From contig CALJDU010000006.1 in the NCBI GenBank assembly GCA_938024995.1, positions 83,052 to 147,051 of the forward strand: DNA of 64,000 nt, in the 5' to 3' direction. This stretch comes from an uncultured bacterium (GTDB taxonomy: Bacteria > Myxococcota_A > Polyangia > Polyangiales > Houyiibacteriaceae). Positions 1 through 64,000 of this stretch are shown here, piece after piece (the first letter of the stretch is position 1; the number at the start of each line of letters is the position of its first letter). Under the pieces are notes generated by a model, which was not told the DNA's origin, made no database searches, and worked only from the letters and a program-made list of their open reading frames with translations. The position numbers were made by a program, and so were the translations under genes.

Positions 1-594
1 AGCCGGCTCATCTCGATGCCGCGCTCCACCAGCGCAGCGATCACGGTCTGCGCGCGTTGTTCGCCGAGTCGCTGAGGGCGCCGCTCGCCGCGACTAGCGT
101 GCCCTTGGATCTCGACGATGCGGATCTCGGCGTTTGCGACGAGTGCAGCCGCGATCTGGTCGACCACCGAGATCTGTTCCGCCGGCATGGTCGCCTCGTT
201 CCGACCAAAGCGGACCGTCTCCAGGATCCGAAGCTCGACGCGATCGTCGCCCACGCGCTGTTCCGAGTCTCGACAGCCGTCGTCGTCTTCGTGGCCGTTG
301 AACGGTTCTGGCTCGTTCGGGCAGTGGTCGCAAATGTCAGGAATGTGATCCTGATCGTTGTCGGGATCAGGGCAGCCGTCGCCATCTGCGAACCCGTCAC
401 GATCTTCTGCGTGGCATGGACATCGGTCGTCCACGTCGGGCACTCCGTCGTTGTCGAGGTCGCCTGGCTGTGCAGAACGAACATCTGTGTTCGAGGCTTC
501 TTCTTCGGTCGGGTCGCGGTCTCCAGAAACAGACGTCACGTATGAAGGCGCGCCGCACGAGATGACGAAACCCGCGATCATCAAGATGGGGAGC
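1..594 (-). CDS. OmpA-family lipoprotein with thrombospondin type-3 (TSP3) calcium-binding repeats; C-terminus truncated by window edge
   Basis: Minus-strand frame with no stop inside the window, so absent from the ORF track. It translates to a lipoprotein signal (…ALPILMIAGFVISCGAP), repeated DxDxDGxxDxxDxCP motifs (GDLDNDGVPDVDDRCP…DPDNDQDHIPDICDHCP) and an OmpA C-terminal-like segment (RIVEIQGHAS…RAQTVIAALVERGI). A GTG start lies near 591-594, 17 nt downstream of the SDR gene. Confidence 0.55.
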
Positions 595-610
595 GCCGTC
601 TGCCGCGCCT

Positions 611-1879
611 TCACCACGGCACCTCGGCGAAGTCTTTGAGGAGCACGCCAAAGACCGGCCGCCCCGAAACTCCGCGCGCGATCGGATCACAAATGCGCGC
701 GGCCGCGTCGATCGCGTCGAGCGGCGGACGGAAGCCTTGCTCGTGGGCCCGCTGCTTCTGCTCTTCGGGCGCCTCGTGCGACATCCAGCCTGGGTCCACG
801 CTCACCATATAAACGCCACGCTCCGCGTACGCGTTGGCGCTGGTCTTGGTGATCATGTTGAGCGCGGCCTTGGCCATGTTGGTGTGCGGGTGACGCGAGA
901 GCTTGTCGCCGCGCGTGAACTGACCCTCGAGCGCCGCGACGTTGATGATGTAGCGGTCCGGCGCCTGCGTCTTTTGCATCGCCGGCAAGAGTCGACTGCA
1001 GAGCATGAAGGGGACGATCGCGTTGACGACCTGGCACTCGACCATCTCGACCGTGGGGACGTCTTCGAGATCCAGCACCCAACTGTTCACGCGCCCGTGG
1101 TCAATGTTTCGCAGCGCGCAGGCGGAGGTGGGCAGGAGCGCGAGGGAGGAGGCGGGTTGGCTCTTGCGCTCGATCGGGAGCGCGGGCGCGCGCGTCTCGC
1201 CTTCGTCGAGCGCTTCGTAATAGCTCGGTGGGTGCCAGACCGTTTGAGCCGCGTTGTTGATCAGGATGTCGATCGGCGGACCGGACCGCCAGCGCTCGAC
1301 CTGCTCGATGACATCAGGGAGCGCGCGGAAGTCGAGGCCGACGATCGTCAGGCGATCTCGGAACGAGGCGATGTCCTGTTCGACAGCGTAGCGACGCGCC
1401 GCGTCGGTCGGGAAACGCGTGGTCACCGTGACCTCCGCGCCCGCGCGCAAGAGCCGGAGCGCGGTTTGGTATCCGATCTTGATGCGCCCGCCGGTCACGA
1501 TCGCGCGGCGTCCGCTGAGGTCGGCGGTCAGCTCCCGCTTCGCGCTCGAGACGTCGCCGCACGCCCGGCAGAGCAAGTGGTAAAAGTCGTGCACCTGTCG
1601 GTACGGCTGCTTGCAGACGTAGCAGTTCCGCTCGGCGTGGTACCGCGCGTGCTTCGTTTCGCGCCCTTCCGCGATCGCGACCCGTAGCTCGCGATCGCGG
1701 TTCGCCGCGGCGCGCCTTCGCTTTACCTTCCGCTTCTTCTTGGCTTGCTTGCGCAGAAACGCGGCGGCGTTCTCGACTCTGAGGAAGCGAGGGTCGCTCG
1801 GGTCGAGCGCGCGCAGCTTCTCAAGCGTCGCGAGGCACTCCGTGATCTCCTCGTCGCTCGGCTCTGGCGGATGGGGCAC
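611..1879 (-). CDS. Short-chain dehydrogenase/reductase (SDR) family oxidoreductase with N-terminal Cys-rich extension
   Basis: Rossmann motif AIVTGGRIKIGYQTALRLLRAGAEV; SDR-type NNAA motif. N-terminal ~100 aa are basic/coiled with CYVCK…CRACGD (4 Cys). GTG start. Confidence 0.7.
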   Translation of the reverse strand: MPHPPEPSDEEITECLATLEKLRALDPSDPRFLRVENAAAFLRKQAKKKRKVKRRRAAANRDRELRVAIAEGRETKHARYHAERNCYVCKQPYRQVHDFYHLLCRACGDVSSAKRELTADLSGRRAIVTGGRIKIGYQTALRLLRAGAEVTVTTRFPTDAARRYAVEQDIASFRDRLTIVGLDFRALPDVIEQVERWRSGPPIDILINNAAQTVWHPPSYYEALDEGETRAPALPIERKSQPASSLALLPTSACALRNIDHGRVNSWVLDLEDVPTVEMVECQVVNAIVPFMLCSRLLPAMQKTQAPDRYIINVAALEGQFTRGDKLSRHPHTNMAKAALNMITKTSANAYAERGVYMVSVDPGWMSHEAPEEQKQRAHEQGFRPPLDAIDAAARICDPIARGVSGRPVFGVLLKDFAEVPW

Positions 1880-1959
1880 GGAGCATCATCGCACGCGTCC
1901 GGCAACGTGATCATCTTCGCGTTCCGGAGCCGCGCGCGCGAGATCGATATCCTTCCGCG

Positions 1960-2045
1960 CTCAGCCGCGGGTTCCGGAGCACAGCGGAGAACGCGTGGCG
2001 ATGGCGCCGCAGATGCGGGAACCAACAATATCCTCAGGCCTCTTT
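1960..2045. repeat. Dispersed intergenic repeat, element X plus a truncated Y-like end (gcgggttccggagc.cagcggagaac…ggcgatggcgccgcag.tgcg)
   Basis: About 55 of 60 nt identical to 21304-21365; followed by aaccaacaatat, resembling the Y-element terminus. Confidence 0.5.
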
Positions 2046-2783
2046 GACCATCCGAACGAATGTCCGCATCCCGCGCAGCAGTTCGCGATCGTCCGTGAGT
2101 CGCTCGACCGACTTGGTCATCTCGTTGCAGACGCGGTCAACCTTGTGGTCGAAAGAAGCGAGCTGGGCTTGCTGATGTTGGACCTTGCGCGAGAACCCCG
2201 AGAGCTGCTCATCGGTGGTCTTCTTCTGCTGCTCCTGCATGTTCTCGAACGCGGCCTGGCGGGTCATCAAGGTGTCGACCTTGGTGAGGAGCGAGACGAC
2301 ATCTTCGCGGGGATAACGCGCGCGTTGCCGCATCTCGAGCAAGCGGACCTTGATGTGCGCGTAGACAATCGCGCTGGGTCGCAACAAGGTCGCGAGCAAG
2401 AAGAAGCCCGCGAACCAGTAGCCCAAAGACGAGAACGTCGTGACCGCCAGCGCGACCGCCGCGCAGAGCAGGTGACTCCCGAGAGAGAACGCGAGCAGCC
2501 AGCGCGCGGTCTTCTGCGCGTACTTGATGTCGCTCTGGCTGATCTCCATTTCGCGACGCTGGCTCTCGCGCTGATCGCGGTAAAGCCCACGTGCCTCCAT
2601 GTAGAGGTCCCACGGGAAGCGCAGCACGCTGTAGAGCATGACGACCCCAGCGGTCGCGATCGCGATGTCGAGCCAAGCGACGCCGTCGATGACCACGTTG
2701 GACCACTTGAGGATCGCCAGGCCGATCGCGCCGCATAGGAGCAAAGAGCCGAAGCCGAAAAGGGAGTTGTTGGCGCGTTTCAT
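2034..2783 (-). CDS. Hypothetical membrane protein with C-terminal coiled-coil
   Basis: Internal ATG at 2783 (MKRANNSLFGFGSLLLCGAIGLAI…) gives 249 aa with 4-5 TM segments then a Q/E-rich coiled coil. The upstream part of ORF 2034..3116 overlaps the next gene and is low-complexity. Confidence 0.45.
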   Translation of the reverse strand: MKRANNSLFGFGSLLLCGAIGLAILKWSNVVIDGVAWLDIAIATAGVVMLYSVLRFPWDLYMEARGLYRDQRESQRREMEISQSDIKYAQKTARWLLAFSLGSHLLCAAVALAVTTFSSLGYWFAGFFLLATLLRPSAIVYAHIKVRLLEMRQRARYPREDVVSLLTKVDTLMTRQAAFENMQEQQKKTTDEQLSGFSRKVQHQQAQLASFDHKVDRVCNEMTKSVERLTDDRELLRGMRTFVRMVKEA

Positions 2784-2826
2784 GAGGGGAGTGCCTAGGG
2801 TTGGAGAGAGTGGGAAAGGGAGCTGA

Positions 2827-4671
2827 CTACTCAGCGAGCATCTTGGCGACGACCTGCTCGAGCTCTTTCGCGCGGAGGCCCTCGGGCGCGATCGGGGCGC
2901 CGCACGCGACGCCGATCTTGGAGAACGCGCGGCGCGGCATGGCCCGCATCGGCTTCCCGTTCTTGAAGCTGAAGAAGCTGCCCCAGAGCCCCTTGAGGAC
3001 GACGGGGACGACGGGCACCTGGCGACGCGCGAGGATCTTCTCGACGCCGGGCTTGAAGGGGTTGAGCTGACCGTCGCGGGTGAGCTTTCCTTCCGGGAAG
3101 ATGCCGACCAGGTCACCGCTCGCGAGCGCGTGATCGATCTCGTCGAACGCGGCCTCGAGGAGCTCCGGGTCCTCGCGTCGCGACGCGATCGGGATGGCGC
3201 GCGTTACCTTGAAGAAGCTGTTGAGCACCGGCATCGAGAAGAAGTCGTTGCCCATGACGAAGCGGATCTGGCGCTCGGTCAGGCCGCCCAAGATGAAGGC
3301 GTCGACCCAGGAGACGTGGTTGCAGACGATGAGCGCCGCGCCTTCTTCCGGGATCTGATCGAGGCCCTGGACCTCGACGCGGTACATGAAGCGCACGAGG
3401 CGTCGAATCGCGACGTGGATGACCTCGCGGTGCGTGTGGATGAGACAGACGCCCGCGATGATGACGTTGAGCGAGAAGACCACCGCGAGGCGACCCGCGA
3501 CGCTGACCCCCGCCGCGGCGAGCGCGACCGCGAGGACGGTGGAGACGACCATGAAGCCGGCGTTCATGATGTTGTTGGCCGCGACCACGCGGGACTGCGC
3601 GCCTTCCGGAGCGCGGGCCTGCATCAAGGCGTAGAGCGGGACGATGAAGAGACCGCCCGCGGTGCCGACTCCGACCAGGTCGAGGTAAACGCGCCAGAGC
3701 TGATCACTCGTAAAGACCGAGGCCACGTACGCCAAGTCGAACCCGAAGGCGCTCAAGAGGAGCCCCGCGATCGGGACCAGGGCGACCTCGACTTTGCCGT
3801 GTGTCAGACGCTCACAGAGGATCGAGCCGAGGCCGACGCCCAGGCTGAAGACCGCGAGCAACGTGGTGACGCTCTGCTCGCCTGACGCGCCGGTGACCGC
3901 GAGCACCTCCTTGGCGAGCATCGGGAGCTGCCCAAGGAGGAACGCGCCGACGAACCAGAACCAGCTCGCGCCCAAGATGGAGAGGTGAACCGCCCGGTTC
4001 GAGCGACCGATCGCGAGCGCTTTCTGGGTCGCGCGGAACAGGTTGAGGTCAAGCGGAACCGAGCGCGCGGTGAGCGAAGGCGGCGCGTCGGGGATGAGGC
4101 GAGCGCTCGCGAAACCACAGAGCGCGGTGCCCAAAAGCGCGAGGGTCAGGGCGAGCGTCCCGATGGTCGGGAGCGCGATGATCATGCCGCCCGCGATCGT
4201 GCCGACCAGGATCGAGGTGAAGGTGCCGAGCTCGATCAAGGCGTTGCCCGCGACCAGCTCGCCGTCTTCCAGGTGCTGCGGCAAGACGCCGTACTTCACG
4301 GGTCCGAAGAACGCCGACTGGGAGCCCATCAAGAAGAGCGCGCCGAGTAGGAGCGGGACGCTCTCGATGAAGAAGCCGACGGTCGCGAGCGCCATGACGC
4401 CGACCTCCGCGAGCTTGAGGCCGCGGATGAGCTTCGCCTTGTCGACGCGGTCCGCGATCTGTCCCGCGAGCGCCGAGAACAAAAAGAACGGGAGAATGAG
4501 CAGGGCGGTGCACAGGTTGATCAAGAGCGAGAGCGACGCCCCCGACTGTGCCGCGGCACCAAACGTGAGGACGACAATCAGCGCGCTCTTGAGAACGTTG
4601 TCGTTCAGCGCTCCCAGGAACTGGGTGACAAAGAGCGGGGCGAAACGGCGAGTCTGGAGCAGGCGGAGCAT
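2827..4671 (-). CDS. MFS transporter fused to C-terminal lysophospholipid (PlsC-type) acyltransferase domain (LplT/Aas-like)
   Basis: N-terminal ~400 aa with 12 TM helices of MFS type. C-terminus has the HX4D motif (CNHVSWVDAFIL) and FPEGKLTRDG, an acyltransferase motif III. Confidence 0.65.
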   Translation of the reverse strand: MLRLLQTRRFAPLFVTQFLGALNDNVLKSALIVVLTFGAAAQSGASLSLLINLCTALLILPFFLFSALAGQIADRVDKAKLIRGLKLAEVGVMALATVGFFIESVPLLLGALFLMGSQSAFFGPVKYGVLPQHLEDGELVAGNALIELGTFTSILVGTIAGGMIIALPTIGTLALTLALLGTALCGFASARLIPDAPPSLTARSVPLDLNLFRATQKALAIGRSNRAVHLSILGASWFWFVGAFLLGQLPMLAKEVLAVTGASGEQSVTTLLAVFSLGVGLGSILCERLTHGKVEVALVPIAGLLLSAFGFDLAYVASVFTSDQLWRVYLDLVGVGTAGGLFIVPLYALMQARAPEGAQSRVVAANNIMNAGFMVVSTVLAVALAAAGVSVAGRLAVVFSLNVIIAGVCLIHTHREVIHVAIRRLVRFMYRVEVQGLDQIPEEGAALIVCNHVSWVDAFILGGLTERQIRFVMGNDFFSMPVLNSFFKVTRAIPIASRREDPELLEAAFDEIDHALASGDLVGIFPEGKLTRDGQLNPFKPGVEKILARRQVPVVPVVLKGLWGSFFSFKNGKPMRAMPRRAFSKIGVACGAPIAPEGLRAKELEQVVAKMLAE

Positions 4672-4781
4672 GCCCGTCGATATTGCGAATGCCGTGCCTC
4701 GCCGGAATGACTAAGGAATATTTGATTTACAAGGGGCGTCGAGCGTCGGGTGTACAGATCGATGTACGTTTTATGTACGCG

Positions 4782-5249
4782 CTAACGCTTGGCTTGAACG
4801 ATGTGGAAGAGCGCCATTCCAAGCACGGTGCCCGCGAGGACCACGAGCGCCTCTCGCTGAAGCGTGGCCGCGGTGGTGATCACCGGACCTGGGCAGAAGC
4901 CGCCAAGGCCCCAGCCGATTCCAAAGAGCGCGGCGCCGACGATGAGCGGTCGATCGATCACCGTCTTGGTCGGGAGGTGAAGCCGGCTCCGGAACACGGT
5001 CTCCTTCTTCTTCGCGATCGCGCGATAGACCGGCAGGTAGATCGCGATCGCGCCGCCCATGACGAGACCCAGGCTCGGGTCCCAGCTCTCGAGCCCGCGT
5101 GAGAAGTCGAAGAAGCCGATGACCTTGGACGCCTTTGTCATCCCAGCCAGCGCGAGCCCGATGCCAAAGATGCATCCAGACGCGAACACGGCGTACGCCT
5201 TTTGCGAGCGCTCCTTCTTTCGTTTGGACCTCTTCTTCGCCTTGCTCAT
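4782..5249 (-). CDS. YeeE/YedE family sulfur-compound transporter half (DUF395)
   Basis: GGFCPGP hallmark motif; 4 TM helices. Start taken at internal ATG 5249 (MSKAKKRSKR…); its ATGA overlaps the stop of the upstream paralog. Confidence 0.65.
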   Translation of the reverse strand: MSKAKKRSKRKKERSQKAYAVFASGCIFGIGLALAGMTKASKVIGFFDFSRGLESWDPSLGLVMGGAIAIYLPVYRAIAKKKETVFRSRLHLPTKTVIDRPLIVGAALFGIGWGLGGFCPGPVITTAATLQREALVVLAGTVLGMALFHIVQAKR

Positions 5250-5677
5250 GACAGGCCCCACACGGTGAACGCGGCGGTCGCCATGAAGGTGATGACCGCG
5301 ACGAGCGAACGACGAGAGAAGCGACTGAGCCCGCACACCCCATGACCGCTGGTGCACCCGCCGCCCAGCTGGGTACCGACGCCAACGAAGAGCCCGGCCG
5401 CGAAGAGCTGCGTGGTGCTGCGGTCAATGCCGAAGGTGTAGGCGTCGGGGACCATGGCCGAGATGCCGGCGCCCGAGAACACGAGCCCGATGATGAAGAG
5501 CGCGCGCCACGAGCGATCCGCGCTTCGGCCCGCCAAGAGCTGCCCCGTGATCCCGCTGATGCCCGCGATGCGCCCGTTGACGACCAAGAGCACCGCGGCC
5601 GCGAGGCCGATGAGGGCCCCGCCCGCGAGCGAGGCGTAGGGCGTGAAGTTCTCCATGCGCTTACGTTGCGGCACCAA
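5246..5677 (-). CDS. YeeE/YedE family sulfur-compound transporter half (DUF395)
   Basis: GGGCTSGHGVCG hallmark motif; 4 TM helices; 4-nt overlap with the downstream paralog. Confidence 0.65.
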   Translation of the reverse strand: MVPQRKRMENFTPYASLAGGALIGLAAAVLLVVNGRIAGISGITGQLLAGRSADRSWRALFIIGLVFSGAGISAMVPDAYTFGIDRSTTQLFAAGLFVGVGTQLGGGCTSGHGVCGLSRFSRRSLVAVITFMATAAFTVWGLS

Positions 5678-5730
5678 ACCGCCGCCGTCGAGTTCTCGCT
5701 GCGCTACCCTCTGCGGCTCAAGGAGACCAG

Positions 5731-6774
5731 ATGTTCTTTCGCCAACTTTTTGATCGTGACTCCTCGACCTTCACGTACTTGATCGCGGACGAGGAGACCC
5801 AGGAGGCGGCCTTGGTGGACCCGGTTCGGGATCAGATCGACCGTGACCTCTCGTTGATCGAAGAGCTCGGCTTCACGCTCAAGTACACGTTCGAGACCCA
5901 TGTCCACGCGGACCACATCGCGGCGTCCGGGATGCTCCGAAAGCGAGTCGGGAGCGAGTCCGTGATGGGCGCTCACGCGGGCGCGGCCTGTGCCGACCAC
6001 ATGCTGGGTCACGCGGATCGGTTTCAGTTGGGCAGCGTTGAGGTCGAAGCGCGACACACCCCGGGTCACACCAGCGGCTGCGTCAGCTTCGTCATTCCGG
6101 AAGAGCGCCTGGTCTTTACGGGGGACACGCTCTTGGTGCGCGGTTGTGGCCGGACGGACTTTCAGGAAGGCGACGCGGGGACGCTCTACGACTCGGTCCA
6201 TCAGCAGCTCTACTCGCTGCCGGATCACTTCGCGGTTTACCCAGGTCACGACTATCGCGGCCGAAGCGCGACCTCCATCGGAGAAGAGAAGCGCCACAAC
6301 CCGCGGCTCAAGAGCGAGGTGTCGCGCGACGCGTTCATCGAGATCATGGGCAACCTCAACCTCAGCCAGCCGCGCATGATCGCGGTCGCGGTGCCCGCCA
6401 ACCTGATGTGCGGCCTGGATCCCGAGACCACGCCGTGGGCGGTCGTCACGCACTCGGTCGATGGCGTCCCCGAGGTCGACGTCGCGTGGTTGCGAAGTCA
6501 CCGCGCGGAGGCGCTCCTGATCGATGTCCGCGAAGAAGAAGAGATCGTCGGTGAGCTCAAGATCTTGAGCGACGCCGAGCACGTCCCGCTTGGCATGCTG
6601 GGAGACGTCATGCGCAACGCCGACCGGGACGCGCCGGTCGTGATCATTTGCCGAAGCGGGCGCCGATCGGCCCGCGCGGTGGTCGAGCTCGGGGCGGCCG
6701 GGTTCTCGCGTTGTGCATCGCTCGCGGGTGGGATGATCGCTTGGTATGAGTCTCAGCCCGGCAGCTGCGGATAA
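5731..6774 (+). CDS. Persulfide dioxygenase (ETHE1-like MBL fold) fused to C-terminal rhodanese domain
   Basis: HVHADH metal-binding motif and an MBL fold (HxHxDH…H…D…H). C-terminal rhodanese with active-site loop CRSGRRS. Confidence 0.8.
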   Translation: MFFRQLFDRDSSTFTYLIADEETQEAALVDPVRDQIDRDLSLIEELGFTLKYTFETHVHADHIAASGMLRKRVGSESVMGAHAGAACADHMLGHADRFQLGSVEVEARHTPGHTSGCVSFVIPEERLVFTGDTLLVRGCGRTDFQEGDAGTLYDSVHQQLYSLPDHFAVYPGHDYRGRSATSIGEEKRHNPRLKSEVSRDAFIEIMGNLNLSQPRMIAVAVPANLMCGLDPETTPWAVVTHSVDGVPEVDVAWLRSHRAEALLIDVREEEEIVGELKILSDAEHVPLGMLGDVMRNADRDAPVVIICRSGRRSARAVVELGAAGFSRCASLAGGMIAWYESQPGSCG

Positions 6775-6802
6775 GCGCGGGCTGCCTCAGCAGGAGCGTT
6801 TC

Positions 6803-7948
6803 ATGAAGAAGATGAGTCTCTCGATCAGCCTGGCGTGCGCGCTTGGCTGCGGCAGCGCGACCACGCCCCCCACGTCGCGTGACCACGGGCACCACCACGC
6901 GCATGACGAGCATGACGACCACGGCTCACGGGAGGGCAACGCCGACGGACATCATCACGACTTCAGCGACGTCGCCCGTTACTCCGCGCGCTTCGACGCG
7001 CCGCAGCGCGAAGCGTGGCAACGCCCCGACGAGGTCGTCGCCGCGATGAACATCCAGCCGACCATGACCGTCGCGGATATCGGCGCGGGAACGGGCTACT
7101 TCCTCTCGCGCTTGTCGCGGGCCGCCAGCGAAGGTCAGGTGCTCGCGCTCGACGTCGAGCCGGCGATGGTCGCGCATATGCAAACGCGCGCGGCAGAAGA
7201 GTCGCTGGGTAACATCGAGGCGCGCGAGATCGCGCCCGACGATCCGGGGCTCGCGGCGGGGTCGATCGATCGCGTCTTGATCGTGAACACCTGGCACCAC
7301 ATCGGCGCGCGTGAGGCGTACGCGGCGAAGCTCAGGGAAGCGCTCAAGCCGGGCGGGGAGGTGATGATCGTCGACTTCAATCACGACGCGCCCTTCGGTC
7401 CGCCGGCCCATGCGCGTATCCCGCCCGAGCAGGTAATCGCGGAGCTGAGCGCGGGAGGCTTGGTCGCGACCGCGATCACCGAGTCGCTCCCGCATCAGTA
7501 CATCGTGATCGCGCGGAGCGGATTGGCGCTGCGGAACGAGCGATGGACGAGCGAGCGGATCACGACCTCGGGACAGCCGGACGCGGCGACGCTCGCGCGC
7601 GCTCAACAAGCGGGCGTGACGCAGGTGATCTCGTTGCGACGAGAGTCGGAGCCGGGGTTCGCAGAAGAGCAGGCCACCGCGGCGGAGCTTGGGCTCCAGT
7701 TCGTCTCGATCCCGGTTGATGATGTCGCGGGACTGACGCGCGAGAACGCCACCGCCCTTCACGAAGCGCTCTCCGCGCCGGGCCAGGCGCTCGTCCATTG
7801 CGGTTCCGGAAACCGCGCCGGAGCGCTCTTGGCGTTACGCGCGTTCTTGTTTCAGTCCGCGAGCGTCGAGGACGCGGTGGATGCGGGTCGACGGGCGGGG
7901 CTGACGCGCCTCAGCGGTGAAGTGACGGAGATCCTGACCGGCTGGTGA
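6803..7948 (+). CDS. Lipoprotein: His-rich N-terminal region + class I SAM-dependent methyltransferase + C-terminal DUF442/Blh-type phosphatase-like (CX5R) domain
   Basis: Lipobox LACALGC; HGHHHAHDEHDDHG…GHHHDF; SAM motif I VADIGAGTGYF; C-terminal VHCGSGNRAG (CX5R). Internal ATG 6803 chosen because the longer ORF start at 6746 overlaps the upstream gene. Confidence 0.6.
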   Translation: MKKMSLSISLACALGCGSATTPPTSRDHGHHHAHDEHDDHGSREGNADGHHHDFSDVARYSARFDAPQREAWQRPDEVVAAMNIQPTMTVADIGAGTGYFLSRLSRAASEGQVLALDVEPAMVAHMQTRAAEESLGNIEAREIAPDDPGLAAGSIDRVLIVNTWHHIGAREAYAAKLREALKPGGEVMIVDFNHDAPFGPPAHARIPPEQVIAELSAGGLVATAITESLPHQYIVIARSGLALRNERWTSERITTSGQPDAATLARAQQAGVTQVISLRRESEPGFAEEQATAAELGLQFVSIPVDDVAGLTRENATALHEALSAPGQALVHCGSGNRAGALLALRAFLFQSASVEDAVDAGRRAGLTRLSGEVTEILTGW

Positions 7949-9352
7949 TCAGCAAGCGCCGTGGAAACGCTTGGCCGACGCGGGGAAGATCTTGCCGGGG
8001 TTGAGGATCCCGCGCGGATCAAAGACGTCCTTGATGCGCTCTTGAAGACCGATGAGCGCCGGTGACTGCTCCAAGGGGAGGTAGGGCGCCTTCATGATGC
8101 CGATGCCGTGCTCTCCGCTTAATGTGCCGCGGAGCGTGACGACCTCTTCGAAGAGCGAGCGGATCGCTTGGTCGACCCCGGGTCGCTCATCTTCGTGGTT
8201 CCACAGGAAGTTGACGTGGAGGTTGCCGTCGCCCGCGTGTCCATACGTGGGCATGACGATCTCGTGCCGCTCGGCGAGACCGCGACAGCGCGACAACAAC
8301 GCGGCCATCTGGGATCGCGGCACGACCACGTCTTCGCTCAGCTTGTGGTTCGCTTGCTGACGCAAGGTGTAGCTCAGCTCGCGGCGCGCTCTCCACAGCT
8401 GCGCGCGCTCGCTCGGTGACGTGGCGACCAAGACCTCAAGCGCGCCGGCGTCGATCATCGTGTTGCCGCACGTCGCGACGATCTGGTCAAGCTGCTCTGC
8501 TTCTCCGTCGAGCTCGACCAGCAACATCGCGCGCGACCCCTCGGGAACGTCGAGGCCCACCTGCGGTTTGACGATCGAGAGGGCGACGCTGTCGAGGAGC
8601 TCCATGCAGCGCGGGACGATGCGCTTGGTGATGCTCTGCTGGATCGCGCGCGCGACCGTGTCGTGATCGGGCAAGAAGACGAGCAGGGTGGCGACCGCTT
8701 CGGGTTTCGCGATGAGGCGCAGGGTCGCCTCCGTGATCACGCCGAGCGTGCCTTCGCTTCCGACCATCAAAGACGTGAGGTCGTACCCGGTTACGCCTTT
8801 CACGGTTCGGCGCCCGAGCTGGAGGATCGTTCCATCCGCGAGCACGACCTCCATCCCGAGGACATACTCACGCGTCACGCCGTACTTGAAGGCGCGCGGT
8901 CCGCCAGCGTTCGCGGCGAGGTTCCCCCCCAGCGCGCACGCGTCGAGCGAGTTGGGGTCGGGCGGATAGAAGAGACCGCGCGCTTCCACGGACTCGTGCA
9001 GGTGACCGGTGATGCATCCCGGCTCCACGACCGCGAGAAGGTCGCTCTCTTCGATGCCCTTAAGGCGGTTCATCCCGCCGGTCGCTAAGACGATCCCGCC
9101 GGGGACCGGAACCGCGCCGCCCACTCGTCCGGTGCCTCCTGCGCGGGGCGTGACGGGAACCCGATGTTCATGTGCCGCGCGCAACACCGCAGAGACCTCT
9201 TGTGTGGAAGAGACCCGGACGACCGCGGCGGGAAGTTGTGGCGTGGCGTCGCTCTCGTCGCGGCTAAAGCTCTCCAAGATGTCGGTGTCGCGCACCACCG
9301 CGCCGCTTGGACACGCGCGAGCCATCGCGATCAAGGCTTGGTCGAGTGCCAC
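7949..9352 (-). CDS. glcD: FAD-linked oxidase (glycolate oxidase GlcD / D-lactate dehydrogenase family)
   Basis: FAD-binding PCMH domain (RAGGTG…GG) and a C-terminal FAD-oxidase domain ending …GEHGIG…LNPGKI. Confidence 0.75.
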   Translation of the reverse strand: MALDQALIAMARACPSGAVVRDTDILESFSRDESDATPQLPAAVVRVSSTQEVSAVLRAAHEHRVPVTPRAGGTGRVGGAVPVPGGIVLATGGMNRLKGIEESDLLAVVEPGCITGHLHESVEARGLFYPPDPNSLDACALGGNLAANAGGPRAFKYGVTREYVLGMEVVLADGTILQLGRRTVKGVTGYDLTSLMVGSEGTLGVITEATLRLIAKPEAVATLLVFLPDHDTVARAIQQSITKRIVPRCMELLDSVALSIVKPQVGLDVPEGSRAMLLVELDGEAEQLDQIVATCGNTMIDAGALEVLVATSPSERAQLWRARRELSYTLRQQANHKLSEDVVVPRSQMAALLSRCRGLAERHEIVMPTYGHAGDGNLHVNFLWNHEDERPGVDQAIRSLFEEVVTLRGTLSGEHGIGIMKAPYLPLEQSPALIGLQERIKDVFDPRGILNPGKIFPASAKRFHGAC

Positions 9353-9471
9353 GCCCTGAGCCTGGAGGCTTCCCTGCGATCGTCAAGGATCTTCGTGCAA
9401 ACTCGTTAGCCTCAAAGACACTCATTTGGCCGGATGTTTGAGCGCGGGCTTCCGCGGAGTATCCTGTGTCT

Positions 9472-10800
9472 ATGCGACTTAGAGTTTTGCTTGTCGCGCT
9501 GGCGCTCATGGCGTTCGCGTGTGGCGACGATGACACGTCAACCGACACGAACCCCCCGATGGACACGGGCGGCATCGATAGCAACGTCGACACTGGGGGC
9601 CCGGACGTCGTGGATTCGTCGATGGACGTGCCCGACGGTGACCTCCCCGACGTTCTGCCCGACGTGATGATTCCAGATGGCGGCGGCGGAGAGTGTGCGG
9701 AAGGAGAGATCATCTCGTTCTACGAGCTCGCGACCGGGTTCGCTTTTGACCAGCGACGAGTCGACATCTCGGGTCACTCCGGTGGGTTTGAGGTGACGTG
9801 GCGAGCGAACGATGGCGGGGACAACTTGTACGTCGCGCGGATCGCGCGAGAAGAGGGCGCCGAGCCTGTGATCACGCAGGTGACCGACGACTTCTCCATC
9901 TCAGGTTCACCCGCGATTCTCTCCATCGACACGACCAACTCGGTGCTCGCGTGGTTCGACAACTCGTCCGAGAACTTCGAGATCTACGCGCGGCAGCTCT
10001 CCTCTGGCTCCCCGCTCGCGCTTCGACGCATCACGAACACCGCGCTTCGCGAGGACAACCCCACTCTGATTTACAACGGCGCGAACCCGCTGCTCGGTTG
10101 GATTGAGGACTCGGGCGCGTCTCGCCAGATCAAGCTTCAGGAGCTCTCCGCAGCGGGTGCGCCGATGGGCACACCGACGGCGATCACATCGGCTGCAAAC
10201 TCTCCGCAGCGGATCGCGATGGCGCGCGCGGGCGACAACATCGCGGTGGCATGGACCGATACGACGAGCACCGGCACCAACGTCATGACGCAGATCGTGA
10301 CGCCTGAGGGAACTCCGATCGCCACGCCGACCACGATCACGTCCGAGGGGAACGCCTTGGGCGCGGTCGACATCACCGAGACCACCGCGGGCGCTGCCCT
10401 GGCGTACGGCGTCTCGATCGACGGCGTCCGCTCGGAGGTGCGCTTTCGCGTGATCGACGCCGCGGGGGCGACCGCCACGGGCGAGCGAATTTTGACGTTC
10501 GCGCCGGAGGAAGGCTCCGACCCGGGCATCGTTCAGCTCGCGGGTGGCTACGTGGTCGCGTATCGCGCGACGCGTGATGAGGGCCTCGAGTTCCCAGAGC
10601 TTCGGGTCGTCTTCGTCGACTCGGGTGGAGACATCATCGCGACTGACGAGCCCGGCTTCGCGATGAGCGAGCAGGGCGGACCGGTGTCGATCGCGACCTC
10701 AGGTCCGGGCTACGCGATGGCGTGGGCCGATGTGGACGAGTCCGGAACGACGATTCGCGCCGCGATGTTCCGCTGCCTCGTCTTGGGAGACGAAGGATGA
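9472..10800 (+). CDS. Secreted lipoprotein, hypothetical (repeat-rich, beta-propeller-like)
   Basis: Lipoprotein signal MRLRVLLVALALMAFAC|GDDD; D/G-rich linker; repeated ~45-aa units. The stop overlaps the next start (ATGA). Confidence 0.5.
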   Translation: MRLRVLLVALALMAFACGDDDTSTDTNPPMDTGGIDSNVDTGGPDVVDSSMDVPDGDLPDVLPDVMIPDGGGGECAEGEIISFYELATGFAFDQRRVDISGHSGGFEVTWRANDGGDNLYVARIAREEGAEPVITQVTDDFSISGSPAILSIDTTNSVLAWFDNSSENFEIYARQLSSGSPLALRRITNTALREDNPTLIYNGANPLLGWIEDSGASRQIKLQELSAAGAPMGTPTAITSAANSPQRIAMARAGDNIAVAWTDTTSTGTNVMTQIVTPEGTPIATPTTITSEGNALGAVDITETTAGAALAYGVSIDGVRSEVRFRVIDAAGATATGERILTFAPEEGSDPGIVQLAGGYVVAYRATRDEGLEFPELRVVFVDSGGDIIATDEPGFAMSEQGGPVSIATSGPGYAMAWADVDESGTTIRAAMFRCLVLGDEG

Positions 10801-11858
10801 CGCCGCGCATCGCTTTCCTCTGTACGTTGCTGGCCTGTCTCGTGGTTGTCGGCTGTGGCGACGACGACGCCTCACCACCGCCTCCACCCCCGATCGATAC
10901 CGGATCGCCACCGGACACGACCCCCAGTGACAGCGGGGTCGACAGCAACATGGACGCCCCCGATCCGATGGACGGAGATGTCGGAGATGCGGGCGACGCG
11001 GATGTCCCTGACGTGATGCTCGACACGAGCGTTGGGGACGGTGGTGAGCGTGACACGGGGCTTGTCTTTCCGGACGACACCGGGCTCTCGGACGACGTCT
11101 CGACCGATGTCGAGGGCGTGGATGCGTGCTCCACGGTGTTGGATGGCATTGTTTGCCCGGACCTTCCGGAGACGTGTGGACCCGGTCTGACCTGTGTCGA
11201 TGATGGCTGCGGAGGACGGGTCTGCATCCCGTCGTCTCACCGCTGCTCGACGGCAGAGGACTGCCCCGCGGGGAGCATGTGCATGGAGGTCGAGCCGGGC
11301 GCGGAGCCTACGTGCATTCGTGGGTCAGGCTGCGGTGACTCTCGTGATTGTGCGTTCGGCTTTGCGTGCGAAGCGGGAGCCTGCGTGGACCGGCGCGTGG
11401 GTTGCGACGCCCCGCCTGCGACGTGTCCGCAGGGCTACGTGTGCATGGACACCTCAGATTTTGGGACCGACCTCACGTGCGTCCCGGCGCACTACAAGTG
11501 CGACACCGATGTTGCCTGCGATGGGGTCCCGCTCTTCTCGATCTGCGCGGATGTGGATGGAGATGGAAACAATGAGTGTGTGAGTGAGACCGGGTCGTGC
11601 ACGACCTCAGAGATGTGCGGAGACCTCACCTGCATCTACGACACTCGCTTCGGCGGGATGAACTGCTCCAGCAGTGGCCTTTGTGCAGACGCCACCGATT
11701 GTGGCGCAGGTTACAGCTGCGTCGATCTGTGGGGTGACGGTCTCAAACAGTGTGTGGAGGCAGGATCATGCAGCTCCACGGCTGATTGTCCTGCACCTCA
11801 GATCTGTGCAGTGCCGTTCGGCGAAACCACCCCTCGTTGTTGGGGTGAAGGCATCTAG
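10797..11858 (+). CDS. Cysteine-rich secreted lipoprotein (repeated C-x-G-x-x-C modules)
   Basis: Signal MTPRIAFLCTLLACLVVVGC|GDDD; ~40 Cys in tandem modules (…CPAGSMCMEVEPGAEPTC…CGDSRDCAFGFACEAGAC…). Confidence 0.55.
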   Translation: MTPRIAFLCTLLACLVVVGCGDDDASPPPPPPIDTGSPPDTTPSDSGVDSNMDAPDPMDGDVGDAGDADVPDVMLDTSVGDGGERDTGLVFPDDTGLSDDVSTDVEGVDACSTVLDGIVCPDLPETCGPGLTCVDDGCGGRVCIPSSHRCSTAEDCPAGSMCMEVEPGAEPTCIRGSGCGDSRDCAFGFACEAGACVDRRVGCDAPPATCPQGYVCMDTSDFGTDLTCVPAHYKCDTDVACDGVPLFSICADVDGDGNNECVSETGSCTTSEMCGDLTCIYDTRFGGMNCSSSGLCADATDCGAGYSCVDLWGDGLKQCVEAGSCSSTADCPAPQICAVPFGETTPRCWGEGI

Positions 11859-12008
11859 GCCTCGCACTTTTTTCATACACATGAAGTTGATGCACTCGCG
11901 AGAGATAATTTTGTGAATGATTACAACGAGTATGGCTCGGCGTAATCGTTGCATTCTTCCTACGCGGGTGCGTCTGCATCCGTTCGGATTTCGAGATTGG
12001 GTGAGACG

Positions 12009-14621
12009 ATGAAGAGGGTCCTTTTTCTCGCGTTTTCCATGGCGCTTTTGGCGTCATGCACGGAAGGCGGCGATCCTGCGCCAGCTGCGCCGACGCCTGG
12101 AACCGAGTTTCCAGAAGCGCCGCAAGCCATCACTGGAGATGCGGGGTCTTGTGCAGAACCCGCACCAGGGTGTCCATGTTCCGAAGGCGCAGAGCCCGTG
12201 GACTGCTATCTCGATCCGATCGAGGTGGATGGAACGCTGACCTGCAACGCGGGCCAGATGTTCTGCGTGGATGGCACCTGGAGCGAGTGTCGCTCGCTTC
12301 GGTCGTTTGAGATCGAGAGCGAAGCCTCTCTCTCGGACGGTCCGCTCGAGTGCAACCCGTGCAACCCCGACTGCTCCCGTTCCACCGACTACCCCAGCGC
12401 CGACGATCTCACCCCGGAGCGAGCGGATGGAGTCGTCGCGGTACCTGGCGGTATCTCGCTCGAAGGCGAGACGATGACCGAGCTCCTCGACACGGACGGT
12501 GACGGGATTCCAGACGACGCAGACTCGTGTCGCACCACGCCAGGAACACCTGAGTACTTTGGTTGCCCTTCTGGGACCGAGAGCGGTTTCTACCACTCGC
12601 TCCCGTTTGGTGGTCCGGTGGAAGTCGACCCTCTCTCCTTCCCGATCACCGTCACCACGGCAGACGTCTACTTCCTGATGGACACGACCGGTTCGATGGG
12701 TGGTGAGATCTCCAACCTTCAGCGCGGCCTGACCTCCGGCACCTACGTCGCCGGGTGTGGCGGCGGCGTCATTGGCGGTATTGGATGCATCGTTCCCAAC
12801 GCCTGGTTCGGCGCGGCGTTCTTTGACGACTATCCCGTGAGCCCGTACGGCTCGAGCGGTTCTGGTGATGAGGTTTACCGGAACCGCCAGGACCTGACGT
12901 CAGACGCGGCGGCTGCGCAGCGCGCGGTGACCGGCTTGCGTCGTCACTACGGTCGGGACGGACCCGAGAGCAACAGCCAGGCGATCTGGGCAGTAACCAC
13001 GGGTCGCGGTCTCGGTCGTTACCTCACAAACCGAAGCAGCTGTCCGGATGGTCGCTGGGGTTGGCCATGTTTCCGCGCGGACACGATCCCGATCATCGTT
13101 CAGTTCACCGACGCGACCTATCACCAGGGTCCCAGCGGTCAGAACTACAACCCGCGCATCCTCGCGGGTGGCGGGAGTGCTGGAAGCGGTCCGTACGTGG
13201 ATCCCAGCCCGTTCCGATACGTTTACGGCAACCACGACCAGTCACGCGCGGTGTACGCTGGCGACGCGACCCGCGACTGGAACGGCTTTTCGGGCAACAC
13301 CTGCCTTCACAACAACGCCTACAACAACATCTACTGCAACGGGCTCTACTCGCCTGATGTGGTCTTCCGCTTCACCGCAACCAGTACGCGGAACATCTTG
13401 GTCTCGACCAAGGACTCCACCTACAACACCGTCGCGGGCATTCGTGACTACCGGTTCCGTTACCGTAGTTGCAACGACAACGACACGCGCGCCGGCAGCC
13501 TGAACTCGTACATGGACTACCGCGTGTCGGCAGGCACTTGGTACGTCATCGTCGACGGCTATGGCTGGCGTTCCCGCCGCCGCGTCTGCACCACCTACTA
13601 CTGGTGGGGTCGGCCGCGCACGTCGTGTCGCTACACCTACGTCTACAACTCCAGCTGCGGCAACTACAAGGTCGCGATCGGAACCCCTCCCCCGCCTGAG
13701 ACCGATACCGGATCGGGTCCGCTCCCCGTGACCTGGCCCGAGGTGGTTCGCGCGGTTCGTGAGCGCGGCATCAAGATGATCACCGTCGAGTCGAGCGGTG
13801 GTTGGGGCGGCGCGCGACCGGACTCGGTTGCGCTCGCGAACGCGACCGGGTCGACCGACGCGCGCGGAGCTCCCTTCGTGTTCTCGATCAGTTCGTCGGG
13901 GTCGGGCCTCGACCGCGCGGTCATCGACGCGGTCAGCATCCTCGCGAACAACTCTCGCTACGACGTGGCGGCGCGTGGGTCGGACAACCCAGCGACTGAG
14001 ATCGACGAGCGAAACTTCGTCGAGCGCGTCACCGCGGTGAGCTTCCCAGCAGGTCGCTGCACCGGAAAGACGGCGTCAACGTTCCTTCAGTGTCTCCCCG
14101 GCACCTCGGTTCGCTTCGACGTCGCCTTTAGAAACGACTTCGTACGTCCCACGACAACCGCCCAGGTGTTCAACTTCTTCATTGAGGTGACGCTCTCGGG
14201 CATTGTGCAGACGCGCGTCCCGGTCCGAATCGTGGTTCCGCCCGATGTCACGACCTACGAGCCGGGCTCGTTCTCCCGTGTCTACGACGCGAACACGCGG
14301 TGCGAGATTCCGCCGGAACGACCTGACTGGGGGACCTTCACCTACCGGTCCAACACACCGGATGACTCGAAGATTCGCTTCGTCTTCCAGACGGCGAACA
14401 CCGAGGCGGGGCTCGCTGGAGCCGATCCGCTCACCATCGCCGTTCCGCTTGCGGACGATGACGGGAGCTTTGACCTAGGTCAGTTCCTGGTCGACAACGG
14501 CCAGCAAAACTACAGACCGTACGTCAAGATGACAGCGTTCCTCGATCCTTCCTCGAGCCGAACCGCGGCCCCAACACTCACTGGGTTTGAGCAGACGTTT
14601 GTCTGCGCTGACGCGGAGTAA
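12009..14621 (+). CDS. Large secreted lipoprotein with von Willebrand factor A (VWA) domain
   Basis: Signal MKRVLFLAFSMALLASC; MIDAS motif in VYFLMDTTGSMGGEI; Cys-rich N-terminal region; ~870 aa. Confidence 0.6.
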   Translation: MKRVLFLAFSMALLASCTEGGDPAPAAPTPGTEFPEAPQAITGDAGSCAEPAPGCPCSEGAEPVDCYLDPIEVDGTLTCNAGQMFCVDGTWSECRSLRSFEIESEASLSDGPLECNPCNPDCSRSTDYPSADDLTPERADGVVAVPGGISLEGETMTELLDTDGDGIPDDADSCRTTPGTPEYFGCPSGTESGFYHSLPFGGPVEVDPLSFPITVTTADVYFLMDTTGSMGGEISNLQRGLTSGTYVAGCGGGVIGGIGCIVPNAWFGAAFFDDYPVSPYGSSGSGDEVYRNRQDLTSDAAAAQRAVTGLRRHYGRDGPESNSQAIWAVTTGRGLGRYLTNRSSCPDGRWGWPCFRADTIPIIVQFTDATYHQGPSGQNYNPRILAGGGSAGSGPYVDPSPFRYVYGNHDQSRAVYAGDATRDWNGFSGNTCLHNNAYNNIYCNGLYSPDVVFRFTATSTRNILVSTKDSTYNTVAGIRDYRFRYRSCNDNDTRAGSLNSYMDYRVSAGTWYVIVDGYGWRSRRRVCTTYYWWGRPRTSCRYTYVYNSSCGNYKVAIGTPPPPETDTGSGPLPVTWPEVVRAVRERGIKMITVESSGGWGGARPDSVALANATGSTDARGAPFVFSISSSGSGLDRAVIDAVSILANNSRYDVAARGSDNPATEIDERNFVERVTAVSFPAGRCTGKTASTFLQCLPGTSVRFDVAFRNDFVRPTTTAQVFNFFIEVTLSGIVQTRVPVRIVVPPDVTTYEPGSFSRVYDANTRCEIPPERPDWGTFTYRSNTPDDSKIRFVFQTANTEAGLAGADPLTIAVPLADDDGSFDLGQFLVDNGQQNYRPYVKMTAFLDPSSSRTAAPTLTGFEQTFVCADAE

Positions 14622-14654
14622 CCACTGAAGCGATCGCTCCTGTTCTTCGCCGTC

Positions 14655-16388
14655 GTGCTCCTCGTTGGGTGCGGCGGCGATGACGTTTCGGATACGTCAT
14701 CGGACACTGGTGATTCCGGAATGGACGCGCAAGTTCCGGATACGAGCGACGCGACAGACGCCACGACTGACGCCGTGCTGGCGGACGCCTCCGACACGGC
14801 GGTGTTTGATGGCGAGCCGCCAACCTTCGACGCCGCGGGGACCTGGTTCGAGGAGCGCGGTGACCTCGGCTTTCGTCGCCGCGCCAAAGACGGCTTCGCC
14901 TCGCTCGGCGATCGCATGTCGGGTGGCGTGTGCGTCATCGACGCGGATGGTCGACCTCCGCTCGATCTCTTCTTCGCGCTGCGTCCATGGGAAGACGACG
15001 ATGGAGCTCATGGCGCGAAGCTCTTCACCGCCGACGGCCCCTTCGACTACCGGCCCGCATCACCTGCGCTCTTCGGTGCGCTGGACACCATCACGGACGC
15101 GATCGGATGCCTGGCGTTCGACGCCGACGGTGACGGTGACGACGACCTCTTGGTCACCGAGTACGGCGGCCTTCGCTTCTTCGAGCGCGGAGCGTCTGGA
15201 TTCGTGGCGCGGCCTGACGCGTTTAGCCTCCCCGCCGATCCCCAAGCGGTCTACGCGAGCGCAGCGGCCGGCGACCTCGACCAGGACGGCGATCTCGACC
15301 TCGCGATCGCGGGCTTCTATCGCTGGGACGAGGAGCGCTTCATCGGCGTGGAGTGCAGCAGTATCGGTTGCTCCAACGAGCTCGTCTTACTCGAACCGTT
15401 GCCGAACCTCCTGCTGATCCGCGGGCCCGACGGTCGCTACACCTCGCGCCCCGATCTCGCGCCAGACATGACGCGGGAAGAGCCGACTCTGGTCGTGATG
15501 ATCGCGGACCTGGACGTCGACGGGCTCCCTGACATCTACGTCGGCAATGACCTCGGCACCACGTACGAGGATCGCCCGCTCAGTCGCGATGAGGACGGCA
15601 TCTTTCGCGACGTGTCGATCCAGATCGGGCTGGCGTTTAACGAGGCGCGCCGCGGGGTCGACACGATGGCGGCGACCCGAGGCGACATCGACGGCAACGG
15701 TCGCCTCGACCTGGTCTCGACGAGCTTCGAGGGCGACCGGACCGCGGTCTTCCTCTGCGGCGATGATGGCTATTGTGAAGACCGCGACATCGGGACCTCG
15801 ATCACCGAGCGATCGTTTCGCTGGGGCGCGGCGCTAGCGGACTTCGATCGTGACGGCTTCATCGATCTCTTCGAGGCCAGCGGGAACATCCTGAGCGAAG
15901 CGGAGATCTCGCTTGGCCGTGCGCTCGGTCCGCAATACCAACGGCCCAACGTCTACCAAAACCAAGCCGGTTCGTTGGTCCCGGTGACCATCAGCGGAGA
16001 CATCGCGACGCCTCGCGCGGCCCGCGGGATCACCGTCGCGGACCTCGATGACGATGGCGACCCGGACGTGGTCCTCGCGCCTTCGGAAGGTGCGCCCGTG
16101 ATGTTCGAGAACGTGCGCGCTCCCGCCGGACACTGGCTCCGCGTGGTCCTCGACGCGCCACCGCCGAACACTCGCGCGGTCGGGGCGATGGTACGGGTCG
16201 TGACGCCGCGGCAGACCTACCTCCGTGAGCAGAGCGCGGGAGAGGGCTATTTGGGTAACTTCGACTCGCGGATCCTGTTCGGGATCACCGACCCCGAACC
16301 CGTTACGGTCATTGTGCGCTGGCCAAACGGCGAGGAGACGATCGCGCGCGACATCGCGGTCGATCAAGAAGTAACGTTGTCCCCATGA
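14655..16388 (+). CDS. CRTAC1-family protein: FG-GAP/VCBS repeats + C-terminal ASPIC/UnbV domain (lipoprotein)
   Basis: GDLDQDGDLDLAIAG, DIDGNGRLDLVST and DDDGDPDVVLA are FG-GAP Ca-binding repeats. C-terminal VGAMVRVV…REQSAGEGYLGNFDSRILFGI is an ASPIC/UnbV signature. The true start may be an upstream CTG at 14625, giving LKRSLLFFAVVLLVGC as the lipoprotein signal. Confidence 0.7.
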   Translation: MLLVGCGGDDVSDTSSDTGDSGMDAQVPDTSDATDATTDAVLADASDTAVFDGEPPTFDAAGTWFEERGDLGFRRRAKDGFASLGDRMSGGVCVIDADGRPPLDLFFALRPWEDDDGAHGAKLFTADGPFDYRPASPALFGALDTITDAIGCLAFDADGDGDDDLLVTEYGGLRFFERGASGFVARPDAFSLPADPQAVYASAAAGDLDQDGDLDLAIAGFYRWDEERFIGVECSSIGCSNELVLLEPLPNLLLIRGPDGRYTSRPDLAPDMTREEPTLVVMIADLDVDGLPDIYVGNDLGTTYEDRPLSRDEDGIFRDVSIQIGLAFNEARRGVDTMAATRGDIDGNGRLDLVSTSFEGDRTAVFLCGDDGYCEDRDIGTSITERSFRWGAALADFDRDGFIDLFEASGNILSEAEISLGRALGPQYQRPNVYQNQAGSLVPVTISGDIATPRAARGITVADLDDDGDPDVVLAPSEGAPVMFENVRAPAGHWLRVVLDAPPPNTRAVGAMVRVVTPRQTYLREQSAGEGYLGNFDSRILFGITDPEPVTVIVRWPNGEETIARDIAVDQEVTLSP

Positions 16389-18091
16389 ACGCCAAGTCAT
16401 CACTCACGAGCGCGCTGGTCGCGTTCGCGCTCCTGACGGGGTGCGGAGATGACGACACTGGAGGCGTCTCGGACTCCGGCACGTTGGACACGGGAAGCGA
16501 CGTGATGACCGACACCGGCGAGGTCGACACCGGCCCCGTCGATCCGACCTGGTTCAACGAGGTCGGCGCGGACATCGGCGTCGACATTGAGTTCGTGAAC
16601 ACCTACGACACCTTGACGCGACGGATGCTCGCGGGGGTGTGCGTAATCGATGTCGACGGAGAGGCGCCCCTCGATCTCTTCTACGCGCTCGGCGACAAGA
16701 CCGGCGACAACCTCTCGCGCCTCTACGTTGGTCAGGGCGAGATGCGCTTCGCGGACGAGACGAGCGAGCGGATGGGCGAGCTGCCGATCGCGGGCGGTTG
16801 CCTCGCTTTCGACATCGATGGAGACCGCGACGACGACCTGATCCTCACGGGCCTCGGTTTGGTCACCGCGTACATCAACGACGGCGGAACCTTCACGCGT
16901 CGGGACGACCTCTTTGACGTGGAGGTCGATGAGTTCGACATGATGACCTCCGCGGCGGCCGGAGATCTCGACGGCGATGAAGATCTCGACCTCGTCGTGT
17001 CCGGCTTTATGAACCGAAGAGAGGCGCTCACGGTCGGCGGCACGTGTGGGTTCGTTCCGTGCGCGGTTGAGATCGCGCCCGAGACCGAGATCCGAAACTA
17101 CGTCTTCGCGTGGAACGGAGCGCGCTACGAGGACGTGACCGAGACCCTTGTGCCGGGGATGATGACGCCGGCCGCGACGCACACCGTCATGATCACGGAC
17201 ATCGGCGACGACGGGATCCAGAACATCTGGCAGGGCAACGACTTCGGCCACATCACGTTCAACGCGGTCTACGGTTATCGTGATGGGGTCTATGAAGATT
17301 TCTCGGAGCTCCACGGGATGATCTTCAACCGGCTGGAGTCGGGCCAGGACACAATGGGGTTCACCCAAGGCGACGTGAACAACGACGGCATCATGGACTT
17401 CGCGTCGACGGACTTCGAGCGTCGCGCGTCTGGGATCTACGTCTGTGATGAGGACCTCCACTGCGCCGACGCCTCGCGCAACATCGGCACCGAAGAGCTG
17501 GCCGACAGCTTTCGCTGGGGGAACGCGTTTGTGGATCTCGATCTCGACGGGTGGGTCGATCTGGTCGAGGCGACGGGTCAGATTTACTCCATCCTCGAGA
17601 CGAACGCGCTTGGGTTTAGCAGCCTCGCGCTGCAGCGACCGAACATCATGCGGAACCACCGCGGCACCTTTGAGCCCGCGGACCCGGTCGAAGGTGAAGC
17701 CCACGGAGAGGTGTACGCGACCCGCGGGATCAGCGTGACGGACCTCGATGACGATGGGCTGCCCGATGTCCTCTTCGCCCCCGTCTTCGGGCGCGCCCCG
17801 GTCTTTCACAACATCCGCGCGACCGATGGGCACTACCTGCGCGTGGTCCTCGAGGGGCGCGCTCCGAACACCGGCGCGGTCGGCGCCAAGGTGACCCTGC
17901 GCGGCGAGACGCAGACCTTGATCCGTCGCCGCCTGGCCGGCGAGGGCTACCTCGGGAACTTCGATCCGCGCATCTTTTTCGGCACCGTGGATGAGGGGCC
18001 CTACGAGGTCATCGTGAAGTGGCCGGACGGAACCACCACGACCCGAAGCGACGTCCCCGCGGACAGCGAAGCGGTCTTTCGCCAAGAGTGA
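16385..18091 (+). CDS. CRTAC1-family protein paralog (FG-GAP repeats + ASPIC/UnbV), lipoprotein
   Basis: Signal …ALVAFALLTGC|GDDD; same architecture as the upstream gene (VGAKVTL…LAGEGYLGNFDPRIFFG). ATGA overlap implies translational coupling. Confidence 0.7.
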   Translation: MNAKSSLTSALVAFALLTGCGDDDTGGVSDSGTLDTGSDVMTDTGEVDTGPVDPTWFNEVGADIGVDIEFVNTYDTLTRRMLAGVCVIDVDGEAPLDLFYALGDKTGDNLSRLYVGQGEMRFADETSERMGELPIAGGCLAFDIDGDRDDDLILTGLGLVTAYINDGGTFTRRDDLFDVEVDEFDMMTSAAAGDLDGDEDLDLVVSGFMNRREALTVGGTCGFVPCAVEIAPETEIRNYVFAWNGARYEDVTETLVPGMMTPAATHTVMITDIGDDGIQNIWQGNDFGHITFNAVYGYRDGVYEDFSELHGMIFNRLESGQDTMGFTQGDVNNDGIMDFASTDFERRASGIYVCDEDLHCADASRNIGTEELADSFRWGNAFVDLDLDGWVDLVEATGQIYSILETNALGFSSLALQRPNIMRNHRGTFEPADPVEGEAHGEVYATRGISVTDLDDDGLPDVLFAPVFGRAPVFHNIRATDGHYLRVVLEGRAPNTGAVGAKVTLRGETQTLIRRRLAGEGYLGNFDPRIFFGTVDEGPYEVIVKWPDGTTTTRSDVPADSEAVFRQE

Positions 18092-18146
18092 GTCGTTCGC
18101 CCGCTTCGTTTGACTTGCGTCCGCGCGCCCCTACCATCTCCGGCCG

Positions 18147-19112
18147 GTGAGCGTCGTACGAAAGTGGTGGTGGACTCTTCCTCTTCTCGCCGTCGTGATC
18201 GAGCTCATCGGGCATGTAAACGTTCGCGCGCGCGTCCCTTCCGATGCCCACTGGACCGCCGCGTCGGACTACATCCGCGCGAACTTCGACGAGGACGACA
18301 CGATCGGGGTCGCGCCGGCCTGGGCGGATCCCACGCTGCGCTATCACCTCGGCGATCTCATCCCGCTCTCGCACGCGGCCCGTTCTGACCTCGCGAGCGC
18401 GGACCGCTTCTGGGTCGTGTCTCTTCGCGGTCAGATCTCGCGCTACACGCCTCATCGTGACGGCGAGCCGGTTACGCCGGATCACATCGAGCGCTTCGGC
18501 CCCGTGTCGGTCCTTCGCTATGACCTCGGCGCGTCGCCGGTCATTTTTGATCTGACCTCGCACGTTGATGAGGCCACCGTTTCCATCACGGAGAACGATG
18601 AAGAGAAGCCGTGTCGATGGAGCGTCGCTCGAGAGCGCGGACGGGGCGGTCTCTCCACCAACACGATCCTCCCGAAGGGGCGCTTCCGCTGCGACCCGCG
18701 TCGCGATTGGTTGGCGGTCGCCGAGACCGCGATCGAGGATCTGGATCTGCAGCCGCGTCACTGCGTGTGGCAACACCCTCCGAACCGAGACGGCTTGGTC
18801 CGGACGGTCTACGAGGACGTCCCGCTCGGTGAGCGCATCGTGCTCTACACCGGCATCTACTACGAACACGAACGCACGCGGGAGCGACCTCCGTACTCCG
18901 TGCGCGTTCTGGTCGACGGTTCCGAGGTCGGGCGGCTCGATCATGAAGACGGGGACGGCTGGGCGCGCATCGAGCTCCCCACGCAGCTGCACGGGACCCG
19001 CAAAGAGCGCGGCGATATCGCGGTCGAGGTTTTCGCGGAGGTGAACCCGCACTTCAAGTCGGCGTGTTGGTCGGCGACGGTTCGCGGCCCTCGGCGCGAG
19101 GTCGGCGAGTGA
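18147..19112 (+). CDS. Hypothetical membrane-anchored (signal-anchor) protein
   Basis: N-terminal TM segment WWWTLPLLAVVIELIG; no recognisable motifs; its stop overlaps the GTG start of the next gene (GTGA). Confidence 0.4.
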   Translation: MSVVRKWWWTLPLLAVVIELIGHVNVRARVPSDAHWTAASDYIRANFDEDDTIGVAPAWADPTLRYHLGDLIPLSHAARSDLASADRFWVVSLRGQISRYTPHRDGEPVTPDHIERFGPVSVLRYDLGASPVIFDLTSHVDEATVSITENDEEKPCRWSVARERGRGGLSTNTILPKGRFRCDPRRDWLAVAETAIEDLDLQPRHCVWQHPPNRDGLVRTVYEDVPLGERIVLYTGIYYEHERTRERPPYSVRVLVDGSEVGRLDHEDGDGWARIELPTQLHGTRKERGDIAVEVFAEVNPHFKSACWSATVRGPRREVGE

Positions 19113-20827
19113 GCCAAGAAGTGACCCGATCGCGCGGCGTGATCACTGGCTGGCGCGATCATCTCATCGGGCTCGTGCTCGCGACCGCATACGTCGCGCT
19201 CTTGCTCGGGACGTCGACCGCGATCGGCATGTCGCGCGACGAGGGTTTCTACGTCACGGCCACGCACGCTTATGCGCGGTGGTTCGAGAAGCTCGCGGAG
19301 GACCCGACCGAGGCGCTCACCGATGACGCGATCGACCACGGCTGGACCTACAATCATGAGCACCCAGCGCTCATCAAGACGCTCTTCGCGTGGTCGTATC
19401 TCGCGAACAAGCACTTCGACATCTTCGACAAAGAGTCGATGGCGTATCGCTTCCCGGGAATGCTCAGCGCGGGCTTACTGCTCTGGCTGATCTACATCTT
19501 CGGCGCGCGCGTCTTCGGACGAGAAGCAGGGCTCTTCGCTGCGCTGGCGTACGGCTTGATGCCGAGGCCCTTTTATCACGCGCACCTCGACTGCTTTGAC
19601 GTGCCCATCGTCCTGATGCTGACGTGGGTCACGTATTGCTATTGGCGCTCGCTGACCCGGAGACGCTGGGCGGTGATGCTCGGGATCGCGTTTGGCGCGG
19701 CCCTCGCGACCAAGCACAACAGCTGGGTGATGCCGGGGATCTTCTTGATTCACTTCATCTGGATGCGACGAGGGCAGCGACGCTTCCCACAGGCGGCGCG
19801 GCTCGACGGAGCGCCTTGGTGGCTCCTCGCGATGGTCATCATCGGGCCGGTGCTCTTCCTGCTCTCGTGGCCGTGGCTCTACCACGACACGATGCTCCGG
19901 ATCGGCGCCTACGTCCGCTTCCACGTCGGCCACGTCTACTACAACATGGCGTACTTCGGTCATAACTACTTCCAGCCGCCGTTCCCGGTCGCCTTCCCCT
20001 TCGTGCTGACCCTCTTCACGGTGCCGCTCACGACGCTCGTGCTCTGCGTGCTCGCGCTTGTGTTCCGCGCCCGGACGTACGCGCCTCGTTTCCTTTCGCG
20101 CTTCGTCAGCGGGGCGACCCCCGACCGCGAACACACCGACGTGCTCTTGGTCGGCGTGTTGCTCGCTCCGCTCGTCATCATCGCGCTCCCGAGCTCACCG
20201 ATCTTCGGCGGGACCAAGCACTGGATCACCGGCTACCCGTTCCTCGCGATGTACGCCGGCTACGCGGTGACCCGCGTCGTCGATCGTCTCAAGACGTTCG
20301 AGTTCGGTCGCTTCATCCCGCGCTTCGCGGTCTCCGCGGTCTTGCTCCTTCCTTCGCTGGTCGAGAGCGAGCACAGCCACCCGTACGGGCTCTCGCACTA
20401 CACTTTCGCGGCCGGTGGTGTTCCCGGCGCCGCGGACTACGGGATGAACCGACAGTTCTGGGGCTTCACGACCGGGAGCGTGGTCGGCTTTCTCAACGAG
20501 CGCTTGAAGGACGGCGGGAGCGTCTACATTTGCGACACGGTCGGCGAGGCCTGGAACATGTTGCAGAAGGATGGACGGCTCGCGCAGAACATCCGCGTCA
20601 GCTGGGACATCACGCGCGCCGACCTTGTCCTCGTTCATCACGAGCACCACTTCGCCGAGGTCGACATTCAGACGTGGGTCGCCCACGGCGTGACGCAGCC
20701 GGTTCATGTTCTCGAGTACGACGGCGTCCCGCTCGTCACGATTTATGAGAACCCGCGTTCCAAGACCCAACGTGAGCAGCGGCGGCAGCGGCTTCAGCGC
20801 GCGGCCGAAGCGACGACGACCAAGTAG
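19109..20827 (+). CDS. GT-C fold membrane glycosyltransferase, PMT/ArnT-like (GT39/GT83-type dolichyl-phosphate-mannose-protein mannosyltransferase family)
   Basis: 10+ TM helices; first periplasmic loop GMSRDEGFY carries a DE motif; overall layout of the PMT_2 family. Putative GTG start at 19109. Confidence 0.55.
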   Translation: MSQEVTRSRGVITGWRDHLIGLVLATAYVALLLGTSTAIGMSRDEGFYVTATHAYARWFEKLAEDPTEALTDDAIDHGWTYNHEHPALIKTLFAWSYLANKHFDIFDKESMAYRFPGMLSAGLLLWLIYIFGARVFGREAGLFAALAYGLMPRPFYHAHLDCFDVPIVLMLTWVTYCYWRSLTRRRWAVMLGIAFGAALATKHNSWVMPGIFLIHFIWMRRGQRRFPQAARLDGAPWWLLAMVIIGPVLFLLSWPWLYHDTMLRIGAYVRFHVGHVYYNMAYFGHNYFQPPFPVAFPFVLTLFTVPLTTLVLCVLALVFRARTYAPRFLSRFVSGATPDREHTDVLLVGVLLAPLVIIALPSSPIFGGTKHWITGYPFLAMYAGYAVTRVVDRLKTFEFGRFIPRFAVSAVLLLPSLVESEHSHPYGLSHYTFAAGGVPGAADYGMNRQFWGFTTGSVVGFLNERLKDGGSVYICDTVGEAWNMLQKDGRLAQNIRVSWDITRADLVLVHHEHHFAEVDIQTWVAHGVTQPVHVLEYDGVPLVTIYENPRSKTQREQRRQRLQRAAEATTTK

Positions 20828-20845
20828 TAACGAAGTAGCGCGGAC

Positions 20846-21268
20846 ATGAAGACCTCAATGAAGACCCGCGTGAGCGCGTACGGGCTCGTGATCCGCGATG
20901 AGCAGATCTTACTGACGCAGCTCGCGGACTTTTGTTACCGGCCGGGTCATTGGACCTTGCCAGGTGGCGGCATGAAGCACGGCGAGCTGCCCGAGGAGAC
21001 GCTCGCCCGCGAGTTCAAAGAAGAGACCGGGCTCGACGCGCGGAACCTCTCGCTCTTTCATGTGCACGCTTTTTCGGAGAGCGAGCGTGGCCTCTTCATG
21101 GGCGTACAGATCGTTTATCGCGCGGAGGCGGAAGGCGAGCCTCAGGTGCTCGAGGTCGGCGGGAGCACCGCCGCGGTTCGCTGGGTCCCGCTCGCCGCGC
21201 TCTCGACGCTTCCGCGCGTTCCCGGGCTCGACATCGTGCTGGGCAAGTTGGGTCAGCTCCCTTCTTGA
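20846..21268 (+). CDS. NUDIX hydrolase
   Basis: Nudix box GGGMKHGELPEETLAREFKEETG. Confidence 0.8.
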   Translation: MKTSMKTRVSAYGLVIRDEQILLTQLADFCYRPGHWTLPGGGMKHGELPEETLAREFKEETGLDARNLSLFHVHAFSESERGLFMGVQIVYRAEAEGEPQVLEVGGSTAAVRWVPLAALSTLPRVPGLDIVLGKLGQLPS

Positions 21269-21295
21269 ACGTCGCTGTTAGATCATTTCCGCACA

Positions 21296-21480
21296 GGCGC
21301 TCAGGCGCGGGTTCCGGAGCGGAGCGGAGAACTCGCGGCGATGGCGCCGCAGGTGCGTAAACAAAGAATATTGGTTCCGAGCAGGCGCGTAGGCGCGAGG
21401 TCCGGAGCGAAGCGAAGACCGAGCGGCGTCAGCGCCGGCGGCGCGGAACAGAGAAATATCTCCTTTGACGAATTCGAGTT
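21296..21480. repeat. Composite intergenic repeat: element X (21304-21365) + MITE-like element Y (~21377-21470)
   Basis: The X part matches 1966-2025. The Y part is ~95% identical to the reverse complement of 46990-47100 and is flanked by aatatt…aaatat imperfect inverted ends. Confidence 0.55.
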
Positions 21481-21531
21481 GGGGCCCGAAGTTATCCCTC
21501 CGCGCTCGCGAAAGTTGAAAGGACAGCTGAC

Positions 21532-22089
21532 ATGCTTGTAGAGACCCCCGACGCCAAGATGGGCAGCCACGCGCCCTCGTTTTCCCTTCCGGACCTCGAC
21601 GGAGAGACCGTCACGCTCAAGAGCGCGCTCGGGACGCACGGGCTCGTTGTCGCGTTCATCTGCAATCACTGTCCCTACGTGAAAGCGATCGCCGACGAGC
21701 TGGCCGCGGACGCCGCGGCGCTCAAAGCGCTCGGCGTGAACACGGTCGCGATCATGTCGAACGACTACGAGACCTATCGCGCGGACAGCCCAGAGAACAT
21801 GAAGCGCTTCGCCGCTGCGCACAGCTTCGGCTTTCCCTACTTGCTCGATCAGACCCAAGCCGTGGCGCGCGCGTATGGCGCGGTCTGCACGCCTGACTTC
21901 TTTGGCTACGATCGCGAAGGGAAGCTCCGCTATCGCGGCCGGCTCGACAACGGAACGGTCAAGCGCCCCGCGGATCGAGAGCCAGAGCTCCTCAACGCGA
22001 TGCGACAGGTCGCCGAAACGGGGACCGGACCAAGCGAACAGCGCTACAGCATCGGCTGCTCGATCAAGTGGCGCGGCGACGCCTACTGA
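21532..22089 (+). CDS. Thioredoxin-fold protein (AhpC/TSA/redoxin-like thiol-disulfide oxidoreductase)
   Basis: CNHCPY (CxxC) in a thioredoxin-like fold; LVVAFICNHCPYVKA. Confidence 0.6.
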   Translation: MLVETPDAKMGSHAPSFSLPDLDGETVTLKSALGTHGLVVAFICNHCPYVKAIADELAADAAALKALGVNTVAIMSNDYETYRADSPENMKRFAAAHSFGFPYLLDQTQAVARAYGAVCTPDFFGYDREGKLRYRGRLDNGTVKRPADREPELLNAMRQVAETGTGPSEQRYSIGCSIKWRGDAY

Positions 22090-22099
22090 GAACAGCTCG

Positions 22100-22660
22100 T
22101 CAGCGATCGGGCGGAACGAAGCGCGCACCGATGCGGTAGGGCATCTCAAAGGAGGGCCCGCGGCAGGTCCCGCCGAGACAGGTCCCGGTCGTGCAGTTCG
22201 CGGGCGCCCGAGAGTCAAAGCGGACCGTGATCTCTTCGCGCGCGGAGAGCCGAGGGCCGACGAACACGTTGGGCACGCTCGCCTCGATGACTCCATCTTG
22301 CGCGACCGGGTCGCCGTTGCTCTCGCCGTCGTCTAAGAGCGTCGTGAGGTTGACGATCGACACGATCGGCTCACCCATCTCATCGATCATCCCGGTCTCC
22401 GAGATCGCGCGAACGATGATCTCGTGGGGGAAGGGCGCGGCGTCGCACTTGTCGAAGGTGACGCGGAAGTCGACCGCGGCCATGGGGTTGTCCAGCTCAA
22501 CGGCTTCTGGCGAGATGGTCGCGCCGGTGATCACCGAGTACTCGTAAGGCAGGCAGTTTGGGATGAGCTCTCCCGCGCAGCTCTCCTCAAGATCGCTCCC
22601 TGTGCACGCGGTGGTCAACATCGCGAGCGCGATCGCGGCGAGCAAAGTGGGCTTGGTCAT
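22100..22660 (-). CDS. Hypothetical lipoprotein
   Basis: Signal MTKPTLLAAIALAMLTTAC|TG; 6 Cys; no known motif. Confidence 0.5.
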   Translation of the reverse strand: MTKPTLLAAIALAMLTTACTGSDLEESCAGELIPNCLPYEYSVITGATISPEAVELDNPMAAVDFRVTFDKCDAAPFPHEIIVRAISETGMIDEMGEPIVSIVNLTTLLDDGESNGDPVAQDGVIEASVPNVFVGPRLSAREEITVRFDSRAPANCTTGTCLGGTCRGPSFEMPYRIGARFVPPDR

Positions 22661-22672
22661 CGAGTAGTCCGA

Positions 22673-23452
22673 CTAGGCAGTTTTGTCTTGGCGCGAACGA
22701 ACGCGACGTCGAACGGAGCGCCCCATGCTGAGGATCGCCTCGGCGATCCCGATCGCGACGTAGCTCGTGAGGAGCCAGACCAGCGCCACAGAGGCGTGGA
22801 AGCGGTATGCGATGAAGATGCTCGAGCCGATCGCGAGCGCGACGAAGCTGACCGAGCGCCAAGACATCTTGAGGTCCTTGAACGAGCGGAAGCGGATGGT
22901 GCTCACCATGAAGAAGGAGAGCGCGACCAAGACCGCCATCATGACCACCGGCGAGCCCTCGAGCTTTCCGGTCAAGGTGTTGGCGACCACGATCGAGATG
23001 AGGATGCCGGCGGCGGCCGGGATCGGGAGCCCCAGGATGTACTTGCCCGGCGTCTTGGGAGCGCCCGAGTCGGAGGTCGCGAGCACGTTGAAACGCGCGA
23101 GTCGAATCGTGCCGCAAGCGATGTAGGCGAACGAAGCGAGGAGGCCGACCGTGCCGAGCTCGTGCAGCGACCAGCGGAACACCAGCACTGCGGGCGCGAC
23201 CCCGAAACTGATGACATCGGCGAGCGAGTCGAGCTGAACGCCGATCGCGCTCTGGGTCTTGGTCAAGCGGGCGACGCGGCCGTCCACAGCATCGAAGAAC
23301 ATCGCGAAGATGATCAGCAGAGACGCCCGATAGAAATCGTCATCTGTCGCCTGCGTGGTGCACGTCAGGATCGCGTAGAACCCACAAAGCACGCTCGAGA
23401 GCGTGAAGAGGTTCGGTAGGATGAAGAGACTCTTCTTGAGGTCGACCTTCAT
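22673..23452 (-). CDS. pssA: CDP-diacylglycerol--serine O-phosphatidyltransferase (CDP-alcohol phosphatidyltransferase family)
   Basis: DAVDGRVAR…G…DSLADVISFG is the CDP-OH transferase motif. Start at internal ATG 23452; the rest of ORF 22673..24559 is antisense to the next gene. Confidence 0.75.
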   Translation of the reverse strand: MKVDLKKSLFILPNLFTLSSVLCGFYAILTCTTQATDDDFYRASLLIIFAMFFDAVDGRVARLTKTQSAIGVQLDSLADVISFGVAPAVLVFRWSLHELGTVGLLASFAYIACGTIRLARFNVLATSDSGAPKTPGKYILGLPIPAAAGILISIVVANTLTGKLEGSPVVMMAVLVALSFFMVSTIRFRSFKDLKMSWRSVSFVALAIGSSIFIAYRFHASVALVWLLTSYVAIGIAEAILSMGRSVRRRVRSRQDKTA

Positions 23453-23566
23453 CCGGGCACACCGCCGCGTACGCTGGCCGTCATGGCCGCAATCTACGAG
23501 ATGTCGCGCACACTGTCGAGTGGGCCGATTGGACGAACGCGCGCATTTCGTTAGGGTCAGCGCGCA

Positions 23567-25873
23567 ATGGATTCTGTCGACGAGCTGCCGACACTGCTCC
23601 TTATTGGACGCGGTGACCCCATCACATCGGCGCTTGAGCCCGCGCTGGTGCGTCACAACGTCGTCGTAGAGAAGTGCGAGGTGAAGGACGCGGCGACCGT
23701 CGCGCTGACCGCCGCGCCCGATTTGATCGTCTTGCTCGGCGACGCGGTCACGAATCACGCCTCGGTCGTGTCGAAGCTCGGCGCCAGTTCGATGACATCG
23801 GGTCTCCCGACCGCGCTCGTCGCGGGAGAGGTCTCGCTTGAGGTCCAGCTGCAAGCGCTCCGCGCGGGTCTCGCGATCGTCCCGCGCCTCGCGAGCGTAG
23901 ACGCGTTGGCGAGTCGCCTCTCCGAGCTCGCTCGCGATGCGTCCTGGCATGGCGAGGGCGTCGGCGGGGAGGTCTCGCTTCGAGAGGTCGTCGACCTTGT
24001 TCAAGACGCGCTCAACGTGAAGAGCGACAGCGCGCGGGTCTCGCTTCGTCCTGATGTCGACGACACGATCCGCGACTTCGTGACCCGGCTCAAACCGTTG
24101 GTGGACACCTCGCCGAACCAAGAGCTCACCGTGACGTCGGAGCTCGCCACGGTCTCCCCGCACGTCGCGACCCTTGATGGTCTCCGCGTCATGCTGGTGA
24201 CGAGCGACGCCGCGCTCGCCGACGAGGGCGCGGCTGAGCTCCGGGCGCGCGGCGCGACGGTCGTTGTCGTGAGTCACGAGGGACGCGGTTTGTCGCGCGC
24301 GCGCGCGTTGAACCCCTCGCTCATCGTGCTCGACGAGCACGACCTCTCCGAGTCGGACGAGCTGCTGAAGAAGGTGCGCCGCGACCTCACGTTGCGCTGG
24401 GCTTCGATCGTCGTGATCGACCTCAAGGTGATGCTCCCAGACGGTCAGGTGCCGCGGGTCGAGCTCCTGACCGGCCGGCTCGCGCCGATGTTCAAGTACG
24501 AGGAGAAGCTCGACCGGCTCGCGAAAGAGGAGACGCGTTTCGAGGTGCAGCTGGAGCACACCGGTCCGGCGCGGCTCCTACGCTCCCTCGCGTCGTCGCG
24601 GAAGACGTTTCACGTCGAGGTGAAGGCGGACCCCGCGACGGTCGAAGTGGACCTGGCGCAGGGCGTGATCGTCGCGGCCCGCGCGGAGCTACAGAACGAC
24701 ACCAAGCCGCTCGACGGTCCCAACGCGGTCGCCGCGTTGATGATGCTCGCGAAGGGCACGGTCACCGTCACGGAGCGCGCGCGGCCCAAGGCCGCGAACC
24801 TCTTGATGGCGGTGGACGACGCGGTCGTCGCGGTTGATTCCGCGAGCAAGGATCGCCCGATCGATCTTCCTTCGGATCCGCCGCGGGGTCTGGTCTCGCT
24901 TCCCTCGGTCCCGACGACCGACTACGCGCGCCTCGCGGCCGAGGTGCAAAAGCGGCGCGAGAGCACGCCCTCGCCCGCGCCTGCTCCCGCGAGCTCGCCC
25001 ACCCAAGATGCGCTCGAATCGGAGCTCCCGTTGGTTCCGCCGCAGGAACCCACGCTCGAGGCGGAAGAAGATCCCTCATCGGTTCAGTCGCTCTTGATCG
25101 CGGTCGCCGCGACGCTCCTCCTGAGCGCTGGCATCGGCGCGTTCGCGCTCTCGGGGCGCGCCGAAGAACCCGTCCCCGTGACCCCGGTTGTCGCGACGAC
25201 GGGAGAGCCGATCGTGAACGAAGAGGTTCAAGACGATGGGCCGTCCGAACCGATCGCGCGAAACGATGAGCCGACCGAGCGTGACTCGACGACGGCGATG
25301 GCCGGCGCGGCCGCGGGGACTGCGCCCGTCGCGATGGAGGCGACGGAACCGGCCGCGGGGACCGCGCCTGTCGCGATGGGGACGACGGAACCGGTCGCGA
25401 CCAACGCGGATGTGGGCATGGGCACCGGCGCGGCCGACACTAGAGCTGAAGACACTGCAGCCGCAGAGGCCGGCGCAGAGGCTGGCGCCGATACTGGCGC
25501 GTCAGACATGGGAACGGCGGCCCCAAGTCGCGCCGAGGAGCTCGCTCAGCTCTTGGACGAGGCGAGCCAGCTGCGTGGCCGACGGATGTTCGCCGCCGCC
25601 TCCAGTCGACTGGATCGCGCGCGTCGACTCTCACCTCGCAGCGGCAAGGTGCTGACCGCGTCGGCGCGCCTCGACATCGCCCGCGGGCGCGGGAGCGACG
25701 CGGTTCGCTGGACCCGAGAGCTCACGCAGCGCTACCCGCGCGCGGCGAACTACGTGCTCCACGGCGACGCGCTCAAGGCTGCAGGTCAAACCGAGGGCGC
25801 CCGACGCGCGTGGGAGCACGCGCTTCGCCTCAACGGCAACCACCGCGGCGCGCAGCGACGACTCGGCCGATAG
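23567..25873 (+). CDS. Multidomain regulatory protein: receiver-like domains, DUF4388/PATAN-like domain, TM segment, low-complexity A/T/G/E-rich linker, C-terminal TPR
   Basis: Two CheY-like segments (…LIVLDEHD…), a DUF4388-like block (TVEVDLAQGVIVAARAELQNDTKPLDGPNAVAALMML), a TM helix (LLIAVAATLLLSAGIGAFAL) and C-terminal TPR-like helices. Confidence 0.45.
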   Translation: MDSVDELPTLLLIGRGDPITSALEPALVRHNVVVEKCEVKDAATVALTAAPDLIVLLGDAVTNHASVVSKLGASSMTSGLPTALVAGEVSLEVQLQALRAGLAIVPRLASVDALASRLSELARDASWHGEGVGGEVSLREVVDLVQDALNVKSDSARVSLRPDVDDTIRDFVTRLKPLVDTSPNQELTVTSELATVSPHVATLDGLRVMLVTSDAALADEGAAELRARGATVVVVSHEGRGLSRARALNPSLIVLDEHDLSESDELLKKVRRDLTLRWASIVVIDLKVMLPDGQVPRVELLTGRLAPMFKYEEKLDRLAKEETRFEVQLEHTGPARLLRSLASSRKTFHVEVKADPATVEVDLAQGVIVAARAELQNDTKPLDGPNAVAALMMLAKGTVTVTERARPKAANLLMAVDDAVVAVDSASKDRPIDLPSDPPRGLVSLPSVPTTDYARLAAEVQKRRESTPSPAPAPASSPTQDALESELPLVPPQEPTLEAEEDPSSVQSLLIAVAATLLLSAGIGAFALSGRAEEPVPVTPVVATTGEPIVNEEVQDDGPSEPIARNDEPTERDSTTAMAGAAAGTAPVAMEATEPAAGTAPVAMGTTEPVATNADVGMGTGAADTRAEDTAAAEAGAEAGADTGASDMGTAAPSRAEELAQLLDEASQLRGRRMFAAASSRLDRARRLSPRSGKVLTASARLDIARGRGSDAVRWTRELTQRYPRAANYVLHGDALKAAGQTEGARRAWEHALRLNGNHRGAQRRLGR

Positions 25874-25879
25874 AGAACG

Positions 25880-26548
25880 CTACTCTTCGAGGTTGACCCA
25901 GTGGGCGTTCCCTTCGGGGGACCACTCCTTCTTCCAGATCGGGACCGTCTCTTTGATGCGATCGATCGCTGCGCGACACGCCGCGAATGCTTCCGCGCGA
26001 TGCGCTGAACTGGCCGCGACGACCACCGCGAGATCGCCGACCGCGAGTTGACCTACGCGATGCACCGCCGCGATCCGCGCGTCCGGAAAGTCTCGCGTGA
26101 CCGTACCGATCACGCGTTCCAGCTCCTTCGTCGCCAGGGTCGGGTGCGCTTCGTAGTCGAGCCGCCCGACCGCTTCCCCGTCGGCGTGATCGCGGACCAC
26201 GCCTGTGAAGATCGCGATGCCGCCCGCGCTTGGATGGGCGACCGCGGCGAAGGCCTCGTCGAGCGAGAGCGGCGTGTCCCGGATCGCGAGGAGCATCACG
26301 CGTTCGCTCGCGCCGCCGGCGACTGGCGGCAGGACATCCACTTCGTCACCCGGACGGATCTCCGCCGCGCCGCTGGTCACCTCGCCGTTGATCGCGAGCT
26401 TCATCCGGTCAAGGTAGCTCGCGAGTCCGGGGTGACGCGTGGCGATCACTTTCCGCAGCTCCGGCTCCGCGATCGCAGCGCTGAGGGACAGCTCTTCTTT
26501 CGCTCGTCCTGCGAGTTCTCGGGCCGCTGCCCAGTAGCGAATGATCAT
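25880..26548 (-). CDS. moaDE: Molybdopterin synthase MoaD-MoaE fusion protein
   Basis: N-terminal MoaD-like ubiquitin fold (MIIRYWAAARELAG…AINGE) and C-terminal MoaE (GGIAIFTGVVRD…PIWKKE). The longer ORF to 26686 would overlap the next gene. Confidence 0.65.
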   Translation of the reverse strand: MIIRYWAAARELAGRAKEELSLSAAIAEPELRKVIATRHPGLASYLDRMKLAINGEVTSGAAEIRPGDEVDVLPPVAGGASERVMLLAIRDTPLSLDEAFAAVAHPSAGGIAIFTGVVRDHADGEAVGRLDYEAHPTLATKELERVIGTVTRDFPDARIAAVHRVGQLAVGDLAVVVAASSAHRAEAFAACRAAIDRIKETVPIWKKEWSPEGNAHWVNLEE

Positions 26549-26604
26549 CGGCGCGATTGTGTCAGAAACGACCTCGTGCGCTAGCGCTCTCGCGGACCAC
26601 GTCT

Positions 26605-27801
26605 CTAGTGCATGCATCGCTGATGGCAGGTCACCGGGAGCTCGTTTTGGAAAAGCGAGGGGCCGCTTGGGTCGGGAAGCGCGCACAGGTCCGCCTCAAA
26701 CGCGCCCGCGCGATCATCGCCCGCGATCGGTCGCGCCGCGCCTTCGACGCAGAGCGCTTCGGCCTGCCCTCCAAGTGAACGTCGCGTGAGCAAGAGCTCC
26801 TGAAGCTCGGGCGGTGCGCTTCGCCAGCTCAAGTAGGGATCGAAGACCTGGGCGCCGCGCGGAACGAGAACGTGGTTCCAGCACGCGCGATCCGCTCGCA
26901 AGTTGCTCAGCATCGCGCCCGCGTGGTGGAACTGGAGACCAAGGTAGGGAGTCGCGCCGTTAAGCAACCAGAGCGCCAGCCAGATCGCCGGCAACACGCG
27001 GTTCGTTTTCGGGAAGCGCGAGGTCGCGTTGAAGAGGGCGGGGAGCGCGACCGCGACGAACCCGAAGGCGAGCCACAAGAGGAACTCCTTAAACTGCCAC
27101 AGGGGGTACGGGACCCAGTGGTCTTGAAAGTAGAGCGTCGCGCTGAGCACGCCGAGTGAACCACCGATCGCGAGGGCGAGTCGCCATCGCTCCTTCGCGC
27201 GCTTCACGAGTCGCGTGAACAGGTCCGCGTCCACGAACGCGATCCAGCCCGGTGCCATCACGTAAGCGAACGACGGCGCGAAGATGATCGTGAGCGGGAT
27301 GTGCATCACCAGGGCCCACGCCAGGCCCACGATAGGACGAACACGAAGCGCGACCAGCAGGCCGAGCTCTGCGGCTAAGAAGAGCGGCGGCCACAGCTCC
27401 ATCGCCGGCTCGAACGCCAGCCAGGGCAAGCTCCAGTTCCGCGCGAGGATCTGCATCCCGCCGGTCGCGCAGCTGAGCTCCGGGTTGAGGAAGTCCGCGT
27501 TGAGCTTGTGAAACGCCGCGATGAGGTACGCGCCTGCGGTGAGCGCGCGGAGGCACGCGGGGAAGGTCTGCCCCAAACGCGCGCGGCGACGCTTCGAAGG
27601 GAGCGCGCAGGAGAGCCCCGCGAGCGCGACCGCCAACATGAACGCGGACTGGGTGAGCTGGTCGCCGAGCAACAAGAGCGGCCAGGCGAGACCCACCGCG
27701 CACGCGAGGAAGGAGAGCGCCGCGAACTGCAGCGGCGCGAAGGCGAGACCCGCGGCGCCGGCGAAGAGCACGAGGTTGGCCGGCACCCAGGAGATCTGCA
27801 T
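26605..27801 (-). CDS. Polytopic integral membrane protein, hypothetical (HTTM-like?)
   Basis: About 10 TM helices; internal ATG 27801 chosen (MQISWVPANLVLFAGAAG…); no diagnostic catalytic motif identified. Confidence 0.4.
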   Translation of the reverse strand: MQISWVPANLVLFAGAAGLAFAPLQFAALSFLACAVGLAWPLLLLGDQLTQSAFMLAVALAGLSCALPSKRRRARLGQTFPACLRALTAGAYLIAAFHKLNADFLNPELSCATGGMQILARNWSLPWLAFEPAMELWPPLFLAAELGLLVALRVRPIVGLAWALVMHIPLTIIFAPSFAYVMAPGWIAFVDADLFTRLVKRAKERWRLALAIGGSLGVLSATLYFQDHWVPYPLWQFKEFLLWLAFGFVAVALPALFNATSRFPKTNRVLPAIWLALWLLNGATPYLGLQFHHAGAMLSNLRADRACWNHVLVPRGAQVFDPYLSWRSAPPELQELLLTRRSLGGQAEALCVEGAARPIAGDDRAGAFEADLCALPDPSGPSLFQNELPVTCHQRCMH

Positions 27802-27912
27802 GGCGTCGGGAAGGGTGAGGTGTGCGACCGCTCCGATCGCGTACGCGCGCGTGCACAACCGGTAGTGCGCCGTCGAAGGGGCGCGCGGTTCCGGCGATGG
27901 GTCCACGTCTCG

Positions 27913-29139
27913 GTGTACCATCGACCGGTGCGGACGTTCTTCACGATTGCGGGGTGCGTCGGCGTCATCTTGACGTTGTCCTTTGTCGCGATCCGCGTGA
28001 CGAGCCATCAAGACGGCGAACGTGACGTGTTTGGCGAGCCGCAGACGGCCGCGCAGGTGGCGCTGATTCGACCGCGTCACGAGCTGGTCGCGGCGCGGCT
28101 CGCGGCCGGTGACTCGACCTCCTTTGAGCTCTGCATCGGGGCCCCCTTGGTTTCCCCGTTGACGGTCGAGGTTTGGCATCGAGGCGACGCGGCCCGGGTG
28201 ACGACCGAAGTGATCGAAGGGGATCGCCTCGCGTCACTCAACGGGTTGGTGAACGCGCAACCGGAGGGAGCATGCGAAGCGCTGGCGCCGCTCGAGCTTC
28301 GGATGCCAGGGGAGTACGCGCTCGCGGTCACATGGGCCGATGACCCCGAGACCCCTCCGCCCGAAGCGCTCGCGGATGTTCCGCTCCGTGGTCATGTGAT
28401 CGGGCTGCGAGCGATCTCGTCGCTCGAGAAAGGGTCAGTCGTGCTCGCTCTCGTCCTGACGCTACTCGCGCTCATGGCGCAGCTGTTGAAGACGACGGCG
28501 TCCGGCTTGCCGCAGGAGCTTCGCAAAGCGAAGCGATCACCTTGGGTGACGGTCGCGCTTGCGCTCGGTTCCTTGCTCGGCGTCATGATCGCGACCGCCT
28601 TCCTCCCGATGCGCGGTGCGGTCGCCGGGCTGACCAGTGGAGCGCTCCTCGCCGGGGCACAGATCGTGGCGGTTCTCTTCTTGAGCGAGAGCCGGGAACA
28701 GCTCGCGCTGAAGCGTTCGCGATGGATCTACGTCGCGCCCGTGATCGGTGTGACCGTCTTCGTTGCAGGTCGCCTGGTCGCGAGCCTCATCCCCGCGACT
28801 GGCGTGGCACCCATCACGACGCTGGTGTCCTGGCCGAGCGGCATGCTCGCGGTGGCCGCGATCGCGGTGGTGGTGCCCGTGGTGGAAGAGCTCTTCTTTC
28901 GCGGCTTGCTCTACGGCGCGCTCTCCGAAAAGAGTGAAGCGCTCGCGATCGGGGGCACCATCGTCGCGTTCAGCGCGGCGCACCTCCCGCAGCAGTGGGG
29001 CGCATGGGGGGCCTGCGCAGCGGTGATGTTGACCGGAGTGGTGCTGACGCTCCTGCGTCGGGTCACAGGCTCCACAGTGGTGTGCGCGGTCGCTCATCTC
29101 GCGCACAACGCGGTCATCACATGGTTCGCGCTTCGTTAA
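27913..29139 (+). CDS. CPBP family intramembrane glutamic endopeptidase (CAAX protease-like)
   Basis: EELFFRG motif 1 and a downstream H…N motif (AHLAHN) in a TM context; putative GTG start. Confidence 0.6.
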   Translation: MYHRPVRTFFTIAGCVGVILTLSFVAIRVTSHQDGERDVFGEPQTAAQVALIRPRHELVAARLAAGDSTSFELCIGAPLVSPLTVEVWHRGDAARVTTEVIEGDRLASLNGLVNAQPEGACEALAPLELRMPGEYALAVTWADDPETPPPEALADVPLRGHVIGLRAISSLEKGSVVLALVLTLLALMAQLLKTTASGLPQELRKAKRSPWVTVALALGSLLGVMIATAFLPMRGAVAGLTSGALLAGAQIVAVLFLSESREQLALKRSRWIYVAPVIGVTVFVAGRLVASLIPATGVAPITTLVSWPSGMLAVAAIAVVVPVVEELFFRGLLYGALSEKSEALAIGGTIVAFSAAHLPQQWGAWGACAAVMLTGVVLTLLRRVTGSTVVCAVAHLAHNAVITWFALR

Positions 29140-29148
29140 CTCTTGGAG

Positions 29149-29450
29149 GGTCTTTTTCGAGCTTTTTCGAGACCCTCTCTCCCTTCGGTCGATTCACCCA
29201 AACGTTCGCTGCGCTCAAGTCTCGCTCCCGTGAGTTCGCCGAAGGTCTCTTGTTCGGCGCGGGTTTCGCGAACTCCCGTGAGCTCGGTTCCGAAGACTTT
29301 GTCTTCGGGGGTTCTTGCCGAGGTCGTTGGTTGGCGCTGGGGTCTTTTTCGAGACCCTCTCTCCCTTCGGTCGATTCACCCAAACGTTCGCTGCGCTCAA
29401 GTCTCGCTCCCGTGAGTTCGCCGAAGGTCTCCTGTTCGGCGCGAAGATCG
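29149..29450. repeat. Two direct copies (~105 bp, ~97% identical) of a hairpin + conserved-tail repeat (ggtctttttcgagaccc…cacccaaacgttcgctgcgctcaag)
   Basis: Copy 1 ~29149-29270, copy 2 ~29340-29450. Palindrome ggtctcgaaaaagacc; the tail is related to the tRNA-array repeat family. Confidence 0.6.
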
Positions 29451-29491
29451 GGGTTCTGGCTGATCGAGGATGTTTCTGACAGAGTCTGCCC

Positions 29492-30277
29492 ATGCTTTGG
29501 ATCTGCAGGGTGCGCTTCCTTCACGTGCTCGCGTGTGCACTTTTGGTGAGCGTGATGGTTGCTGGCTGCGCCTACCCGCGCCGCGGTACCGCGCTGTCGA
29601 CCGTTCGTGACTCCGCGGGCCTGAGCTCGCCCAGCGATGTGGTTCGCATTCGCTTCCTCTCGGCCCAGATCTCGCCTCGCGAGCGAAGCGGCCTGGAGTG
29701 GGACAGCGATGGAACCGGGCCGGACACGATCATTCGCATCTACCGCGACGACACCTTGATCTATGAGAGCGAGCCATACCCGAACTCGATCGCGCCTGAG
29801 TTTGGTTTCACCAGCGGCAACCTGAGCCTGCCCGCGAGCTCCGTGGTTCGGATCGAGCTCTGGGATGATGACGGGCTCACGGCGGCGACGATCGGCACCT
29901 GGCGCGGACGCGGGCTTCCGCAGAATGCCTTGCCGGGCGCAGACGCGGCGTTGATGCTCGAGGGGCGCTCCCAGTTGATGTTCCGCGTCGTTCACCCACA
30001 AGCGTTCCGCGGCGTCGGCATTGAAGAGTATGAGTACCGCGGCGAGTCGTTGAAGGTCCTCAGTGTCATTCGACGCTCCCCGGCGGGTCGCGCTGGCGTC
30101 GAAGTGGGCGATGAGATCGTCTCGGTGGGGACTCAAAAGATCGACGACCTCGATGAGGTGCGCGCAGCGAGCGCCATCTCCATGGCCGGCTCGCGACCCA
30201 CGACGATCACCGTTCAGCGGGGAACCGAACGCGAGGTTCTTGAGCTCGACGGCGGTTACACATGGACCGCGGACTGA
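29492..30277 (+). CDS. Lipoprotein with C-terminal PDZ domain
   Basis: Signal LLVSVMVAGC|AYP; PDZ-like GVEVGDEIVSVGTQKIDDLDEV. Confidence 0.5.
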   Translation: MLWICRVRFLHVLACALLVSVMVAGCAYPRRGTALSTVRDSAGLSSPSDVVRIRFLSAQISPRERSGLEWDSDGTGPDTIIRIYRDDTLIYESEPYPNSIAPEFGFTSGNLSLPASSVVRIELWDDDGLTAATIGTWRGRGLPQNALPGADAALMLEGRSQLMFRVVHPQAFRGVGIEEYEYRGESLKVLSVIRRSPAGRAGVEVGDEIVSVGTQKIDDLDEVRAASAISMAGSRPTTITVQRGTEREVLELDGGYTWTAD

Positions 30278-30849
30278 TCGCGGCTGGAGCGCTCTTCGGG
30301 GCGCTCCTCTTCGCGATCCCGAACACCGCTCTGGCGGACGCGCAGATCTCGGCGCGCCTGGTGACCGGGCTGGGGAGCTCGCTGGGGTCCCTTGATCGCG
30401 AGCTGTTGATCGATACGGGTCTCCGCTCGGAGGTGATGTTCGGCGCGCCGGGCGATGAGCACTTCCGTGTTGGCCCCGCGCTCGACATTCGGACGGCCGA
30501 CTTTCACACCCTCGAAGGGTCGCTTGGAGCCGCCGTGTTGCTCCCGATTGTTCGCGGGTTCCCGATCGTGCTGAGCGCCTCGGCGGGCTACGCGTTTCGG
30601 CGCGATCCGCAGGCGAGCGGCGCCATTTTCGTCGGCACGCTAGCGTGGGGCTACCGCAGCTACGACTTCCACGGTACCTATGGTCTTGCGTTTCAGGTGT
30701 ACTGCTCTGCGCGAGTTCATCTGAATGAGCCGAGCCGCTATGAAGTGACCGCAGGCATTGAACTGGATCTCGAGATCCTGGTTGGCGTTCCGTACGCCTT
30801 CTTTCGCTCGCTCGCCCGACGCGGGCGCCCCGAAGAACCCAACGAGTAG
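30262..30849 (+). CDS. Secreted hypothetical protein (possible small beta-barrel)
   Basis: Signal peptide ending ALA|DAQ; alternating hydrophobic pattern; C-terminal …YAFF. Confidence 0.4.
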   Translation: MDRGLIAAGALFGALLFAIPNTALADAQISARLVTGLGSSLGSLDRELLIDTGLRSEVMFGAPGDEHFRVGPALDIRTADFHTLEGSLGAAVLLPIVRGFPIVLSASAGYAFRRDPQASGAIFVGTLAWGYRSYDFHGTYGLAFQVYCSARVHLNEPSRYEVTAGIELDLEILVGVPYAFFRSLARRGRPEEPNE

Positions 30850-31456
30850 ACCTGCTCTCGTTCGCGCGTCGCGTAGCGAAAATGCTCGTGTGTGCGACGC
30901 GAACACTCTGTTTTTGAGGAGAATCGCGTCGGCACGCGGGTTGCTTTGTCCTGGGTCGCCGTCCTGCTCAAGGCACCCTCGAGCCCGCTCAGTGAATTGG
31001 TGGTGGGTGTACCTGGGACAGCACCGGACTGTTAATCCGATAACAATGGTTACTTCTTTAGGTAAGAAGCGAGGTTCGAAACCTCTTTGACTCCTCTGGG
31101 GTCGCATTTGGTCTTTCACACCGAAAACACAAATCGCTTGGTGGGTCTCTCGTCGAGTCGGTCAGGAGCGCTTGGGTTCGCCTTCGCCGTTCTCTCCGGC
31201 GCTGTCGTTACGCACCTGCAGCGGGACACGCGTTGATTTCGGTCTTCGCGCGGCCGCGAGTGTTTGGGATCAAGAGGTCCGAAAACATCTCGCCGCTCGT
31301 CCCGCTCCGTGCGTCCTGACAAGGCGAGGGACCACCCGAGCACAATCTCTTGCTGACGACCCCTCGTCTTCGGCGAATCGCTCAGCTCGTTCTCATCGTC
31401 GCGATCGCGTTACCGGTCGCCGGGGCGTTCCTGCGTCCATCACCAGGAGGTGAATC

Positions 31457-32545
31457 ATGTTGTTCAAGAACTACGACATCAACGACGACCAGTTTGGGGT
31501 GCTGACGCAGAAGGGTCGCGCGACGCGTTTCCTTTCGCCGGGACGCCACGTGGTCTGGTTCCCGGACGCGGCGACCAACGTTCAGAAGATCGACGCCGAC
31601 CGTGGTTACACCATCGCGCGTCCTGAGGTGGAGGCGCTCCTGCCGAGCGGGATCGCCGAGGTCCTCGAGGTCGGGCGCAGCGAGGTCGCGCTGATCTCGA
31701 TCGACGGGATCCCATCCGCGGTGTTGCGCCCGGGTCGCTACTTCCTTTGGAAGACGCGCGCGAACGTGACCGCGGACCTGGTCTCGACGTCAACGGTGCG
31801 GGCCAATCTATCGCCTCCGTTTCGTGTCCTCGCGCAAGCGGCTCGCGTGACGACGTCGGTCGCGGTGCAGTCATACCAGAGCGCGTTGGTCTACGTGGAC
31901 GGGGAGCACGTCGACACCGTCGCGGCGGGTATCCACAGCTTCTTCACGGTGGACACGCAGGTGCGCTTTCATCTCGTGGATCTCCGGCTCGCGGAGTTCT
32001 CGGTCGCGTCCCAAGAGGTCATGACAGCGGACAAGGTGACGCTGCGCGTGAACCTGCAGGGGCGCTACCGGGTCGTGGATCCGGTCGCGAGCGTGCATCA
32101 GGCGACCTCGCGTGAAGACACGATCTACGTGGCGGTTCAGCTCGCGGCGCGTCGCTACATCGCGGGTCACACCGTCGACCAGCTCCTCGAGGGGCGCGAC
32201 GAGGTGAGCCGCGTGATGCGGGCCGAGCTGGCGCCGCTCGCGAAGGAGCTCGGGCTCGAGATCGCCGACGTGGACGTCAAGGACATCATCTTGCCCGGCG
32301 AGATGAAGACGATCCTGAACCAGGTGATCGAGGCGCAAAAGCGCGCGGAGGCCCACGCGATCGCGCGTCGCGAGGAGACCGCGGCCACGCGTTCGCTCGC
32401 GAACACCGCGCGCGTTCTCGAGAACAACCCGATGCTGATGAAGCTGAAGGAGCTCGAGGCGCTCAAGGAGATCGCGGAGACCGTGGGCGAGGTGAAGCTC
32501 GTTGCGGGTCAGGACCTGCTGGCCAAGTTGAGCTTGTCGAGCTGA
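31457..32545 (+). CDS. SPFH/Band 7 (stomatin/HflC-like) domain protein
   Basis: Central SPFH region; C-terminal DVDVKDIILPGEMKTILNQVIEAQKRAEA coiled-coil typical of band 7 proteins. A strong RBS (aggagg) precedes the ATG. Confidence 0.6.
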   Translation: MLFKNYDINDDQFGVLTQKGRATRFLSPGRHVVWFPDAATNVQKIDADRGYTIARPEVEALLPSGIAEVLEVGRSEVALISIDGIPSAVLRPGRYFLWKTRANVTADLVSTSTVRANLSPPFRVLAQAARVTTSVAVQSYQSALVYVDGEHVDTVAAGIHSFFTVDTQVRFHLVDLRLAEFSVASQEVMTADKVTLRVNLQGRYRVVDPVASVHQATSREDTIYVAVQLAARRYIAGHTVDQLLEGRDEVSRVMRAELAPLAKELGLEIADVDVKDIILPGEMKTILNQVIEAQKRAEAHAIARREETAATRSLANTARVLENNPMLMKLKELEALKEIAETVGEVKLVAGQDLLAKLSLSS

Positions 32546-32669
32546 CGTCCGCGAGCGCTGAGCCAAAGAAGGAAAGAGAGCAAAGGGCCGATCGCGTTTG
32601 CGGTCTCCCTGTTCTCGTTGTCCGCTCTTTCTCTTTGTCGCGATCACGAAAACTGCGAACCTGGTTGGG

Positions 32670-33026
32670 ATGGAGACCGAACCGCTCATCTCGCGATTGG
32701 CGAGCGCGCAGCTCGCGGCATACAACGACGCGGACCTCGATCGTTTCTGTGCGTGCTACGCGGCCGACGTGGTCGTGCTGTCCGAGAGCGGCGATGTTGA
32801 GGTGACCGGGATCAGCGCGTTCCGCGAACGTTACGCAGCGCTGTTTGCGCGCGGGGCGACCGCGTTCGGCGCGAGCGTGGATCAACGCGTGATCAGCGGG
32901 CGTCACATCGTCGAGCGCGAGCAGTATTTCCGCGTGGACAACGCTGGCTCACGCATCGAAGGCGAGGTCCTCGTCCGCTACACCGAAAGAGACGGCAAAA
33001 TCGCGGTCGCCCAGTTCTTTTCCTAG
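32670..33026 (+). CDS. NTF2-like/SnoaL-like small protein
   Basis: 118 aa from ATG 32670; pattern …AAYNDADLDRFCACYAADVVV… is typical of the SnoaL_2/DUF4440 cone-shaped fold. Confidence 0.45.
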   Translation: METEPLISRLASAQLAAYNDADLDRFCACYAADVVVLSESGDVEVTGISAFRERYAALFARGATAFGASVDQRVISGRHIVEREQYFRVDNAGSRIEGEVLVRYTERDGKIAVAQFFS

Positions 33027-33177
33027 GCGTCGAGTTGTAGGCAAGTGTGCGAAAAGGTGGGGACAGTGCGCCCCATTTGAGCCAAATCGTCGCGTTTTCC
33101 GTTGTTCATGGTCTCAATAACATTAGCGTTATTGGTATTGGCGAGTTGGCTCGCCATTTGCTCTATTGGTGAGCGGC

Positions 33178-34323
33178 ATGGAACGGAACCCTCGATACAG
33201 ACTTATCTGCCTCTTGCTCGCGATCACTTGGATCGCGGCGGGCTGCATTGGAGACATCAGCCACGAGACGGCGAGCGATCGTCCCTATGACCCGGAGCCG
33301 GACATCGACGTGATGGAGGATCCGGATCCGATGGCAGACCCGGACCCGGACCCCGACCCCGAGCCAACGCCCGACCCGGATCCGGATCCGATGCCTGACC
33401 CCGATCCTGACCCCGAGCCCGAGCCTGATCCCGAGCCGACGCCCGATCCCGAGCCGATGCCGGATCCAGATCCGATGCCGGATCCAGATCCGATGCCCGA
33501 TCCGGACCCGACGCGTGAGTGTTACACAGAGGAGCTCCACCCCGAGGCGGACATCTCCGACATCGTCGCGCGCTACGGAGGCGCCGATTGGAAAGACGAG
33601 CTCATCCAGGCGGTCTCACGACGCCACCCAGCGAGCGGTTTCCTGCTCGAGGCACAGCGTGATGACAGCTACTTCACGACGTTCTCCGATCCGAGCAACT
33701 GGACGAACATGGTCGAGTGGCTCGACACGCTCGTTCACGAGCAGACGCACCTCTTCGACGCCTATCACGCGATCGCCCGCGGCGAGTACCACAGCATCTA
33801 CGTTCGTGAGGACGCGATTCACTACTTGGACTCGTCTATCGATGGCTTCCCGCGTCGCGAGATCCTCTCGATGGTCCGCGTTCACCCCAGCGGCCAGTAC
33901 GCGACGACGTACCTGACCGGCTACCAAGGGGATCGCGGTTTCATCCCGATGCTCGACGAGACCGCGTCGTACATCAACGAGCTCGCGACGCTCTCGGTGA
34001 TGGGTGAGTACTACCCAATGCACGGCGTCTCGCTCCGCGATGGCTCAGTCGCGTTTCTCTACTTCCTCCAGCTCTACCTGAAGCGCGCGCGCGAAGCGCA
34101 TCCGGAGTTTTACGATCGCATCCGCCGCAACGCGACGGTTCAGGAGATCGTGAAGACGCACTGGCTCCGCACGCACTTCTTCTTGGAGTACGCCGACCGC
34201 TTCCCGCGGCTCGGGATCAGCGATGGTGACTATCGTGAAGCCATGTACTGGCCGGAGAACCTGATGGAGATCGAGATGTTCCTCGGGCGTCGGGTCGGCG
34301 ACTCCAACTGCTTTCTCGACTGA
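33178..34323 (+). CDS. Lipoprotein with Pro-Asp repeat linker and C-terminal HExxH (zincin-like) domain
   Basis: Signal LICLLLAITWIAAGC; ~90-aa (P-D/E-P) repeat; HEQTHLFD matches HExxH. Confidence 0.5.
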   Translation: MERNPRYRLICLLLAITWIAAGCIGDISHETASDRPYDPEPDIDVMEDPDPMADPDPDPDPEPTPDPDPDPMPDPDPDPEPEPDPEPTPDPEPMPDPDPMPDPDPMPDPDPTRECYTEELHPEADISDIVARYGGADWKDELIQAVSRRHPASGFLLEAQRDDSYFTTFSDPSNWTNMVEWLDTLVHEQTHLFDAYHAIARGEYHSIYVREDAIHYLDSSIDGFPRREILSMVRVHPSGQYATTYLTGYQGDRGFIPMLDETASYINELATLSVMGEYYPMHGVSLRDGSVAFLYFLQLYLKRAREAHPEFYDRIRRNATVQEIVKTHWLRTHFFLEYADRFPRLGISDGDYREAMYWPENLMEIEMFLGRRVGDSNCFLD

Positions 34324-34375
34324 CCGGACTTGCCCAGCTCAAGGTCTGCACTCACGCACGAGACATGACGCTCTC

Positions 34376-34576
34376 GTGGTGCTTCGACAGGACGACAACG
34401 GAAACGTTTTTGAGGTGAAGCGGTTCGCCGACGAGTCCGCCGCGAACGAAGTCGCGGTCGCGATGGAGGCGAAGGGTCACAAGCAGATCTACTGGGTCGA
34501 GCGACTCGCAGATCATGCGCGGAAGAAAGATCACCTGAACGATCTCGAGACAGGCGCACAGATCTCCCGGTTTTGA
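34376..34576 (+). CDS. Small hypothetical protein (66 aa)
   Basis: GTG-start ORF; hydrophilic; opposite-strand alternatives are low-complexity. Weak call. Confidence 0.25.
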   Translation: MVLRQDDNGNVFEVKRFADESAANEVAVAMEAKGHKQIYWVERLADHARKKDHLNDLETGAQISRF

Positions 34577-34893
34577 GCTTCCAAGTGCGCAGACTTCGTA
34601 CGCGAGGGTTGACACTTCTCACACAGGCCCCATCCTTTAAATAGGGGATGACCGACCGCGACGAAAAAGGGCTGCTTGAGAAGGCCAAAGACGCGGTCCA
34701 GGGAATGGTCGACTCCATCGTCGAGACCGTCGCGGAGGTGCTCGCACCCGAGCCGCAGCTCATCCCGATCCCGGTTCGCCCCCGTCGTCCGAGGCGCCGC
34801 CGAACGCGACGTCGGTACTGACCGCGGTCTCGACGACCACGTCTCGACGACCACGTCTCGACGACCCGACTCGATTTCGCGCATCCTCCCGGC

Positions 34894-36213
34894 ATGCGCG
34901 TTTTTCTTTGGTCGGTAGGTCTGTGCTTCCTCAGCGTCGCGTGCGGCGATGACGATCGTCCGCGCGACGCGATGCCGTCGGACACGGGTTCCGATGCGGC
35001 CGACACCAACACGGCCGACACCGACACGGCCGACACCAACACGGACACGGAGGTTGCTGACGCGGACGCGGGAACGGCCGGATGCCGAGAGAGCTTGATC
35101 GCGAACATGACGTTCCCGGCGGCCCCTGGATTTCGTCGCACGCAGGTTCAGCCTGACTTCGCGTTTGATGGCGAGAAGTTCTGGGTGTCGCTCACGGTCG
35201 ACGAAGGCGAAGAGTCCTCCAAGCTGGATGTCTACGGTGTGCACGTACGGTGCGACGGCAGCACCGGCGAGCCGTTCCCGGTCGGGACCACGACGGAAGG
35301 AAATGACGGGGACGCCGCGGTCGCGATCGGCAACGACCGCGCGATGTTCGCGTGGCAGCTCGATGACGGAACCGGTGGCTCGGGCAACCTCGATATTCGC
35401 GTCCGCGCGTTCGCGCTCGACGGCACACCCCAAGGTGACGACGTCCTGGTGGAGACCACGTTGGATGGCGCGCCGTTCACCGGCTCGATGTGGATGGCGG
35501 AGATCGCGCCGACGGCGGACGGCTTCGTCGTGGTCGGGAGCCGCGCGGTCGAGTCCCGAAGCGCCTTCAATGTGTTCGCCTACAATGTGGGTCTCGATGG
35601 CGGCGCGGTCGGCGAGACGATTGACGTGATGCCCGCGATGGACAACCAGCTCGAGCCCTCGGTCGCGGTGAGCAGCGCGGGAGACGTTCACCTCGCTTGG
35701 AACGCGCAGCTCGACCCGAACGACGAAGCGCGTCACCTCGCGATCGGCGACTCCGAAGCGCGCCCGATCGTTGCCGACGTCTTGCTCTCCGGCGCGGCCG
35801 ACATCGCGATCGATCCTGCGCACCCAGAGCGACGGCTCGTCGCGGTTCAGGCGGGAGGCTCGAGCGATGCCGACATTCACATCGTCGATGTGGCTTCTGC
35901 CGCGCAGAACAGCGATTCGGTGGGCGCGCTTGGTCGACTGGACATCGCGCCTCAGATCGCGGCCATCGAAGATGGCGGCGCGGTCGTGTTCCTGCGCAAC
36001 GTCCGTGGCATCCGCAACGAGCTCTTCGTCGCGTTCTACGACTACGACGGGTCCACACTCACGATCGATGCGCCGATCCAGGTTGAAACGGTCGAGCCCG
36101 TCGCGACGTACGTTCCAGGTATCACGCACATGTTCGACGACACGTACGCCATCGTCTGGAGCGAAGGGATATCCCCCGGCTTCAAGGTCATGACGCGAAT
36201 CGTGGAGCGCTGA
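34894..36213 (+). CDS. Secreted lipoprotein, hypothetical (repeat-rich; loosely resembles the 9472-10800 protein)
   Basis: Signal MRVFLWSVGLCFLSVAC|GDDD; TD-rich linker (ADTNTADTDTADTNTDTE); repeated beta-strand-like units. Confidence 0.5.
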   Translation: MRVFLWSVGLCFLSVACGDDDRPRDAMPSDTGSDAADTNTADTDTADTNTDTEVADADAGTAGCRESLIANMTFPAAPGFRRTQVQPDFAFDGEKFWVSLTVDEGEESSKLDVYGVHVRCDGSTGEPFPVGTTTEGNDGDAAVAIGNDRAMFAWQLDDGTGGSGNLDIRVRAFALDGTPQGDDVLVETTLDGAPFTGSMWMAEIAPTADGFVVVGSRAVESRSAFNVFAYNVGLDGGAVGETIDVMPAMDNQLEPSVAVSSAGDVHLAWNAQLDPNDEARHLAIGDSEARPIVADVLLSGAADIAIDPAHPERRLVAVQAGGSSDADIHIVDVASAAQNSDSVGALGRLDIAPQIAAIEDGGAVVFLRNVRGIRNELFVAFYDYDGSTLTIDAPIQVETVEPVATYVPGITHMFDDTYAIVWSEGISPGFKVMTRIVER

Positions 36214-36223
36214 ACTCGGGCGG

Positions 36224-37102
36224 CTAGCGGAGGAAGCTCTCGAGGTCGCTGACGGACTCGAGGATCTTCGCTCGGGTCCCCTTGAAGCGGAGCGCGCCGC
36301 GTCCGCCAAATACAAGGTCGACGCCCACCGGGAGCTCTCGCGCGATCATCTCGACCTGCGTCTTGTTCTGTTCTGACTCGTTCACCAACGAGAGCATCAC
36401 GACGTTCGCGTTGGACTCGATCGCGGCGTAGAGGATCTCTTCGGCGGGGAGGTCGGCGCCGAGGTAGATGAGCTCCCAGCCGTGCGCTGCGGCGAGGAGA
36501 CCTACTGTCAAGATCCCGAACTCGTGTCGCTCGCCGCTCGGCGTCGCGACCACCACGCGTCGCGCGTTGCTCTTCGGATACGTGCGGGTCAACGAGATAA
36601 CGAGGCTGCGAATGCAAGTACACGCGATGTGCTGATGCACGATCCGCATGGCGCCGGCTTCCCACATTTCGCCGACGCGCTTGAGGATCGGGTTCACGAC
36701 CTGATCGATCAGCTCGTGGGGTCCAAGCGAGATCGAGGCGCGCCCGAGGATCTGCTCCGCGCCGCCCACGTCGAAGTTGAGGATCGAGTCGACGAATTCA
36801 TCCACGAGCTGCGGGGGCTCGGCACGTCGAAACGGCTTGGAACTCACCCGCTCCATCCGCTCCAGCTCCGGGGTCTGAAGCGTGGCGATGGTGCCGATGG
36901 AGTGGCCCCGATCCGTTAGGCGCTTCAGGAGAGCGAGACGCTCCACGTTCTCATCGTCGTAGAGACGACCGCCAGCGGGCGTACGGTCAGGAACAACAGC
37001 TGCGTAGCGCTTCTCCCACATCCGCAGGGTGTGAGTGGAAAGCCCCGTAAGTCGCGCGACCATGCCGACGCGGTACCGAGCGCTCTGCGCAGATGTTGTC
37101 AT
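36224..37102 (-). CDS. MerR-family transcriptional regulator with C-terminal cobalamin-binding domain (CarH/LitR-like)
   Basis: N-terminal MerR HTH (YRVGMVARLTGLSTHTLRMWEKRY). C-terminal B12-binding Rossmann segment VVVATPSGERHEFGILTVGLLAAAHGWELIYLGADLP (E/DxHxxG…G). Confidence 0.65.
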   Translation of the reverse strand: MTTSAQSARYRVGMVARLTGLSTHTLRMWEKRYAAVVPDRTPAGGRLYDDENVERLALLKRLTDRGHSIGTIATLQTPELERMERVSSKPFRRAEPPQLVDEFVDSILNFDVGGAEQILGRASISLGPHELIDQVVNPILKRVGEMWEAGAMRIVHQHIACTCIRSLVISLTRTYPKSNARRVVVATPSGERHEFGILTVGLLAAAHGWELIYLGADLPAEEILYAAIESNANVVMLSLVNESEQNKTQVEMIARELPVGVDLVFGGRGALRFKGTRAKILESVSDLESFLR

Positions 37103-37224
37103 ACTTAATGTCTAAGTTGAACTAGGGTTTGAGTCAACGCTGTGTCAGTTTTTTGAGTTTAAACCTTGACGCCCGTAGCACTTATGCCTAACTAAAATGC
37201 AACCATGCTTATACAGGAGTGTAA

Positions 37225-38625
37225 ATGCGTCTAAGTTTGATTCTAGGTTTGGCTCTCTCTCTCATGACCGTCGGCTGTGGCGACGATGATACGGGTGTTG
37301 AAGACACCGGTTCACCCGATGCGGGTGACACGGGTGGCGAAGACACTGGTGGGGGTGGTTCCGCGATGGTCCGCCTGCTTCATCTCTCGCCCGATGCGCC
37401 CGCGGTCGACATCTTCCTGAACGGCGAGCGAAGCCCGCTCACCGGTCTCGCGTTCCCGAACGGCACGCCGTACGCCGAGCTTCCCGCCGGCTCCTACGAC
37501 GTCGACATCGTCCCCGCGGGTGGCGAGATCGGCGACAGCGTCTTGACCGTTCAGGACCTCGCGCTCGAAGCCGACACCATGTACTCGGCCGCCGCCATCG
37601 GCACCGTTGCGGGTGACCCGGCTCTCGCGGCGCTCCCGATCGTTGACTCGGCCGCTGACCTCGACGCTGCGAACATCCGCGTTCGCGCGATTCACGCCGC
37701 GGCTGCGGTGGGCCAGGTCGACATCTGGAACATCACCGATCCCGCCGCGCCTGCTGCGCTCTACGAAGACGTCGACTTCGGCGTCGCCGGAGACGCGCTC
37801 GACGTACCGGCCGGTGCCTACACGATCGGTCTCGACGTCGACGACGACGCCACCCCCGACGTGATCTTCGAGCTCCCCGAGCTCGCGGGCGGCACGGTCG
37901 TCAATCTCTACGCTGTCAACGACATGGAGGGCAACGTCTTCATCCAGGCGGCGCTTCCGGACGGCACCTACGCGCGCATCGACCCGACCGAGGCCGGCTC
38001 CGCGATGGTCCGCCTCCTTCACATCGCGAACGACGCGCCCGCGGTCGACATCTTCATCAACGGTGAGCGCAGCCCGGTCACCGGTTTTGAGTTCGGCGAG
38101 ACCACGCCGTACGTAGAGCTCGACGCCGGCGCCTACGAGATCGACATCGTTCCGGCTGGCCTCGAGCTCGCTGACAGCGTGTTCAACATCCCGTCCCTCG
38201 CGCTCGAAGCGAACACCTCCTACTCCGCGGCGGCCATCGGTACGCTCGCGGGCGACCCGGCGTTCTCGGTTCTCCCGATCGTCGACAGCGGCGCCGACCT
38301 CGCGGACGGCAACATCCGGGTCCGCGCGATCCACGCGGCCTCCTCCGTCGGCCAGGTCGACATCTGGAACATCACCGACACCCCCGCGCCGCTCTACGAA
38401 GACGTGGATTTCGGCGTCGCGGGTGACGCGCTCGACGTGCCCGCGGGCGCCTACACCATCGGCTTCGATGTCGACGACGACGCGACCCCCGACGTGACCT
38501 TCGCGCTCCCGGATCTCCCGGCGGGCACGGTGGTCAACCTCTACGCCGCGAACGAGATGGACGGCACCGTCTTCCTCATCGCTGCGCTTCCCGACGGCAC
38601 CTCCGCGCGCATCGACGCGGAGTAA
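37225..38625 (+). CDS. Lipoprotein with two tandem DUF4397-like domains
   Basis: Signal LALSLMTVGC|GDDD; two ~205-aa repeats, each starting GSAMVRLLH(L/I)(S/A)(P/N)DAPAVDIF(L/I)NGERSP…. Confidence 0.55.
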   Translation: MRLSLILGLALSLMTVGCGDDDTGVEDTGSPDAGDTGGEDTGGGGSAMVRLLHLSPDAPAVDIFLNGERSPLTGLAFPNGTPYAELPAGSYDVDIVPAGGEIGDSVLTVQDLALEADTMYSAAAIGTVAGDPALAALPIVDSAADLDAANIRVRAIHAAAAVGQVDIWNITDPAAPAALYEDVDFGVAGDALDVPAGAYTIGLDVDDDATPDVIFELPELAGGTVVNLYAVNDMEGNVFIQAALPDGTYARIDPTEAGSAMVRLLHIANDAPAVDIFINGERSPVTGFEFGETTPYVELDAGAYEIDIVPAGLELADSVFNIPSLALEANTSYSAAAIGTLAGDPAFSVLPIVDSGADLADGNIRVRAIHAASSVGQVDIWNITDTPAPLYEDVDFGVAGDALDVPAGAYTIGFDVDDDATPDVTFALPDLPAGTVVNLYAANEMDGTVFLIAALPDGTSARIDAE

Positions 38626-38677
38626 CAAAGGCTCTGCAGCTCCCGCTGCGAGATTCCAATTCTCCTCTGCCGCGCCG

Positions 38678-39979
38678 GTGTCCTCACACCGGCGCGGCAT
38701 CTTTTTAAGCGTCACCGTGTTAGTCCGGCTCGTGGCGCGCGCGATCGTCAAAGCAAAGGGCTACCGAAAGCAGAACGCGGAGCTCACGTACCGCGCGAAC
38801 CAGAACCTGGAGCGGCACGGGTGGCTCCGCCTCACACCGGCGTACTCACGACGCCTGGTCGACGCGATCGTCAGCGAGCTTCCGGACGATGCGCGCGTGC
38901 TTGACCCGTTCTCGGGGACCGCGACCACCACGCTGACCGCGGCGCAGCGTGGTCTCGACGCGCTCTCGACCGATATCAACCCGTTCTTGGTGTGGCTCGG
39001 GAACGCGAAGCTGGCGACCTACACGCGACGCCAGCTCTCCTCCGCCGCGAAAAAGATCGATGCGATCTGTGAGCAAGCAAGTGACCCCGACGCGGGGAAA
39101 ATCGCGCGGCCGCCGATCTTCAATATCGAGCGCTGGTGGAGCGTCACGGCGATCGACGAGTTGTGCGCTCTCGCGTTCGCGCTGGGGACGCGCCCGAACA
39201 AGCGCCTCACCGCGCACCGACTTTTGTGGATCGCGTTCTGTCGCGTGGCGATTGAGTCCAGCCGCGCATCGTTTGGTCATCAGTCCATGTCCGTGTCCAA
39301 GAAGGGCGCTTCCCCAAACGAAACGGTTTCCCCCATCGCGCGGTTCCGAGAGCGGGCGACCGCGGTGCTGCAGAGCGCGGCCTCCGCGCCGAGCGGGAAC
39401 GGCGAGGTCCGGCTCGGTGACGCGCGCACCCTCGACGCGATCGACCCCGCGACCGACGCGCCCTTTAACGCGGTCGTGACCTCGCCGCCGTACGCGAACC
39501 GAATGTCCTACATCCGCGAGCTCCGTCCGTACATGTACTGGACCGGTTTCTTGAACGAGGCGCGGGAAGCGGGTGAGCTCGACTGGCAAGCGATCGGCGG
39601 GACCTGGGGGGTCGCCACTTCTCGTCTCAAGGACTGGGAACGAGACGGAGAGATCGCGTTGCCTCGTGGCCTGGTCCGCGCCGCGAACAAGATCGGTCGC
39701 GGTGATCACAAGAACGCCGAGATCATGAAGCGGTACGTCGCGCGTTACTTCGAAGACGCGGCGCGACACCTGCACGCGCTCAAGCCCCACCTCGCGCCTG
39801 GCGCGGAGCTTCACTACATCGTCGGGAATTCCAAATTCTACGATGTCGTCGTGAGCACCGAGAAGATCTACGCCGAGTTGATGGAGCAGGCCGGCTTTCG
39901 CGACGTCACCATCCGCGTCATTCGGAAACGCAACAGCAAGAAAGAGCTCTTCGAGTACGACGTGATCGCGCGTCGCTGA
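38678..39979 (+). CDS. DNA methyltransferase (N6-adenine/N4-cytosine amino-MTase, PF01555-like; motif I N-terminal, motif IV C-terminal)
   Basis: LDPFSGTATT (motif I, FxGxG type) and VVTSPPYANR (motif IV, S/DPPY). No adjacent restriction endonuclease, so it appears to be an orphan. Confidence 0.6.
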   Translation: MSSHRRGIFLSVTVLVRLVARAIVKAKGYRKQNAELTYRANQNLERHGWLRLTPAYSRRLVDAIVSELPDDARVLDPFSGTATTTLTAAQRGLDALSTDINPFLVWLGNAKLATYTRRQLSSAAKKIDAICEQASDPDAGKIARPPIFNIERWWSVTAIDELCALAFALGTRPNKRLTAHRLLWIAFCRVAIESSRASFGHQSMSVSKKGASPNETVSPIARFRERATAVLQSAASAPSGNGEVRLGDARTLDAIDPATDAPFNAVVTSPPYANRMSYIRELRPYMYWTGFLNEAREAGELDWQAIGGTWGVATSRLKDWERDGEIALPRGLVRAANKIGRGDHKNAEIMKRYVARYFEDAARHLHALKPHLAPGAELHYIVGNSKFYDVVVSTEKIYAELMEQAGFRDVTIRVIRKRNSKKELFEYDVIARR

Positions 39980-39994
39980 GACGCCCGTGACGCG

Positions 39995-41257
39995 TCACTC
40001 GGTGAGGGTGGTCGGCACGCAGATCTCGACCTCGTCACGCGGACCTTCTGCGCCTTCTCCGCCGAACACAAAAAGGACCCCTGAGAAAAGCGCGACTCCG
40101 CGCGCGTCGCGTCTTGGGTGGACCAGCTCGAACGCCGGTGTGATGTCGCCCGTCTCGACCACCTCGTCGACCGTCCGCGAGCCGTCGCCGCCCACGATGT
40201 AGCGACCGGCGACCGCAGCGCCCTCTCGCGGGAGGTACGCCATGCCTTCTTCTACGCACGCGCCGGGACAGTCGCGAAAGCGGAGCGCGCGGCCCGACTC
40301 TTGGTCGACATAGGTGACGCCGCTCGCGCGCGAGAACACCGCTCCAGAACCCGCGATGACTTCTTCGCGCAGGCTCTCGAGCGCGCCGCCGGCCGCGACC
40401 GTCTCGATGCCGCCGCCGCCGCCGAGCACCAGCGCGCTTCTCCCAAGCCAGGCGATCGCCGGCTCCGCGCGCTCGCTCATCAGCGCGACGGATTCGATGG
40501 AGCCGCGAGCGTCGATGAAGTGCGCCTGCGCGCCGTCGACCAGAACCGCGCCAGAGCCTCCCCGCGAGACGATCGCGCGGCTATCGCTCAAGAGGTCAAC
40601 CGGCGGCTCTCTCATGTCGAGGTTCGCGAGGTCGAACATCGTGACGCCGCGGAGCGCGCTCGTGATCAGCACTCGCGAGGCGGAGAGGGTGACCGCGCGG
40701 GCATCTCCGAAGGGCTCCGCGTCAGGCAAGGCATCGGTGGCGGCGCGGAGGAGATCAAAGAACTCGATCGCGCCGGATGGACCGTCTCGGTCGCTCCCGC
40801 CGGCGAGGAGCACAAAGGAGTCGGCGCGCGCGGCGCCGATGCTGTGCCGCGGAAAGGCGAGCTCTGCGCCGCGGAGGACGGCGCAAGATCCAGGCGCCGC
40901 GACCACGATGCGCGCGAGTCCACCGCTCACTGCGGGGATGAAGGAAGGGGACGCGCCGTGTGAGAGGAGCTCGTCTTCCGCGAAGAAGCGCACGCTGAGT
41001 CGAGTCTCTCGGGTTAACGAAGCGACCTCGATAGGGAGATCGAAGAGCCCGTCGGTGACGTCGCCTTCGACGACGAAGGGGTCACGATCCTCTTGCGCGA
41101 TTCGGATCTCGACGCGATCCGCTTCGGTCGCGGGGTTGTCGCCAAGCGCGTTGATGATCTCGATCACGACGGTCGGCGCCGCGGGAGGATCGTCGCAGCC
41201 GAGGGCTCCGCACAGCAGAACGAAGACGAACGCGAGCGCTCTTTGCGTGCTTCGCAT
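39995..41257 (-). CDS. Hypothetical secreted lipoprotein
   Basis: Start at internal ATG (MRSTQRALAFVFVLLCGALGC|DDP); Gly/Ala-rich; no motif. Confidence 0.5.
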   Translation of the reverse strand: MRSTQRALAFVFVLLCGALGCDDPPAAPTVVIEIINALGDNPATEADRVEIRIAQEDRDPFVVEGDVTDGLFDLPIEVASLTRETRLSVRFFAEDELLSHGASPSFIPAVSGGLARIVVAAPGSCAVLRGAELAFPRHSIGAARADSFVLLAGGSDRDGPSGAIEFFDLLRAATDALPDAEPFGDARAVTLSASRVLITSALRGVTMFDLANLDMREPPVDLLSDSRAIVSRGGSGAVLVDGAQAHFIDARGSIESVALMSERAEPAIAWLGRSALVLGGGGGIETVAAGGALESLREEVIAGSGAVFSRASGVTYVDQESGRALRFRDCPGACVEEGMAYLPREGAAVAGRYIVGGDGSRTVDEVVETGDITPAFELVHPRRDARGVALFSGVLFVFGGEGAEGPRDEVEICVPTTLTE

Positions 41258-41322
41258 GCCGTCGGTGTAGCACGTCGAGTAGATGTTCACGCGCCGGTCC
41301 GCTCGCCTGATAGAACGCCTGC

Positions 41323-42567
41323 GTGCACGTCCGTTTCCTCAATGAACAGAGCGAGGCCGCGCAGATCGCCGCTTCCCTCTCGCGCCGGGACGGTTTCGCT
41401 TGGTTGGACGGCGACGGGAGCGCGGCCGGGCGGTACTCCTTCCTCGCCTGTGATCCCGTCGAGCTCCTGAGCGCGTCTTCGCTCGACTCGCTCACGGCGC
41501 TCTCGCGGTTTGCGCGTCCGCGCCCGTCGACCGCTTGCGGCCACGTGCCCCGTTGGATCGGCTACCTCACCTACGACGCGGCTTCTCCGTTGCCGGGGCG
41601 GGTGGAGCCCGCGCTTTGGTTTGGTCGATACGACGCGGTGCTCGCTTTCGATCATCAAGAACGTGAACTGATCTTGGTCGCCGATGATCGCGCCGCGGCG
41701 GATCGTCTGCTCGAAAAAGCGATGGCGCCAGCACCGCCAGCGCCACCGCCTCGCGTAACGAACCTCGTAAGCGCTCCGTCCGCTGAGCACATCGACGCCG
41801 TCGAACAAGCGCTGGCGCACATCGCCGCCGGCGACATCTATCAGGTGAACCTCGCTCGTCGCTGGCGCGCTGACTTCGAGGGCGATCCGCTTTCGCTTTT
41901 CGTCGCCATGAAGCGCGCGAGCCCGGTTCCCTTTGGGATGTTCCTCGCGACGCCAGACCTCACGTTGTGCGCGCGAACCATGGAGCGGTTCCTCTCGTGG
42001 GATGAAGGTCGGCTTTGCTCGAGCCCGATCAAAGGGACGATCCCGCGGTCCGGGCGAGACGAAGCGGAAGCGACGGCGTTGCGAAGCGATGACAAGGAGC
42101 GCGCCGAGCACGCGATGATCGTGGATCTCGTACGGAACGACCTGAGCAGGGTCGCGGAGCTGGGCACCGTTCAAGTGGAGGGCCTGATGGCGGTCGAGCC
42201 GTACGCGAAGCTCTCACACTTGGTCACGACCGTTTCATGCCGCCCTCGCGTGGACACGCGTCTCGTGGATGTGGTGCGCGCGACGTTCCCGCCTGGCAGC
42301 GTCACCGGGGCGCCCAAGATCAGAGCCTTGGAGATCATCGCGGCGCTTGAGCCTGCTCCGCGCGGGGTCTACTGCGGCGCGGTAGGTCACGTGAATCGCG
42401 ACGGCGCGCTGCGGCTCGCGGTCGCGATTCGAACCGCGGTGCTGCGAGGGCGGGAACTCGTCTATCACGCCGGCGGAGGGCTGGTATCCGCAAGCGACCC
42501 GCAGCGCGAACTCGCTGAAACGGAGCTGAAGGCGCGGGTCTTCCTGGACGCGATCGAGAGCTTTTGA
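41323..42567 (+). CDS. pabB: Chorismate-binding enzyme, aminodeoxychorismate synthase component I (PabB)-like
   Basis: Chorismate-utilising C-terminal domain: …SSPIKGT…, …PPGSVTGAPKIRA…, …VYCGAVG…. Confidence 0.7.
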   Translation: MHVRFLNEQSEAAQIAASLSRRDGFAWLDGDGSAAGRYSFLACDPVELLSASSLDSLTALSRFARPRPSTACGHVPRWIGYLTYDAASPLPGRVEPALWFGRYDAVLAFDHQERELILVADDRAAADRLLEKAMAPAPPAPPPRVTNLVSAPSAEHIDAVEQALAHIAAGDIYQVNLARRWRADFEGDPLSLFVAMKRASPVPFGMFLATPDLTLCARTMERFLSWDEGRLCSSPIKGTIPRSGRDEAEATALRSDDKERAEHAMIVDLVRNDLSRVAELGTVQVEGLMAVEPYAKLSHLVTTVSCRPRVDTRLVDVVRATFPPGSVTGAPKIRALEIIAALEPAPRGVYCGAVGHVNRDGALRLAVAIRTAVLRGRELVYHAGGGLVSASDPQRELAETELKARVFLDAIESF

Positions 42568-42671
42568 GGGCAAGTAGCTCTGCATTTGCTGTCGAAGCAT
42601 CGCGCGAGAAACTAGATTAGAATTTAAAAGCCTGCGTTTCTGAGAAAAGATCAGAAACTTTGCTGATTCAG

Positions 42672-42699
42672 TTGACACGCGGGGAGGGCGGCGTTAAAT
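42672..42699 (+). promoter_or_regulatory. Sigma70-like promoter candidate (TTGACA-16 nt-TTAAAT) inside an AT-rich block at the left edge of the tRNA island
   Basis: ttgacacgcggggagggcggcgttaaat; the only strongly AT-rich patch (42600-42670) in a 68% GC context. Confidence 0.3.
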
Positions 42700-43594
42700 C
42701 AGAGACACGATGGTTCGCACCACTCAAACACAAAGTCCCAACACGAGGCGCTATGCGTCCGTAACGGCGACGAATGAGTGCCCTGAGGCCCTTCGACTCT
42801 CGTTCAAATCAATCAGATCCATGTTTTCCCCTTCGTTTATGTCGACCACGAGTCATCACGTTCCGAGCGAGCGTGAGGTTGCGCGTCAGGCCCTGGCCTG
42901 CGCGGACGCGGCTTGGGTGTTGGCCCAAACGTCCCCTGTTCAGAAGCCGAGCGTTCTTCGCGGTCTTGACCTCGACACCCACGGCATTTGTGATGGAGGA
43001 GAAAACTAGGCGGTTGCAGAAAAGACTCATGAAGTCCTTTCTCAAGCTGCCTCCCCCGAGGTGGCTTTTTTTGTGTTCGTCGTCTTCGGGCCATGTTCAC
43101 CACGCCTGACCGCTTGACCGCCTCTCCAGACCGATTTCAACAGCCTTCACCTCCACCACCCATCCTCAAGGACTCCGCCTTCCAGAGCGTCCCCCATGAA
43201 CTCCTCGCAGCCCTCGCAACCTCCAGATCTCATCGGCGCTCTGCCTGCTTCGCGCGGCTTGGGTCCAGATCGAGGACCGCTTTCAGCGTCGCTTTGGTGT
43301 CGGATCGTGGGCGTGAGGGCCACGAAGCGTATTTTGCGCGGTGGACAAACGGTGAATATGGATGTGACAAACAAAGAAGAGAGTCATATCAAACGATATA
43401 AAATGTCATTTGGAGACGTGAAAGTGCTCCAAAGCATCGAGAGCCACATGTCTGAGCCTTTCAGCCGCCTCGGCGGTACCGCAGCGCGCATCGCGTGTCT
43501 TCGCGGACAGGGAACGCTCCGCTCGGGTTAGCTACGAGGTCGCACCGCGATCCACGAGCCGCCCGAGCATTCGAGGCGGCTCTTTTTGTTCTCA

Positions 43595-43673
43595 ACGAGC
43601 GGAGCCGTTGGTGCGGCACGCGGGTTGTAACCCCGCCGGCTCTGTCCAAGGAGGTTCGATTCCTTCCCGCTCG
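43595..43673 (+). tRNA. tRNA-Tyr (anticodon GUA), class II with long variable arm
   Basis: Acceptor cgagcgg/ccgctcg perfect; anticodon arm gcggg-TTGTAAC-cccgc; 13-nt variable arm; T-arm ggagg-TTCGATT-ccttc; short D-loop. Confidence 0.5.
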
Positions 43674-43678
43674 ACTGG

Positions 43679-43836
43679 GTTTTGGGAGGGTCTGTTCGGA
43701 CCCTCCCTCCAAATAGCCAAGTGATTTGGAGCCTCCCTCCTACGTTCGCTTCGCTCAGTTTTTGGAGGGTCTGTTCGGACCCTCCCTCCAAATAACCAAG
43801 TGATTTGGAGCCTCCCTCCTACGTTCGCTTCGCTCA
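43679..43836. repeat. Two tandem 79-bp copies of array repeat family (hairpin ggagggtc-tgttcg-gaccctcc + tail ttggagcctccctcctacgttcgcttcgctcag)
   Basis: Directly visible; copies 43679-43757 and 43758-43836 are ~97% identical. Confidence 0.8.
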
Positions 43837-43941
43837 TCGCTCCTTCGTCGCTCTTGTTCGTGCTCGCGTGCGTTCGTTTCCTCGTCACTCGCTTCGCTCG
43901 TTTTCGCCAACCCAACCCAACCCAACCTCAACACACAACAC

Positions 43942-44013
43942 GGGGCATTAGCTCAAAGGCTAGAGCAGCCGGCTCTTAACCGGTCGATCAGGGTTCGAGT
44001 CCCTGATGCCCTA
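43942..44013 (+). tRNA. tRNA-Lys (anticodon CUU)
   Basis: Canonical cloverleaf: ggggcat / gctc-aaaggct-gagc / gccgg-CTCTTAA-ccggt / caggg-TTCGAGT-ccctg / atgccct. Confidence 0.75.
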
Positions 44014-44167
44014 CCGCGCTCACGCGATCTCCGGATCGCCGCGGCGCCACGGCCGAGGTGCGCGCTTCGCGAGCCTCACGACCCTCGGGTCACCGTTGTT
44101 CTCGTTCTTTTGAAAACTCATGGATCGGTCGCCATCGGGCGCTCGATCTCATCTGAAGCACACACGT

Positions 44168-44240
44168 TCCGGATTGGTCCATTTGGTGAGGGCGCACGGC
44201 TCTGAACCGTGAGGGCGGGGTTCAAATCCCTGATCCGGAT
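44168..44240 (+). tRNA. tRNA-Gln (anticodon CUG)
   Basis: U1-A72 acceptor (tccggat/atccgga); D stem gtcc/gggc; anticodon arm cacgg-CTCTGAA-ccgtg; T-arm cgggg-TTCAAAT-ccctg. Confidence 0.6.
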
Positions 44241-44572
44241 CTGGTGTTCGCCTCGGTCATGCACGGGCTGCGTATTCGCGCTTGTCATCGACCAAGGCTG
44301 TGCCGCGGGACTCGTCCCGTTTTCAACCTGCTCGTCTCTCGGAGGAGAGGCGGGTGGAGCAGGTCGCTCCCCAAGGGAACGTCCTGGTGCTTCAGAGCTC
44401 CTTGAAAATCTGGGGACGCAGGGCGGTGTAGCGCCTGCCCTGCTCAAGTTCATTCGGTCTCGTGCCGCGTGGAGAGTTCACGCTCTTCGCGCGGCACGTC
44501 AGACCGGTATTCGTCGGGCCACCGTCCCCATCGATCGCTTCACCGTGATCGATGGGAGGGCCCGGCGCGTAT

Positions 44573-44647
44573 TCCGCTGAAGCTCATTGGAAGAGCACCC
44601 GGCTGTTAACCGGAGGGGTGCAGGTTCGAGTCCTGCCGGCGGAGCCA
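44573..44647 (+). tRNA. tRNA-Asn (anticodon GUU)
   Basis: tccgctg…cggcgga-G-CCA; loop CTGTTAA; T-arm gcagg-TTCGAGT-cctgc; CCA encoded. Confidence 0.75.
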
Positions 44648-44650
44648 AAT

Positions 44651-44723
44651 GTTTGGGTGGCGTAGCTGGTGCGCGCGCTTGGTTGAAGCCCAGGAGGAGC
44701 TGGTTCGATCCCGGCCCCAAACA
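44651..44723 (+). tRNA. tRNA-Phe (anticodon GAA)
   Basis: gtttggg/cccaaac acceptor; D gcgt/gcgc; anticodon arm cttgg-TTGAAGC-ccagg; T gctgg-TTCGATC-ccggc. Confidence 0.7.
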
Positions 44724-44761
44724 CCGGTCGATGGCTGTCATGCAGCCAGCGACCAAAGCAA

Positions 44762-44837
44762 CCGCTTGTCGTCTAACGGTTTAGGACGCTCGTCTGATAC
44801 ACGGGCAATGGAAGTTCGATTCTTCCCAAGCGGACCA
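44762..44837 (+). tRNA. tRNA-Ile (anticodon GAU)
   Basis: ccgcttg/caagcgg acceptor; anticodon arm ctcgt-CTGATAC-acggg; T ggaag-TTCGATT-cttcc; CCA encoded. Confidence 0.6.
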
Positions 44838-44902
44838 TGTTCTGTTCGACGGAACGAAAAACGCGCCGCCGAGGCGACGCGTTCTACGCTCTTCCGAGCC
44901 GC

Positions 44903-45955
44903 CTACCAGCGCACGAAGCGCGAGATGCGGCGCACGCGGGAGTGGCTGGAGCCATCCGAGTCGAGCGAGAGCTCGGCGAGTGTGGTGGAGTTTACGTGCG
45001 GGCCCACCGAGCTGTCGGAGACCGGGCTGTTTGCGTCGGCGCCGAGGTTGTAGGACCAGCATGCGCTGTAGTGCTGAGTCACGCTTGCGTACGCGGTCGA
45101 GCAGTTCGTGGTCGGGGAAGTGTCGTCGTCGCGGTCGAACGAGGACCAGCCCGCGTTCACCTGCGAGTTGAAGACGCCCATCGAGCCCGAGACGAACGTC
45201 GCAGAGATGCGCATTCGAACGGGATCGAACGCGCTCATGTCCGCGCGGACCGCGATTCGCTCAACGCCTCGTCGGTCTTCGAACACATCCATGAGGTCTC
45301 CTGTCGCGGCGATCTCGTAGAGCGAGCCATCGTAGAAGTTGGAGTTGATGCTGGGGCGACCGCGTCGCTCGAGGCGATTGCCGTAGGGGATGCGCCAGAA
45401 CTGAAGGGTGTTCGTTCCGAGGAGCGAGTTGTAGAGAAGCGCCCAACCACCACCGTCGAGCTCTTGCTCGCAGTACACCTCGACGACTTCCGAGCCAAGC
45501 ATCAGCCAGGTCGGACCCGATCGCGTCAAGCCTGCGTCACGCGCGGCCGCACAGCTCGCGGCGGGGTTGTCCATCGTCAATCCAGGGAGCGCGGGACCGG
45601 CTGCACCCGGTGCGCCGTCCATTCCTGGAGTTCCGGCGGCACCTGGTTCACCCGGCGCACCATCCGCTCCGTTCGTTCCGTTGATGCCGTCGGTGCCGTT
45701 CATCCCGGGCATGCCGGGGGCGCCCGATTCGCCGTTACAGATGGCGACGATCTGCTCGCCCGCTTGTATCTCGGCACCACCGTTCGCGCATCGCGGATCA
45801 CCCATGGGGATCGGCGTGACGCTCGGTGCGGGACCTGGCGTACCCATCGTGCCCATCTCGCCCATCGCGCCCATCTCTCCAGGCGGACCTTCTGTGCCTG
45901 TGCAGGCAACCAACAGTGTGAGCGCCGCGAGGGCAACCAGCTTCAAGTTGTTCAT
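44903..45955 (-). CDS. Lipoprotein with collagen-like Gly-X-Y triple-helix repeats and C-terminal fibrinogen-related (FReD) domain (ficolin-like architecture)
   Basis: Signal MNNLKLVALAALTLLVAC|TG. Two interrupted GXY runs: GPPGEMGAMGEMGTMGTPGPAPS … GESGAPGMPGMNGTDGINGTNGADGAPGEPGAAGTPGMDGAPGAAGP (about 18 GXY triplets in total), then …YCEQELDGGGWALLYN…FWRIPYG…NCSTAYASVTQHYSACWSYNLGADANSP resembling the fibrinogen C-terminal domain. Start at internal ATG 45955. Confidence 0.6.
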   Translation of the reverse strand: MNNLKLVALAALTLLVACTGTEGPPGEMGAMGEMGTMGTPGPAPSVTPIPMGDPRCANGGAEIQAGEQIVAICNGESGAPGMPGMNGTDGINGTNGADGAPGEPGAAGTPGMDGAPGAAGPALPGLTMDNPAASCAAARDAGLTRSGPTWLMLGSEVVEVYCEQELDGGGWALLYNSLLGTNTLQFWRIPYGNRLERRGRPSINSNFYDGSLYEIAATGDLMDVFEDRRGVERIAVRADMSAFDPVRMRISATFVSGSMGVFNSQVNAGWSSFDRDDDTSPTTNCSTAYASVTQHYSACWSYNLGADANSPVSDSSVGPHVNSTTLAELSLDSDGSSHSRVRRISRFVRW

Positions 45956-46039
45956 GTCTAACGATCTCCGAAAACCGGGGATCGAAGCGTCCTCCAAATA
46001 GGTCACGTTGGTTCGATTTGACCTGCTCTGTACAGATTT

Positions 46040-46111
46040 GCTCTCGATGCTCGATGGACGAGCAACCGTCTTCTAAACGGCTCGCTGCGGGTTCGACTCC
46101 TGCCGAGAGCG
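46040..46111 (+). tRNA. tRNA-Arg (anticodon UCU)
   Basis: gctctcg/cgagagc; D gctc/gagc; loop CTTCTAA; T gcggg-TTCGACT-cctgc. Confidence 0.7.
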
Positions 46112-46115
46112 CCGG

Positions 46116-46189
46116 ACCTTCGTGGCTCAAAGGAAGAGCGCGCGTTTCCTAAACGCGTGATGAGAGTTCGAGTCTCTCCGAAGGTGCCA
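46116..46189 (+). tRNA. tRNA-Arg (anticodon CCU)
   Basis: accttcg/cgaaggt; D gctc/gagc; anticodon arm cgcgt-TTCCTAA-acgcg; T gagag-TTCGAGT-ctctc; CCA encoded. Confidence 0.75.
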
Positions 46190-46262
46190 ACGATCTGGTG
46201 GCTCTACGCGCAGCGCTATCGCTTCGCTCACGGGCTTGCTTGCAAGCTCATCAAGTTCTTTA

Positions 46263-46335
46263 CGCCGGGCTCTGGGAAAGCTGGTTGGTTTCCAAATCCG
46301 ACTGCAGGCGAGGTTCAACTCCTCGACTGTGTTTT
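46263..46335 (+). pseudogene. tRNA-Trp-like pseudogene (CCA anticodon loop, degraded acceptor/D-arm)
   Basis: Near-identical to the 46467-46541 copy but with a broken acceptor 3' strand and a T·T in the anticodon stem. Confidence 0.3.
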
Positions 46336-46412
46336 TTGGAGGGTCTGTTCGGACCCTCCCTCCCAACGAACAAGTAGTTGGGAGCCTCCCTCCTACGTTC
46401 GCTTCGCTCAGT
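46333..46412. repeat. Array repeat family copy (hairpin + tail)
   Basis: ttggagggtctgttcggaccctccctcccaacgaacaagtagttgggagcctccctcctacgttcgcttcgctcag. Confidence 0.8.
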
Positions 46413-46466
46413 CGGATTCGCTTCGCTCATGGCTTGCTTGCACGCAGCCGTCAGCACCTTTTACGC

Positions 46467-46541
46467 CGGGCTCTGGGAAAGCTGGTTGGACTCCAAATCC
46501 GACTGCAGGCGAGGTTCAACTCCTCGACGGCGTGCCGCGCT
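46467..46541 (+). pseudogene. tRNA-Trp-like element (anticodon CCA), non-canonical D-arm; possible pseudogene
   Basis: Acceptor acgccgg/acggcgt (6/7 bp); anticodon arm ttgga-CTCCAAA-tccga; T cgagg-TTCAACT-cctcg; no foldable D stem. Confidence 0.3.
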
Positions 46542-46567
46542 CAGATGAGCGTTCCTTTGCAGTGATG

Positions 46568-46636
46568 AGTGGTTCTGGGGAGGGTTCATACCCCTCCCTT
46601 CGTCAGTTCGATTCTGACCGCTGCATCTGAGTTTCT
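46568..46636 (+). pseudogene. tRNA-Met-like element (anticodon CAU) with truncated D-arm
   Basis: Acceptor tgcagtg/cgctgca; 7-bp anticodon helix with loop TTCATAC; T gtcag-TTCGATT-ctgac; 5' half is 4 nt short. Confidence 0.3.
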
Positions 46637-46710
46637 TGGAGGGTCTATCCGACCCTCCCTCCCAACGAGCAAGTAGTTGGGAGCCTCCCTCTTTTGTTCG
46701 CTTCGCTCAG
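46632..46710. repeat. Array repeat family copy
   Basis: ttggagggtctatccgaccctccctcccaacgagcaagtagttgggagcctccctcttttgttcgcttcgctcag. Confidence 0.8.
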
Positions 46711-46847
46711 CGGGTTCGCTTCGCTCACGTCGTGCTCGCTGGCGTCAGCTCGCGAGCAGGAGAGCAAAAAACTGTCGGTCGTTCGTCGACCATGGCGGCA
46801 CGGCGGGCCGTCGCGTGCATCGGTGCGAAAGCAACGGTGCGCGCTTT

Positions 46848-46919
46848 GCCTTTCAAGCGTAGATGGCGACGCCCTCCGCTCGTAACGGGGAGAGCTGGGT
46901 TCAAGTCCCAGGAAAGGCT
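46848..46919 (+). tRNA. tRNA-Thr (anticodon CGU)
   Basis: gcctttc/gaaaggc; D gcgt/acgc; anticodon arm ctccg-CTCGTAA-cgggg; T ctggg-TTCAAGT-cccag. Confidence 0.7.
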
Positions 46920-46926
46920 CTGAGTA

Positions 46927-47003
46927 TTTTGGAGGGGCTGTCCGCCCCTCCCTCCCAACGAACAAGTAGTTGGGAGCCTCCCACCCATGTTCGCTTCGCT
47001 CAA
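46927..47003. repeat. Array repeat family copy (ggagggg-ctgtccg-cccctcc variant)
   Basis: Followed directly by MITE-like element Y (46990-47100). Confidence 0.8.
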
Positions 47004-47110
47004 TATTCTTTGTTCCGCGCCGCCGGCGCTGACGCCGCTCGGTCTTCGCTTCGCTCCGGACCTCGCGCCTACGCGCCTGCTCGGAACCAATATCGTTCGC
47101 TTCGCGAACT
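46985..47110. repeat. MITE-like element Y (reverse-complement copy of 21377-21470)
   Basis: ~95% identity over ~95 bp to the rc of the 21.4-kb copy; imperfect inverted termini. Confidence 0.55.
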
Positions 47111-47254
47111 CGGCGGCGTACTTCTGGAGGGGCTGCCGGCCTTCACCACCACGCGAACTCGCCGCCGTCTTTCGCGTTGCGGTTTTGCTTTGCGGTTTTG
47201 CTTTGCGGTTGCGTCGCATGTCGCCTCAAGCGTTCGTTGCTCTTGCCTCTCAAG

Positions 47255-47325
47255 CGTAGATAGCGACGCGCTTGGCTTGTAACTGAGAGAGCTGGGCGCA
47301 CGTCCCAGGAGAGGCTCTGTTTGTG
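47255..47325 (+). pseudogene. Degenerate duplicate of tRNA-Thr(CGU) (T-loop and anticodon arm mutated)
   Basis: caagcgtagatagcgacgc…agctgggcgcacgtcccagg aligns to 46851-46919, but the T-loop is cgcacgt and the anticodon arm is lost. Confidence 0.3.
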
Positions 47326-47354
47326 TTCGCGTTGCCGCTCGCGGCAACGCTTTT

Positions 47355-47425
47355 GCGGGTGTCGTCTAACGGTAAGACACCGGTCTTCCAAACCGTGAAT
47401 GAGGGTTCGATCCCCTTCTCCCGCT
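47355..47425 (+). tRNA. tRNA-Gly (anticodon UCC)
   Basis: gcgggtg…ctcccgc-T-CC; loop CTTCCAA; T gaggg-TTCGATC-ccctt; close to canonical bacterial Gly-UCC. Confidence 0.65.
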
Positions 47426-47590
47426 CCGATCGCGCCGGGCTTAGCAACTCGGCAGGTGTTCGTGACTCGTTGACTCGCTGAGTTTTTGCGTCTGCGATCA
47501 CTGGGAGCTCTGTTCCTCGCACGGGCGGCGTGCGGGCTTGTGCAGAGTCTCTCTCCTTCGCGCATCCAGCTCACGTTGCGATGCGCCCAT

Positions 47591-47667
47591 GACGCGTTGG
47601 TCTAGTTGGCAAGGACGTCTGATTCTCAATCAGAAGGTCACGGGTTCGATCCCCGTACGCGTCACCA
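47591..47667 (+). tRNA. tRNA-Glu (anticodon CUC)
   Basis: gacgcgt/acgcgtc; D gtc-tagttggcaa-gga (Glu-type D-arm); anticodon arm tctga-TTCTCAA-tcaga; CCA encoded. Confidence 0.75.
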
Positions 47668-47672
47668 AACAT

Positions 47673-47745
47673 ACTGCGTTGCGCATCTGGGATGCGGCTC
47701 GGTTGTCTCCCGAGTGAGACGGGTTCGATTCCCGTACGCAGTGCC
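47673..47745 (+). tRNA. tRNA-Asp (anticodon GUC), copy 1
   Basis: actgcgt/acgcagt; D cgca/tgcg; anticodon arm ctcgg-TTGTCTC-ccgag (U37 unusual); T acggg-TTCGATT-cccgt. Confidence 0.55.
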
Positions 47746-47771
47746 GCGTGAGAGCGCTGTTCGAGATACTT

Positions 47772-47845
47772 GCTGCGTTGTGCATCTGGGATGCAGACCC
47801 ACTGTCTATGGGTTGAGACGGGTTCAATTCCCGTACGTAGCGCCA
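47772..47845 (+). tRNA. tRNA-Asp (anticodon GUC), copy 2 (diverged paralog)
   Basis: gctgcgt/acgtagc; D tgca/tgca; anticodon arm accca-CTGTCTA-tgggt; T-loop TTCAATT; CCA encoded. Confidence 0.55.
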
Positions 47846-47873
47846 CCACGTTCGCAACACGCGAGCAGGGTCT

Positions 47874-47947
47874 ACGGCGATGGTCCAACGGAAAGATCCA
47901 TGGTTGCCAGCCACGAGATAGGGGTTCGATTCCCCTTCGCCGTACCA
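47874..47947 (+). tRNA. tRNA-Gly (anticodon GCC), odd D-arm
   Basis: acggcga/tcgccgt; anticodon arm catgg-TTGCCAG-ccacg; T agggg-TTCGATT-cccct; CCA encoded. Confidence 0.5.
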
Positions 47948-47951
47948 AACG

Positions 47952-48027
47952 TTTTGGAGGGTCAGTCGGACCCTCCCTCCCAACGGCTCTAGTTGGAAGC
48001 CACCCTCCTACGTTCGCTTCGCTCAGA
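47952..48027. repeat. Array repeat family copy
   Basis: ttggagggtcagtcggaccctccctcccaacggctctagttggaagccaccctcctacgttcgcttcgctcag. Confidence 0.8.
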
Positions 48028-48095
48028 GGATTCGCTTCGCTCATCTGCTTGCTCGCAGGGAGCGTGTCACGCGAAGCGTTCGCTGGAGGTTTCTT

Positions 48096-48182
48096 GGAAG
48101 GAGAATCGGCTAGGAGCCGGACTGGATTGCTAATCCATGTGTGCGTCTGTTGGCGCATGGGGATCGAGACCTCTTCCTTCCT
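48096..48182 (+). tRNA. tRNA-Ser-like (anticodon GCU), class II, non-canonical D-hairpin and T-loop
   Basis: Acceptor ggaagga/tccttcc perfect; 5-bp D hairpin cggct-agg-agccg; anticodon arm tgga-TTGCTAA-tcca; variable-arm hairpin tgcg/cgca; T-loop ATCGAGA lacks TΨC. Confidence 0.35.
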
Positions 48183-48187
48183 CCTTT

Positions 48188-48346
48188 TTATTGGAGGGTC
48201 TGTTCGGACCCTCCCTCCAAGTAAGTAAATGACTTGGAGCCTCCCTCCCACGTTCGCTTCGCTCTGTTTTTTGGAGGGTCAATCGGACCCTCCCTCCAAG
48301 TAAGTAAATGACTTGGAGCCTCCCTCCCACGTTCGCTTCGCTCTGA
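48188..48346. repeat. Two tandem copies of array repeat family
   Basis: 48188-48266 and 48268-48346; hairpin loops tgttcg vs aatcg. Confidence 0.8.
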
Positions 48347-48417
48347 CTCGCTCCGCTCGTCTTTGCGTGCTCGCGTGCATGGCAACGTTCGTTCTGGCCT
48401 CGCGAGAGGCAACACTT

Positions 48418-48490
48418 GGTGGTCTCGCACAGGTGTGTCCGCGCGGATGTGACCCGCGTCGGCAACGGGTTCAAGTCCCGCCGATCACCC
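48418..48490 (+). tRNA. tRNA-His-like (anticodon GUG), copy 1; lacks canonical G-1
   Basis: ggtggtc/gatcacc-C; anticodon arm cgcgg-ATGTGAC-ccgcg perfect; T (a)cggg-TTCAAGT-cccg; short D-loop. Confidence 0.4.
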
Positions 48491-48536
48491 CACTGTTCAC
48501 AGTTCACAACTGCTCTCCGAATTTCGGTGAGCACCC

Positions 48537-48607
48537 GGGCCTGTATTTCAACGGGAGAATGCTTGTTTCGCACGCAGGCGATGAGGGTTCGATTCCCTCC
48601 TGGTCCA
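48537..48607 (+). tRNA. tRNA-Ala (anticodon CGC) with G3·U70
   Basis: gggcctg/ctggtcc gives G3·U70 (the Ala identity pair) and U6·U67; D gttc/gaat-like; loop TTCGCAC; T gaggg-TTCGATT-ccctc. Confidence 0.6.
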
Positions 48608-48650
48608 CTGTCGCTTCGTCGCTCGCGTCGAAGCGAAGTTCGTTTCACTT

Positions 48651-48724
48651 GGTGGTCGCGCACAGGTGTGTCCGCGCGGATGTGACCCGCGTCGGCGTTC
48701 GGGTTCAAGTCCCGCCGATCACCC
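48651..48724 (+). tRNA. tRNA-His-like (anticodon GUG), copy 2
   Basis: Same structure as 48418-48490 with point differences; no CCA. Confidence 0.35.
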
Positions 48725-48863
48725 CGGGCTCTTCGGAGTCAACCTCAGGCTGAGGGCTCAGTAGGGAGCTTCCCGATTTGGACTCGGGCGGTGCAGGTGC
48801 AACTCCTGTCAGCTTGACCGGTGCGCCGCGTCTTCGTTCGACGAGATGCGGTGCGCTTGATCC

Positions 48864-48936
48864 TGGGCATGTAGTTCAACGGGAGAATGTCTGTCTTGCA
48901 CACAGCGGATGAGGGTTCGATCCCCTCCTTGTCCAC
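48864..48936 (+). tRNA. tRNA-Ala (anticodon UGC) with G3·U70
   Basis: gggcatg/cttgtcc; compensatory C5-G68 to A5-U68 change versus the CGC paralog; loop CTTGCAC; T gaggg-TTCGATC-ccctc. Confidence 0.6.
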
Positions 48937-49129
48937 CGGTTTTCTAGGGTCTTTTTTCGAAGACCCTCTCCGCTTCGCGGATTCACCCAAAACGTTCGCT
49001 TCGCTCTCTGCGCGCCCGCGTTAGCCAAAAGTCGTCCGCTCTGGTCGCAGCGCTCCCGGCGCTCCAGACGTTTTGGCGTCGCGGAGCTTGCTGTCTCAAT
49101 CTGTTGGGTCGTCTTCGAAAGACCCGTTT

Positions 49130-49200
49130 GCCCTTGCAGCACGATGGTCGTGCACTCCTCCGGTACAGGAGCGGAACGGGTTCGATTCCCGTCGAGGGCT
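49130..49200 (+). tRNA. tRNA-Thr (anticodon GGU)
   Basis: gcccttg/cgagggc; D gcac/gtgc; anticodon arm ctcct-CCGGTAC-aggag; T acggg-TTCGATT-cccgt. Confidence 0.65.
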
Positions 49201-49205
49201 CCGTG

Positions 49206-49284
49206 TTTTTTGGAGGGGCTGTCCGCCCCTCCCTCCAAACGAGCAAGTAGTTTGGAGCCTCCCTCCCATGTTCGCTTCGCTCAG
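49206..49284. repeat. Array repeat family copy (start of 240-bp tandem unit)
   Basis: ttggaggggctgtccgcccctccctccaaacgagcaagtagtttggagcctccctcccatgttcgcttcgctcag. Confidence 0.8.
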
Positions 49285-49366
49285 TATCGTTCGCTTCGCG
49301 AACTCGGATCCGTCTTTCGGGTTGCCTGGTTCGCCGGGCTGCAGGGGCAGAGCGTTCTCTGCTCTC

Positions 49367-49438
49367 GCGGGGTTTGTAGTCTGGGACTGCGCCACTCTTA
49401 CAAAGTGATTCAGCAGGGTTCGATTCCCTGACTCCGCA
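49367..49438 (+). tRNA. tRNA-Val (anticodon UAC), copy 1
   Basis: gcggggt/actccgc; D gtag/ctgc; anticodon arm ccact-CTTACAA-agtga; T caggg-TTCGATT-ccctg. Confidence 0.7.
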
Positions 49439-49602
49439 CCGCTGTGCTTTTGGAGGGGCTGTCCGCCCCTCCCTCCAAACGAGCAAGTAGTTTGGAGCCT
49501 CCCTCCCGTGTTCGCTCAGTATCGTTCGCTTCGCGAACTCGGCTCCGTCTTTCGGGTTGCCTGGTTCGCTGGGCTGCAGGGGGCAGAGCGTTCTTCGACT
49601 TC

Positions 49603-49674
49603 GCGGGGTTTGTAGTCTGGGACTGCGCCACTCTTACAAAGTGATTCAGCAGGGTTCGATTCCCTGACCCCGCA
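49603..49674 (+). tRNA. tRNA-Val (anticodon UAC), copy 2 (tandem duplicate)
   Basis: Identical to copy 1 except acceptor accccgc (perfect pairing); part of a ~240-bp tandem repeat. Confidence 0.7.
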
Positions 49675-49863
49675 CCGCTGTGTTTTTGGAGGGGCTGTCC
49701 GCCCTCCAAACGACTCTAGTTTGGAGCCTCCCTCCCATGTTCGCTTCGCTCAGTATCGTTCGCTTCGCGAACTCGGCTCCGTCTTTCGGGTTACCGGGTT
49801 CGACGGCCGCGCGGGAGCAGAGCGCTCCTCGACTTCGTCCTTCGTCGCTCTCTTCGTCTTCTT

Positions 49864-49938
49864 CTGGGCCTGTAGCTAAGCGGGAAAGCAGCCGGCTTTT
49901 AACCGGCAGATCGTGAGTTCAAATCTCACCGGGCCTAC
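49864..49938 (+). tRNA. tRNA-Lys (anticodon UUU)
   Basis: gggcctg/cgggcct; anticodon arm gccgg-CTTTTAA-ccggc; T gtgag-TTCAAAT-ctcac; CCA encoded. Confidence 0.7.
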
Positions 49939-49944
49939 CAATAA

Positions 49945-50020
49945 ATACTCTCGAAGCTCAACTGGATGAGCGCTCGGCTACGGACTGAGAGGGTGCAGGT
50001 TCGACTCCTGCCGAGAGTGC
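49945..50020 (+). tRNA. tRNA-Arg (anticodon ACG)
   Basis: actctcg/cgagagt; D gctc/gagc; anticodon arm ctcgg-CTACGGA-ctgag; T gcagg-TTCGACT-cctgc; CCA encoded. Confidence 0.8.
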
Positions 50021-50093
50021 CATGTCTCTTTACCCAAGTAAGCGGAGCAAGCAAGAAGGCGAGTCACGCGAAGACGTCAGCCCAGTTCGCGAA

Positions 50094-50180
50094 GCGAACG
50101 ATACTGAGCGAAGCGAACATGGGAGGGAGGCTCCAAACCATTTACTTGTTTGGAGGGAGGGGCGGACAGCCCCTCCAGAA
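50094..50180. repeat. Array repeat family copy, inverted orientation
   Basis: gagcgaagcgaacatgggagggaggctccaaacc…ggagggaggggcggacagcccctccag. Confidence 0.75.
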
Positions 50181-50186
50181 AGCATT

Positions 50187-50259
50187 GTGCTGGAGTACAG
50201 GCGCGACCGTCTCGGCTGCAACCCGATATGTGTGAGTTCAATTCTCACCCAGCACTCCA
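50187..50259 (+). tRNA. tRNA-Cys (anticodon GCA)
   Basis: gtgctgg/ccagcac-T-CCA; loop CTGCAAC; T gtgag-TTCAATT-ctcac; compact D region. Confidence 0.55.
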
Positions 50260-50260
50260 A

Positions 50261-50334
50261 GCTCCCATAGTGAAACGGAATCACGCTGGTCTCCGAAACC
50301 GGTAGTCCAAGTTCGAGCCTTGGTGGGAGTGCCA
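50261..50334 (+). tRNA. tRNA-Arg (anticodon CCG)
   Basis: gctccca/tgggagt; D gtga/tcac; anticodon arm ctggt-CTCCGAA-accgg; T ccaag-TTCGAGC-cttgg; CCA encoded. Confidence 0.7.
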
Positions 50335-50351
50335 ATCACGCAGTGAATTAA

Positions 50352-50421
50352 CGCTATGCGCCGCGGCCGGCAGACGCCTCTCATACGGGCGAGCTCGAAG
50401 GTTCAACTCCCTCCATAGCGA
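50352..50421 (+). tRNA. tRNA-Met (anticodon CAU), weak D-arm
   Basis: cgctatg/catagcg perfect; anticodon arm cgcct-CTCATAC-gggcg; T-loop TTCAACT. Confidence 0.45.
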
Positions 50422-50453
50422 CTGGGTCTCCGGACCTTAACATCCGAGTGTAG

Positions 50454-50530
50454 CTCAGCCTGGAAGAGCACACCGTTCGGGACGGTGAGGTCGCAGGTTC
50501 GGATCCTGTCACTCGGACCATTCTATCCGC
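50454..50530 (+). tRNA. tRNA-Pro (anticodon CGG)
   Basis: Fully canonical: ccgagtg / gctc-agcctggaa-gagc / caccg-TTCGGGA-cggtg / gcagg-TTCGGAT-cctgt / cactcgg-A-CCA. Confidence 0.85.
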
Positions 50531-50565
50531 GTCGCAAACATCACTGGCGTCGCGAGCACGTCGAT

Positions 50566-50660
50566 GAGCGAAGCGAATCCGCTGAGCGAAGCGAACATGG
50601 GAGGGAGGCTCCCAACTACTTGCTCGTTGGGAGGGAGGGGCGGACAGCCCCTCCAAAAAG
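50566..50660. repeat. Array repeat family copy, inverted orientation
   Basis: gagcgaagcgaatccgctgagcgaagcgaacatgggagggaggctcccaactacttgctcgttgggagggaggggcggacagcccctccaa. Confidence 0.75.
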
Positions 50661-50665
50661 CACAG

Positions 50666-50741
50666 CAGGGTGAAGTCTTGTCGGGAAGACGCTCGTCTGG
50701 GAGGCGAGAGGTTGCTGGTTCAACTCCAGCCACCCTGACCA
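50666..50741 (+). tRNA. tRNA-Pro (anticodon GGG)
   Basis: cagggtg/caccctg; anticodon arm ctcgt-CTGGGAG-gcgag; T gctgg-TTCAACT-ccagc; CCA encoded. Confidence 0.8.
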
Positions 50742-50746
50742 ATTTG

Positions 50747-50820
50747 GTTTCCATAGTGAAAAGGAATCACACGAGCTTGCGGAGCTCGCATTCTAGGTTC
50801 GAGTCCTAGTGGAAACGCCA
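50747..50820 (+). tRNA. tRNA-Arg (anticodon GCG)
   Basis: gtttcca/tggaaac; D gtga/tcac (same D-arm as Arg-CCG); anticodon arm cgagc-TTGCGGA-gctcg; T ctagg-TTCGAGT-cctag; CCA encoded. Confidence 0.7.
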
Positions 50821-50881
50821 ATCGAGCCTGCTCGAGTCGACGCACGCTTGGAGAGAGCCGGCGAGCATGAGAGCAAGCTGC

Positions 50882-51050
50882 TCGCTGATGCGGACTAGGG
50901 ACGCGCAAAGCGCGAACCGAAGGGAGCATCAATCACGCGGCGCGATGGGGGTGAATGCCGAAGGCAGAGGGGGGAACGCCCTGCAAGCGGTCGTGGTGAT
51001 GCGGACAAGGTACGCGCAAAGCGCGAACCGAAGGGAGCATCGCGCACTGC
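50882..51050. repeat. Two direct ~50-bp repeats (gatgcggac.agg.acgcgcaaagcgcgaaccgaagggagcatc) separated by ~70 bp
   Basis: 50882-50931 and 50999-51049 differ at about 3 positions. Confidence 0.6.
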
Positions 51051-51124
51051 CGCGCGCAGCAGAGCGAAGCGAACGGCGGGAAGCGCGAAGCGCTGGGGTC
51101 TGCGACTCAGACCCCATAGATTTA

Positions 51125-51205
51125 GCCTAGGTGGCGGAACGGTTTACGCAGCGGTCTCAGACTCCGTGCCCTCAAGGGATGCAGGTTCGACTCCTGTCCT
51201 AGGTA
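51125..51205 (+). tRNA. tRNA-Leu (anticodon CAG), class II
   Basis: gcctagg/cctaggt; 3-bp D stem gcg/cgc; loop CTCAGAC; variable-arm hairpin ccc-tcaa-ggg; T gcagg-TTCGACT-cctgt; A73. Confidence 0.6.
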
Positions 51206-51337
51206 CCGCGCTCAGCGATGAGCGTTACACGATCGAAATGGTTCGGTCGTGGTCAGTCGCGCTCGGATCCTCTCCGAGCCGATGCTGTTCGCGTTTGCGA
51301 GCGGCGCCATTTGGCGCGCGCGTGACCACGTGCGCGC

Positions 51338-51880
51338 ATGAAACGCGCAAACCGCGCGAGGAGGTGGCCCATGCGCACGCTCGTACTGGACCAAGGTTAC
51401 CAACCGCACCGCATCGTCTCCTGGGAGAAGGCGGTCACCATGCTCTACGTCGGAAAGGCCGACCTCGTGGAGCACTACGACGACGAGATCCGCTCGACCA
51501 GCATGACGATGTTCATGCCGGCGGTCGTTCGGCTCACCCGCGGGCTCAAGTACCGCAAGAAGTCGATCAAGTTCTCGCGGCTCAACGTCATGATGCGTGA
51601 CGGATTCTCCTGCCAGTACTGCGGCACCGAGATGAAGATGCGCGACCTCACGTACGACCACGTCCTGCCGCGCGCGCGCGGAGGGAAGACCACGTGGACG
51701 AACATCGTGACCGCGTGCCGTGACTGCAACGAGCAGAAGGCCGACCGCACTCCGAAGGAGGCAGGGATGCCCCTTCTGAAGAAGCCCATCAAGCCGCTCT
51801 GGCTGCCGACAGGATCGTTTCACGTAGACGACCTCCGGCTCCCCGAGACCTGGCGGAACTGGGTGTCGTGGGCTGCCTAA
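51338..51880 (+). CDS. HNH endonuclease
   Basis: HNH motif YDHVLPRARGGKTTWTNIVTACRDCNEQK (His-Asn-His plus a Cys zinc finger); sits inside the tRNA array. Confidence 0.75.
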   Translation: MKRANRARRWPMRTLVLDQGYQPHRIVSWEKAVTMLYVGKADLVEHYDDEIRSTSMTMFMPAVVRLTRGLKYRKKSIKFSRLNVMMRDGFSCQYCGTEMKMRDLTYDHVLPRARGGKTTWTNIVTACRDCNEQKADRTPKEAGMPLLKKPIKPLWLPTGSFHVDDLRLPETWRNWVSWAA

Positions 51881-51928
51881 AGCAGCACTTGTTCTCGCTC
51901 GCTTGAGCTTGTCTCGAGCGAGCATCCA

Positions 51929-52002
51929 CACCACTGTGGCCCAACTGGAAGAGGCGTCTGACTAAGGATCAGAAGGTTGTGAGTTCGAATCTCACCAGTG
52001 GT
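51929..52002 (+). tRNA. Class-I-length tRNA with Leu anticodon AAG and A73 (unusual)
   Basis: accactg/cagtggt; D gcc(c)/ggc; perfect anticodon arm tctga-CTAAGGA-tcaga; 5-nt variable loop; T gtgag-TTCGAAT-ctcac. Confidence 0.5.
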
Positions 52003-52006
52003 ACCG

Positions 52007-52079
52007 AACCATCGTGGCCCAACGGAAGAGGCACCTGTTTCAAACTCAGGGTGTTGTGAGTTCGACTCTCACCGATGGT
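52007..52079 (+). tRNA. Class-I-length tRNA with Leu anticodon CAA and A73 (paralog of previous)
   Basis: accatcg/cgatggt; same D-arm; anticodon arm cctgt-TTCAAAC-tcagg (U·U closing pair); T gtgag-TTCGACT-ctcac. Confidence 0.45.
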
Positions 52080-52087
52080 ACCGATTA

Positions 52088-52400
52088 CTTGGGGGGATTT
52101 TTCGATCCCCCTCTCTCCCGTTGGTCGACTCACCCCAAACGTTCGCTCCGCTCTGGCTGCGCGCGAAGTGCGCGCCGCTCCTCGACCGGTCGCTTTGCTC
52201 CCCATCTCGTTGCGTCACCACGTCGCTTGCTCTTGTTTCCTAAGGGGATTTTTCGAGACCCTTCTCGGCTTCGCCGATTCATCCCAAACGTTCGCTTCGC
52301 TCTGCTGCGCACACAAATGCGCGACGCTCTCTTCGGTCAGCGCTTTGCGCTTCCCTTGTCGTGTCACCAATTGTGTTTGCTTCATGCTTGCTCGCTCGTC
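52088..52400. repeat. Two ~150-bp direct repeats of hairpin + conserved tail (ggggattttcgatcccc… / ggggatttttcgagaccc… …ccaaacgttcgct(c/t)cgctctg(g)ctgcgc)
   Basis: 52088-52240 and 52245-52400 share ~70% identity, including the palindromic head and acgttcgcttcgctc tail. Confidence 0.6.
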
Positions 52401-52515
52401 TCTGCACCTTTGGTGCGTTCGACTTGCTTTGCGGCTCCGAAACTACGCGTCGCATTCCGCGGCGCTTCGCGTTCGTGTTCTTTCTGTTGCCGCGGGTGGA
52501 CGCGAACGTGAATCT

Positions 52516-52599
52516 CGAAGGTAATTTGATCTGGAGATCAACGCCGCCTTGAAAGCGGAGGGAGCCGAGAGGCTTGGAGTTCAATTCTTCTACCTTCGG
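52516..52599 (+). tRNA. tRNA-Ser (anticodon UGA), class II with unusual 5-bp D-hairpin
   Basis: cgaaggt/accttcg perfect; D hairpin tgatc-tgga-gatca; anticodon arm ccgc-CTTGAAA-gcgg; variable hairpin gcc-gaga-ggc; T-loop TTCAATT. Confidence 0.45.
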
Positions 52600-52604
52600 C
52601 AAGT

Positions 52605-52688
52605 GGAAGAGGATCTGATCCGGGATCAGGGCCGAGTGGAAATCGGTGCGCGCCTTCTCGGCGTGGGGTTCGACTCCTCTCTCTTCCT
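52605..52688 (+). tRNA. tRNA-Ser (anticodon GGA), class II with unusual D-hairpin
   Basis: ggaagag/ctcttcc perfect; D hairpin ctgat-ccggg-atcag; anticodon arm ccga-GTGGAAA-tcgg; 6-bp variable hairpin cgcgcc/ggcgtg; T gggg-TTCGACT-cctc. Confidence 0.45.
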
Positions 52689-52859
52689 CCCTTCCCAACA
52701 ACAACCGTCGCGAGCCCTCGCGCGGCAGCCACCGCGGAGCGAGCGTTCAAACACCAAAGCGAAGCGACGTGTTTGGACTGTCGCGGAGCGGGCGAACGAA
52801 TGTGAGCGTGGGTGAATGCGCGAAGCGCAGAGGGGCGCAATCGCCCCTTCAAACAACAT

Positions 52860-52947
52860 CGAAGACAAACTGATCTGGGATCAGGCCTGCCTCGAAAACA
52901 GTGCGCGCCTTGATCGGCGTGAGGTTCGATTCCTCTGTCTTCGGCCA
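52860..52947 (+). tRNA. tRNA-Ser (anticodon CGA), class II with unusual D-hairpin
   Basis: cgaagac/gtcttcg-G-CCA; D hairpin ctgatc-tggg-gatcag; anticodon stem ctg(c)/(a)cag with compensatory C-G to U-A change versus the GGA paralog; loop CTCGAAA; T gagg-TTCGATT-cctc. Confidence 0.45.
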
Positions 52948-53060
52948 CTGCCCGCGGAGCTCGGCAACGAGACCTGCAAGAGCTCCTCCCGTCACTCGCG
53001 GTTCACCGGCACCTCATCAGGTCCGGTCGCTTCGCACCCACGCGCTCATCTGCGCTCTTT

Positions 53061-53137
53061 GTCCTTGTCGTCTAATGGTTCAGGATTTTCCGGCTTTCAA
53101 CCGGTGGATGCGGGTTCGAATCCCGCCGGGGACGCCA
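53061..53137 (+). tRNA. tRNA-Glu (anticodon UUC)
   Basis: gtccttg…cggggac-G-CCA; D gtct-aatggttc-agga; loop CTTTCAA; T gcggg-TTCGAAT-cccgc; closely matches the E. coli Glu pattern. Confidence 0.8.
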
Positions 53138-53188
53138 TTCTCATCGCGCCATCGCGCATCACTTTTCACCGCTCACCTTGAGGTCGTC

Positions 53189-54589
53189 ATGGAATCGCTC
53201 GTCCACGCCGCGCCGACTGAGGTGCGCAAACGAAATGAACACACGTCCCCAGAGTCGCGCGTCGCGCTTTACGCGGCGATCGGCAGCCCGCGTTCCATTC
53301 TCAGAGCGCGACCCACAACGGAAGAGCGACGGATCGAAGACGCGGAAGTGGTCTCGGCCGCCGCGCGTGTGTCCCCCAAGTTCCTCGCTGCCCACGCGCT
53401 CGCCTCGCGCGCGCTCGGGGAGTCTTCCCGTGCGCCCGCGCTCTTGTGCGCGCTCCTCTCTCATCGGGATCCGGCTCTCCTCGCGGAGGTCTTCCCATGC
53501 GTCATCAATACGCCCGCGCTCGTGCGTCGCTTCGTCGGCGTTGTGCGCTCGGGCGTGAGCGGTCGTCGCTCGCTCGGGAGCGCGCCGAAACGCTTGATCG
53601 CGCGTTGGCTGCGATCGCTGTCAGACGACGCGGTGCTGACGAACGGCGCGAAGCTGCGCGACGTGATCCGCTTGTCTCATCCGCGACCTCGGTCCCGTGC
53701 CCGTGCGGCGCTGTATCGGCTTCTGCTCTCACGTCCATACGATGCCCATCGCTTGCCGAGATTGGCGAGCATGTGGGTCGCGTCCCAGAGCGGTGGCGAT
53801 ATCGACGAGCTCCCGCTCTCGCTCTGTCGCGTTAAGAAGGTCGGGATCCGCGCTCCGAGCGAGTATCTCCCTGCAGTCGCGCGAGCGTCTGCGCATGAGC
53901 TCGTGACGTCGCTCGATTGGCTGCGCGGGTTCGCCGACGACGCGCTCGTGGCCGCGGTCGCGACGCGACTTCGTGAGGCACGGGCCGAAGATGTGCGTCC
54001 CTACGCGCTGCTCCGTCTCCTTCGCGCGACGAGCTCACCCCGCGAGTGGGTGGACGCTGGGTTTTCACTTCTCGATCGCGCGAGTGAACGATCGAGCGAG
54101 GTTCGCGGGACGCTCGTCGTGGACACGAGCGCTTCGATGACCGCGCCCCTCTTCGCTACGCGAGGTGAGCGTCGAGATCCGATCGATGGACTGGATGTCG
54201 CGGCGCTCCTCATGACGACCCTCCGGGGACCTCATTTGCACGTGGTCGACTTCGCGGGTCGCCCGCTCTCGTCCGAGGGCGGCGTCCAAGATGTTCGCGG
54301 TCGTCTGGGGAATCTCCTCAGCTCGCCGCGTTCTGTCTCAAGCGCGATCGAGCAGCGGAGCGGAGAAATGATCGTGGTCACCGACGACGTCGGCTCGGAG
54401 CGCGCCTTGGCGCGTCTTGGTCAACGTCATGGCGCCGCGCTCAGCGTCGTCGACCTGTGCCCGACGAGCGTGGGTCAAGTGGCCGTCCGCTCCACCCGTT
54501 TCGCGGGTTTCAACGACATCTCGCTTCAGGTCCTGATGGACCGCGCCCAGCAAAAGACCTCTGTCCAGGAGGCCCGCTGGGCGTCTTAA
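53189..54589 (+). CDS. rsr: Ro60/TROVE-domain protein with C-terminal vWA domain (Rsr, Ro sixty-related RNA-binding protein)
   Basis: Recalled TROVE-like motifs: GRRSLGSAPKRLIARWL resembles GWGRGLR.AVA.WY, and NGAKLRDVIRLSHPRP resembles GWSHRDLLRLAHPKP. C-terminal MIDAS motif in LVVDTSASMTAP. Start ATG 53189 (an alternative TTG at 53177); the longer ORF 52901.. overlaps the tRNAs. Confidence 0.65.
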   Translation: MESLVHAAPTEVRKRNEHTSPESRVALYAAIGSPRSILRARPTTEERRIEDAEVVSAAARVSPKFLAAHALASRALGESSRAPALLCALLSHRDPALLAEVFPCVINTPALVRRFVGVVRSGVSGRRSLGSAPKRLIARWLRSLSDDAVLTNGAKLRDVIRLSHPRPRSRARAALYRLLLSRPYDAHRLPRLASMWVASQSGGDIDELPLSLCRVKKVGIRAPSEYLPAVARASAHELVTSLDWLRGFADDALVAAVATRLREARAEDVRPYALLRLLRATSSPREWVDAGFSLLDRASERSSEVRGTLVVDTSASMTAPLFATRGERRDPIDGLDVAALLMTTLRGPHLHVVDFAGRPLSSEGGVQDVRGRLGNLLSSPRSVSSAIEQRSGEMIVVTDDVGSERALARLGQRHGAALSVVDLCPTSVGQVAVRSTRFAGFNDISLQVLMDRAQQKTSVQEARWAS

Positions 54590-54706
54590 ACACCTCACGT
54601 CTCTTTTCCGTCGCGCCGCCCGCGATGGCTTGGATCCGCGTGAGTCACTTGAGAGCACTCCTGGATGGCGTTGAGATCGCGCCCGTGCTAATCCCGTCCC
54701 CGATTT

Positions 54707-54780
54707 TCCGGAGTCGTCTAATGGCAGGACAGCGGACTTTGAATCCGTGAATGGTGGTTCGAATCCACCCTCTGGAACCA
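54707..54780 (+). tRNA. tRNA-Gln (anticodon UUG)
   Basis: U1-A72 acceptor tccggag/ctctgga-A-CCA; anticodon arm gcgga-CTTTGAA-tccgt; T ggtgg-TTCGAAT-ccacc. Confidence 0.8.
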
Positions 54781-54918
54781 AACCCAGCGCGAACCTCGCG
54801 CTGGGTCTTTTAATGGCGTGGTGTCTTCTCATGGCGTGCTTGGGCCAGCGTCCGCTTTGGCGGAGAGATTCGCTTCGTGAATCGCGACGTGTAGACTTAG
54901 CGCAGGAGGCTCTCTTTC

Positions 54919-55716
54919 ATGCGCTACGCGATCTCGCTTTGCTTTGCTCTTTCGTTGTTCACTGTTGGCTGTGGCGACGATGACCCACCGCCGCCGCCGC
55001 CGCCGACCGACACAGGTGGTGACACCAGCCTTCCTGACACTGGACCGGGTCCCGATACCGGTCCGGGAATGGACACCGGCATGGGCATGGACTCCGGCAT
55101 GGACACCGGTTCGGGCATGGACACCGGTCCGGGCATGGACACAGGCACGGGCGACACGGATCTTCCTGATCCGCCCGACGGTGGAACAACCGTCGCGCTC
55201 GAGTTCTCGGATGCGTGCGACGCCTTCGCTTCGTGCGAGAGCGACATCGTCGGGACGTGGACCTACACCAGCGCGTGTGCGCCGCTCGCTGTAAGTGTTC
55301 CTTCCATGTTCGATGTCTGCGCCGATCCGGAGACGGGCGAGGTGGCCTATGAAGTGCGGACGCGGAGCGGGAGCGTGAGCGGGTTCGTGATGGCGAGCGC
55401 GACCGAGATCACGCGGATGGTTTCGGTCGAGACGCAGCTCGAGATCTTCATCCCGGACAGCTGCATCATGGGTGTGGAGTGCTCGTTCATCGAGACGATG
55501 TCAGGGTACAGCTGTCCTGCCGTTGCCGGCGGTTGCCTCTGCACGGTCGAACAGACCGACGTCGTGAACGAGAGCGAGGCGTACACGATCTCCGGGACGA
55601 CCGTCATGATGGCCGGCGGCGACACCTTTGAGGTGTGCGTCGATGGAGACAACCTGACGTACGTGAACACGACGCTGTCGGCAGGCGACACCGCCATCTA
55701 CAACATGACTCGCTAA
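54919..55716 (+). CDS. Secreted lipoprotein, hypothetical (DTG/MDTG repeat linker, Cys-rich C-terminal domain)
   Basis: Signal ISLCFALSLFTVGC|GDDD; PPPPPPP; (G)MDTG × 8; 10 Cys. Confidence 0.5.
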   Translation: MRYAISLCFALSLFTVGCGDDDPPPPPPPTDTGGDTSLPDTGPGPDTGPGMDTGMGMDSGMDTGSGMDTGPGMDTGTGDTDLPDPPDGGTTVALEFSDACDAFASCESDIVGTWTYTSACAPLAVSVPSMFDVCADPETGEVAYEVRTRSGSVSGFVMASATEITRMVSVETQLEIFIPDSCIMGVECSFIETMSGYSCPAVAGGCLCTVEQTDVVNESEAYTISGTTVMMAGGDTFEVCVDGDNLTYVNTTLSAGDTAIYNMTR

Positions 55717-55736
55717 CGCGACGTCTCGCGGAACGA

Positions 55737-55770
55737 AAAAAGCCAGGCGGTGACGCCTGGCTTTTTTTGG
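55737..55770. terminator. Bidirectional rho-independent terminator hairpin
   Basis: aaaaagccaggcg-gtga-cgcctggcttttttt: 9-bp GC stem flanked by an A-run and a T-run, between convergent genes. Confidence 0.65.
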
Positions 55771-55811
55771 ACCGCAACTTGAGTCGAAGCGGCCGACGCA
55801 GAACGCAGAGC

Positions 55812-56120
55812 TCAGAACGCCGACGTCTGCTCCGCGGCGGCCTTCGCTTCATGGTCCGCGGCGCAGCGGGGGCACGCGACAGCTTCCTTCGCGATCTCGT
55901 AACCGGCGCCGCCGGGATCGTCGAAGTGCTTGGCCTTGCGGCCAATGCGGAGCTTGTTGGCCTTGGGTCGGCTCGGGTATTCGGTCGGACGGGTCTCAGT
56001 GGTGACGCGGACCGAAGGGGTCCGGGCCGGCATGACCATGTCGCAAAGTTCACAGCGGTACATTCGAAAAGATTCCTCCAGGAAGGGCGGTGGTCTAACA
56101 GCCTCGTCCCATGTGGGCAA
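55812..56120 (-). CDS. Zinc-ribbon small protein (FmdB-family-like putative regulator)
   Basis: YRCELCD…ACPRCAAD gives CxxC…CxxC. The functional start is probably internal at MYRCEL, giving ~83 aa. Confidence 0.4.
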   Translation of the reverse strand: MPTWDEAVRPPPFLEESFRMYRCELCDMVMPARTPSVRVTTETRPTEYPSRPKANKLRIGRKAKHFDDPGGAGYEIAKEAVACPRCAADHEAKAAAEQTSAF

Positions 56121-56181
56121 GCGACGGGCTGCAATGGTTTGAGCTGGCCCTGCGCGCGGCTCGGCGGGGCGCCAAAGGCCG

Positions 56182-56676
56182 TTAGCGGCCCTGTGTAAGT
56201 ACCTTCATGCGGCGCGCCTGAACATGCGTCAATGCCACAGCGAGCGCATCGGTGGCGTCTTCGCCTGGGAGTTCCCGTAGCCCAAGCATCGCCGCCACGA
56301 TTCGCGCGACCTGTGCTTTGTCCGCGCGCCCTCGTCCTGTCACGGTCTTCTTGACGAGGGCCGGCGGGTACTCGTGGACCGGGAGACCCGCACGGGCCGC
56401 GATCAACAGCGCGACCCCACGTGCGTGACCGAGCTTGATCGCCGCGTTTGCGTACTTCGCGAAGAAGATCTGCTCGACCGCGACCTCCGTCGGCTGGTGA
56501 AGCGCGATCGCTTCGGTCAGCCCGCGGTCGATGTTGAGGAGGCGCTCCGGAAGCGGCTTCTTGGTCCCCGCTTTCACGACCCCTGCGGCGATGACCTTAC
56601 AGCGCGGCCCGTGCGGCTCCACGATTCCCCAACCGGTGAGTCGAGAGCCAGGGTCAATTCCGAGGACGCGCGCCAC
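56182..56676 (-). CDS. ruvC: Crossover junction endodeoxyribonuclease RuvC
   Basis: MARVLGIDPGSRLTGWGIVE… is the RuvC N-terminus with the catalytic Asp. Full-length 164 aa with a conserved C-terminal …DALAVALTH. Confidence 0.85.
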   Translation of the reverse strand: MARVLGIDPGSRLTGWGIVEPHGPRCKVIAAGVVKAGTKKPLPERLLNIDRGLTEAIALHQPTEVAVEQIFFAKYANAAIKLGHARGVALLIAARAGLPVHEYPPALVKKTVTGRGRADKAQVARIVAAMLGLRELPGEDATDALAVALTHVQARRMKVLTQGR

Positions 56677-56763
56677 GGGTCAACCTATCAGGTCAGGACA
56701 GGTTTGGAGCCGCTGGAACGCGAGGCGGGAACTTCTCGCTCCGGGCCGCGTCTATAGTGTCTT

Positions 56764-58767
56764 GTGCCGTCCCGCGCGCCGTTCCGCGTCCCCGTCCTGC
56801 CGCTCATCGTGGTGATCGCCGCTGCGCTCTTGCTCGGCTTGGTCGTCCACCGATTGCGAGACAAGCGCGGCGCGGCGTCGCTCACGGTTCGTGTCCTGGG
56901 ATGCTCACCGCGTTGCCAGGAAGGCCTCGGTCGTCGACTTCGCTTTCAGCTGGAGCAGGTCGGCTTCGCGGTGAGCCTTTCGTCGTTCCCTTCGGAGGAG
57001 CACGCGAGCTGGGTCGCGCGCGAGACCCAAGAGGACCACTTCCTCACGCTCTCCGTGACCGAGTCGAGCCGACGCGAGAGCGTGCTCGAGGGCAGGGCGT
57101 CGCGTGGAGTGCGGCTGACCTCGTCGCTCCGCGCGCGTACCGGTGAGCTCCTCCACACCAGCACGCTGGAGGTGCAAGAAGAGTCGGCGGACGAAGACGC
57201 CGCGCTCTTCAACGGCGGACTGAAGATCATCGACGCGACCAGCGCGGAGCTCAGCGCGGCGCTCCTTGTCCGCGAACCCGTTCAGCGGTTCGTCGACACC
57301 GTTCCGCGTGCCCAAGACATCTTTCGCCACGATCGGATCGCGCGCGCACGACAAGCGCTTGAGGCGAGGCGCGACGCGATGGCGGCGTTTGCGACGTCGT
57401 GCGAAGCCGCGCGGACGGCGGCGGAAGGAGACGCGCGATGCGTCACCGCGGCCTGTGGCGAGGAGTACCTGCTCGGCGTCCTCGCCAATGGCGACGCGGT
57501 GGTCCAGGTCGATCCCGCCGCGGCGATTTTTCCGATCGGGTCCGCGAACGATGTGGGTCGCCTCGACCTCCCAGAGCGCATCGAGGTCGTGTCTCCCGAT
57601 GGCGCGCGACGAACCGTGAGCGTCGCCGGTCGCTATGCACCCTACGGCGGTGTCTCTCGGGACGGTCGTTTCGCGACCGTGATCGAGCGCGCGGAGAACC
57701 GAAGCGCGCTCGTGATGCTGGACCTGTCGAGCGGAGCGCGTTGGGAGGTGCTCCACGTCGACGCGCCTGCTCGGATCATGCGCCCTCAGCCGTCGCCCGA
57801 CGGAAGCACGATCGCGTTCGTCTTTCGTGAGTTCACGCGGGACGACGACCGCGTGATGATCGTCTCCGCGCGCGGCGGTACGCCCACGGAGCCGGTTCCC
57901 TTTGGACGAGCCGCGCGGTTCGTGGAGGTGGCGGGCGAGACGCTCTTGGCGGTGAGCGTTCCAGAAGAGATGAGCGAGGGCGGAAGAGGTTCGCGCGCGC
58001 GCGACCTGGACCTCTCCGATGTGGTGGACGATCTCGAAGACACGGTCGCGAGCGAGACCCTGCCGAAGCGGGCGCACCTCACGATCGTTCGCCTCTTGCC
58101 TACGCTCGAAGTGGTCGCGCGGATCGGCGGTGTGAACGTCGATGCGCGCGCGCTCGCCGGAGCCAAAGAGCAGAGCTTGTTCTTCACGACCGGAGATCGC
58201 GCTTCGTGTGGGGTTGGCCGTTTTGATCTCGTCCGCCGCGCGACCACGCTTCGGACCGCGCCCTGTCTTGGCTACCCCACGCTGGTGGGTGAGCAGCTTG
58301 TCGCGATGGTCGCGTCGATGGAGGATGGATCGACCGGCGCTCCCAATGAGGTCGTCCTGGAAGAAGAAGAGAACCGCGAACGTCCCGACGCTGCGCCCGA
58401 CGCGAGCTCACGCGATGGTGACGCGGGACCCGACGCAGGCGACGCGGATGACGACACGTTGAACGAAAGCTCGACCGCGCGCGGATCGTCGGTCGAGCTC
58501 GCCTCGTTCCCGCTGACGCTCTTGTTCGAGCGTATGGACGCGTCTCACACAGCGCGAGAACGCGTTGTGGAGAGCGACGCGCAGAACGTGAACGAGACTG
58601 AGACGATCTCGCTCTACGCTGTGACGGACAACGATGTGCTTGAGCGTTTTCCAAAAGCGCATCCCGATGGAGATCTCCGCGCCGTCTGGCATGAACGCGT
58701 CGCGCCGCCTCGTTTCGCGCGCCACCCCATGGTGTCGGTCTGCCTCACGACGGTTGCCGAGGACTGA
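56764..58767 (+). CDS. Hypothetical membrane-anchored protein with beta-propeller-like (TolB/WD40-like) middle region and acidic C-terminal segment
   Basis: N-terminal TM helix VLPLIVVIAAALLLGLVV; …PDGSTIAFV…SARGG… resembles TolB-type repeats; no catalytic motif. Confidence 0.4.
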   Translation: MPSRAPFRVPVLPLIVVIAAALLLGLVVHRLRDKRGAASLTVRVLGCSPRCQEGLGRRLRFQLEQVGFAVSLSSFPSEEHASWVARETQEDHFLTLSVTESSRRESVLEGRASRGVRLTSSLRARTGELLHTSTLEVQEESADEDAALFNGGLKIIDATSAELSAALLVREPVQRFVDTVPRAQDIFRHDRIARARQALEARRDAMAAFATSCEAARTAAEGDARCVTAACGEEYLLGVLANGDAVVQVDPAAAIFPIGSANDVGRLDLPERIEVVSPDGARRTVSVAGRYAPYGGVSRDGRFATVIERAENRSALVMLDLSSGARWEVLHVDAPARIMRPQPSPDGSTIAFVFREFTRDDDRVMIVSARGGTPTEPVPFGRAARFVEVAGETLLAVSVPEEMSEGGRGSRARDLDLSDVVDDLEDTVASETLPKRAHLTIVRLLPTLEVVARIGGVNVDARALAGAKEQSLFFTTGDRASCGVGRFDLVRRATTLRTAPCLGYPTLVGEQLVAMVASMEDGSTGAPNEVVLEEEENRERPDAAPDASSRDGDAGPDAGDADDDTLNESSTARGSSVELASFPLTLLFERMDASHTARERVVESDAQNVNETETISLYAVTDNDVLERFPKAHPDGDLRAVWHERVAPPRFARHPMVSVCLTTVAED

Positions 58768-58782
58768 AAACAACCTCACATC

Positions 58783-59784
58783 GTGACGGTGCGTAGGTAT
58801 GTCGGCATCGCGCTCTACGCTTTCGTCTTCGCGTCGCTCACGCTCGGCTTCCCGCTTTGGATCTCCTTTGCGTTGATTCGCGACGTGATCCGCTCCGCAC
58901 GTTTCGCGAGCGCGCGGGTGCTCTGCTTTGCGTGGGTGTACTTCGGCGCGGAGCTTCTCGGCGTGATCGCCGCGGGCTGGATCTGGGTGACCACGTCTCC
59001 GCGGGACGAGGAGGGCTTCCAAGAGCAGAACCTCGCGTTGCAGGCATGGTGGGCAGATCTTCTGTTGCGAACGGTGAAGCGCACCCTCGGCATCGACTTC
59101 GTGGTGGAGTCGAGCGACTTGAGCGGGCCGCTCCTCGTTTTCATGCGGCACTCGAGCATCATCGACACGCTGCTCCCAGGCGCCTTCGTTTCCCGAGCCG
59201 GCGGGATTCGTCTTCGCTACGTCTTGAAACGTGAGCTGTTGGTCGACCCATGTCTCGAGATCGTGGGGAAACGGCTCCCCAACTACTTCGTCGACCGGAG
59301 CGGTGAGACGCGTGAGGAGCTCGCCGGGATCGCGGCGCTCGCGACCGACCTGGGGGAGCGCGACGGCGTCGTGATTTATCCCGAAGGCACCCGGTTCTCG
59401 TTCGCGAAACGGAAGCGCGCGCTCGCTGCCATCAAGAAAAAGTCGCCGCAGCTGCTCTCCCGCGCAGAGGCGATGACCTCGGTGCTCCCGCCGCGCTTGG
59501 GAGGGCCGCTCACGCTTTTGGGATCGTCGTCGGCAGATGTTGTGATCTGCGCTCATCGAGGTCTCGAGGGCTTTGAGCAGGTCCGCGACATGCTGAGCGG
59601 CTCCTTGGTGGGCTCCACGGTTTGGGTGCGGTTTTCTCGGTTTTCGCGGGCCGAGATTCCAGCTGAGAGCGAAGACCAGGTGGATTGGCTCTTCGCGCGC
59701 TGGGCAGAGGTGGACCAGTTTTGCCGCGATGATTCCGCAACGGAGCGCACGTCAGCGCAAGATGATGAAAGCAGCGCAAGATGA
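58783..59784 (+). CDS. Lysophospholipid acyltransferase (PlsC/LPLAT family)
   Basis: HX4D motif MRHSSIIDTL and motif III VIYPEGTRF; N-terminal TM helices. Confidence 0.65.
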   Translation: MTVRRYVGIALYAFVFASLTLGFPLWISFALIRDVIRSARFASARVLCFAWVYFGAELLGVIAAGWIWVTTSPRDEEGFQEQNLALQAWWADLLLRTVKRTLGIDFVVESSDLSGPLLVFMRHSSIIDTLLPGAFVSRAGGIRLRYVLKRELLVDPCLEIVGKRLPNYFVDRSGETREELAGIAALATDLGERDGVVIYPEGTRFSFAKRKRALAAIKKKSPQLLSRAEAMTSVLPPRLGGPLTLLGSSSADVVICAHRGLEGFEQVRDMLSGSLVGSTVWVRFSRFSRAEIPAESEDQVDWLFARWAEVDQFCRDDSATERTSAQDDESSAR

Positions 59785-60029
59785 TGAAAGCATTGCGTAA
59801 ACGCGAAGTGGGCGGACACTGGCCGCTCAGCCGGAATTAGCGCTCCAATTTTCTTTCTGATGAATCGTCTACGATCCTCATGGGTTAGCGATGGAGGGAT
59901 CAATCGCGATGGACTCATTTGGGCCAGCCTGCTAGCTTCGCCGTCCTCGAAACCCCCGCGTCCCATCGTTCCTTTGAGCGATTTTTTGGCTGAATCGGTG
60001 CTTTTCGAGTGACTGTCTAAGGCTCCATC

Positions 60030-60062
60030 CACACCTGTGGATAACTTGTGGACCCAACCCTG
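60030..60062 (+). promoter_or_regulatory. DnaA box cluster upstream of dnaA (autoregulatory/oriC-proximal)
   Basis: ccatccacacc, ctgtggataac (exact rc of TTATCCACA) and ttgtggac within 33 bp. Confidence 0.55.
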
Positions 60063-60073
60063 CTCCGTCCTTT

Positions 60074-61504
60074 TTGAGGCTAAATTTGATGGAAATCCCG
60101 ATGGACACCGTGTGGAAAACTGCTCTGACGTCGCTGCGCGGAAAGCTCTCTTCGGAGAACTTCGGCACTTGGCTTGCGCCGATCGTCTTTGATGGGCTGT
60201 CCGATCGCACCCTGTCCCTTCGAATCCCAAATCGCTTCTATCAAGACTGGATCACCAATCATTACCAAGACTTGCTCTTCGAGTCGCTCAAGGCAGAGCT
60301 GCCGGAAGGCGAGGCGCCGACCAAGATCGCGTGGACGGTGGACGAGGCGCTCCAAGAGAAGGTGAAAGATCGTGCTGCCGACCTGAAGCGCTCTGAGCAG
60401 AGAAACGATGTTCAGGTCGCCGCCGCTCCGGTTGCGGCTGTCGCGTCACGCAAGGAGTCGCCCCTCACGCGCCCCTTCGCGGACCTCAACCCCAAGTACC
60501 GCTTTGACAACTTCGTCGTGGGGCCAAGCAACCAGCTCGCGCACGCGGCCAGCAAGGCGGTTGGTTCAGCGCCGGGTCGTCGCTACAACCCGCTCTTCAT
60601 CTATGGTGGCGTGGGTCTTGGCAAGACCCACCTGATGAACGCCATGGGTCACGAGATGCTTCGCTCCAACCCGGACGCCTGCATCCTCTACCTCTCCGCG
60701 GAGCGGTTCACGAACGAGTTCATCTGGTCTCTGCAGAACCACTGCATCGATGAGTTCCGCAAGCAGTACCGCGAGAACTGCGACCTCCTCTTGATGGACG
60801 ACATTCAGTTCTTGGCCGGTCGCGATCAGACGCAGGAAGAGTTCTTCCACACGTTCAACGCGCTCTACCACCAGGACCGCCAGATCGTCGTGACCTCGGA
60901 TGTCTACCCGCACGAGATCTCGAAGATGGAAGAGCGGCTCATCAGTCGCTTCCAGTCCGGCATGGTCGCCGACATCCAGCCGCCAGAGCTCGACACCCGC
61001 GTCGCGATTCTTCAGAAGAAGGCGGAGGTGGAAGACATCAACCTGCCCGGCGACGTCGCGCACTACCTCGCGCAGGTCGTGAAGAGCAACGTTCGCGAGC
61101 TCGAGGGCACGCTGCTGCGTCTCGCGGTGAAAGCCGATCTCTTGGCGCGCCCGATCGACCTCAACCTCGCGCGCGAGTCGATGCGCGCGGTCTTGCCTCC
61201 GCCCGACCAAGCGATGTCGGTCGAGGACATTCAGCGCGCGGTCTGCCACTACTTCAACCTCAAGCTGAGCGACATCAAATCGAAGCGCCGGCACCGCAAC
61301 ATCAGCTACCCGCGGCAGGTCGCGATGTACATCGCGCGTGAGCGTCTCGGCACCAGCTACCCCGAGCTGGGCGAGCGCTTCGGCGGCAAGGATCACACGA
61401 CCGTGATCAGCGCGGTCCGGAAGATCTCAGGGCTCCTCGAGCACGAAGACGAGAGCACCGGGACCGCGATCGAAGCGATCGAGCGCAAGCTCGGCCTCGC
61501 CTGA
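60074..61504 (+). CDS. dnaA: Chromosomal replication initiator protein DnaA
   Basis: AAA+ Walker A GGVGLGKTHL, Walker B LLMDDIQF, sensor motifs, and C-terminal DNA-binding helix …YPRQVAMYIARE…GGKDHTTV. The functional start is likely internal (MDTVWK…). Confidence 0.9.
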   Translation: MRLNLMEIPMDTVWKTALTSLRGKLSSENFGTWLAPIVFDGLSDRTLSLRIPNRFYQDWITNHYQDLLFESLKAELPEGEAPTKIAWTVDEALQEKVKDRAADLKRSEQRNDVQVAAAPVAAVASRKESPLTRPFADLNPKYRFDNFVVGPSNQLAHAASKAVGSAPGRRYNPLFIYGGVGLGKTHLMNAMGHEMLRSNPDACILYLSAERFTNEFIWSLQNHCIDEFRKQYRENCDLLLMDDIQFLAGRDQTQEEFFHTFNALYHQDRQIVVTSDVYPHEISKMEERLISRFQSGMVADIQPPELDTRVAILQKKAEVEDINLPGDVAHYLAQVVKSNVRELEGTLLRLAVKADLLARPIDLNLARESMRAVLPPPDQAMSVEDIQRAVCHYFNLKLSDIKSKRRHRNISYPRQVAMYIARERLGTSYPELGERFGGKDHTTVISAVRKISGLLEHEDESTGTAIEAIERKLGLA

Positions 61505-61522
61505 TCACCTTCGGCCTACCCG

Positions 61523-62263
61523 TCAGCGTCGAGAACGTTGTTGGAGCCGAAGCTCCGGCGTCTTGCCGTTAAGCCGCACGTCATAGAAGCGCGACTTGTT
61601 GAAGAACTTCGAGTGCGTCGAGCGGACGTCGAGCTGACGAAAGAAGCGTCCCGCCGGATGCCGAAGGATGGAACGCAAGTAGTGCATGCGCGTGTCCCAT
61701 GGGCTTGAGGGCTCGACCGCCTCAAACCCGGCTCCGTCCGGGTACGAACCGCTCTCGAACGTCTTCATCGACGCCAAGAACCCATAGCGCCACGTGTAGC
61801 CAGAGCGGAAGGCGTTTCGGTAGCTCCACAACGGGCGAATGAACGAGAGCGGTTGGTCGTGCGCCAAACGCTCGAACTCTTCGGCGTCCGCTTTGCGTTT
61901 CGTCAGGGTCGCCTGGATGCCCGCGCGGATAACCGGCGCGCGTGGATCGCCGGCCTCTTCCAGCCAGTCCGCGTAGACCTCGTACAGCTCTGCGCGCTCC
62001 GGGTCGGCGGCGATCTGCTGCACGAGCGTCTCGTTTTCGGCGTGACTCGCGAGCAGGTAGCCCTTGCGCATGAGGTGGTGAACGCGGCGCTGGAAGTGGA
62101 CCGCCGGCGGAGAGGCTGGCTCGGTCGGGAGCTCGTCGATGCGCTCGCTGAGCGCGTGCCCAAGACGTCCATAGCGCTGAACCAAAACACCTCGGCGCAA
62201 CCTGATGTCGATGACAGAGCACCCACGCCGAAGCTCAACGTGTTGGTGGTGCTCGCTGGTCAT
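61523..62263 (-). CDS. TIGR02996 (repeat-companion core) domain protein, paralog 1
   Basis: YEVYADWLEEAGDPRAPVIRAGIQAT signature; start at internal ATG 62263 (MTSEHHQ…), which overlaps the stop of the upstream paralog. Confidence 0.5.
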   Translation of the reverse strand: MTSEHHQHVELRRGCSVIDIRLRRGVLVQRYGRLGHALSERIDELPTEPASPPAVHFQRRVHHLMRKGYLLASHAENETLVQQIAADPERAELYEVYADWLEEAGDPRAPVIRAGIQATLTKRKADAEEFERLAHDQPLSFIRPLWSYRNAFRSGYTWRYGFLASMKTFESGSYPDGAGFEAVEPSSPWDTRMHYLRSILRHPAGRFFRQLDVRSTHSKFFNKSRFYDVRLNGKTPELRLQQRSRR

Positions 62264-62982
62264 GCGCGCTTCCTCAGCTCGATCACGCCGTCGTTCTTCC
62301 GCACGTCGTAAGTGAACGCTTCGGTCGAGCGACGCGCGCTCACGTGGAGCGTGCGCAAGAAGCGTCCCGCGGGATGCGAGAGCGTGATCCGCAAGCGCTG
62401 CAGAACCGCTCGTCGTACCCAACCGTATTCGTGCTTCACGGGCCCGAACGTGTGGTCGTTGTCGAGCGGAGCGTGGACTGTGGTCGAGATCTCCGCGATG
62501 AACCCAAAGCGCCAAACCGCGTCGAGCCGGAGCCGCCGTCCGTCGCACCACTCCGGATGGGTAAAGGCGAAGCGCTGCGTGAAAACGAGCCGCTCGAATG
62601 CGTCCGCGTCCGACGCTCGCTGCGTCTGCGTGGCCTTGATCCCCGCGCGGATCACGATCGCGCGCGGGTCGCCTTCCTGCTCGAGCCAGTCCGCGTAGAC
62701 CTCGTACGGCTCGACGTTCTCAGGGTCCTCCGCGATTTGAACGAGCAGCGCGTCGTTGTCGACCTGGTGGAGGGCGTAGCCTTTGCGCATGAGGTGACGG
62801 ACGCGCGTCCCGAGGTGATCGAAGTCGCCGGAGACTCGCGTCGTGGATTCGCGAAGCGCGTGGCCCACACGTCCAAAGCGATGCGTCAGCTGATCCGCGT
62901 GCCTCTCGACGATCAGCGCAGACTCGCCGCGCCGAAGCGCGACGTGCTCATCGTCAGGTCCTGTGTGGTCGCCGCGCGTCAT
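62260..62982 (-). CDS. TIGR02996 (repeat-companion core) domain protein, paralog 2
   Basis: YEVYADWLEQEGDPRAIVIRAGIKAT; ~45% identical to paralog 1 over the whole length. Confidence 0.5.
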   Translation of the reverse strand: MTRGDHTGPDDEHVALRRGESALIVERHADQLTHRFGRVGHALRESTTRVSGDFDHLGTRVRHLMRKGYALHQVDNDALLVQIAEDPENVEPYEVYADWLEQEGDPRAIVIRAGIKATQTQRASDADAFERLVFTQRFAFTHPEWCDGRRLRLDAVWRFGFIAEISTTVHAPLDNDHTFGPVKHEYGWVRRAVLQRLRITLSHPAGRFLRTLHVSARRSTEAFTYDVRKNDGVIELRKRA

Positions 62983-63037
62983 CGCCGGTTGAACGTTCGC
63001 ACGCGTTCGATCGACGTCAACGTTCGCGCGTCGCGTT

Positions 63038-63982
63038 CTAACGGATCGCCGCGAGGACTTGGGGGAGGCGCGCGAGGAGGTCCTCGCTGAGGAACGGGGG
63101 CTCGCCCGCGATGAGCTCGGCGTCTTCGATCTGGTAGGCGCTTCGCGCGCCGAGGACCGCGGTGGCGATCATGTCGTTGGCCAACACGAAGCGCATCGCG
63201 GCGGTGGTCATACTGTGGACGTCGCCGCGCACGAGGAAGCGGAGCTGGTTGACCTCGCGGACGCGGATGCGAAGCGCGTCACGGTTCCAGCGGTGCGAGC
63301 GATGGTCGTCCTCTTGAAAGCGCCGGGTCGCGGGCCAACGACCGGCGAGCAAACCGTGGAAGAGCGGGCTCCGCGCGATGACGCTGCAGCCTGCCTCTTT
63401 GAGCTCAAAGGAGAGGTCGTGGACCGCGTCGTGGTTGAGCAAGTTGTACGGGAGGCAGACCGCGTCGAGCTTCGCGTCGATCACCGCGCGCGCTTCATCG
63501 ACCGAGGCCACGCTCGCTCCGGCCGCGCCGATCTTCCCGTCGCGCTTGAGGGTCTCGAACGCTTCGCGATAGCCGTCCTGCTGGAGCTCATCTTCCGTCG
63601 GACCGTGAAGCAAGAAGACTTCGATGCGCTCACGATGAAGCCGACGCAGCGACGCCTCGCACTCTTCGATCAGCTCGTCCTTCTTGAACCCCCGACGCAC
63701 CTTCGCGCCGTCGACGGAGACGCCCGCGCGCGAAATGATCTGAACCTCTTCCGCTTCATCCTCGAGCTCGCGCAAAACGCGACCGACCACCTCTTCACTT
63801 CGGCCATGACCCCAGAGCGGCGCGACATCGATCGTGGTGACTCCGGTTCGGATCGCCGCGCGGACGACCCGCTCAAACCGCTCGTCTTCCACCACCCCGT
63901 ACGCATTGGCCGCGAGCCCGAAGGTCCCGAGCGAGACCTCACTAAGCTCAACCTTGGTGTTCCCCACGGGACGAGTGCGCAT
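63038..63982 (-). CDS. Aldo/keto reductase family oxidoreductase
   Basis: AKR fold motifs: …IDVAPLWGHGRSEE…, …LLHGP…, …KIGAAGASV…; ~314 aa. Confidence 0.75.
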   Translation of the reverse strand: MRTRPVGNTKVELSEVSLGTFGLAANAYGVVEDERFERVVRAAIRTGVTTIDVAPLWGHGRSEEVVGRVLRELEDEAEEVQIISRAGVSVDGAKVRRGFKKDELIEECEASLRRLHRERIEVFLLHGPTEDELQQDGYREAFETLKRDGKIGAAGASVASVDEARAVIDAKLDAVCLPYNLLNHDAVHDLSFELKEAGCSVIARSPLFHGLLAGRWPATRRFQEDDHRSHRWNRDALRIRVREVNQLRFLVRGDVHSMTTAAMRFVLANDMIATAVLGARSAYQIEDAELIAGEPPFLSEDLLARLPQVLAAIR

Positions 63983-64000
63983 GACCCTGTTGTAGACGCG

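Follow-up and report, generated by a model that had tools for sequence, protein, structure and literature searches.

Do the neighbouring histidine and alanine tRNA genes at this locus share a single history of duplication followed by divergence with structure preserved, in the course of which the histidine tRNAs have dispensed with G-1? This was the proposal of the initial annotation of the window, the whole 64,000 nucleotide stretch of DNA that was analysed. Paralogous cloverleaves, stems preserved despite substitutions, and odd D arms are indeed present, but neither the missing G-1 nor the single story of duplication and divergence could be sustained. Rather, the locus is likely to represent five tRNA genes within a horizontally acquired L-array of the Polyangia, in which the alanine genes are old paralogues, and the GUG pair results from the recent duplication of a conserved, non-canonical tRNA-His that carries an encoded G-1.

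The five neighbouring genes occupy positions 48418-48937, all on the + strand, in the order His(GUG)-Ala(CGC)-His(GUG)-Pro(UGG)-Ala(UGC) (Table 1). The alanine genes were confirmed, and the GUG genes had been correctly placed, but the tRNA-Pro(UGG) gene between the alanine genes had gone unmentioned; it combines C1-G72 and A73 with a deviant T loop, UGCAACU, and a borderline Rfam score. The array context had also been missed, as the five genes belong to a much longer run of tRNA genes, numbering at least 40 and all on the + strand, in the chromosome of an uncultured myxobacterium of the Polyangia (Myxococcota), with 34 called by ARAGORN at default settings, and at least six more at relaxed thresholds. 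At approximately 40 genes in 11.2 kb, or about 3.6 per kb, its density exceeds that by which L-arrays are defined (at least 20 genes, at two or more per kb; Tran et al. 2016). A 53-bit match to tRNA-Sec at 52515-52599 was rejected, being actually the tRNA-Ser(UGA) gene. The array spans all 20 amino acids. A private repeat of two hairpins recurs in it about 21 times, and it also holds an HNH endonuclease gene and a divergent Ro60/Rsr-like gene. The last has a best match of 32% identity (E = 3e-37), and an identical 466 aa gene was called in independent assemblies; a Pfam search with this open reading frame returned no match, its likeness to TROVE and vWA proteins coming from the homologue search. 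An exact look-up with the HNH open reading frame found no entry, probably owing to a different start having been chosen by the gene caller. The presence of both genes within the array connects it with the RNA-repair and anti-defence modules typical of phages. Some duplicates within the array are decaying, as exemplified by a Trp-like copy, suggesting the array is under relaxed constraint. Furthermore, Ala-GGC, Val-GAC and other anticodons needed by a high-GC genome were not found by ARAGORN at default or relaxed thresholds, hence the array is unlikely to be the sole tRNA set.

Table 1. Features of the tRNA array, in window coordinates, with the evidence for each.
Feature	Position	Strand	Evidence
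tRNA-His(GUG) copy 1	48418-48492	+	sequence; manual structural parse; ARAGORN at relaxed threshold (-ps95; 48419-48492); covariance model R1
tRNA-Ala(CGC)	48537-48608	+	ARAGORN; Rfam 52.3 bits; pair table
tRNA-His(GUG) copy 2	48651-48723	+	sequence; parse; ARAGORN at relaxed threshold (-ps95); covariance model R1
tRNA-Pro(UGG)	48746-48819	+	ARAGORN; Rfam 29.1 bits against gathering score of 29 (borderline)
tRNA-Ala(UGC)	48865-48937	+	ARAGORN; Rfam 58.0 bits; pair table
Whole tRNA array (L-array / tRNA array unit)	43596-54780	+	ARAGORN, default and relaxed; Rfam
Trp-like duplicate, visibly decaying	46262-46333		sequence read by eye
tRNA-Trp(CCA)	46463-46534	+	ARAGORN, relaxed threshold
tRNA-Ser(GCU)	48096-48184	+	ARAGORN, relaxed threshold
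tRNA-Cys(GCA)	50187-50259	+	ARAGORN, relaxed threshold
HNH endonuclease gene within array	51338-51880	+	Pfam HNH_5, E = 4.6e-18
tRNA-Ser(UGA)	52515-52600	+	ARAGORN, relaxed threshold
Divergent Ro60/Rsr-like gene (TROVE + vWA) within array	53189-54589	+	homologues with PF05731, PF25045
Intrinsic-terminator-like hairpin, 11 bp stem and T run	54782-54806	+	directly after last tRNA gene

The alanine genes both retain G1-C72, G2-C71, G3·U70 and A73, with CGC and UGC anticodons, such that the AlaRS identity set is present and alanine charging is predicted; the same four elements persist in all 11 of the array-borne alanine genes examined. Default ARAGORN calls both, and their RF00005 scores (52.3 bits for CGC, and 58.0 bits for UGC) are well above the gathering score of 29. 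ARAGORN, Rfam and the pair table agree with the initial annotation on the G3·U70 pair, on the 5-68 pair being C-G in the CGC gene and A-U in the UGC gene, and on the U6·U67 mismatch common to both. The gttc/gaat D stem that was attributed to both is exact in the UGC gene, which also has a U27·C43 mismatch, whereas the CGC gene has UUUC/GAAU with a U10·U25 mismatch. Nor are the D stem and 6-67 mismatch oddities of this locus, both being common to related arrays and phage tRNA-Ala genes, the D stems of which are GUUC/GAAC in the jumbo phage Tunturi_5 and GUUU/GAAC in T5-like phages. Between the two, 11 of 71 aligned positions differ (84% identity), and isoacceptor alanine genes are adjacent in related arrays too. 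They are old isoacceptor paralogues, ordinary in identity.

The absence of G-1 from the histidine genes proved to be an error of register. The GUG genes do have the perfect anticodon stems ascribed to them, at 48418 and 48651, each of 5 bp (CGCGG/CCGCG) around the loop AUGUGAC. However, there is just one register in which the T loop reads TTCAAGT and the acceptor and T stems form an uninterrupted helix, and this places position 1 at 48419 in copy 1 and 48652 in copy 2. The preceding G in each case is G-1, which pairs with C73 (G48418:C48489 and G48651:C48723). ARAGORN with a 95% threshold puts position 1 at 48419; RNAalifold pairs the first column of the family alignment, G-1, with column 74, C73; and a custom covariance model chooses the same register. 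The G-1:C73 pair, and the GUG anticodon, are invariant in all seven family members. In copy 1, an encoded CCA directly follows C73 (48490-48492), as CCA also does in the related array L043, whereas copy 2 has CCG after C73, with all eight acceptor pairs intact.

The contrary reading, that the GUG genes begin at position 1 and would require either a HisRS that does without G-1, of the kind found in some alpha-proteobacteria, or Thg1-like addition of the nucleotide, is barely credible given this evidence. There are precedents for tRNA-His without G-1, namely an alpha-proteobacterial (7/5) form and a phage (8/4) form, with A73 or U73 (PMC5389517), and other soil tRNA arrays, of the type represented by L122, have T at -1 with C73. 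Yet the window genes have G at -1 and a discriminator of C, not A, and a start at 48418 would either leave the T and acceptor stems separated by two unpaired nucleotides or displace the T loop from TTCAAGT. A genome-encoded G-1 opposite C73, as found here, is the standard bacterial arrangement. In E. coli, the pairing of G-1 to C73 causes RNase P to cut between -2 and -1, leaving G-1 in place. The same cut is predicted here, so that G-1 would be retained in an acceptor helix of 8 bp, and the combination of G-1, C73 and GUG is expected to be recognised by an ordinary bacterial HisRS. With G-1 encoded, there is no call for Thg1 or an atypical HisRS, which corrects a tempting lead and makes the hunt for such enzymes unnecessary.

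Instead, it is the body of these tRNAs that departs from canonical dimensions, which comprise a 2 nt linker, a D loop of 7-11 nt and a 5 bp T stem. The compact histidine tRNAs have one linker nucleotide (C or U) where two are normal, a 4 bp D stem closed by a 4 nt RGGU loop, from which G18-G19 remain available to the intact TTCRA T loop, and a 4 bp T stem with a 49·65 mismatch in almost all family members, with 16 nt separating the acceptor and anticodon stems. The anticodon helix extends to approximately 8 bp, since beyond a 1 nt bulge the variable region begins with three nucleotides complementary to those that follow the D stem, and the anticodon loop is YUGUGAY across the family. They thereby exhibit the features of a compact core, in which the linker is a single nucleotide, the D loop has at most 5 nt, the anticodon helix exceeds 5 bp, and the variable region is short. 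By manual parsing, segment lengths are identical across five lineages and loops are conserved, with the 3 bp extension covarying and reading CCG/CGG, GCG/CGC, CGG/UCG, CCC/GGG and ACA/UGG. RNAalifold favoured a sixth anticodon-stem pair over the bulge and 3 bp extension; at least the sixth pair is supported, and the extension beyond the bulge is modelled as about 3 bp.

The family alignment, of seven sequences from five lineages that all reside in Polyangia-type arrays, was fitted to the model before counting; within it, 96.3% of cells were paired, compared with 80.0% in shuffles, none of 500 of which reached the observed value. Changes on both sides of the helix were found at 13 of the 24 pairs, relative to 5.2 in shuffles, and slid controls were at most 52% paired. 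Minimum free energy folds of copy 1 and of the relative in array L016 were exactly the proposed cloverleaf, and single-sequence folding energies, which are uninformative for such GC-rich RNAs, were not below those of shuffles (z = -0.1 to -1.7). Covariance model R1, built from the relatives, scored copy 1 at 87.7 bits, copy 2 at 95.6 bits and a held-out relative at 48.5 bits, whereas every ordinary tRNA in 235 kb reached 41.5 bits or less, and this separation implies that the match is not a chance one. Flanks of the genes are 48-64% identical across the five lineages, no better than the unrelated flanks of the duplicated pair, although this gene-versus-flank comparison discriminates weakly, because the baseline identity of GC-rich DNA is already 50-60%. 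A genome-wide pattern scan returned at least 119 matches, mostly canonical tRNA-His in a shifted register, with arrays L016, L043 and L082 containing the true relatives among the matches listed. Scanning metagenomes identified further relatives (L123/L152 and L125), with other matches being canonical or unrelated histidine genes; the equivalent scan of viral contigs picked out only an unrelated phage tRNA-Phe region, and no compact relatives were found by BLAST against phage and plasmid records.

Prediction software had been proposed as a check, and for the GUG genes its outcome was divided. Default ARAGORN calls neither window gene, despite calling the L016 and L082 relatives as histidine tRNAs, and both fall below the RF00005 gathering score, matching the tRNA-Sec model alone, and non-significantly (21.1 and 23.5 bits). 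Yet ARAGORN with its threshold lowered by 5% (-ps95) calls both as tRNA-His. A Sec-like identity was rejected, since the tRNA-Sec model has a gathering score of 47 and the matches reach just 21-23 bits, the anticodon is GUG, and a long variable arm is lacking. Standard predictors miss the compact histidine genes, such that tRNAs will be under-counted in the annotation of such arrays. The histidine genes were correctly recognised as duplicated, the gene-sized repeat pairing 48413-48491 with 48646-48725, but the single story joining them to the alanine pair was not upheld. The copies differ at just three sites, indicating a very recent duplication, with no compensatory change, and one difference breaks the 7-66 pair in copy 1, leaving U7·C66.

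An alternative is that one or both of the GUG genes, copy 1 in particular, are relics without function, duplicates decaying in a redundant array under relaxed selection, with the genuine tRNA-His encoded elsewhere in the genome. The sub-threshold predictor scores, the 49·65 mismatch, the clear degradation of a nearby Trp-like duplicate, and an array without several necessary anticodons are all consistent with such relics. Nevertheless, we consider this unlikely, as the architecture is not that of random decay: equal segment lengths, conserved loops and 13 covarying pairs extend across five lineages, the G-1, C73 and GUG identity elements are invariant, and the compact gene is the only type of histidine gene in four arrays (those of the window, L016, L043 and L082). 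More doubtful still is that the compact RNAs are non-decoding tRNA mimics, acting as decoys that draw off anticodon nucleases and other toxins directed at tRNAs, or as ligands of the Ro60/Rsr-like protein resembling the tRNA-like domains of Y RNAs. An Rsr-like gene does lie inside the array, and tRNA array units have been considered putative anti-defence systems (PMC12803027, PMC10264068); moreover, Mukai et al. (PMC5389517) report irregular G-1 tRNAs that were charged by E. coli HisRS, yet gave no histidine insertion in an E. coli reporter. Against this, matches to the Rfam YrlA model were sub-threshold (20.9 and 14.8 bits, relative to a gathering score of 69), with none beside the rsr-like gene, and when array linkage was sought for Rsr homologues elsewhere, it was not found. 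The YUGUGAY anticodon loop, the T loop and the full set of histidine identity elements are the requirements of a decoding tRNA, and the genes stand in series with approximately 38 ordinary tRNAs.

Hence the compact gene probably encodes a conserved, functional, non-canonical tRNA-His, which would serve in translation. Relative to the canonical E. coli-type tRNA-His, it shares the GUG anticodon, encoded G-1:C73 pair, pyrimidine at -2, UUCRA T loop and D-loop GG, but differs in having 16 nt, rather than 18-22 nt, between the acceptor and anticodon stems, a single nucleotide in place of the U8-N9 linker, a 4 nt rather than 7-11 nt D loop, an extended anticodon helix, and a 4 bp T stem with its 49·65 mismatch, as well as in failing RF00005 and default ARAGORN. 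The (8/4) tRNA-His of alpha-proteobacterial phages has the same 8 bp acceptor helix and 4 bp T stem, but lacks G-1 and has A73 or U73, whereas in the compact tRNA G-1:C73 itself supplies the eighth pair; acidobacterial polycistrons encode irregular G-1 tRNAs with GGU anticodons, rather than GUG; and the available text of the paper describing both (Mukai et al. 2017, PMC5389517) makes no mention of a compacted D arm combined with a lengthened anticodon helix. Other likenesses are tRNA-Pyl and mammalian mt-tRNA-Ser(UCN), in which one nucleotide links the acceptor and D stems, the D loop has 4-5 nt, the anticodon stem is elongated and the variable region is short (PMC7609411). In the tRNA-Pyl of M. 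alvus, one nucleotide is likewise left unpaired on the 3' strand of the anticodon stem, and mt-tRNA-Ser(UCN) similarly keeps G18G19 and T-Psi-C (PMC7609411). The compact tRNA differs from these in its histidine identity with G-1, its anticodon helix of about 8 bp rather than 6 bp, and its location in a bacterial chromosomal array, and the resemblance is structural alone, with no homology implied.

One tentative possibility is that the compact G-1 tRNA-His is an active elongator, in which the tertiary core (the U8-A14, 15-48 and 26-44 layers) has been replaced by three Watson-Crick pairs and a 4 nt D loop, in the manner of tRNA-Pyl and mt-tRNA-Ser(UCN), having evolved independently and been maintained in Polyangia L-arrays, perhaps because a tRNA of this shape evades some nuclease or toxin directed at tRNAs while the HisRS identity stays. 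If the compact tRNA is functional, a bacterial tRNA with a tRNA-Pyl-like core must be tolerated by HisRS, by RNase P, by EF-Tu and by the ribosome, which would make the molecule of interest for understanding tRNA structure and function, and it might also provide a scaffold for tRNA engineering.

The array itself resembles the tRNA array units and L-arrays described in PMC4758250 and PMC8421152, in having at least 20 tRNA genes, at two or more per kb, on one strand and rarely periodic, in being probably supernumerary and patchy in distribution, and in having been remodelled as genes were duplicated and deleted; the Rsr-like gene, HNH gene and private repeat are additions here. The available portions of the two surveys (Tran et al. 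2016, PMC4758250; Santamaria-Gomez et al. 2021, PMC8421152) do not mention Myxococcota or Polyangia hosts, and a literature search for tRNA arrays in myxobacteria found nothing relevant. The best named homologues of the RuvC encoded beside the array are from Myxococcota/Polyangiales. Large arrays form a family in these bacteria, with homologues in Polyangiales, Polyangiaceae, Sorangium, Sandaracinus and one 'Deltaproteobacteria' MAG, and that of the Polyangiales opens as the window array does, with Tyr-Lys(CUU)-Gln(CUG).

L-arrays spread by horizontal transfer and add supernumerary tRNAs, with that of Anabaena aiding survival under translational stress (PMC8421152). The Polyangia genes may likewise be processed, charged and used in translation, providing a reserve of tRNAs when translation is under stress or when tRNAs are themselves attacked. 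The GC content of the array is approximately 0.60, relative to 0.64-0.68 in its flanks, and the ruvC-ruvA-ruvB synteny of relatives is broken, as the array adjoins ruvC instead. The best DNA matches of the two alanine genes are phage tRNA-Ala genes, at 77-81% identity, and HNH endonuclease genes occur among the tRNAs of phages (T5-like, Gordonia phages and Tunturi_5) as they do here. From such sequence comparisons, the array is probably a horizontally acquired, supernumerary tRNA set of probable phage derivation, later reshuffled by gene-sized duplications. Tunturi_5, which infects Tunturiibacter, has tRNA genes in the order Pro-His-Ala-Ala-Ala, with HNH and RtcB genes nearby, and although its tRNA-His has a normal D arm, unlike the compact tRNA-His, their acceptor sequences, GUGGUCG, are the same.

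The stretch that the initial annotation described as duplicated pairs of tRNA-Ala and tRNA-His-like genes corresponds to five neighbouring genes (His-Ala-His-Pro-Ala) within a large tRNA gene array rather than to two isolated pairs. With default settings, ARAGORN called 34 tRNA genes at 43596-54780, all on the + strand, and skipped at least six that were recovered with relaxed thresholds. The total is therefore approximately 40 genes in 11.2 kb, which with the recovered genes represent all 20 amino acids, and a strong terminator-like hairpin directly follows the last gene. This constitutes a tRNA array unit as defined in PMC4758250 (at least 20 genes at a density of at least two per kb), and matches the L-arrays that PMC8421152 describes as having up to 43 genes, spreading horizontally and adding supernumerary tRNAs. 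As Ala(GGC), Val(GAC) and other anticodons are missing, the array cannot be the cell's sole tRNA set. By analogy with PMC8421152, it may provide spare tRNAs under translational stress; alternatively, by analogy with PMC10264068 and PMC12803027, it might act against tRNA-targeting defences. This type of array, and non-canonical tRNAs within phage or array clusters, are already known; the searchable literature yielded no description of tRNA arrays in Polyangia, nor of a compact-core tRNA-His with G-1.

Features of the array and its surroundings (window positions)
Feature	Position	Strand	Remarks
tRNA-Trp(CCA)-like, upstream copy	46262-46333	+	
tRNA-Trp(CCA)	46463-46534	+	relaxed thresholds
tRNA-Ser(GCU)	48096-48184	+	relaxed thresholds
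tRNA-His, copies 1 and 2	48418 and 48651 (starts)	+	relaxed thresholds
tRNA-Ala(CGC)	48537-48608	+	default ARAGORN
tRNA-Pro(UGG)	48746-48819	+	default ARAGORN
tRNA-Ala(UGC)	48865-48937	+	default ARAGORN
tRNA-Arg(ACG)	49947-50022	+	
tRNA-Cys(GCA)	50187-50259	+	relaxed thresholds; U73 and CCA
tRNA-Arg(GCG)	50747-50820	+	
Leu-anticodon tRNAs, AAG and CAA	51930-52005, 52008-52082	+	in tandem
tRNA-Ser(UGA)	52515-52600	+	relaxed thresholds
Array repeat, example copies	48186-48274, 48265-48353, 49204-49292		
Array repeat, minus-strand copies	50106-51074	-	
Lipoprotein-like ORF	44903-46006	-	collagen triple-helix repeats, fibrinogen C-terminal-like domain
HNH endonuclease (HNH_5)	51338-51880	+	among tRNA-Leu genes
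Ro60/Rsr-like ORF	53189-54589	+	466 aa, divergent; between tRNA-Glu(UUC) and tRNA-Gln(UUG)
ruvC	56182-56676	-	no adjacent ruvA-ruvB

The two His genes were not called by default ARAGORN, and in Rfam matched only the tRNA-Sec model, at a non-significant 21.1 and 23.5 bits versus 47. Their frame was set by the T loop, TTCAAGT. In copy 1, the 3' strand of the T stem then occupies 48477-48480(81), that of the acceptor stem (CGAUCAC) 48482-48488, C73 48489, and CCA 48490-48492. The complementary 5' strand, GUGGUC(U/G), begins at 48419, meaning the G at 48418 is G-1, opposite C73. Treating 48418 as position 1, the register of the initial annotation, was rejected, as the T stem and the acceptor stem would then be separated by two unpaired nucleotides. 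The G-1 register is backed by three independent lines of evidence: ARAGORN with its threshold lowered by 5% called both genes as tRNA-His, with position 1 at 48419 and 48652 and C as discriminator; RNAalifold paired column 1 with column 74 of the family alignment; and G-1:C73 was invariant across all seven family sequences. Hence the claim that these genes lack G-1 falls away, together with the proposed hunt for Thg1 or an atypical HisRS. Of the tRNA predictors, ARAGORN rejected the genes by default and accepted them at the lower threshold.

According to PMC5389517, published G-1-less types of tRNA-His, which include the (8/4) tRNAs, have A73 or U73, in contrast to the C73 of the window genes. 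The same paper summarises the established finding that in E. coli an 8-bp acceptor helix with G-1:C73 shifts RNase P cleavage upstream by one nucleotide from its usual position. The encoded G-1:C73 of the window genes would be expected to have the same effect, and an ordinary HisRS would then recognise G-1, C73 and the GUG anticodon. The lack of an encoded G-1 wrongly assigned to the window does occur in another family of dense arrays, on soil metagenome contigs (L122 1567-1640, +; also L130, L133, L137, L145 and L157), where tRNA-His has T at -1 but C73; such genes would depend on G-1 being added after transcription or on a HisRS that tolerates its absence.

The acceptor and anticodon stems of the window His genes are separated by 16 nt, whereas 18-22 nt is normal. 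Pattern scans identified relatives of the same layout, and among the matches listed are L043 (Polyangiales chromosome), L016 ('Deltaproteobacteria' MAG), L082 (uncultured Sandaracinus), the two metagenomic near-copies L123/L152 and the short metagenome contig L125. One fixed-length parse suits all five lineages. After G-1 come a 7-bp acceptor stem, one linker nucleotide and a 4-bp D stem closed by an RGGU loop, which in L125 has 5 nt. The next three nucleotides pair, past a bulge of 1 nt, with the first part of the variable region, and are followed by a 5-bp anticodon stem whose loop is NUGUGAY. The remainder comprises 2-4 variable nucleotides, a T stem of 4 bp that carries a 49.65 mismatch, a T loop reading TTCRANT, and C73. 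Across these lineages, the D stem varies as GCAC/GUGU, GCAG/CUGU, ACAG/CUGU, GCAU/AUGC and GGUG/CACU, and the three-pair extension as CCG/CGG, ACA/UGG, GCG/CGC, CGG/UCG and CCC/GGG.

A covariance model trained on six of these sequences scored them at 78-96 bits and the held-out L125 at 48.5 bits, with all other tRNAs in 235 kb of arrays at or below 41.5 bits. In an alignment of seven sequences from five lineages that was itself fitted to the structure, 96.3% of cells were paired versus 80.0% after shuffling (reached by 0/500 shuffles), and 13 of 24 pairs were altered on both sides versus 5.2 expected; sliding the structure by 1-3 columns left at most 52% paired. The three-pair form of the extension is tentative, as RNAalifold favours a sixth anticodon-stem pair over the bulge and three pairs. 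Single-sequence folding energies were no better than those of shuffles; the minimum free energy folds of copy 1 and L016 are exactly this compact cloverleaf. None of the arrays compared (window, L016, L043, L082) has a His gene other than the compact type. From structural considerations, the three extra pairs would replace the usual tertiary layers, thereby roughly keeping the anticodon-elbow distance. This core resembles tRNA-Pyl and mammalian mt-tRNA-Ser(UCN) in its single linker nucleotide, tiny D loop and elongated anticodon stem; in M. alvus tRNA-Pyl, one base in the 3' strand of this stem is even left unpaired, and mt-tRNA-Ser(UCN) retains G18G19 and T-Psi-C (PMC7609411).

The suggestion of duplication followed by divergence with structure preserved holds only in part. 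The His copies differ at three sites, with similarity limited to 48413-48491 and 48646-48725, and hence reflect recent, gene-sized duplication or gene conversion. G7-C66, kept in copy 2 and all relatives, is a U7.C66 mismatch in copy 1, which may be starting to decay. The Ala genes, differing at 11 of 71 positions, are instead old isoacceptor paralogues. Val(UAC), Asp(GUC) and Trp-like genes are also paired within the array. The Trp-like pair has bacterial Trp identity (A1-U72, G73) and likewise just 16 nt between acceptor and anticodon stems; its upstream copy, in which further acceptor positions are mismatched, U31 faces U39 and position 73 is T, is clearly degraded and appears to be a decaying duplicate.

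Pair-by-pair reading bore out the original description of the Ala genes, which score 52.3 (CGC) and 58.0 (UGC) bits with the Rfam tRNA model against a gathering score of 29. Both have G1-C72, G2-C71, G3.U70, A73 and a U6.U67 mismatch, with pair 5-68 being C-G in Ala(CGC) and A-U in Ala(UGC). The D stem is GUUC/GAAU in Ala(UGC), which also has a U27.C43 mismatch in the Rfam alignment, and UUUC/GAAU in Ala(CGC), adding a U10.U25 mismatch. Sequencing error, raised as an explanation of such mismatches, is contradicted by their recurrence in related arrays: each of the three Ala genes in L039, an array from Polyangiaceae, has a 6-67 mismatch, and 5 of 11 array-borne Ala genes have a GUUC/GAAY D stem, to which that of window Ala(CGC) is near-identical. 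The first two acceptor pairs, G3.U70 and A73 are invariant across these 11 genes from five related arrays. Comparison of these sequences thus indicates family traits rather than errors. The closest matches in phage collections were tRNA-Ala genes of the Tunturiibacter jumbo phage Tunturi_5, T5-like coliphages and Gordonia phages (77-81% identity), with D stems GUUC/GAAC in the Tunturi_5 gene and GUUU/GAAC in the T5-like one.

Other array genes are also atypical. Ser(UGA) scores 53 bits with the Rfam tRNA-Sec model, yet its anticodon is UGA. Pro(UGG) has the correct ProRS-type ends (C1-G72, A73), a UGCAACU T loop (G at 55) and a borderline Rfam score of 29.1 bits. The Leu-anticodon tRNAs are of class-I size (75-76 nt), without a long variable arm, and have A1-U72 and A73; AAG is an unusual Leu anticodon in bacteria, and the two genes may encode tRNAs whose anticodon has shifted. 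For arginine, the array has a GCG as well as an ACG gene, a G34 Arg tRNA being unusual in bacteria, where ACG, read as ICG, is the norm.

Confined to the array (43744-52302) are approximately 21 copies, in both orientations, of a repeat of about 85 nt, comprising two adjoining hairpins, GGAGGGNC..GNCCCTCC and CTCCAAGT..ACTTGGAG, then CCTCCCTCCCAYGTTCGCTTCGCTC. Its 13-nt core, with a chance expectation of 0.5, was absent from all 162 other loci examined. Compensatory differences between copies keep the hairpins paired, and the repeat resembles MITE or REP-type elements, but may instead be a processing signal.

The array has a GC content of ~0.60, versus ~0.65 in its flanks. Named RuvC homologues place the host, a MAG, in Myxococcota/Polyangia. 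In relatives whose RuvC is 67-70% identical (L163, L165), the gene order is ruvC-ruvA-ruvB, whereas the window ruvC instead neighbours a lipoprotein gene and the array (54919-56676 region), broken synteny that suggests insertion or rearrangement. Another lipoprotein-like ORF lies mid-array on the opposite strand. The Ro60/Rsr-like ORF had no Pfam match; its relatives have TROVE and vWA_Ro60 domains (32% identity, E = 3e-37). Neither of two Rsr homologues checked in other genomes was in a tRNA array, and a search for a Y-RNA-like partner of the window gene found none. Arrays homologous to this one are found in genomes of Polyangiales, Polyangiaceae and Sorangium, that of L043 starting with Tyr-Lys(CUU)-Gln(CUG) in the same order as the window array. 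As in the window, HNH genes lie among tRNA genes in T5-like phages and Tunturi_5, the latter having the order Pro-His-Ala-Ala-Ala with HNH and RtcB genes nearby. Its tRNA-His matches in the acceptor sequence, GUGGUCG, but has a normal D arm.

What the first reader, a model, noticed from the sequence alone, without database searches (positions are those of the whole stretch)
51929..52079. Two class-I-length tRNAs carrying leucine anticodons (AAG and CAA) with A73, immediately downstream of the HNH endonuclease gene
Bacterial tRNA-Leu is normally class II with a long variable arm. These two paralogs (accactg… and accatcg…) have 5-nt variable loops but anticodons AAG and CAA and the Leu-type discriminator A73. 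A34 is itself rare in bacterial tRNAs outside tRNA-Arg(ACG). They could be Leu isoacceptors of unusual shape, mis-identity tRNAs used for recoding, or decoys.
Basis: seen in the sequence. Interest (0 to 1): 0.6.

Follow-up and report, generated by a model that had tools for sequence, protein, structure and literature searches.

The report
Short-armed leucine tRNAs in tRNA array
Two real leucine tRNA genes that lack the usual long extra arm sit in a 36-gene tRNA cluster on a bacterial chromosome. They belong to a widespread "short" leucine-tRNA family already seen in phage and bacterial tRNA clusters, so this is a new example of a known oddity, not a new kind of molecule.

Summary
Window 51930-52003 (anticodon AAG) and 52008-52080 (anticodon CAA) are well-formed cloverleaf tRNAs with 5-nt variable loops and A73, and they start 49 nt after an HNH endonuclease gene.

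They are best read as true leucine isoacceptors, not recoding tRNAs or decoys.
- They carry the E. coli-defined LeuRS identity set: A73, A14, A15:U48, G18G19 and A20a, plus a class-II-style 3-bp D stem.
- An anticodon-blind search for their D-arm and spacing in IMG/VR found 135 tRNAs, of which 128 carry Leu anticodons (UAA, UAG, CAA, AAG, GAG, CAG).
- The cloverleaf register is fixed by strong covariation: 99% of cells paired, and 19 of 20 pairs show compensatory change.
- Relatives in cultured phages (Felix-O1-like, Gordonia) are annotated tRNA-Leu. Published tRNAscan-SE isotype models score the phage Sf14 copies highest as Leu.

Published precedents exist. Streptomyces coelicolor has a type I tRNA-Leu(CAA) that is leucylated in vitro. 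Mycobacterial tRNA clusters carry an HNH gene and a short-loop tRNA-Leu.

AAG is also recurrent: 21 copies in my loci, never alongside GAG. Its loop CUAAGGA fits the broadened TadA consensus. Because CUC makes up 57% of local Leu codons, I infer that A34 becomes I34, but this was not tested.

The array lies about 5 kb from dnaA, so it is chromosomal.

Verdict: new member of a known kind, of modest interest.

The parts
51930..52003 (+). Type I (5-nt variable loop) tRNA-Leu, anticodon AAG (51964-51966), discriminator A73 at 52003, followed by CC (52004-52005)
   Evidence: ARAGORN. Rfam RF00005 59.9 bits. Cloverleaf is close to the MFE, -20.8 vs -22.6 kcal/mol. Leu_I HMM 56.4 bits vs next-best Arg 37.9. 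54.2 bits with the pattern-independent Leu_I HMM.
52008..52080 (+). Type I tRNA-Leu, anticodon CAA (52041-52043), A73 at 52080, followed by CC; has a U31.U39 mismatch
   Evidence: ARAGORN. Rfam RF00005 51.0 bits. Cloverleaf -21.1 vs MFE -21.7 kcal/mol. Leu_I HMM 49.6 bits vs Arg 32.2. 48.3 bits with the pattern-independent HMM.
51338..51880 (+). HNH endonuclease ORF (180 aa) embedded in the tRNA array, 49 nt upstream of tRNA-Leu(AAG)
   Evidence: Pfam HNH_5 4.6e-18 and HNH 1.8e-14. PHROG 16726 HNH endonuclease 1.3e-36. A 66%-identical DNA stretch lies next to tRNAs in viral contig L033.
51125..51205 (+). Canonical class II tRNA-Leu(CAG), 83 nt with a long variable arm. It is the third Leu tRNA of the array.
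   Evidence: ARAGORN. Rfam 48.7 bits. Top score with the Leu_II HMM, 39.1 bits. Its D arm UG-GCG-G-AACGGUUU-A-CGC has the same layout as the two short tRNAs.
43596..54780 (+). tRNA array unit: 34 ARAGORN tRNAs plus 2 found only by Rfam (Cys GCA at 50187-50256, Ser UGA at 52515-52599), all on the + strand, about 3.2 tRNA genes per kb
   Evidence: GC falls to 0.59-0.63 in the array from 0.63-0.69 in the flanks.

Best explanation
Both genes encode genuine leucine-accepting tRNAs of the 'type I' (short variable loop) tRNA-Leu family. This family travels in phage-derived or mobile tRNA arrays and also occurs in some actinomycete chromosomes.

Proposed mechanism:
- Bacterial LeuRS does not read the anticodon or, in E. 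coli, the long arm. It reads A73 and the elbow/hinge architecture (A14, A15:U48, G18G19, A20a). Both tRNAs keep all of these on a class-II-style 3-bp D stem, so the host LeuRS would charge them with leucine (inferred).
- tRNA-Leu(CAA) reads UUG.
- tRNA-Leu(AAG) most likely has A34 deaminated to inosine by a host TadA that tolerates A35 (inferred). It would then read CUU, CUC and CUA.
- Together with the neighbouring class II tRNA-Leu(CAG), the array would supply a three-tRNA set covering about 99% of the Leu codons used in the surrounding genes.

The two genes are tandem paralogs, co-oriented and 4 nt apart. They lie in an accessory 36-tRNA array that contains a homing-type HNH endonuclease and sits about 5 kb from dnaA on a bacterial chromosome.
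For: Shown here:
1. Both are real cloverleafs.
2. Alignment A1 of 54 family members is almost gapless. U8, A14, A15, G18, G19, A22, A35, G53, U54, C56, A58, C61 and A73 are invariant, and A20a, U33 and U48 are at least 90% conserved.
3. In A1, 99.2% of cells are paired and 19 of 20 pairs show compensatory change, against 33-42% paired when partners are slid. This fixes the anticodon register.
4. The anticodon-blind motif CCAAY(N)GGAAGAG + 28-31 nt + GTTCRA found 135 tRNAs in IMG/VR. Of these, 128 carry Leu anticodons: taa 45, tag 36, caa 19, aag 16, gag 11, cag 1.
5. 170 of 185 unique short tRNA-Leu have A73.
6. In anticodon-masked isotype HMMs, both tRNAs score highest as short Leu by about 17-18 bits. 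This holds when the model is built only from 69 sequences not selected by the motif.
7. A blastn search of 50,697 phage genomes hits 131 records. In 37 of the 40 listed hits the feature under the match is annotated tRNA-Leu, and the other 3 are unannotated. In Gordonia phage Boopy these are 75-76 nt, and in Shigella phage Sf14 77-79 nt.
8. The acceptor stems of the two paralogs differ by two fully compensated pairs.
9. Leu codon use in 15 window genes is CTC 57%, CTG 19%, TTG 13%, CTT 9%, CTA 1.3%, TTA 0.8%.
10. Twenty loci carry Leu(aag) and none also carries Leu(gag), Fisher p=0.023. AAG loops are CUAAGGA in 13 cases and CUAAGAA in 6.

From the literature:
- E. coli Leu identity is A73, A14, A15:U48, G18G19 and A20a, not the anticodon or long arm (PMC9976931).
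- S. coelicolor type I tRNA-Leu(CAA), with variable loop ACAGC, is leucylated by its LeuRS (PMC6614811).
- The short tRNA-Leu TAG, CAA and TAA of phage Sf14 score highest as Leu in tRNAscan-SE isotype models (PMC12482277, Table 2).
- tRNA-Leu(AAG) is fully edited to I34 by S. pyogenes TadA, with consensus YUAMGRA. The window loop CUAAGGA fits this consensus (PMC11472039).
Against: - No charging, expression or modification data exist for these two genes.
- E. coli LeuRS failed to charge the S. coelicolor type I tRNA-Leu(CAA) (PMC6614811), so not every bacterial LeuRS accepts armless tRNA-Leu. The host LeuRS is unknown here.
- E. coli TadA does not edit tRNA-Leu(AAG) (PMC11472039). The window encodes no deaminase. 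I34 therefore rests only on codon usage, loop consensus and the AAG/GAG exclusion, which is significant only at p=0.02 and comes from truncated loci.
- tRNA 2 has a U31.U39 mismatch, and its cloverleaf is not the single-sequence MFE.
- The short-Leu HMM training sets come from loci retrieved with a motif taken from these very tRNAs.
- Several other tRNAs in this array look degenerate, so the array as a whole may be partly decaying.
Confidence: 0.8

Rival explanations
1. The two genes are non-functional passengers or decoys. They could be relics of a horizontally acquired phage array that are transcribed little or not charged. Alternatively they could be RNAs kept to soak up tRNA-targeting nucleases or toxins rather than to decode.
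For: The host LeuRS may not accept armless tRNA-Leu, as E. coli LeuRS did not charge the Streptomyces one (PMC6614811). Several array tRNAs score poorly against any isotype model. CCA is only partly encoded. No sigma-70-like promoter was seen nearby. tRNA arrays have been proposed as anti-defence elements (PMC12803027 abstract; PMC10264068).
Against: All universally conserved tRNA positions and all LeuRS identity positions are intact. The two paralogs differ by compensated stem changes. Their Rfam scores are in the upper to middle range of the array. Family-wide covariation shows sustained selection on the cloverleaf. The anticodon set matches local codon demand. A pure decoy would not need Leu-only anticodons.
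Confidence: 0.13
2. They are mis-identity tRNAs. A class I body would be charged with an amino acid other than leucine but carry Leu anticodons, recoding CUN or UUG codons, as allo-tRNA-Ser or tRNA-Pro with an Ala anticodon do.
For: The shape is class I, unlike normal bacterial tRNA-Leu. Overall sequence resembles the array's tRNA-Arg(CCU), and Arg is the second-best isotype model. Natural missense tRNAs with Leu anticodons exist (PMC5389517).
Against: - There is no G3:U70 (Ala) and no long arm with G73/U73 (Ser).
- Per the tRNA identity literature, ArgRS needs C35, but A35 is invariant in the family.
- By general knowledge, most other synthetases read their own anticodon.
- The scaffold is tied to Leu anticodons from both Leu codon boxes in 128 of 135 cases. 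Six-fold Leu degeneracy is the simplest explanation for that spread.
- A73, A15:U48 and A20a are all conserved.
- Sf14 relatives score as Leu in tRNAscan-SE (PMC12482277).
- CUC is the commonest Leu codon here, so reassigning it would be proteome-wide and toxic.
Confidence: 0.04
3. The anticodons are mis-assigned because the RNAs adopt a different fold or register, so these are not Leu-anticodon tRNAs at all.
For: The single-sequence MFE of tRNA 2 is not the cloverleaf, and neither fold is significantly more stable than shuffled sequence (z = -1.15 and -0.69).
Against: The cloverleaf lies within 0.6-1.8 kcal/mol of the MFE. Two independent tools give the same register. All five anticodon-stem pairs covary across 54 homologs, with 97% of cells paired, while slid registers drop to about 40%. 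U33 is at least 90% conserved and A35 is invariant.
Confidence: 0.01

Closest known systems
Streptomyces coelicolor type I tRNA-Leu(CAA) (Fan et al. 2019, PMC6614811)
   Same: A bacterial tRNA-Leu with a 5-nt variable loop, co-existing with class II tRNA-Leu in one cell. It has the same CAA anticodon as window tRNA 2. Its variable loop ACAGC resembles the family's common ACAGU. It is leucylated in vitro by its LeuRS. A14:U8 is important.
   Different: It is an essential core chromosomal gene, not part of an array. It has C48, whereas the window tRNAs keep U48 and so the E. coli-type A15:U48 pair. In that system A73 was not an identity element. I could not retrieve its full sequence, so homology to the window tRNAs was not directly tested.
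Short tRNA-Leu of cultured phages: Ounavirinae (Shigella phage Sf14, Felix-O1-like) and Gordonia Forzavirus (Boopy, Forza)
   Same: They are 75-79 nt tRNA-Leu (TAG, CAA, TAA) inside phage tRNA arrays. They are 76-82% identical to the window tRNAs and share the D-arm motif, A73 and a 5-nt variable loop. GenBank annotates them as tRNA-Leu. Sf14 copies score highest as Leu in tRNAscan-SE (PMC12482277).
   Different: They are phage-borne, whereas these are chromosomal. Neither of the two phages examined (Boopy, Sf14) carries an AAG anticodon. No closer relative than about 84% identity was found for the window genes.
Horizontally acquired tRNA gene clusters of Mycobacterium mucogenicum and relatives (Behra et al. 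2019, PMC6582537) and prokaryotic 'tRNA array units' (Tran et al. 2016, PMC4758250)
   Same: A dense one-strand tRNA cluster on a bacterial chromosome with an embedded HNH endonuclease gene. [quoted passage not shown] The cluster tRNAs differ structurally from core tRNAs.
   Different: The host is different and unidentified (GC about 65%). The short Leu anticodons here are AAG and CAA rather than TAG. Expression was not tested here.
tRNA-Leu(AAG), edited to IAG, of Lactobacillales (S. pyogenes, O. oeni; PMC11472039, PMC13249217)
   Same: A34 in a Leu anticodon. The loop fits YUAMGRA. GAG is absent wherever AAG is present.
   Different: Those are class II (89 nt) core tRNAs in low-GC Firmicutes with a co-evolved TadA. 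Here the tRNA is class I, array-borne and in a high-GC genome, and editing is only inferred.
Animal mitochondrial tRNA-Leu
   Same: Type I shape. A73 and A14 are identity elements (PMC9976931).
   Different: It is organellar with reduced, floppy structures and a dedicated LeuRS. S. coelicolor LeuRS does not charge it (PMC6614811).

Membership tests
tRNA (Rfam RF00005) | Full-length cloverleaf match above the gathering score (29 bits), with U8, A14, G18G19, U33 and a GTTCRANYC T loop | tested here: met
   59.9 and 51.0 bits, model positions 1-71. ARAGORN agrees.
Type I (short-variable-loop) tRNA-Leu of phage/mobile arrays and actinomycetes | Variable loop of 5 nt and total length of about 73-77 nt before CCA | tested here: met
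   Variable loops are AGGUU and GUGUU. Lengths are 74 and 73 nt.
Type I (short-variable-loop) tRNA-Leu of phage/mobile arrays and actinomycetes | Leu anticodon with A35, in a register fixed by anticodon-stem covariation | tested here: met
   Anticodons are AAG and CAA. A35 is invariant in 54 homologs, and all 5 anticodon-stem pairs show compensatory changes.
Type I (short-variable-loop) tRNA-Leu of phage/mobile arrays and actinomycetes | Leu-type D arm (3-bp stem with a 13.22 non-pair, A14 A15, G18G19, A20a), U48 and A73 | tested here: met
   All are present in both tRNAs. They are invariant or at least 90% conserved in A1. A73 occurs in 170 of 185 family members. The motif predicts a Leu anticodon in 128 of 135 cases.
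Type I (short-variable-loop) tRNA-Leu of phage/mobile arrays and actinomycetes | Isotype-specific model assigns Leu | tested here: inconclusive
   tRNAscan-SE was not available. My own anticodon-masked HMMs give short Leu as the top score by 17-18 bits, including with a motif-independent training set. Published tRNAscan-SE scores exist only for Sf14 relatives (PMC12482277).
Type I (short-variable-loop) tRNA-Leu of phage/mobile arrays and actinomycetes | Leucylation by LeuRS | not testable with these tools
   Shown only for the S. coelicolor tRNA-Leu(CAA) (PMC6614811).
Canonical bacterial class II tRNA-Leu | Long variable arm (more than 10 nt, stem-loop) | tested here: not met
   The variable loops are 5 nt. 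The neighbouring tRNA-Leu(CAG) at 51125-51205 does have a long arm.
I34-containing tRNA-Leu (TadA substrate) | A34 in an anticodon loop matching YUAMGRA, with no GAG isoacceptor alongside | tested here: met
   The loop is CUAAGGA. There is no Leu(GAG) in the array by ARAGORN or Rfam. Across 20 AAG-bearing loci, none also has GAG. The rest of the genome was not seen.
I34-containing tRNA-Leu (TadA substrate) | A TadA able to deaminate A34 next to A35, and inosine actually present | not testable with these tools
   No CDA/TadA zinc motif was found in the six-frame translation of the window. The host tadA lies outside the window.
Mis-identity / missense tRNAs (allo-tRNA-Ser, G3:U70 Ala-type) | Long V-arm with G73/U73 and an 8/4 or 9/3 acceptor branch, or a G3:U70 pair | tested here: not met
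   The structure is 7/5 with a 5-nt variable loop, A73 and C3-G70.
Prokaryotic tRNA array unit (Tran et al. 2016) | At least 20 tRNA genes at 2 or more per kb | tested here: met
   36 tRNAs lie in 43596-54780 (11.2 kb), about 3.2 per kb. Definition is from the PMC4758250 abstract.

The most novel reading that the evidence does not exclude
The armless tRNA-Leu family may be more than a structural curiosity. Mobile tRNA arrays may carry a self-sufficient minimal leucine decoding set (IAG + CAG + CAA). Its AAG member would need A34-to-I34 editing in high-GC, non-Firmicute hosts, which implies unrecognised broad-specificity TadA enzymes or editing of array tRNAs. Loss of the variable arm may be an adaptation that keeps LeuRS recognition while escaping host or competitor factors that target class II tRNAs. 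No systematic description of this family, or of its class I AAG members, turned up in my six full-text searches of the open-access library.
Probability: 0.15. Interest if true: 0.55.

Novelty: new member of a known kind. Interest (0 to 1): 0.27.

Why it matters
On its own it matters little. It adds one more bacterial chromosome to the list of genomes carrying a phage-type tRNA array with short-armed tRNA-Leu genes and an HNH endonuclease.

Three points have wider use:
1. A simple, anticodon-independent D-arm signature marks the short tRNA-Leu family across phages, MAGs and actinomycetes. It predicted a Leu anticodon in 95% of cases here, which could help annotation.
2. tRNA-Leu(AAG) was the second commonest A34 tRNA in these arrays and never co-occurred with GAG. 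That makes I34 editing of mobile-element tRNAs a testable question.
3. These natural armless tRNA-Leu variants keep the E. coli-type A15:U48, A20a and A73 elements. They are convenient substrates for asking which LeuRS enzymes tolerate loss of the long arm.

Tried and rejected
- Megablast of the tRNA region and the whole array against INPHARED phages and PLSDB plasmids gave no match. tblastn of a neighbouring 667-aa ORF against phages gave no match.
- Exact look-up of the HNH product found nothing on record. The source taxon therefore stays unidentified.
- The single genome-contig scan, using the 19-nt D-arm motif, did not recover the source genome. About half of its 40 hits had no tRNA call and are probably chance matches.
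- A six-frame regex for the CDA/TadA zinc motif ([HC]AE...PCxxC) found nothing in the window.
- PHROG and Pfam scans of ORFs flanking the array found no phage structural, integrase or terminase genes. They found a DNA methyltransferase, a chorismate-binding enzyme, an acyltransferase and a full-length DnaA. I therefore dropped my initial assumption that the window was a phage genome.
- Single-sequence folding is uninformative for these tRNAs, with z-scores of -0.7 to -1.2.
- I considered an origin from the array's tRNA-Arg(CCU), which has a similar acceptor and D arm. I rejected it as an identity argument because C35 is absent and the Leu-family signal is much stronger.
- No sigma-70-like promoter was found near the pair. 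The terminator-like hits are weak.

Full report
OBSERVATION

ARAGORN finds 34 tRNA genes between 43596 and 54780, all on the + strand. They include tRNA-Leu(aag) at 51930-52005 and tRNA-Leu(caa) at 52008-52082. The Rfam tRNA model matches both over its full length, at 59.9 and 51.0 bits against a gathering score of 29.

Read by eye, each has:
- a 7-bp acceptor stem (ACCACUG/CAGUGGU and ACCAUCG/CGAUGGU);
- U8 and G9;
- a 3-bp D stem GCC/GGC flanked by a C13.A22 non-pair;
- a D loop AAC(U)GGAAG;
- a 5-bp anticodon stem, with one U31.U39 mismatch in the second tRNA;
- a 7-nt anticodon loop (CUAAGGA and UUCAAAC);
- a 5-nt variable loop (AGGUU and GUGUU);
- a standard T arm, A73, and then CC.

The cloverleaves lie 1.8 and 0.6 kcal/mol above the single-sequence minimum free energy. 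The ORF at 51338-51880 is an HNH endonuclease and ends 49 nt before the first tRNA.

CONTEXT

I first assumed the window was a phage genome, but it is not. It has about 65% GC and carries ordinary cellular genes:
- an MFS-acyltransferase fusion;
- an FAD-linked oxidase;
- FG-GAP/ASPIC proteins;
- a PMT_2 glycosyltransferase;
- a chorismate-binding enzyme directly upstream of the array;
- an aldo-keto reductase;
- a full-length DnaA (DnaA_N, Bac_DnaA, Bac_DnaA_C) at 60074-61504.

No phage structural genes or integrase were detected around the array. Exact protein look-ups place the window on a 289,398-bp contig held by NCBI and ENA, but I could not recover an organism name.

Rfam adds two tRNAs that ARAGORN missed: a tRNA-Cys(GCA) at 50187-50256 and a tRNA-Ser(UGA) at 52515-52599. 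That gives 36 tRNA genes in 11.2 kb. This meets the published definition of a prokaryotic tRNA array unit, which is at least 20 genes at 2 or more per kb (PMC4758250 abstract).

ARE THEY LEUCINE tRNAs? IDENTITY ELEMENTS

The D arm has the layout of bacterial class II tRNA-Leu. From my own recall of the sequence, E. coli tRNA-Leu(CAG) reads UG-GCG-G-AAUUGGUAG-A-CGC. The array's own class II tRNA-Leu(CAG) reads UG-GCG-G-AACGGUUU-A-CGC. The two short tRNAs read UG-GCC-C-AAC(U)GGAAG-A-GGC.

[quoted passage not shown] It also states that A15:U48, G18G19 and A20a are essential, and that A14 contributes (PMC9976931; PMC6614811 introduction). Both window tRNAs carry every one of these elements.

ARE THEY LEUCINE tRNAs? 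COMPARATIVE TEST

This test does not use the anticodon.
- A 19-nt D-arm motif taken from the two tRNAs hit five IMG/VR contigs. All five hits are short (73-77 nt) tRNAs in phage tRNA arrays, with anticodons UAA, UAG and CAA; neighbouring short Leu tRNAs in the same arrays add GAG.
- A looser motif, CCAAY(N)GGAAGAG followed by 28-31 nt and GTTCRA, enforces class I spacing.
- Of the 135 ARAGORN tRNAs matching the looser motif, 128 carry a Leu anticodon: taa 45, tag 36, caa 19, aag 16, gag 11, cag 1. Only 7 carry something else.

A scaffold that carries all Leu anticodons from both Leu codon boxes, and almost nothing else, is what a shared leucine identity predicts. A mis-identity tRNA would not give this pattern.

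Further family-level results:
- Among 185 unique short tRNA-Leu in these loci, 170 have A73.
- A 54-sequence alignment including the two window tRNAs has 74 columns and a single gapped column. U8, A14, A15, G18, G19, A22, A35, G53, U54, C56, A58, C61 and A73 are invariant. A20a, U33 and U48 are at least 90% conserved.
- On this alignment the cloverleaf pairs 99.2% of cells, and 19 of 20 pairs show changes on both sides. The covariation score is 1.06, against 0.24 in shuffles and 0.12-0.19 when partners are slid by 1-3 columns. This excludes an alternative register for the anticodon.

ARE THEY LEUCINE tRNAs? ISOTYPE-STYLE SCORING

tRNAscan-SE was not available. Instead I built anticodon-masked profile HMMs for each isotype from 1,338 unique phage-array tRNAs and scored all tRNAs in the window.
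- The two candidates gave the clearest assignments in the array. Short Leu scored 56.4 and 49.6 bits, against 37.9 and 32.2 bits for the runner-up, Arg.
- That training set was enriched by my motif, so I rebuilt the model from the 69 short tRNA-Leu that do not match the motif. The candidates still scored 54.2 and 48.3 bits, and the next best window tRNA scored 27.1.

Independently, a blastn search of 50,697 GenBank phage genomes hit 131 records. In 37 of the 40 listed hits the feature under the match is annotated tRNA-Leu, and in the other 3 nothing is annotated.
- Gordonia phage Boopy has tRNA-Leu of 75, 76 and 75 nt, plus one class II copy.
- Shigella phage Sf14 has tRNA-Leu TAG, CAA and TAA of 77-79 nt.
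- A published table of tRNAscan-SE 2 isotype scores for Sf14 shows Leu as the top model for all three, at 67.4, 49.1 and 60.2 (PMC12482277).

WHAT IS ALREADY KNOWN

- Fan et al. (PMC6614811) showed that S. coelicolor has a type I tRNA-Leu(CAA) with the 5-nt variable loop ACAGC. Its single LeuRS leucylates this tRNA, a 5-nt loop length is required, and E. coli LeuRS does not charge it.
- Behra et al. (PMC6582537) reported that horizontally acquired tRNA clusters in Mycobacterium mucogenicum relatives contain an HNH endonuclease gene. They also contain a tRNA-Leu(TAG) with a short variable loop, unlike the core copy. The cluster tRNAs they tested by Northern blot (two tRNA-Ile and one tRNA-Arg) are expressed.
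- My genome scan found the same D-arm motif in short tRNA-Leu genes of cultured actinomycetes (Dactylosporangium, Paractinoplanes, Luedemannella, Streptacidiphilus). It also found them in tRNA clusters of Micromonosporaceae, Pyrinomonadaceae, Myxococcales and other MAGs.

The phenomenon is therefore established, and the window adds one more instance. The closest relatives are only about 75-84% identical.

THE A34 ANTICODON

tRNA-Leu(AAG) is known in Lactobacillales. In S. pyogenes it is fully edited to I34 by a TadA with the broadened consensus YUAMGRA, and E. coli TadA does not edit it (PMC11472039; bioRxiv 10.64898/2026.05.15.725136). The window loop CUAAGGA fits that consensus.

In my loci:
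- Leu(AAG) is the second commonest A34 tRNA, with 21 copies (17 of them 80 nt or shorter), after Arg(ACG) with 39.
- Its loops are CUAAGGA in 13 cases and CUAAGAA in 6.
- None of the 20 loci that carry it also carries Leu(GAG), Fisher p=0.023.

In 15 genes of the window, CUC makes up 57% of Leu codons and CUU only 9%. An unmodified A34 would serve a minor codon poorly. An I34 would read CUU, CUC and CUA. Together with CAG and CAA, it would cover about 99% of Leu codons.

I therefore infer I34 formation, but this step is not shown. No deaminase motif occurs in the window, and the host tadA was not seen.

RIVALS

- Decoy or relic status cannot be ruled out from sequence. Against it stand intact identity and universal positions, compensated differences between the paralogs' acceptor stems, and family-wide purifying selection.
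- Mis-identity is disfavoured. There is no G3:U70 and no long arm with G73. A35 is invariant where ArgRS needs C35. The anticodon census is restricted to Leu.
- An alternative fold is excluded by covariation.

VERDICT

They are best explained as type I tRNA-Leu isoacceptors of a widespread array-borne family. The class is known from annotation and from two papers, so this is a new member of a known kind.

The residual novelty lies in two things. One is the untested I34 editing of an array-borne class I tRNA-Leu(AAG) in a high-GC genome. The other is that my literature searches found no systematic description of this family.

Noticed in passing
window 52515-52599 (+); also 52605-52690 and 52860-52947: A third tRNA-Ser (anticodon UGA) is missed by ARAGORN but hits Rfam tRNA-Sec at 53.3 bits (gathering score 47). 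All three Ser tRNAs of the array have a 6-bp D stem with a 4-nt loop. The one folded here has an 8-bp acceptor and a 4-bp T stem, and the other two appear to by inspection. This is the (8/4) allo-tRNA-like tRNA-Ser shape that Mukai et al. reported in phage tRNA clusters (PMC5389517).
   Followed up: partly
window 50187-50256 (+): An extra tRNA is called only by Rfam (31.3 bits, just above the gathering score). It has loop CUGCAAC (anticodon GCA, Cys), U73, an encoded CCA and a reduced D arm. With it, only His and Trp are missing from the array.
   Followed up: partly
window 60074-61504 (+): A full-length dnaA (DnaA_N, Bac_DnaA, Bac_DnaA_C) lies about 5.3 kb downstream of the last tRNA. The accessory array therefore sits next to the presumed chromosomal origin region. 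One mycobacterial tRNA cluster is also described as lying near oriC (PMC6582537).
   Followed up: no
window 52093-52390 (+): The spacer after tRNA-Leu(CAA) holds two roughly 150-nt tandem copies with 81-87% identity over the aligned cores. Each copy starts with GGGGATTTTTCGA. No tRNA or Rfam family matches them.
   Followed up: partly
window 49367-49440 and 49603-49676 (+); 47673-47745 and 47772-47845 (+): There are near-identical duplicated tRNA-Val(UAC) genes 236 nt apart and two tRNA-Asp(GUC) genes. Both Val copies and one Asp copy score better against the tRNA-Sec model than the general tRNA model in Rfam, which suggests non-standard stems.
   Followed up: no
window 49947-50022 and 50747-50820 (+): [quoted passage not shown] GCG is normally absent from bacteria that use ACG edited to ICG. 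Two viral loci (L077, L113) show the same pair together with Leu(AAG).
   Followed up: no
loci L008-L127 (IMG/VR): tRNA-Thr(AGU), another A34 tRNA that is rare in bacteria, occurs 12 times in these phage arrays.
   Followed up: no
window 44762-44837, 48746-48819, 50352-50422 (+): Several array tRNAs (Ile GAU, Pro UGG, Met CAU, Val UAC) score weakly or best against the wrong isotype in my anticodon-masked HMMs. The published Sf14 analysis reported the same kind of isotype-anticodon inconsistency. The Ile(GAU) gene has a Glu/Gly-like D arm.
   Followed up: no
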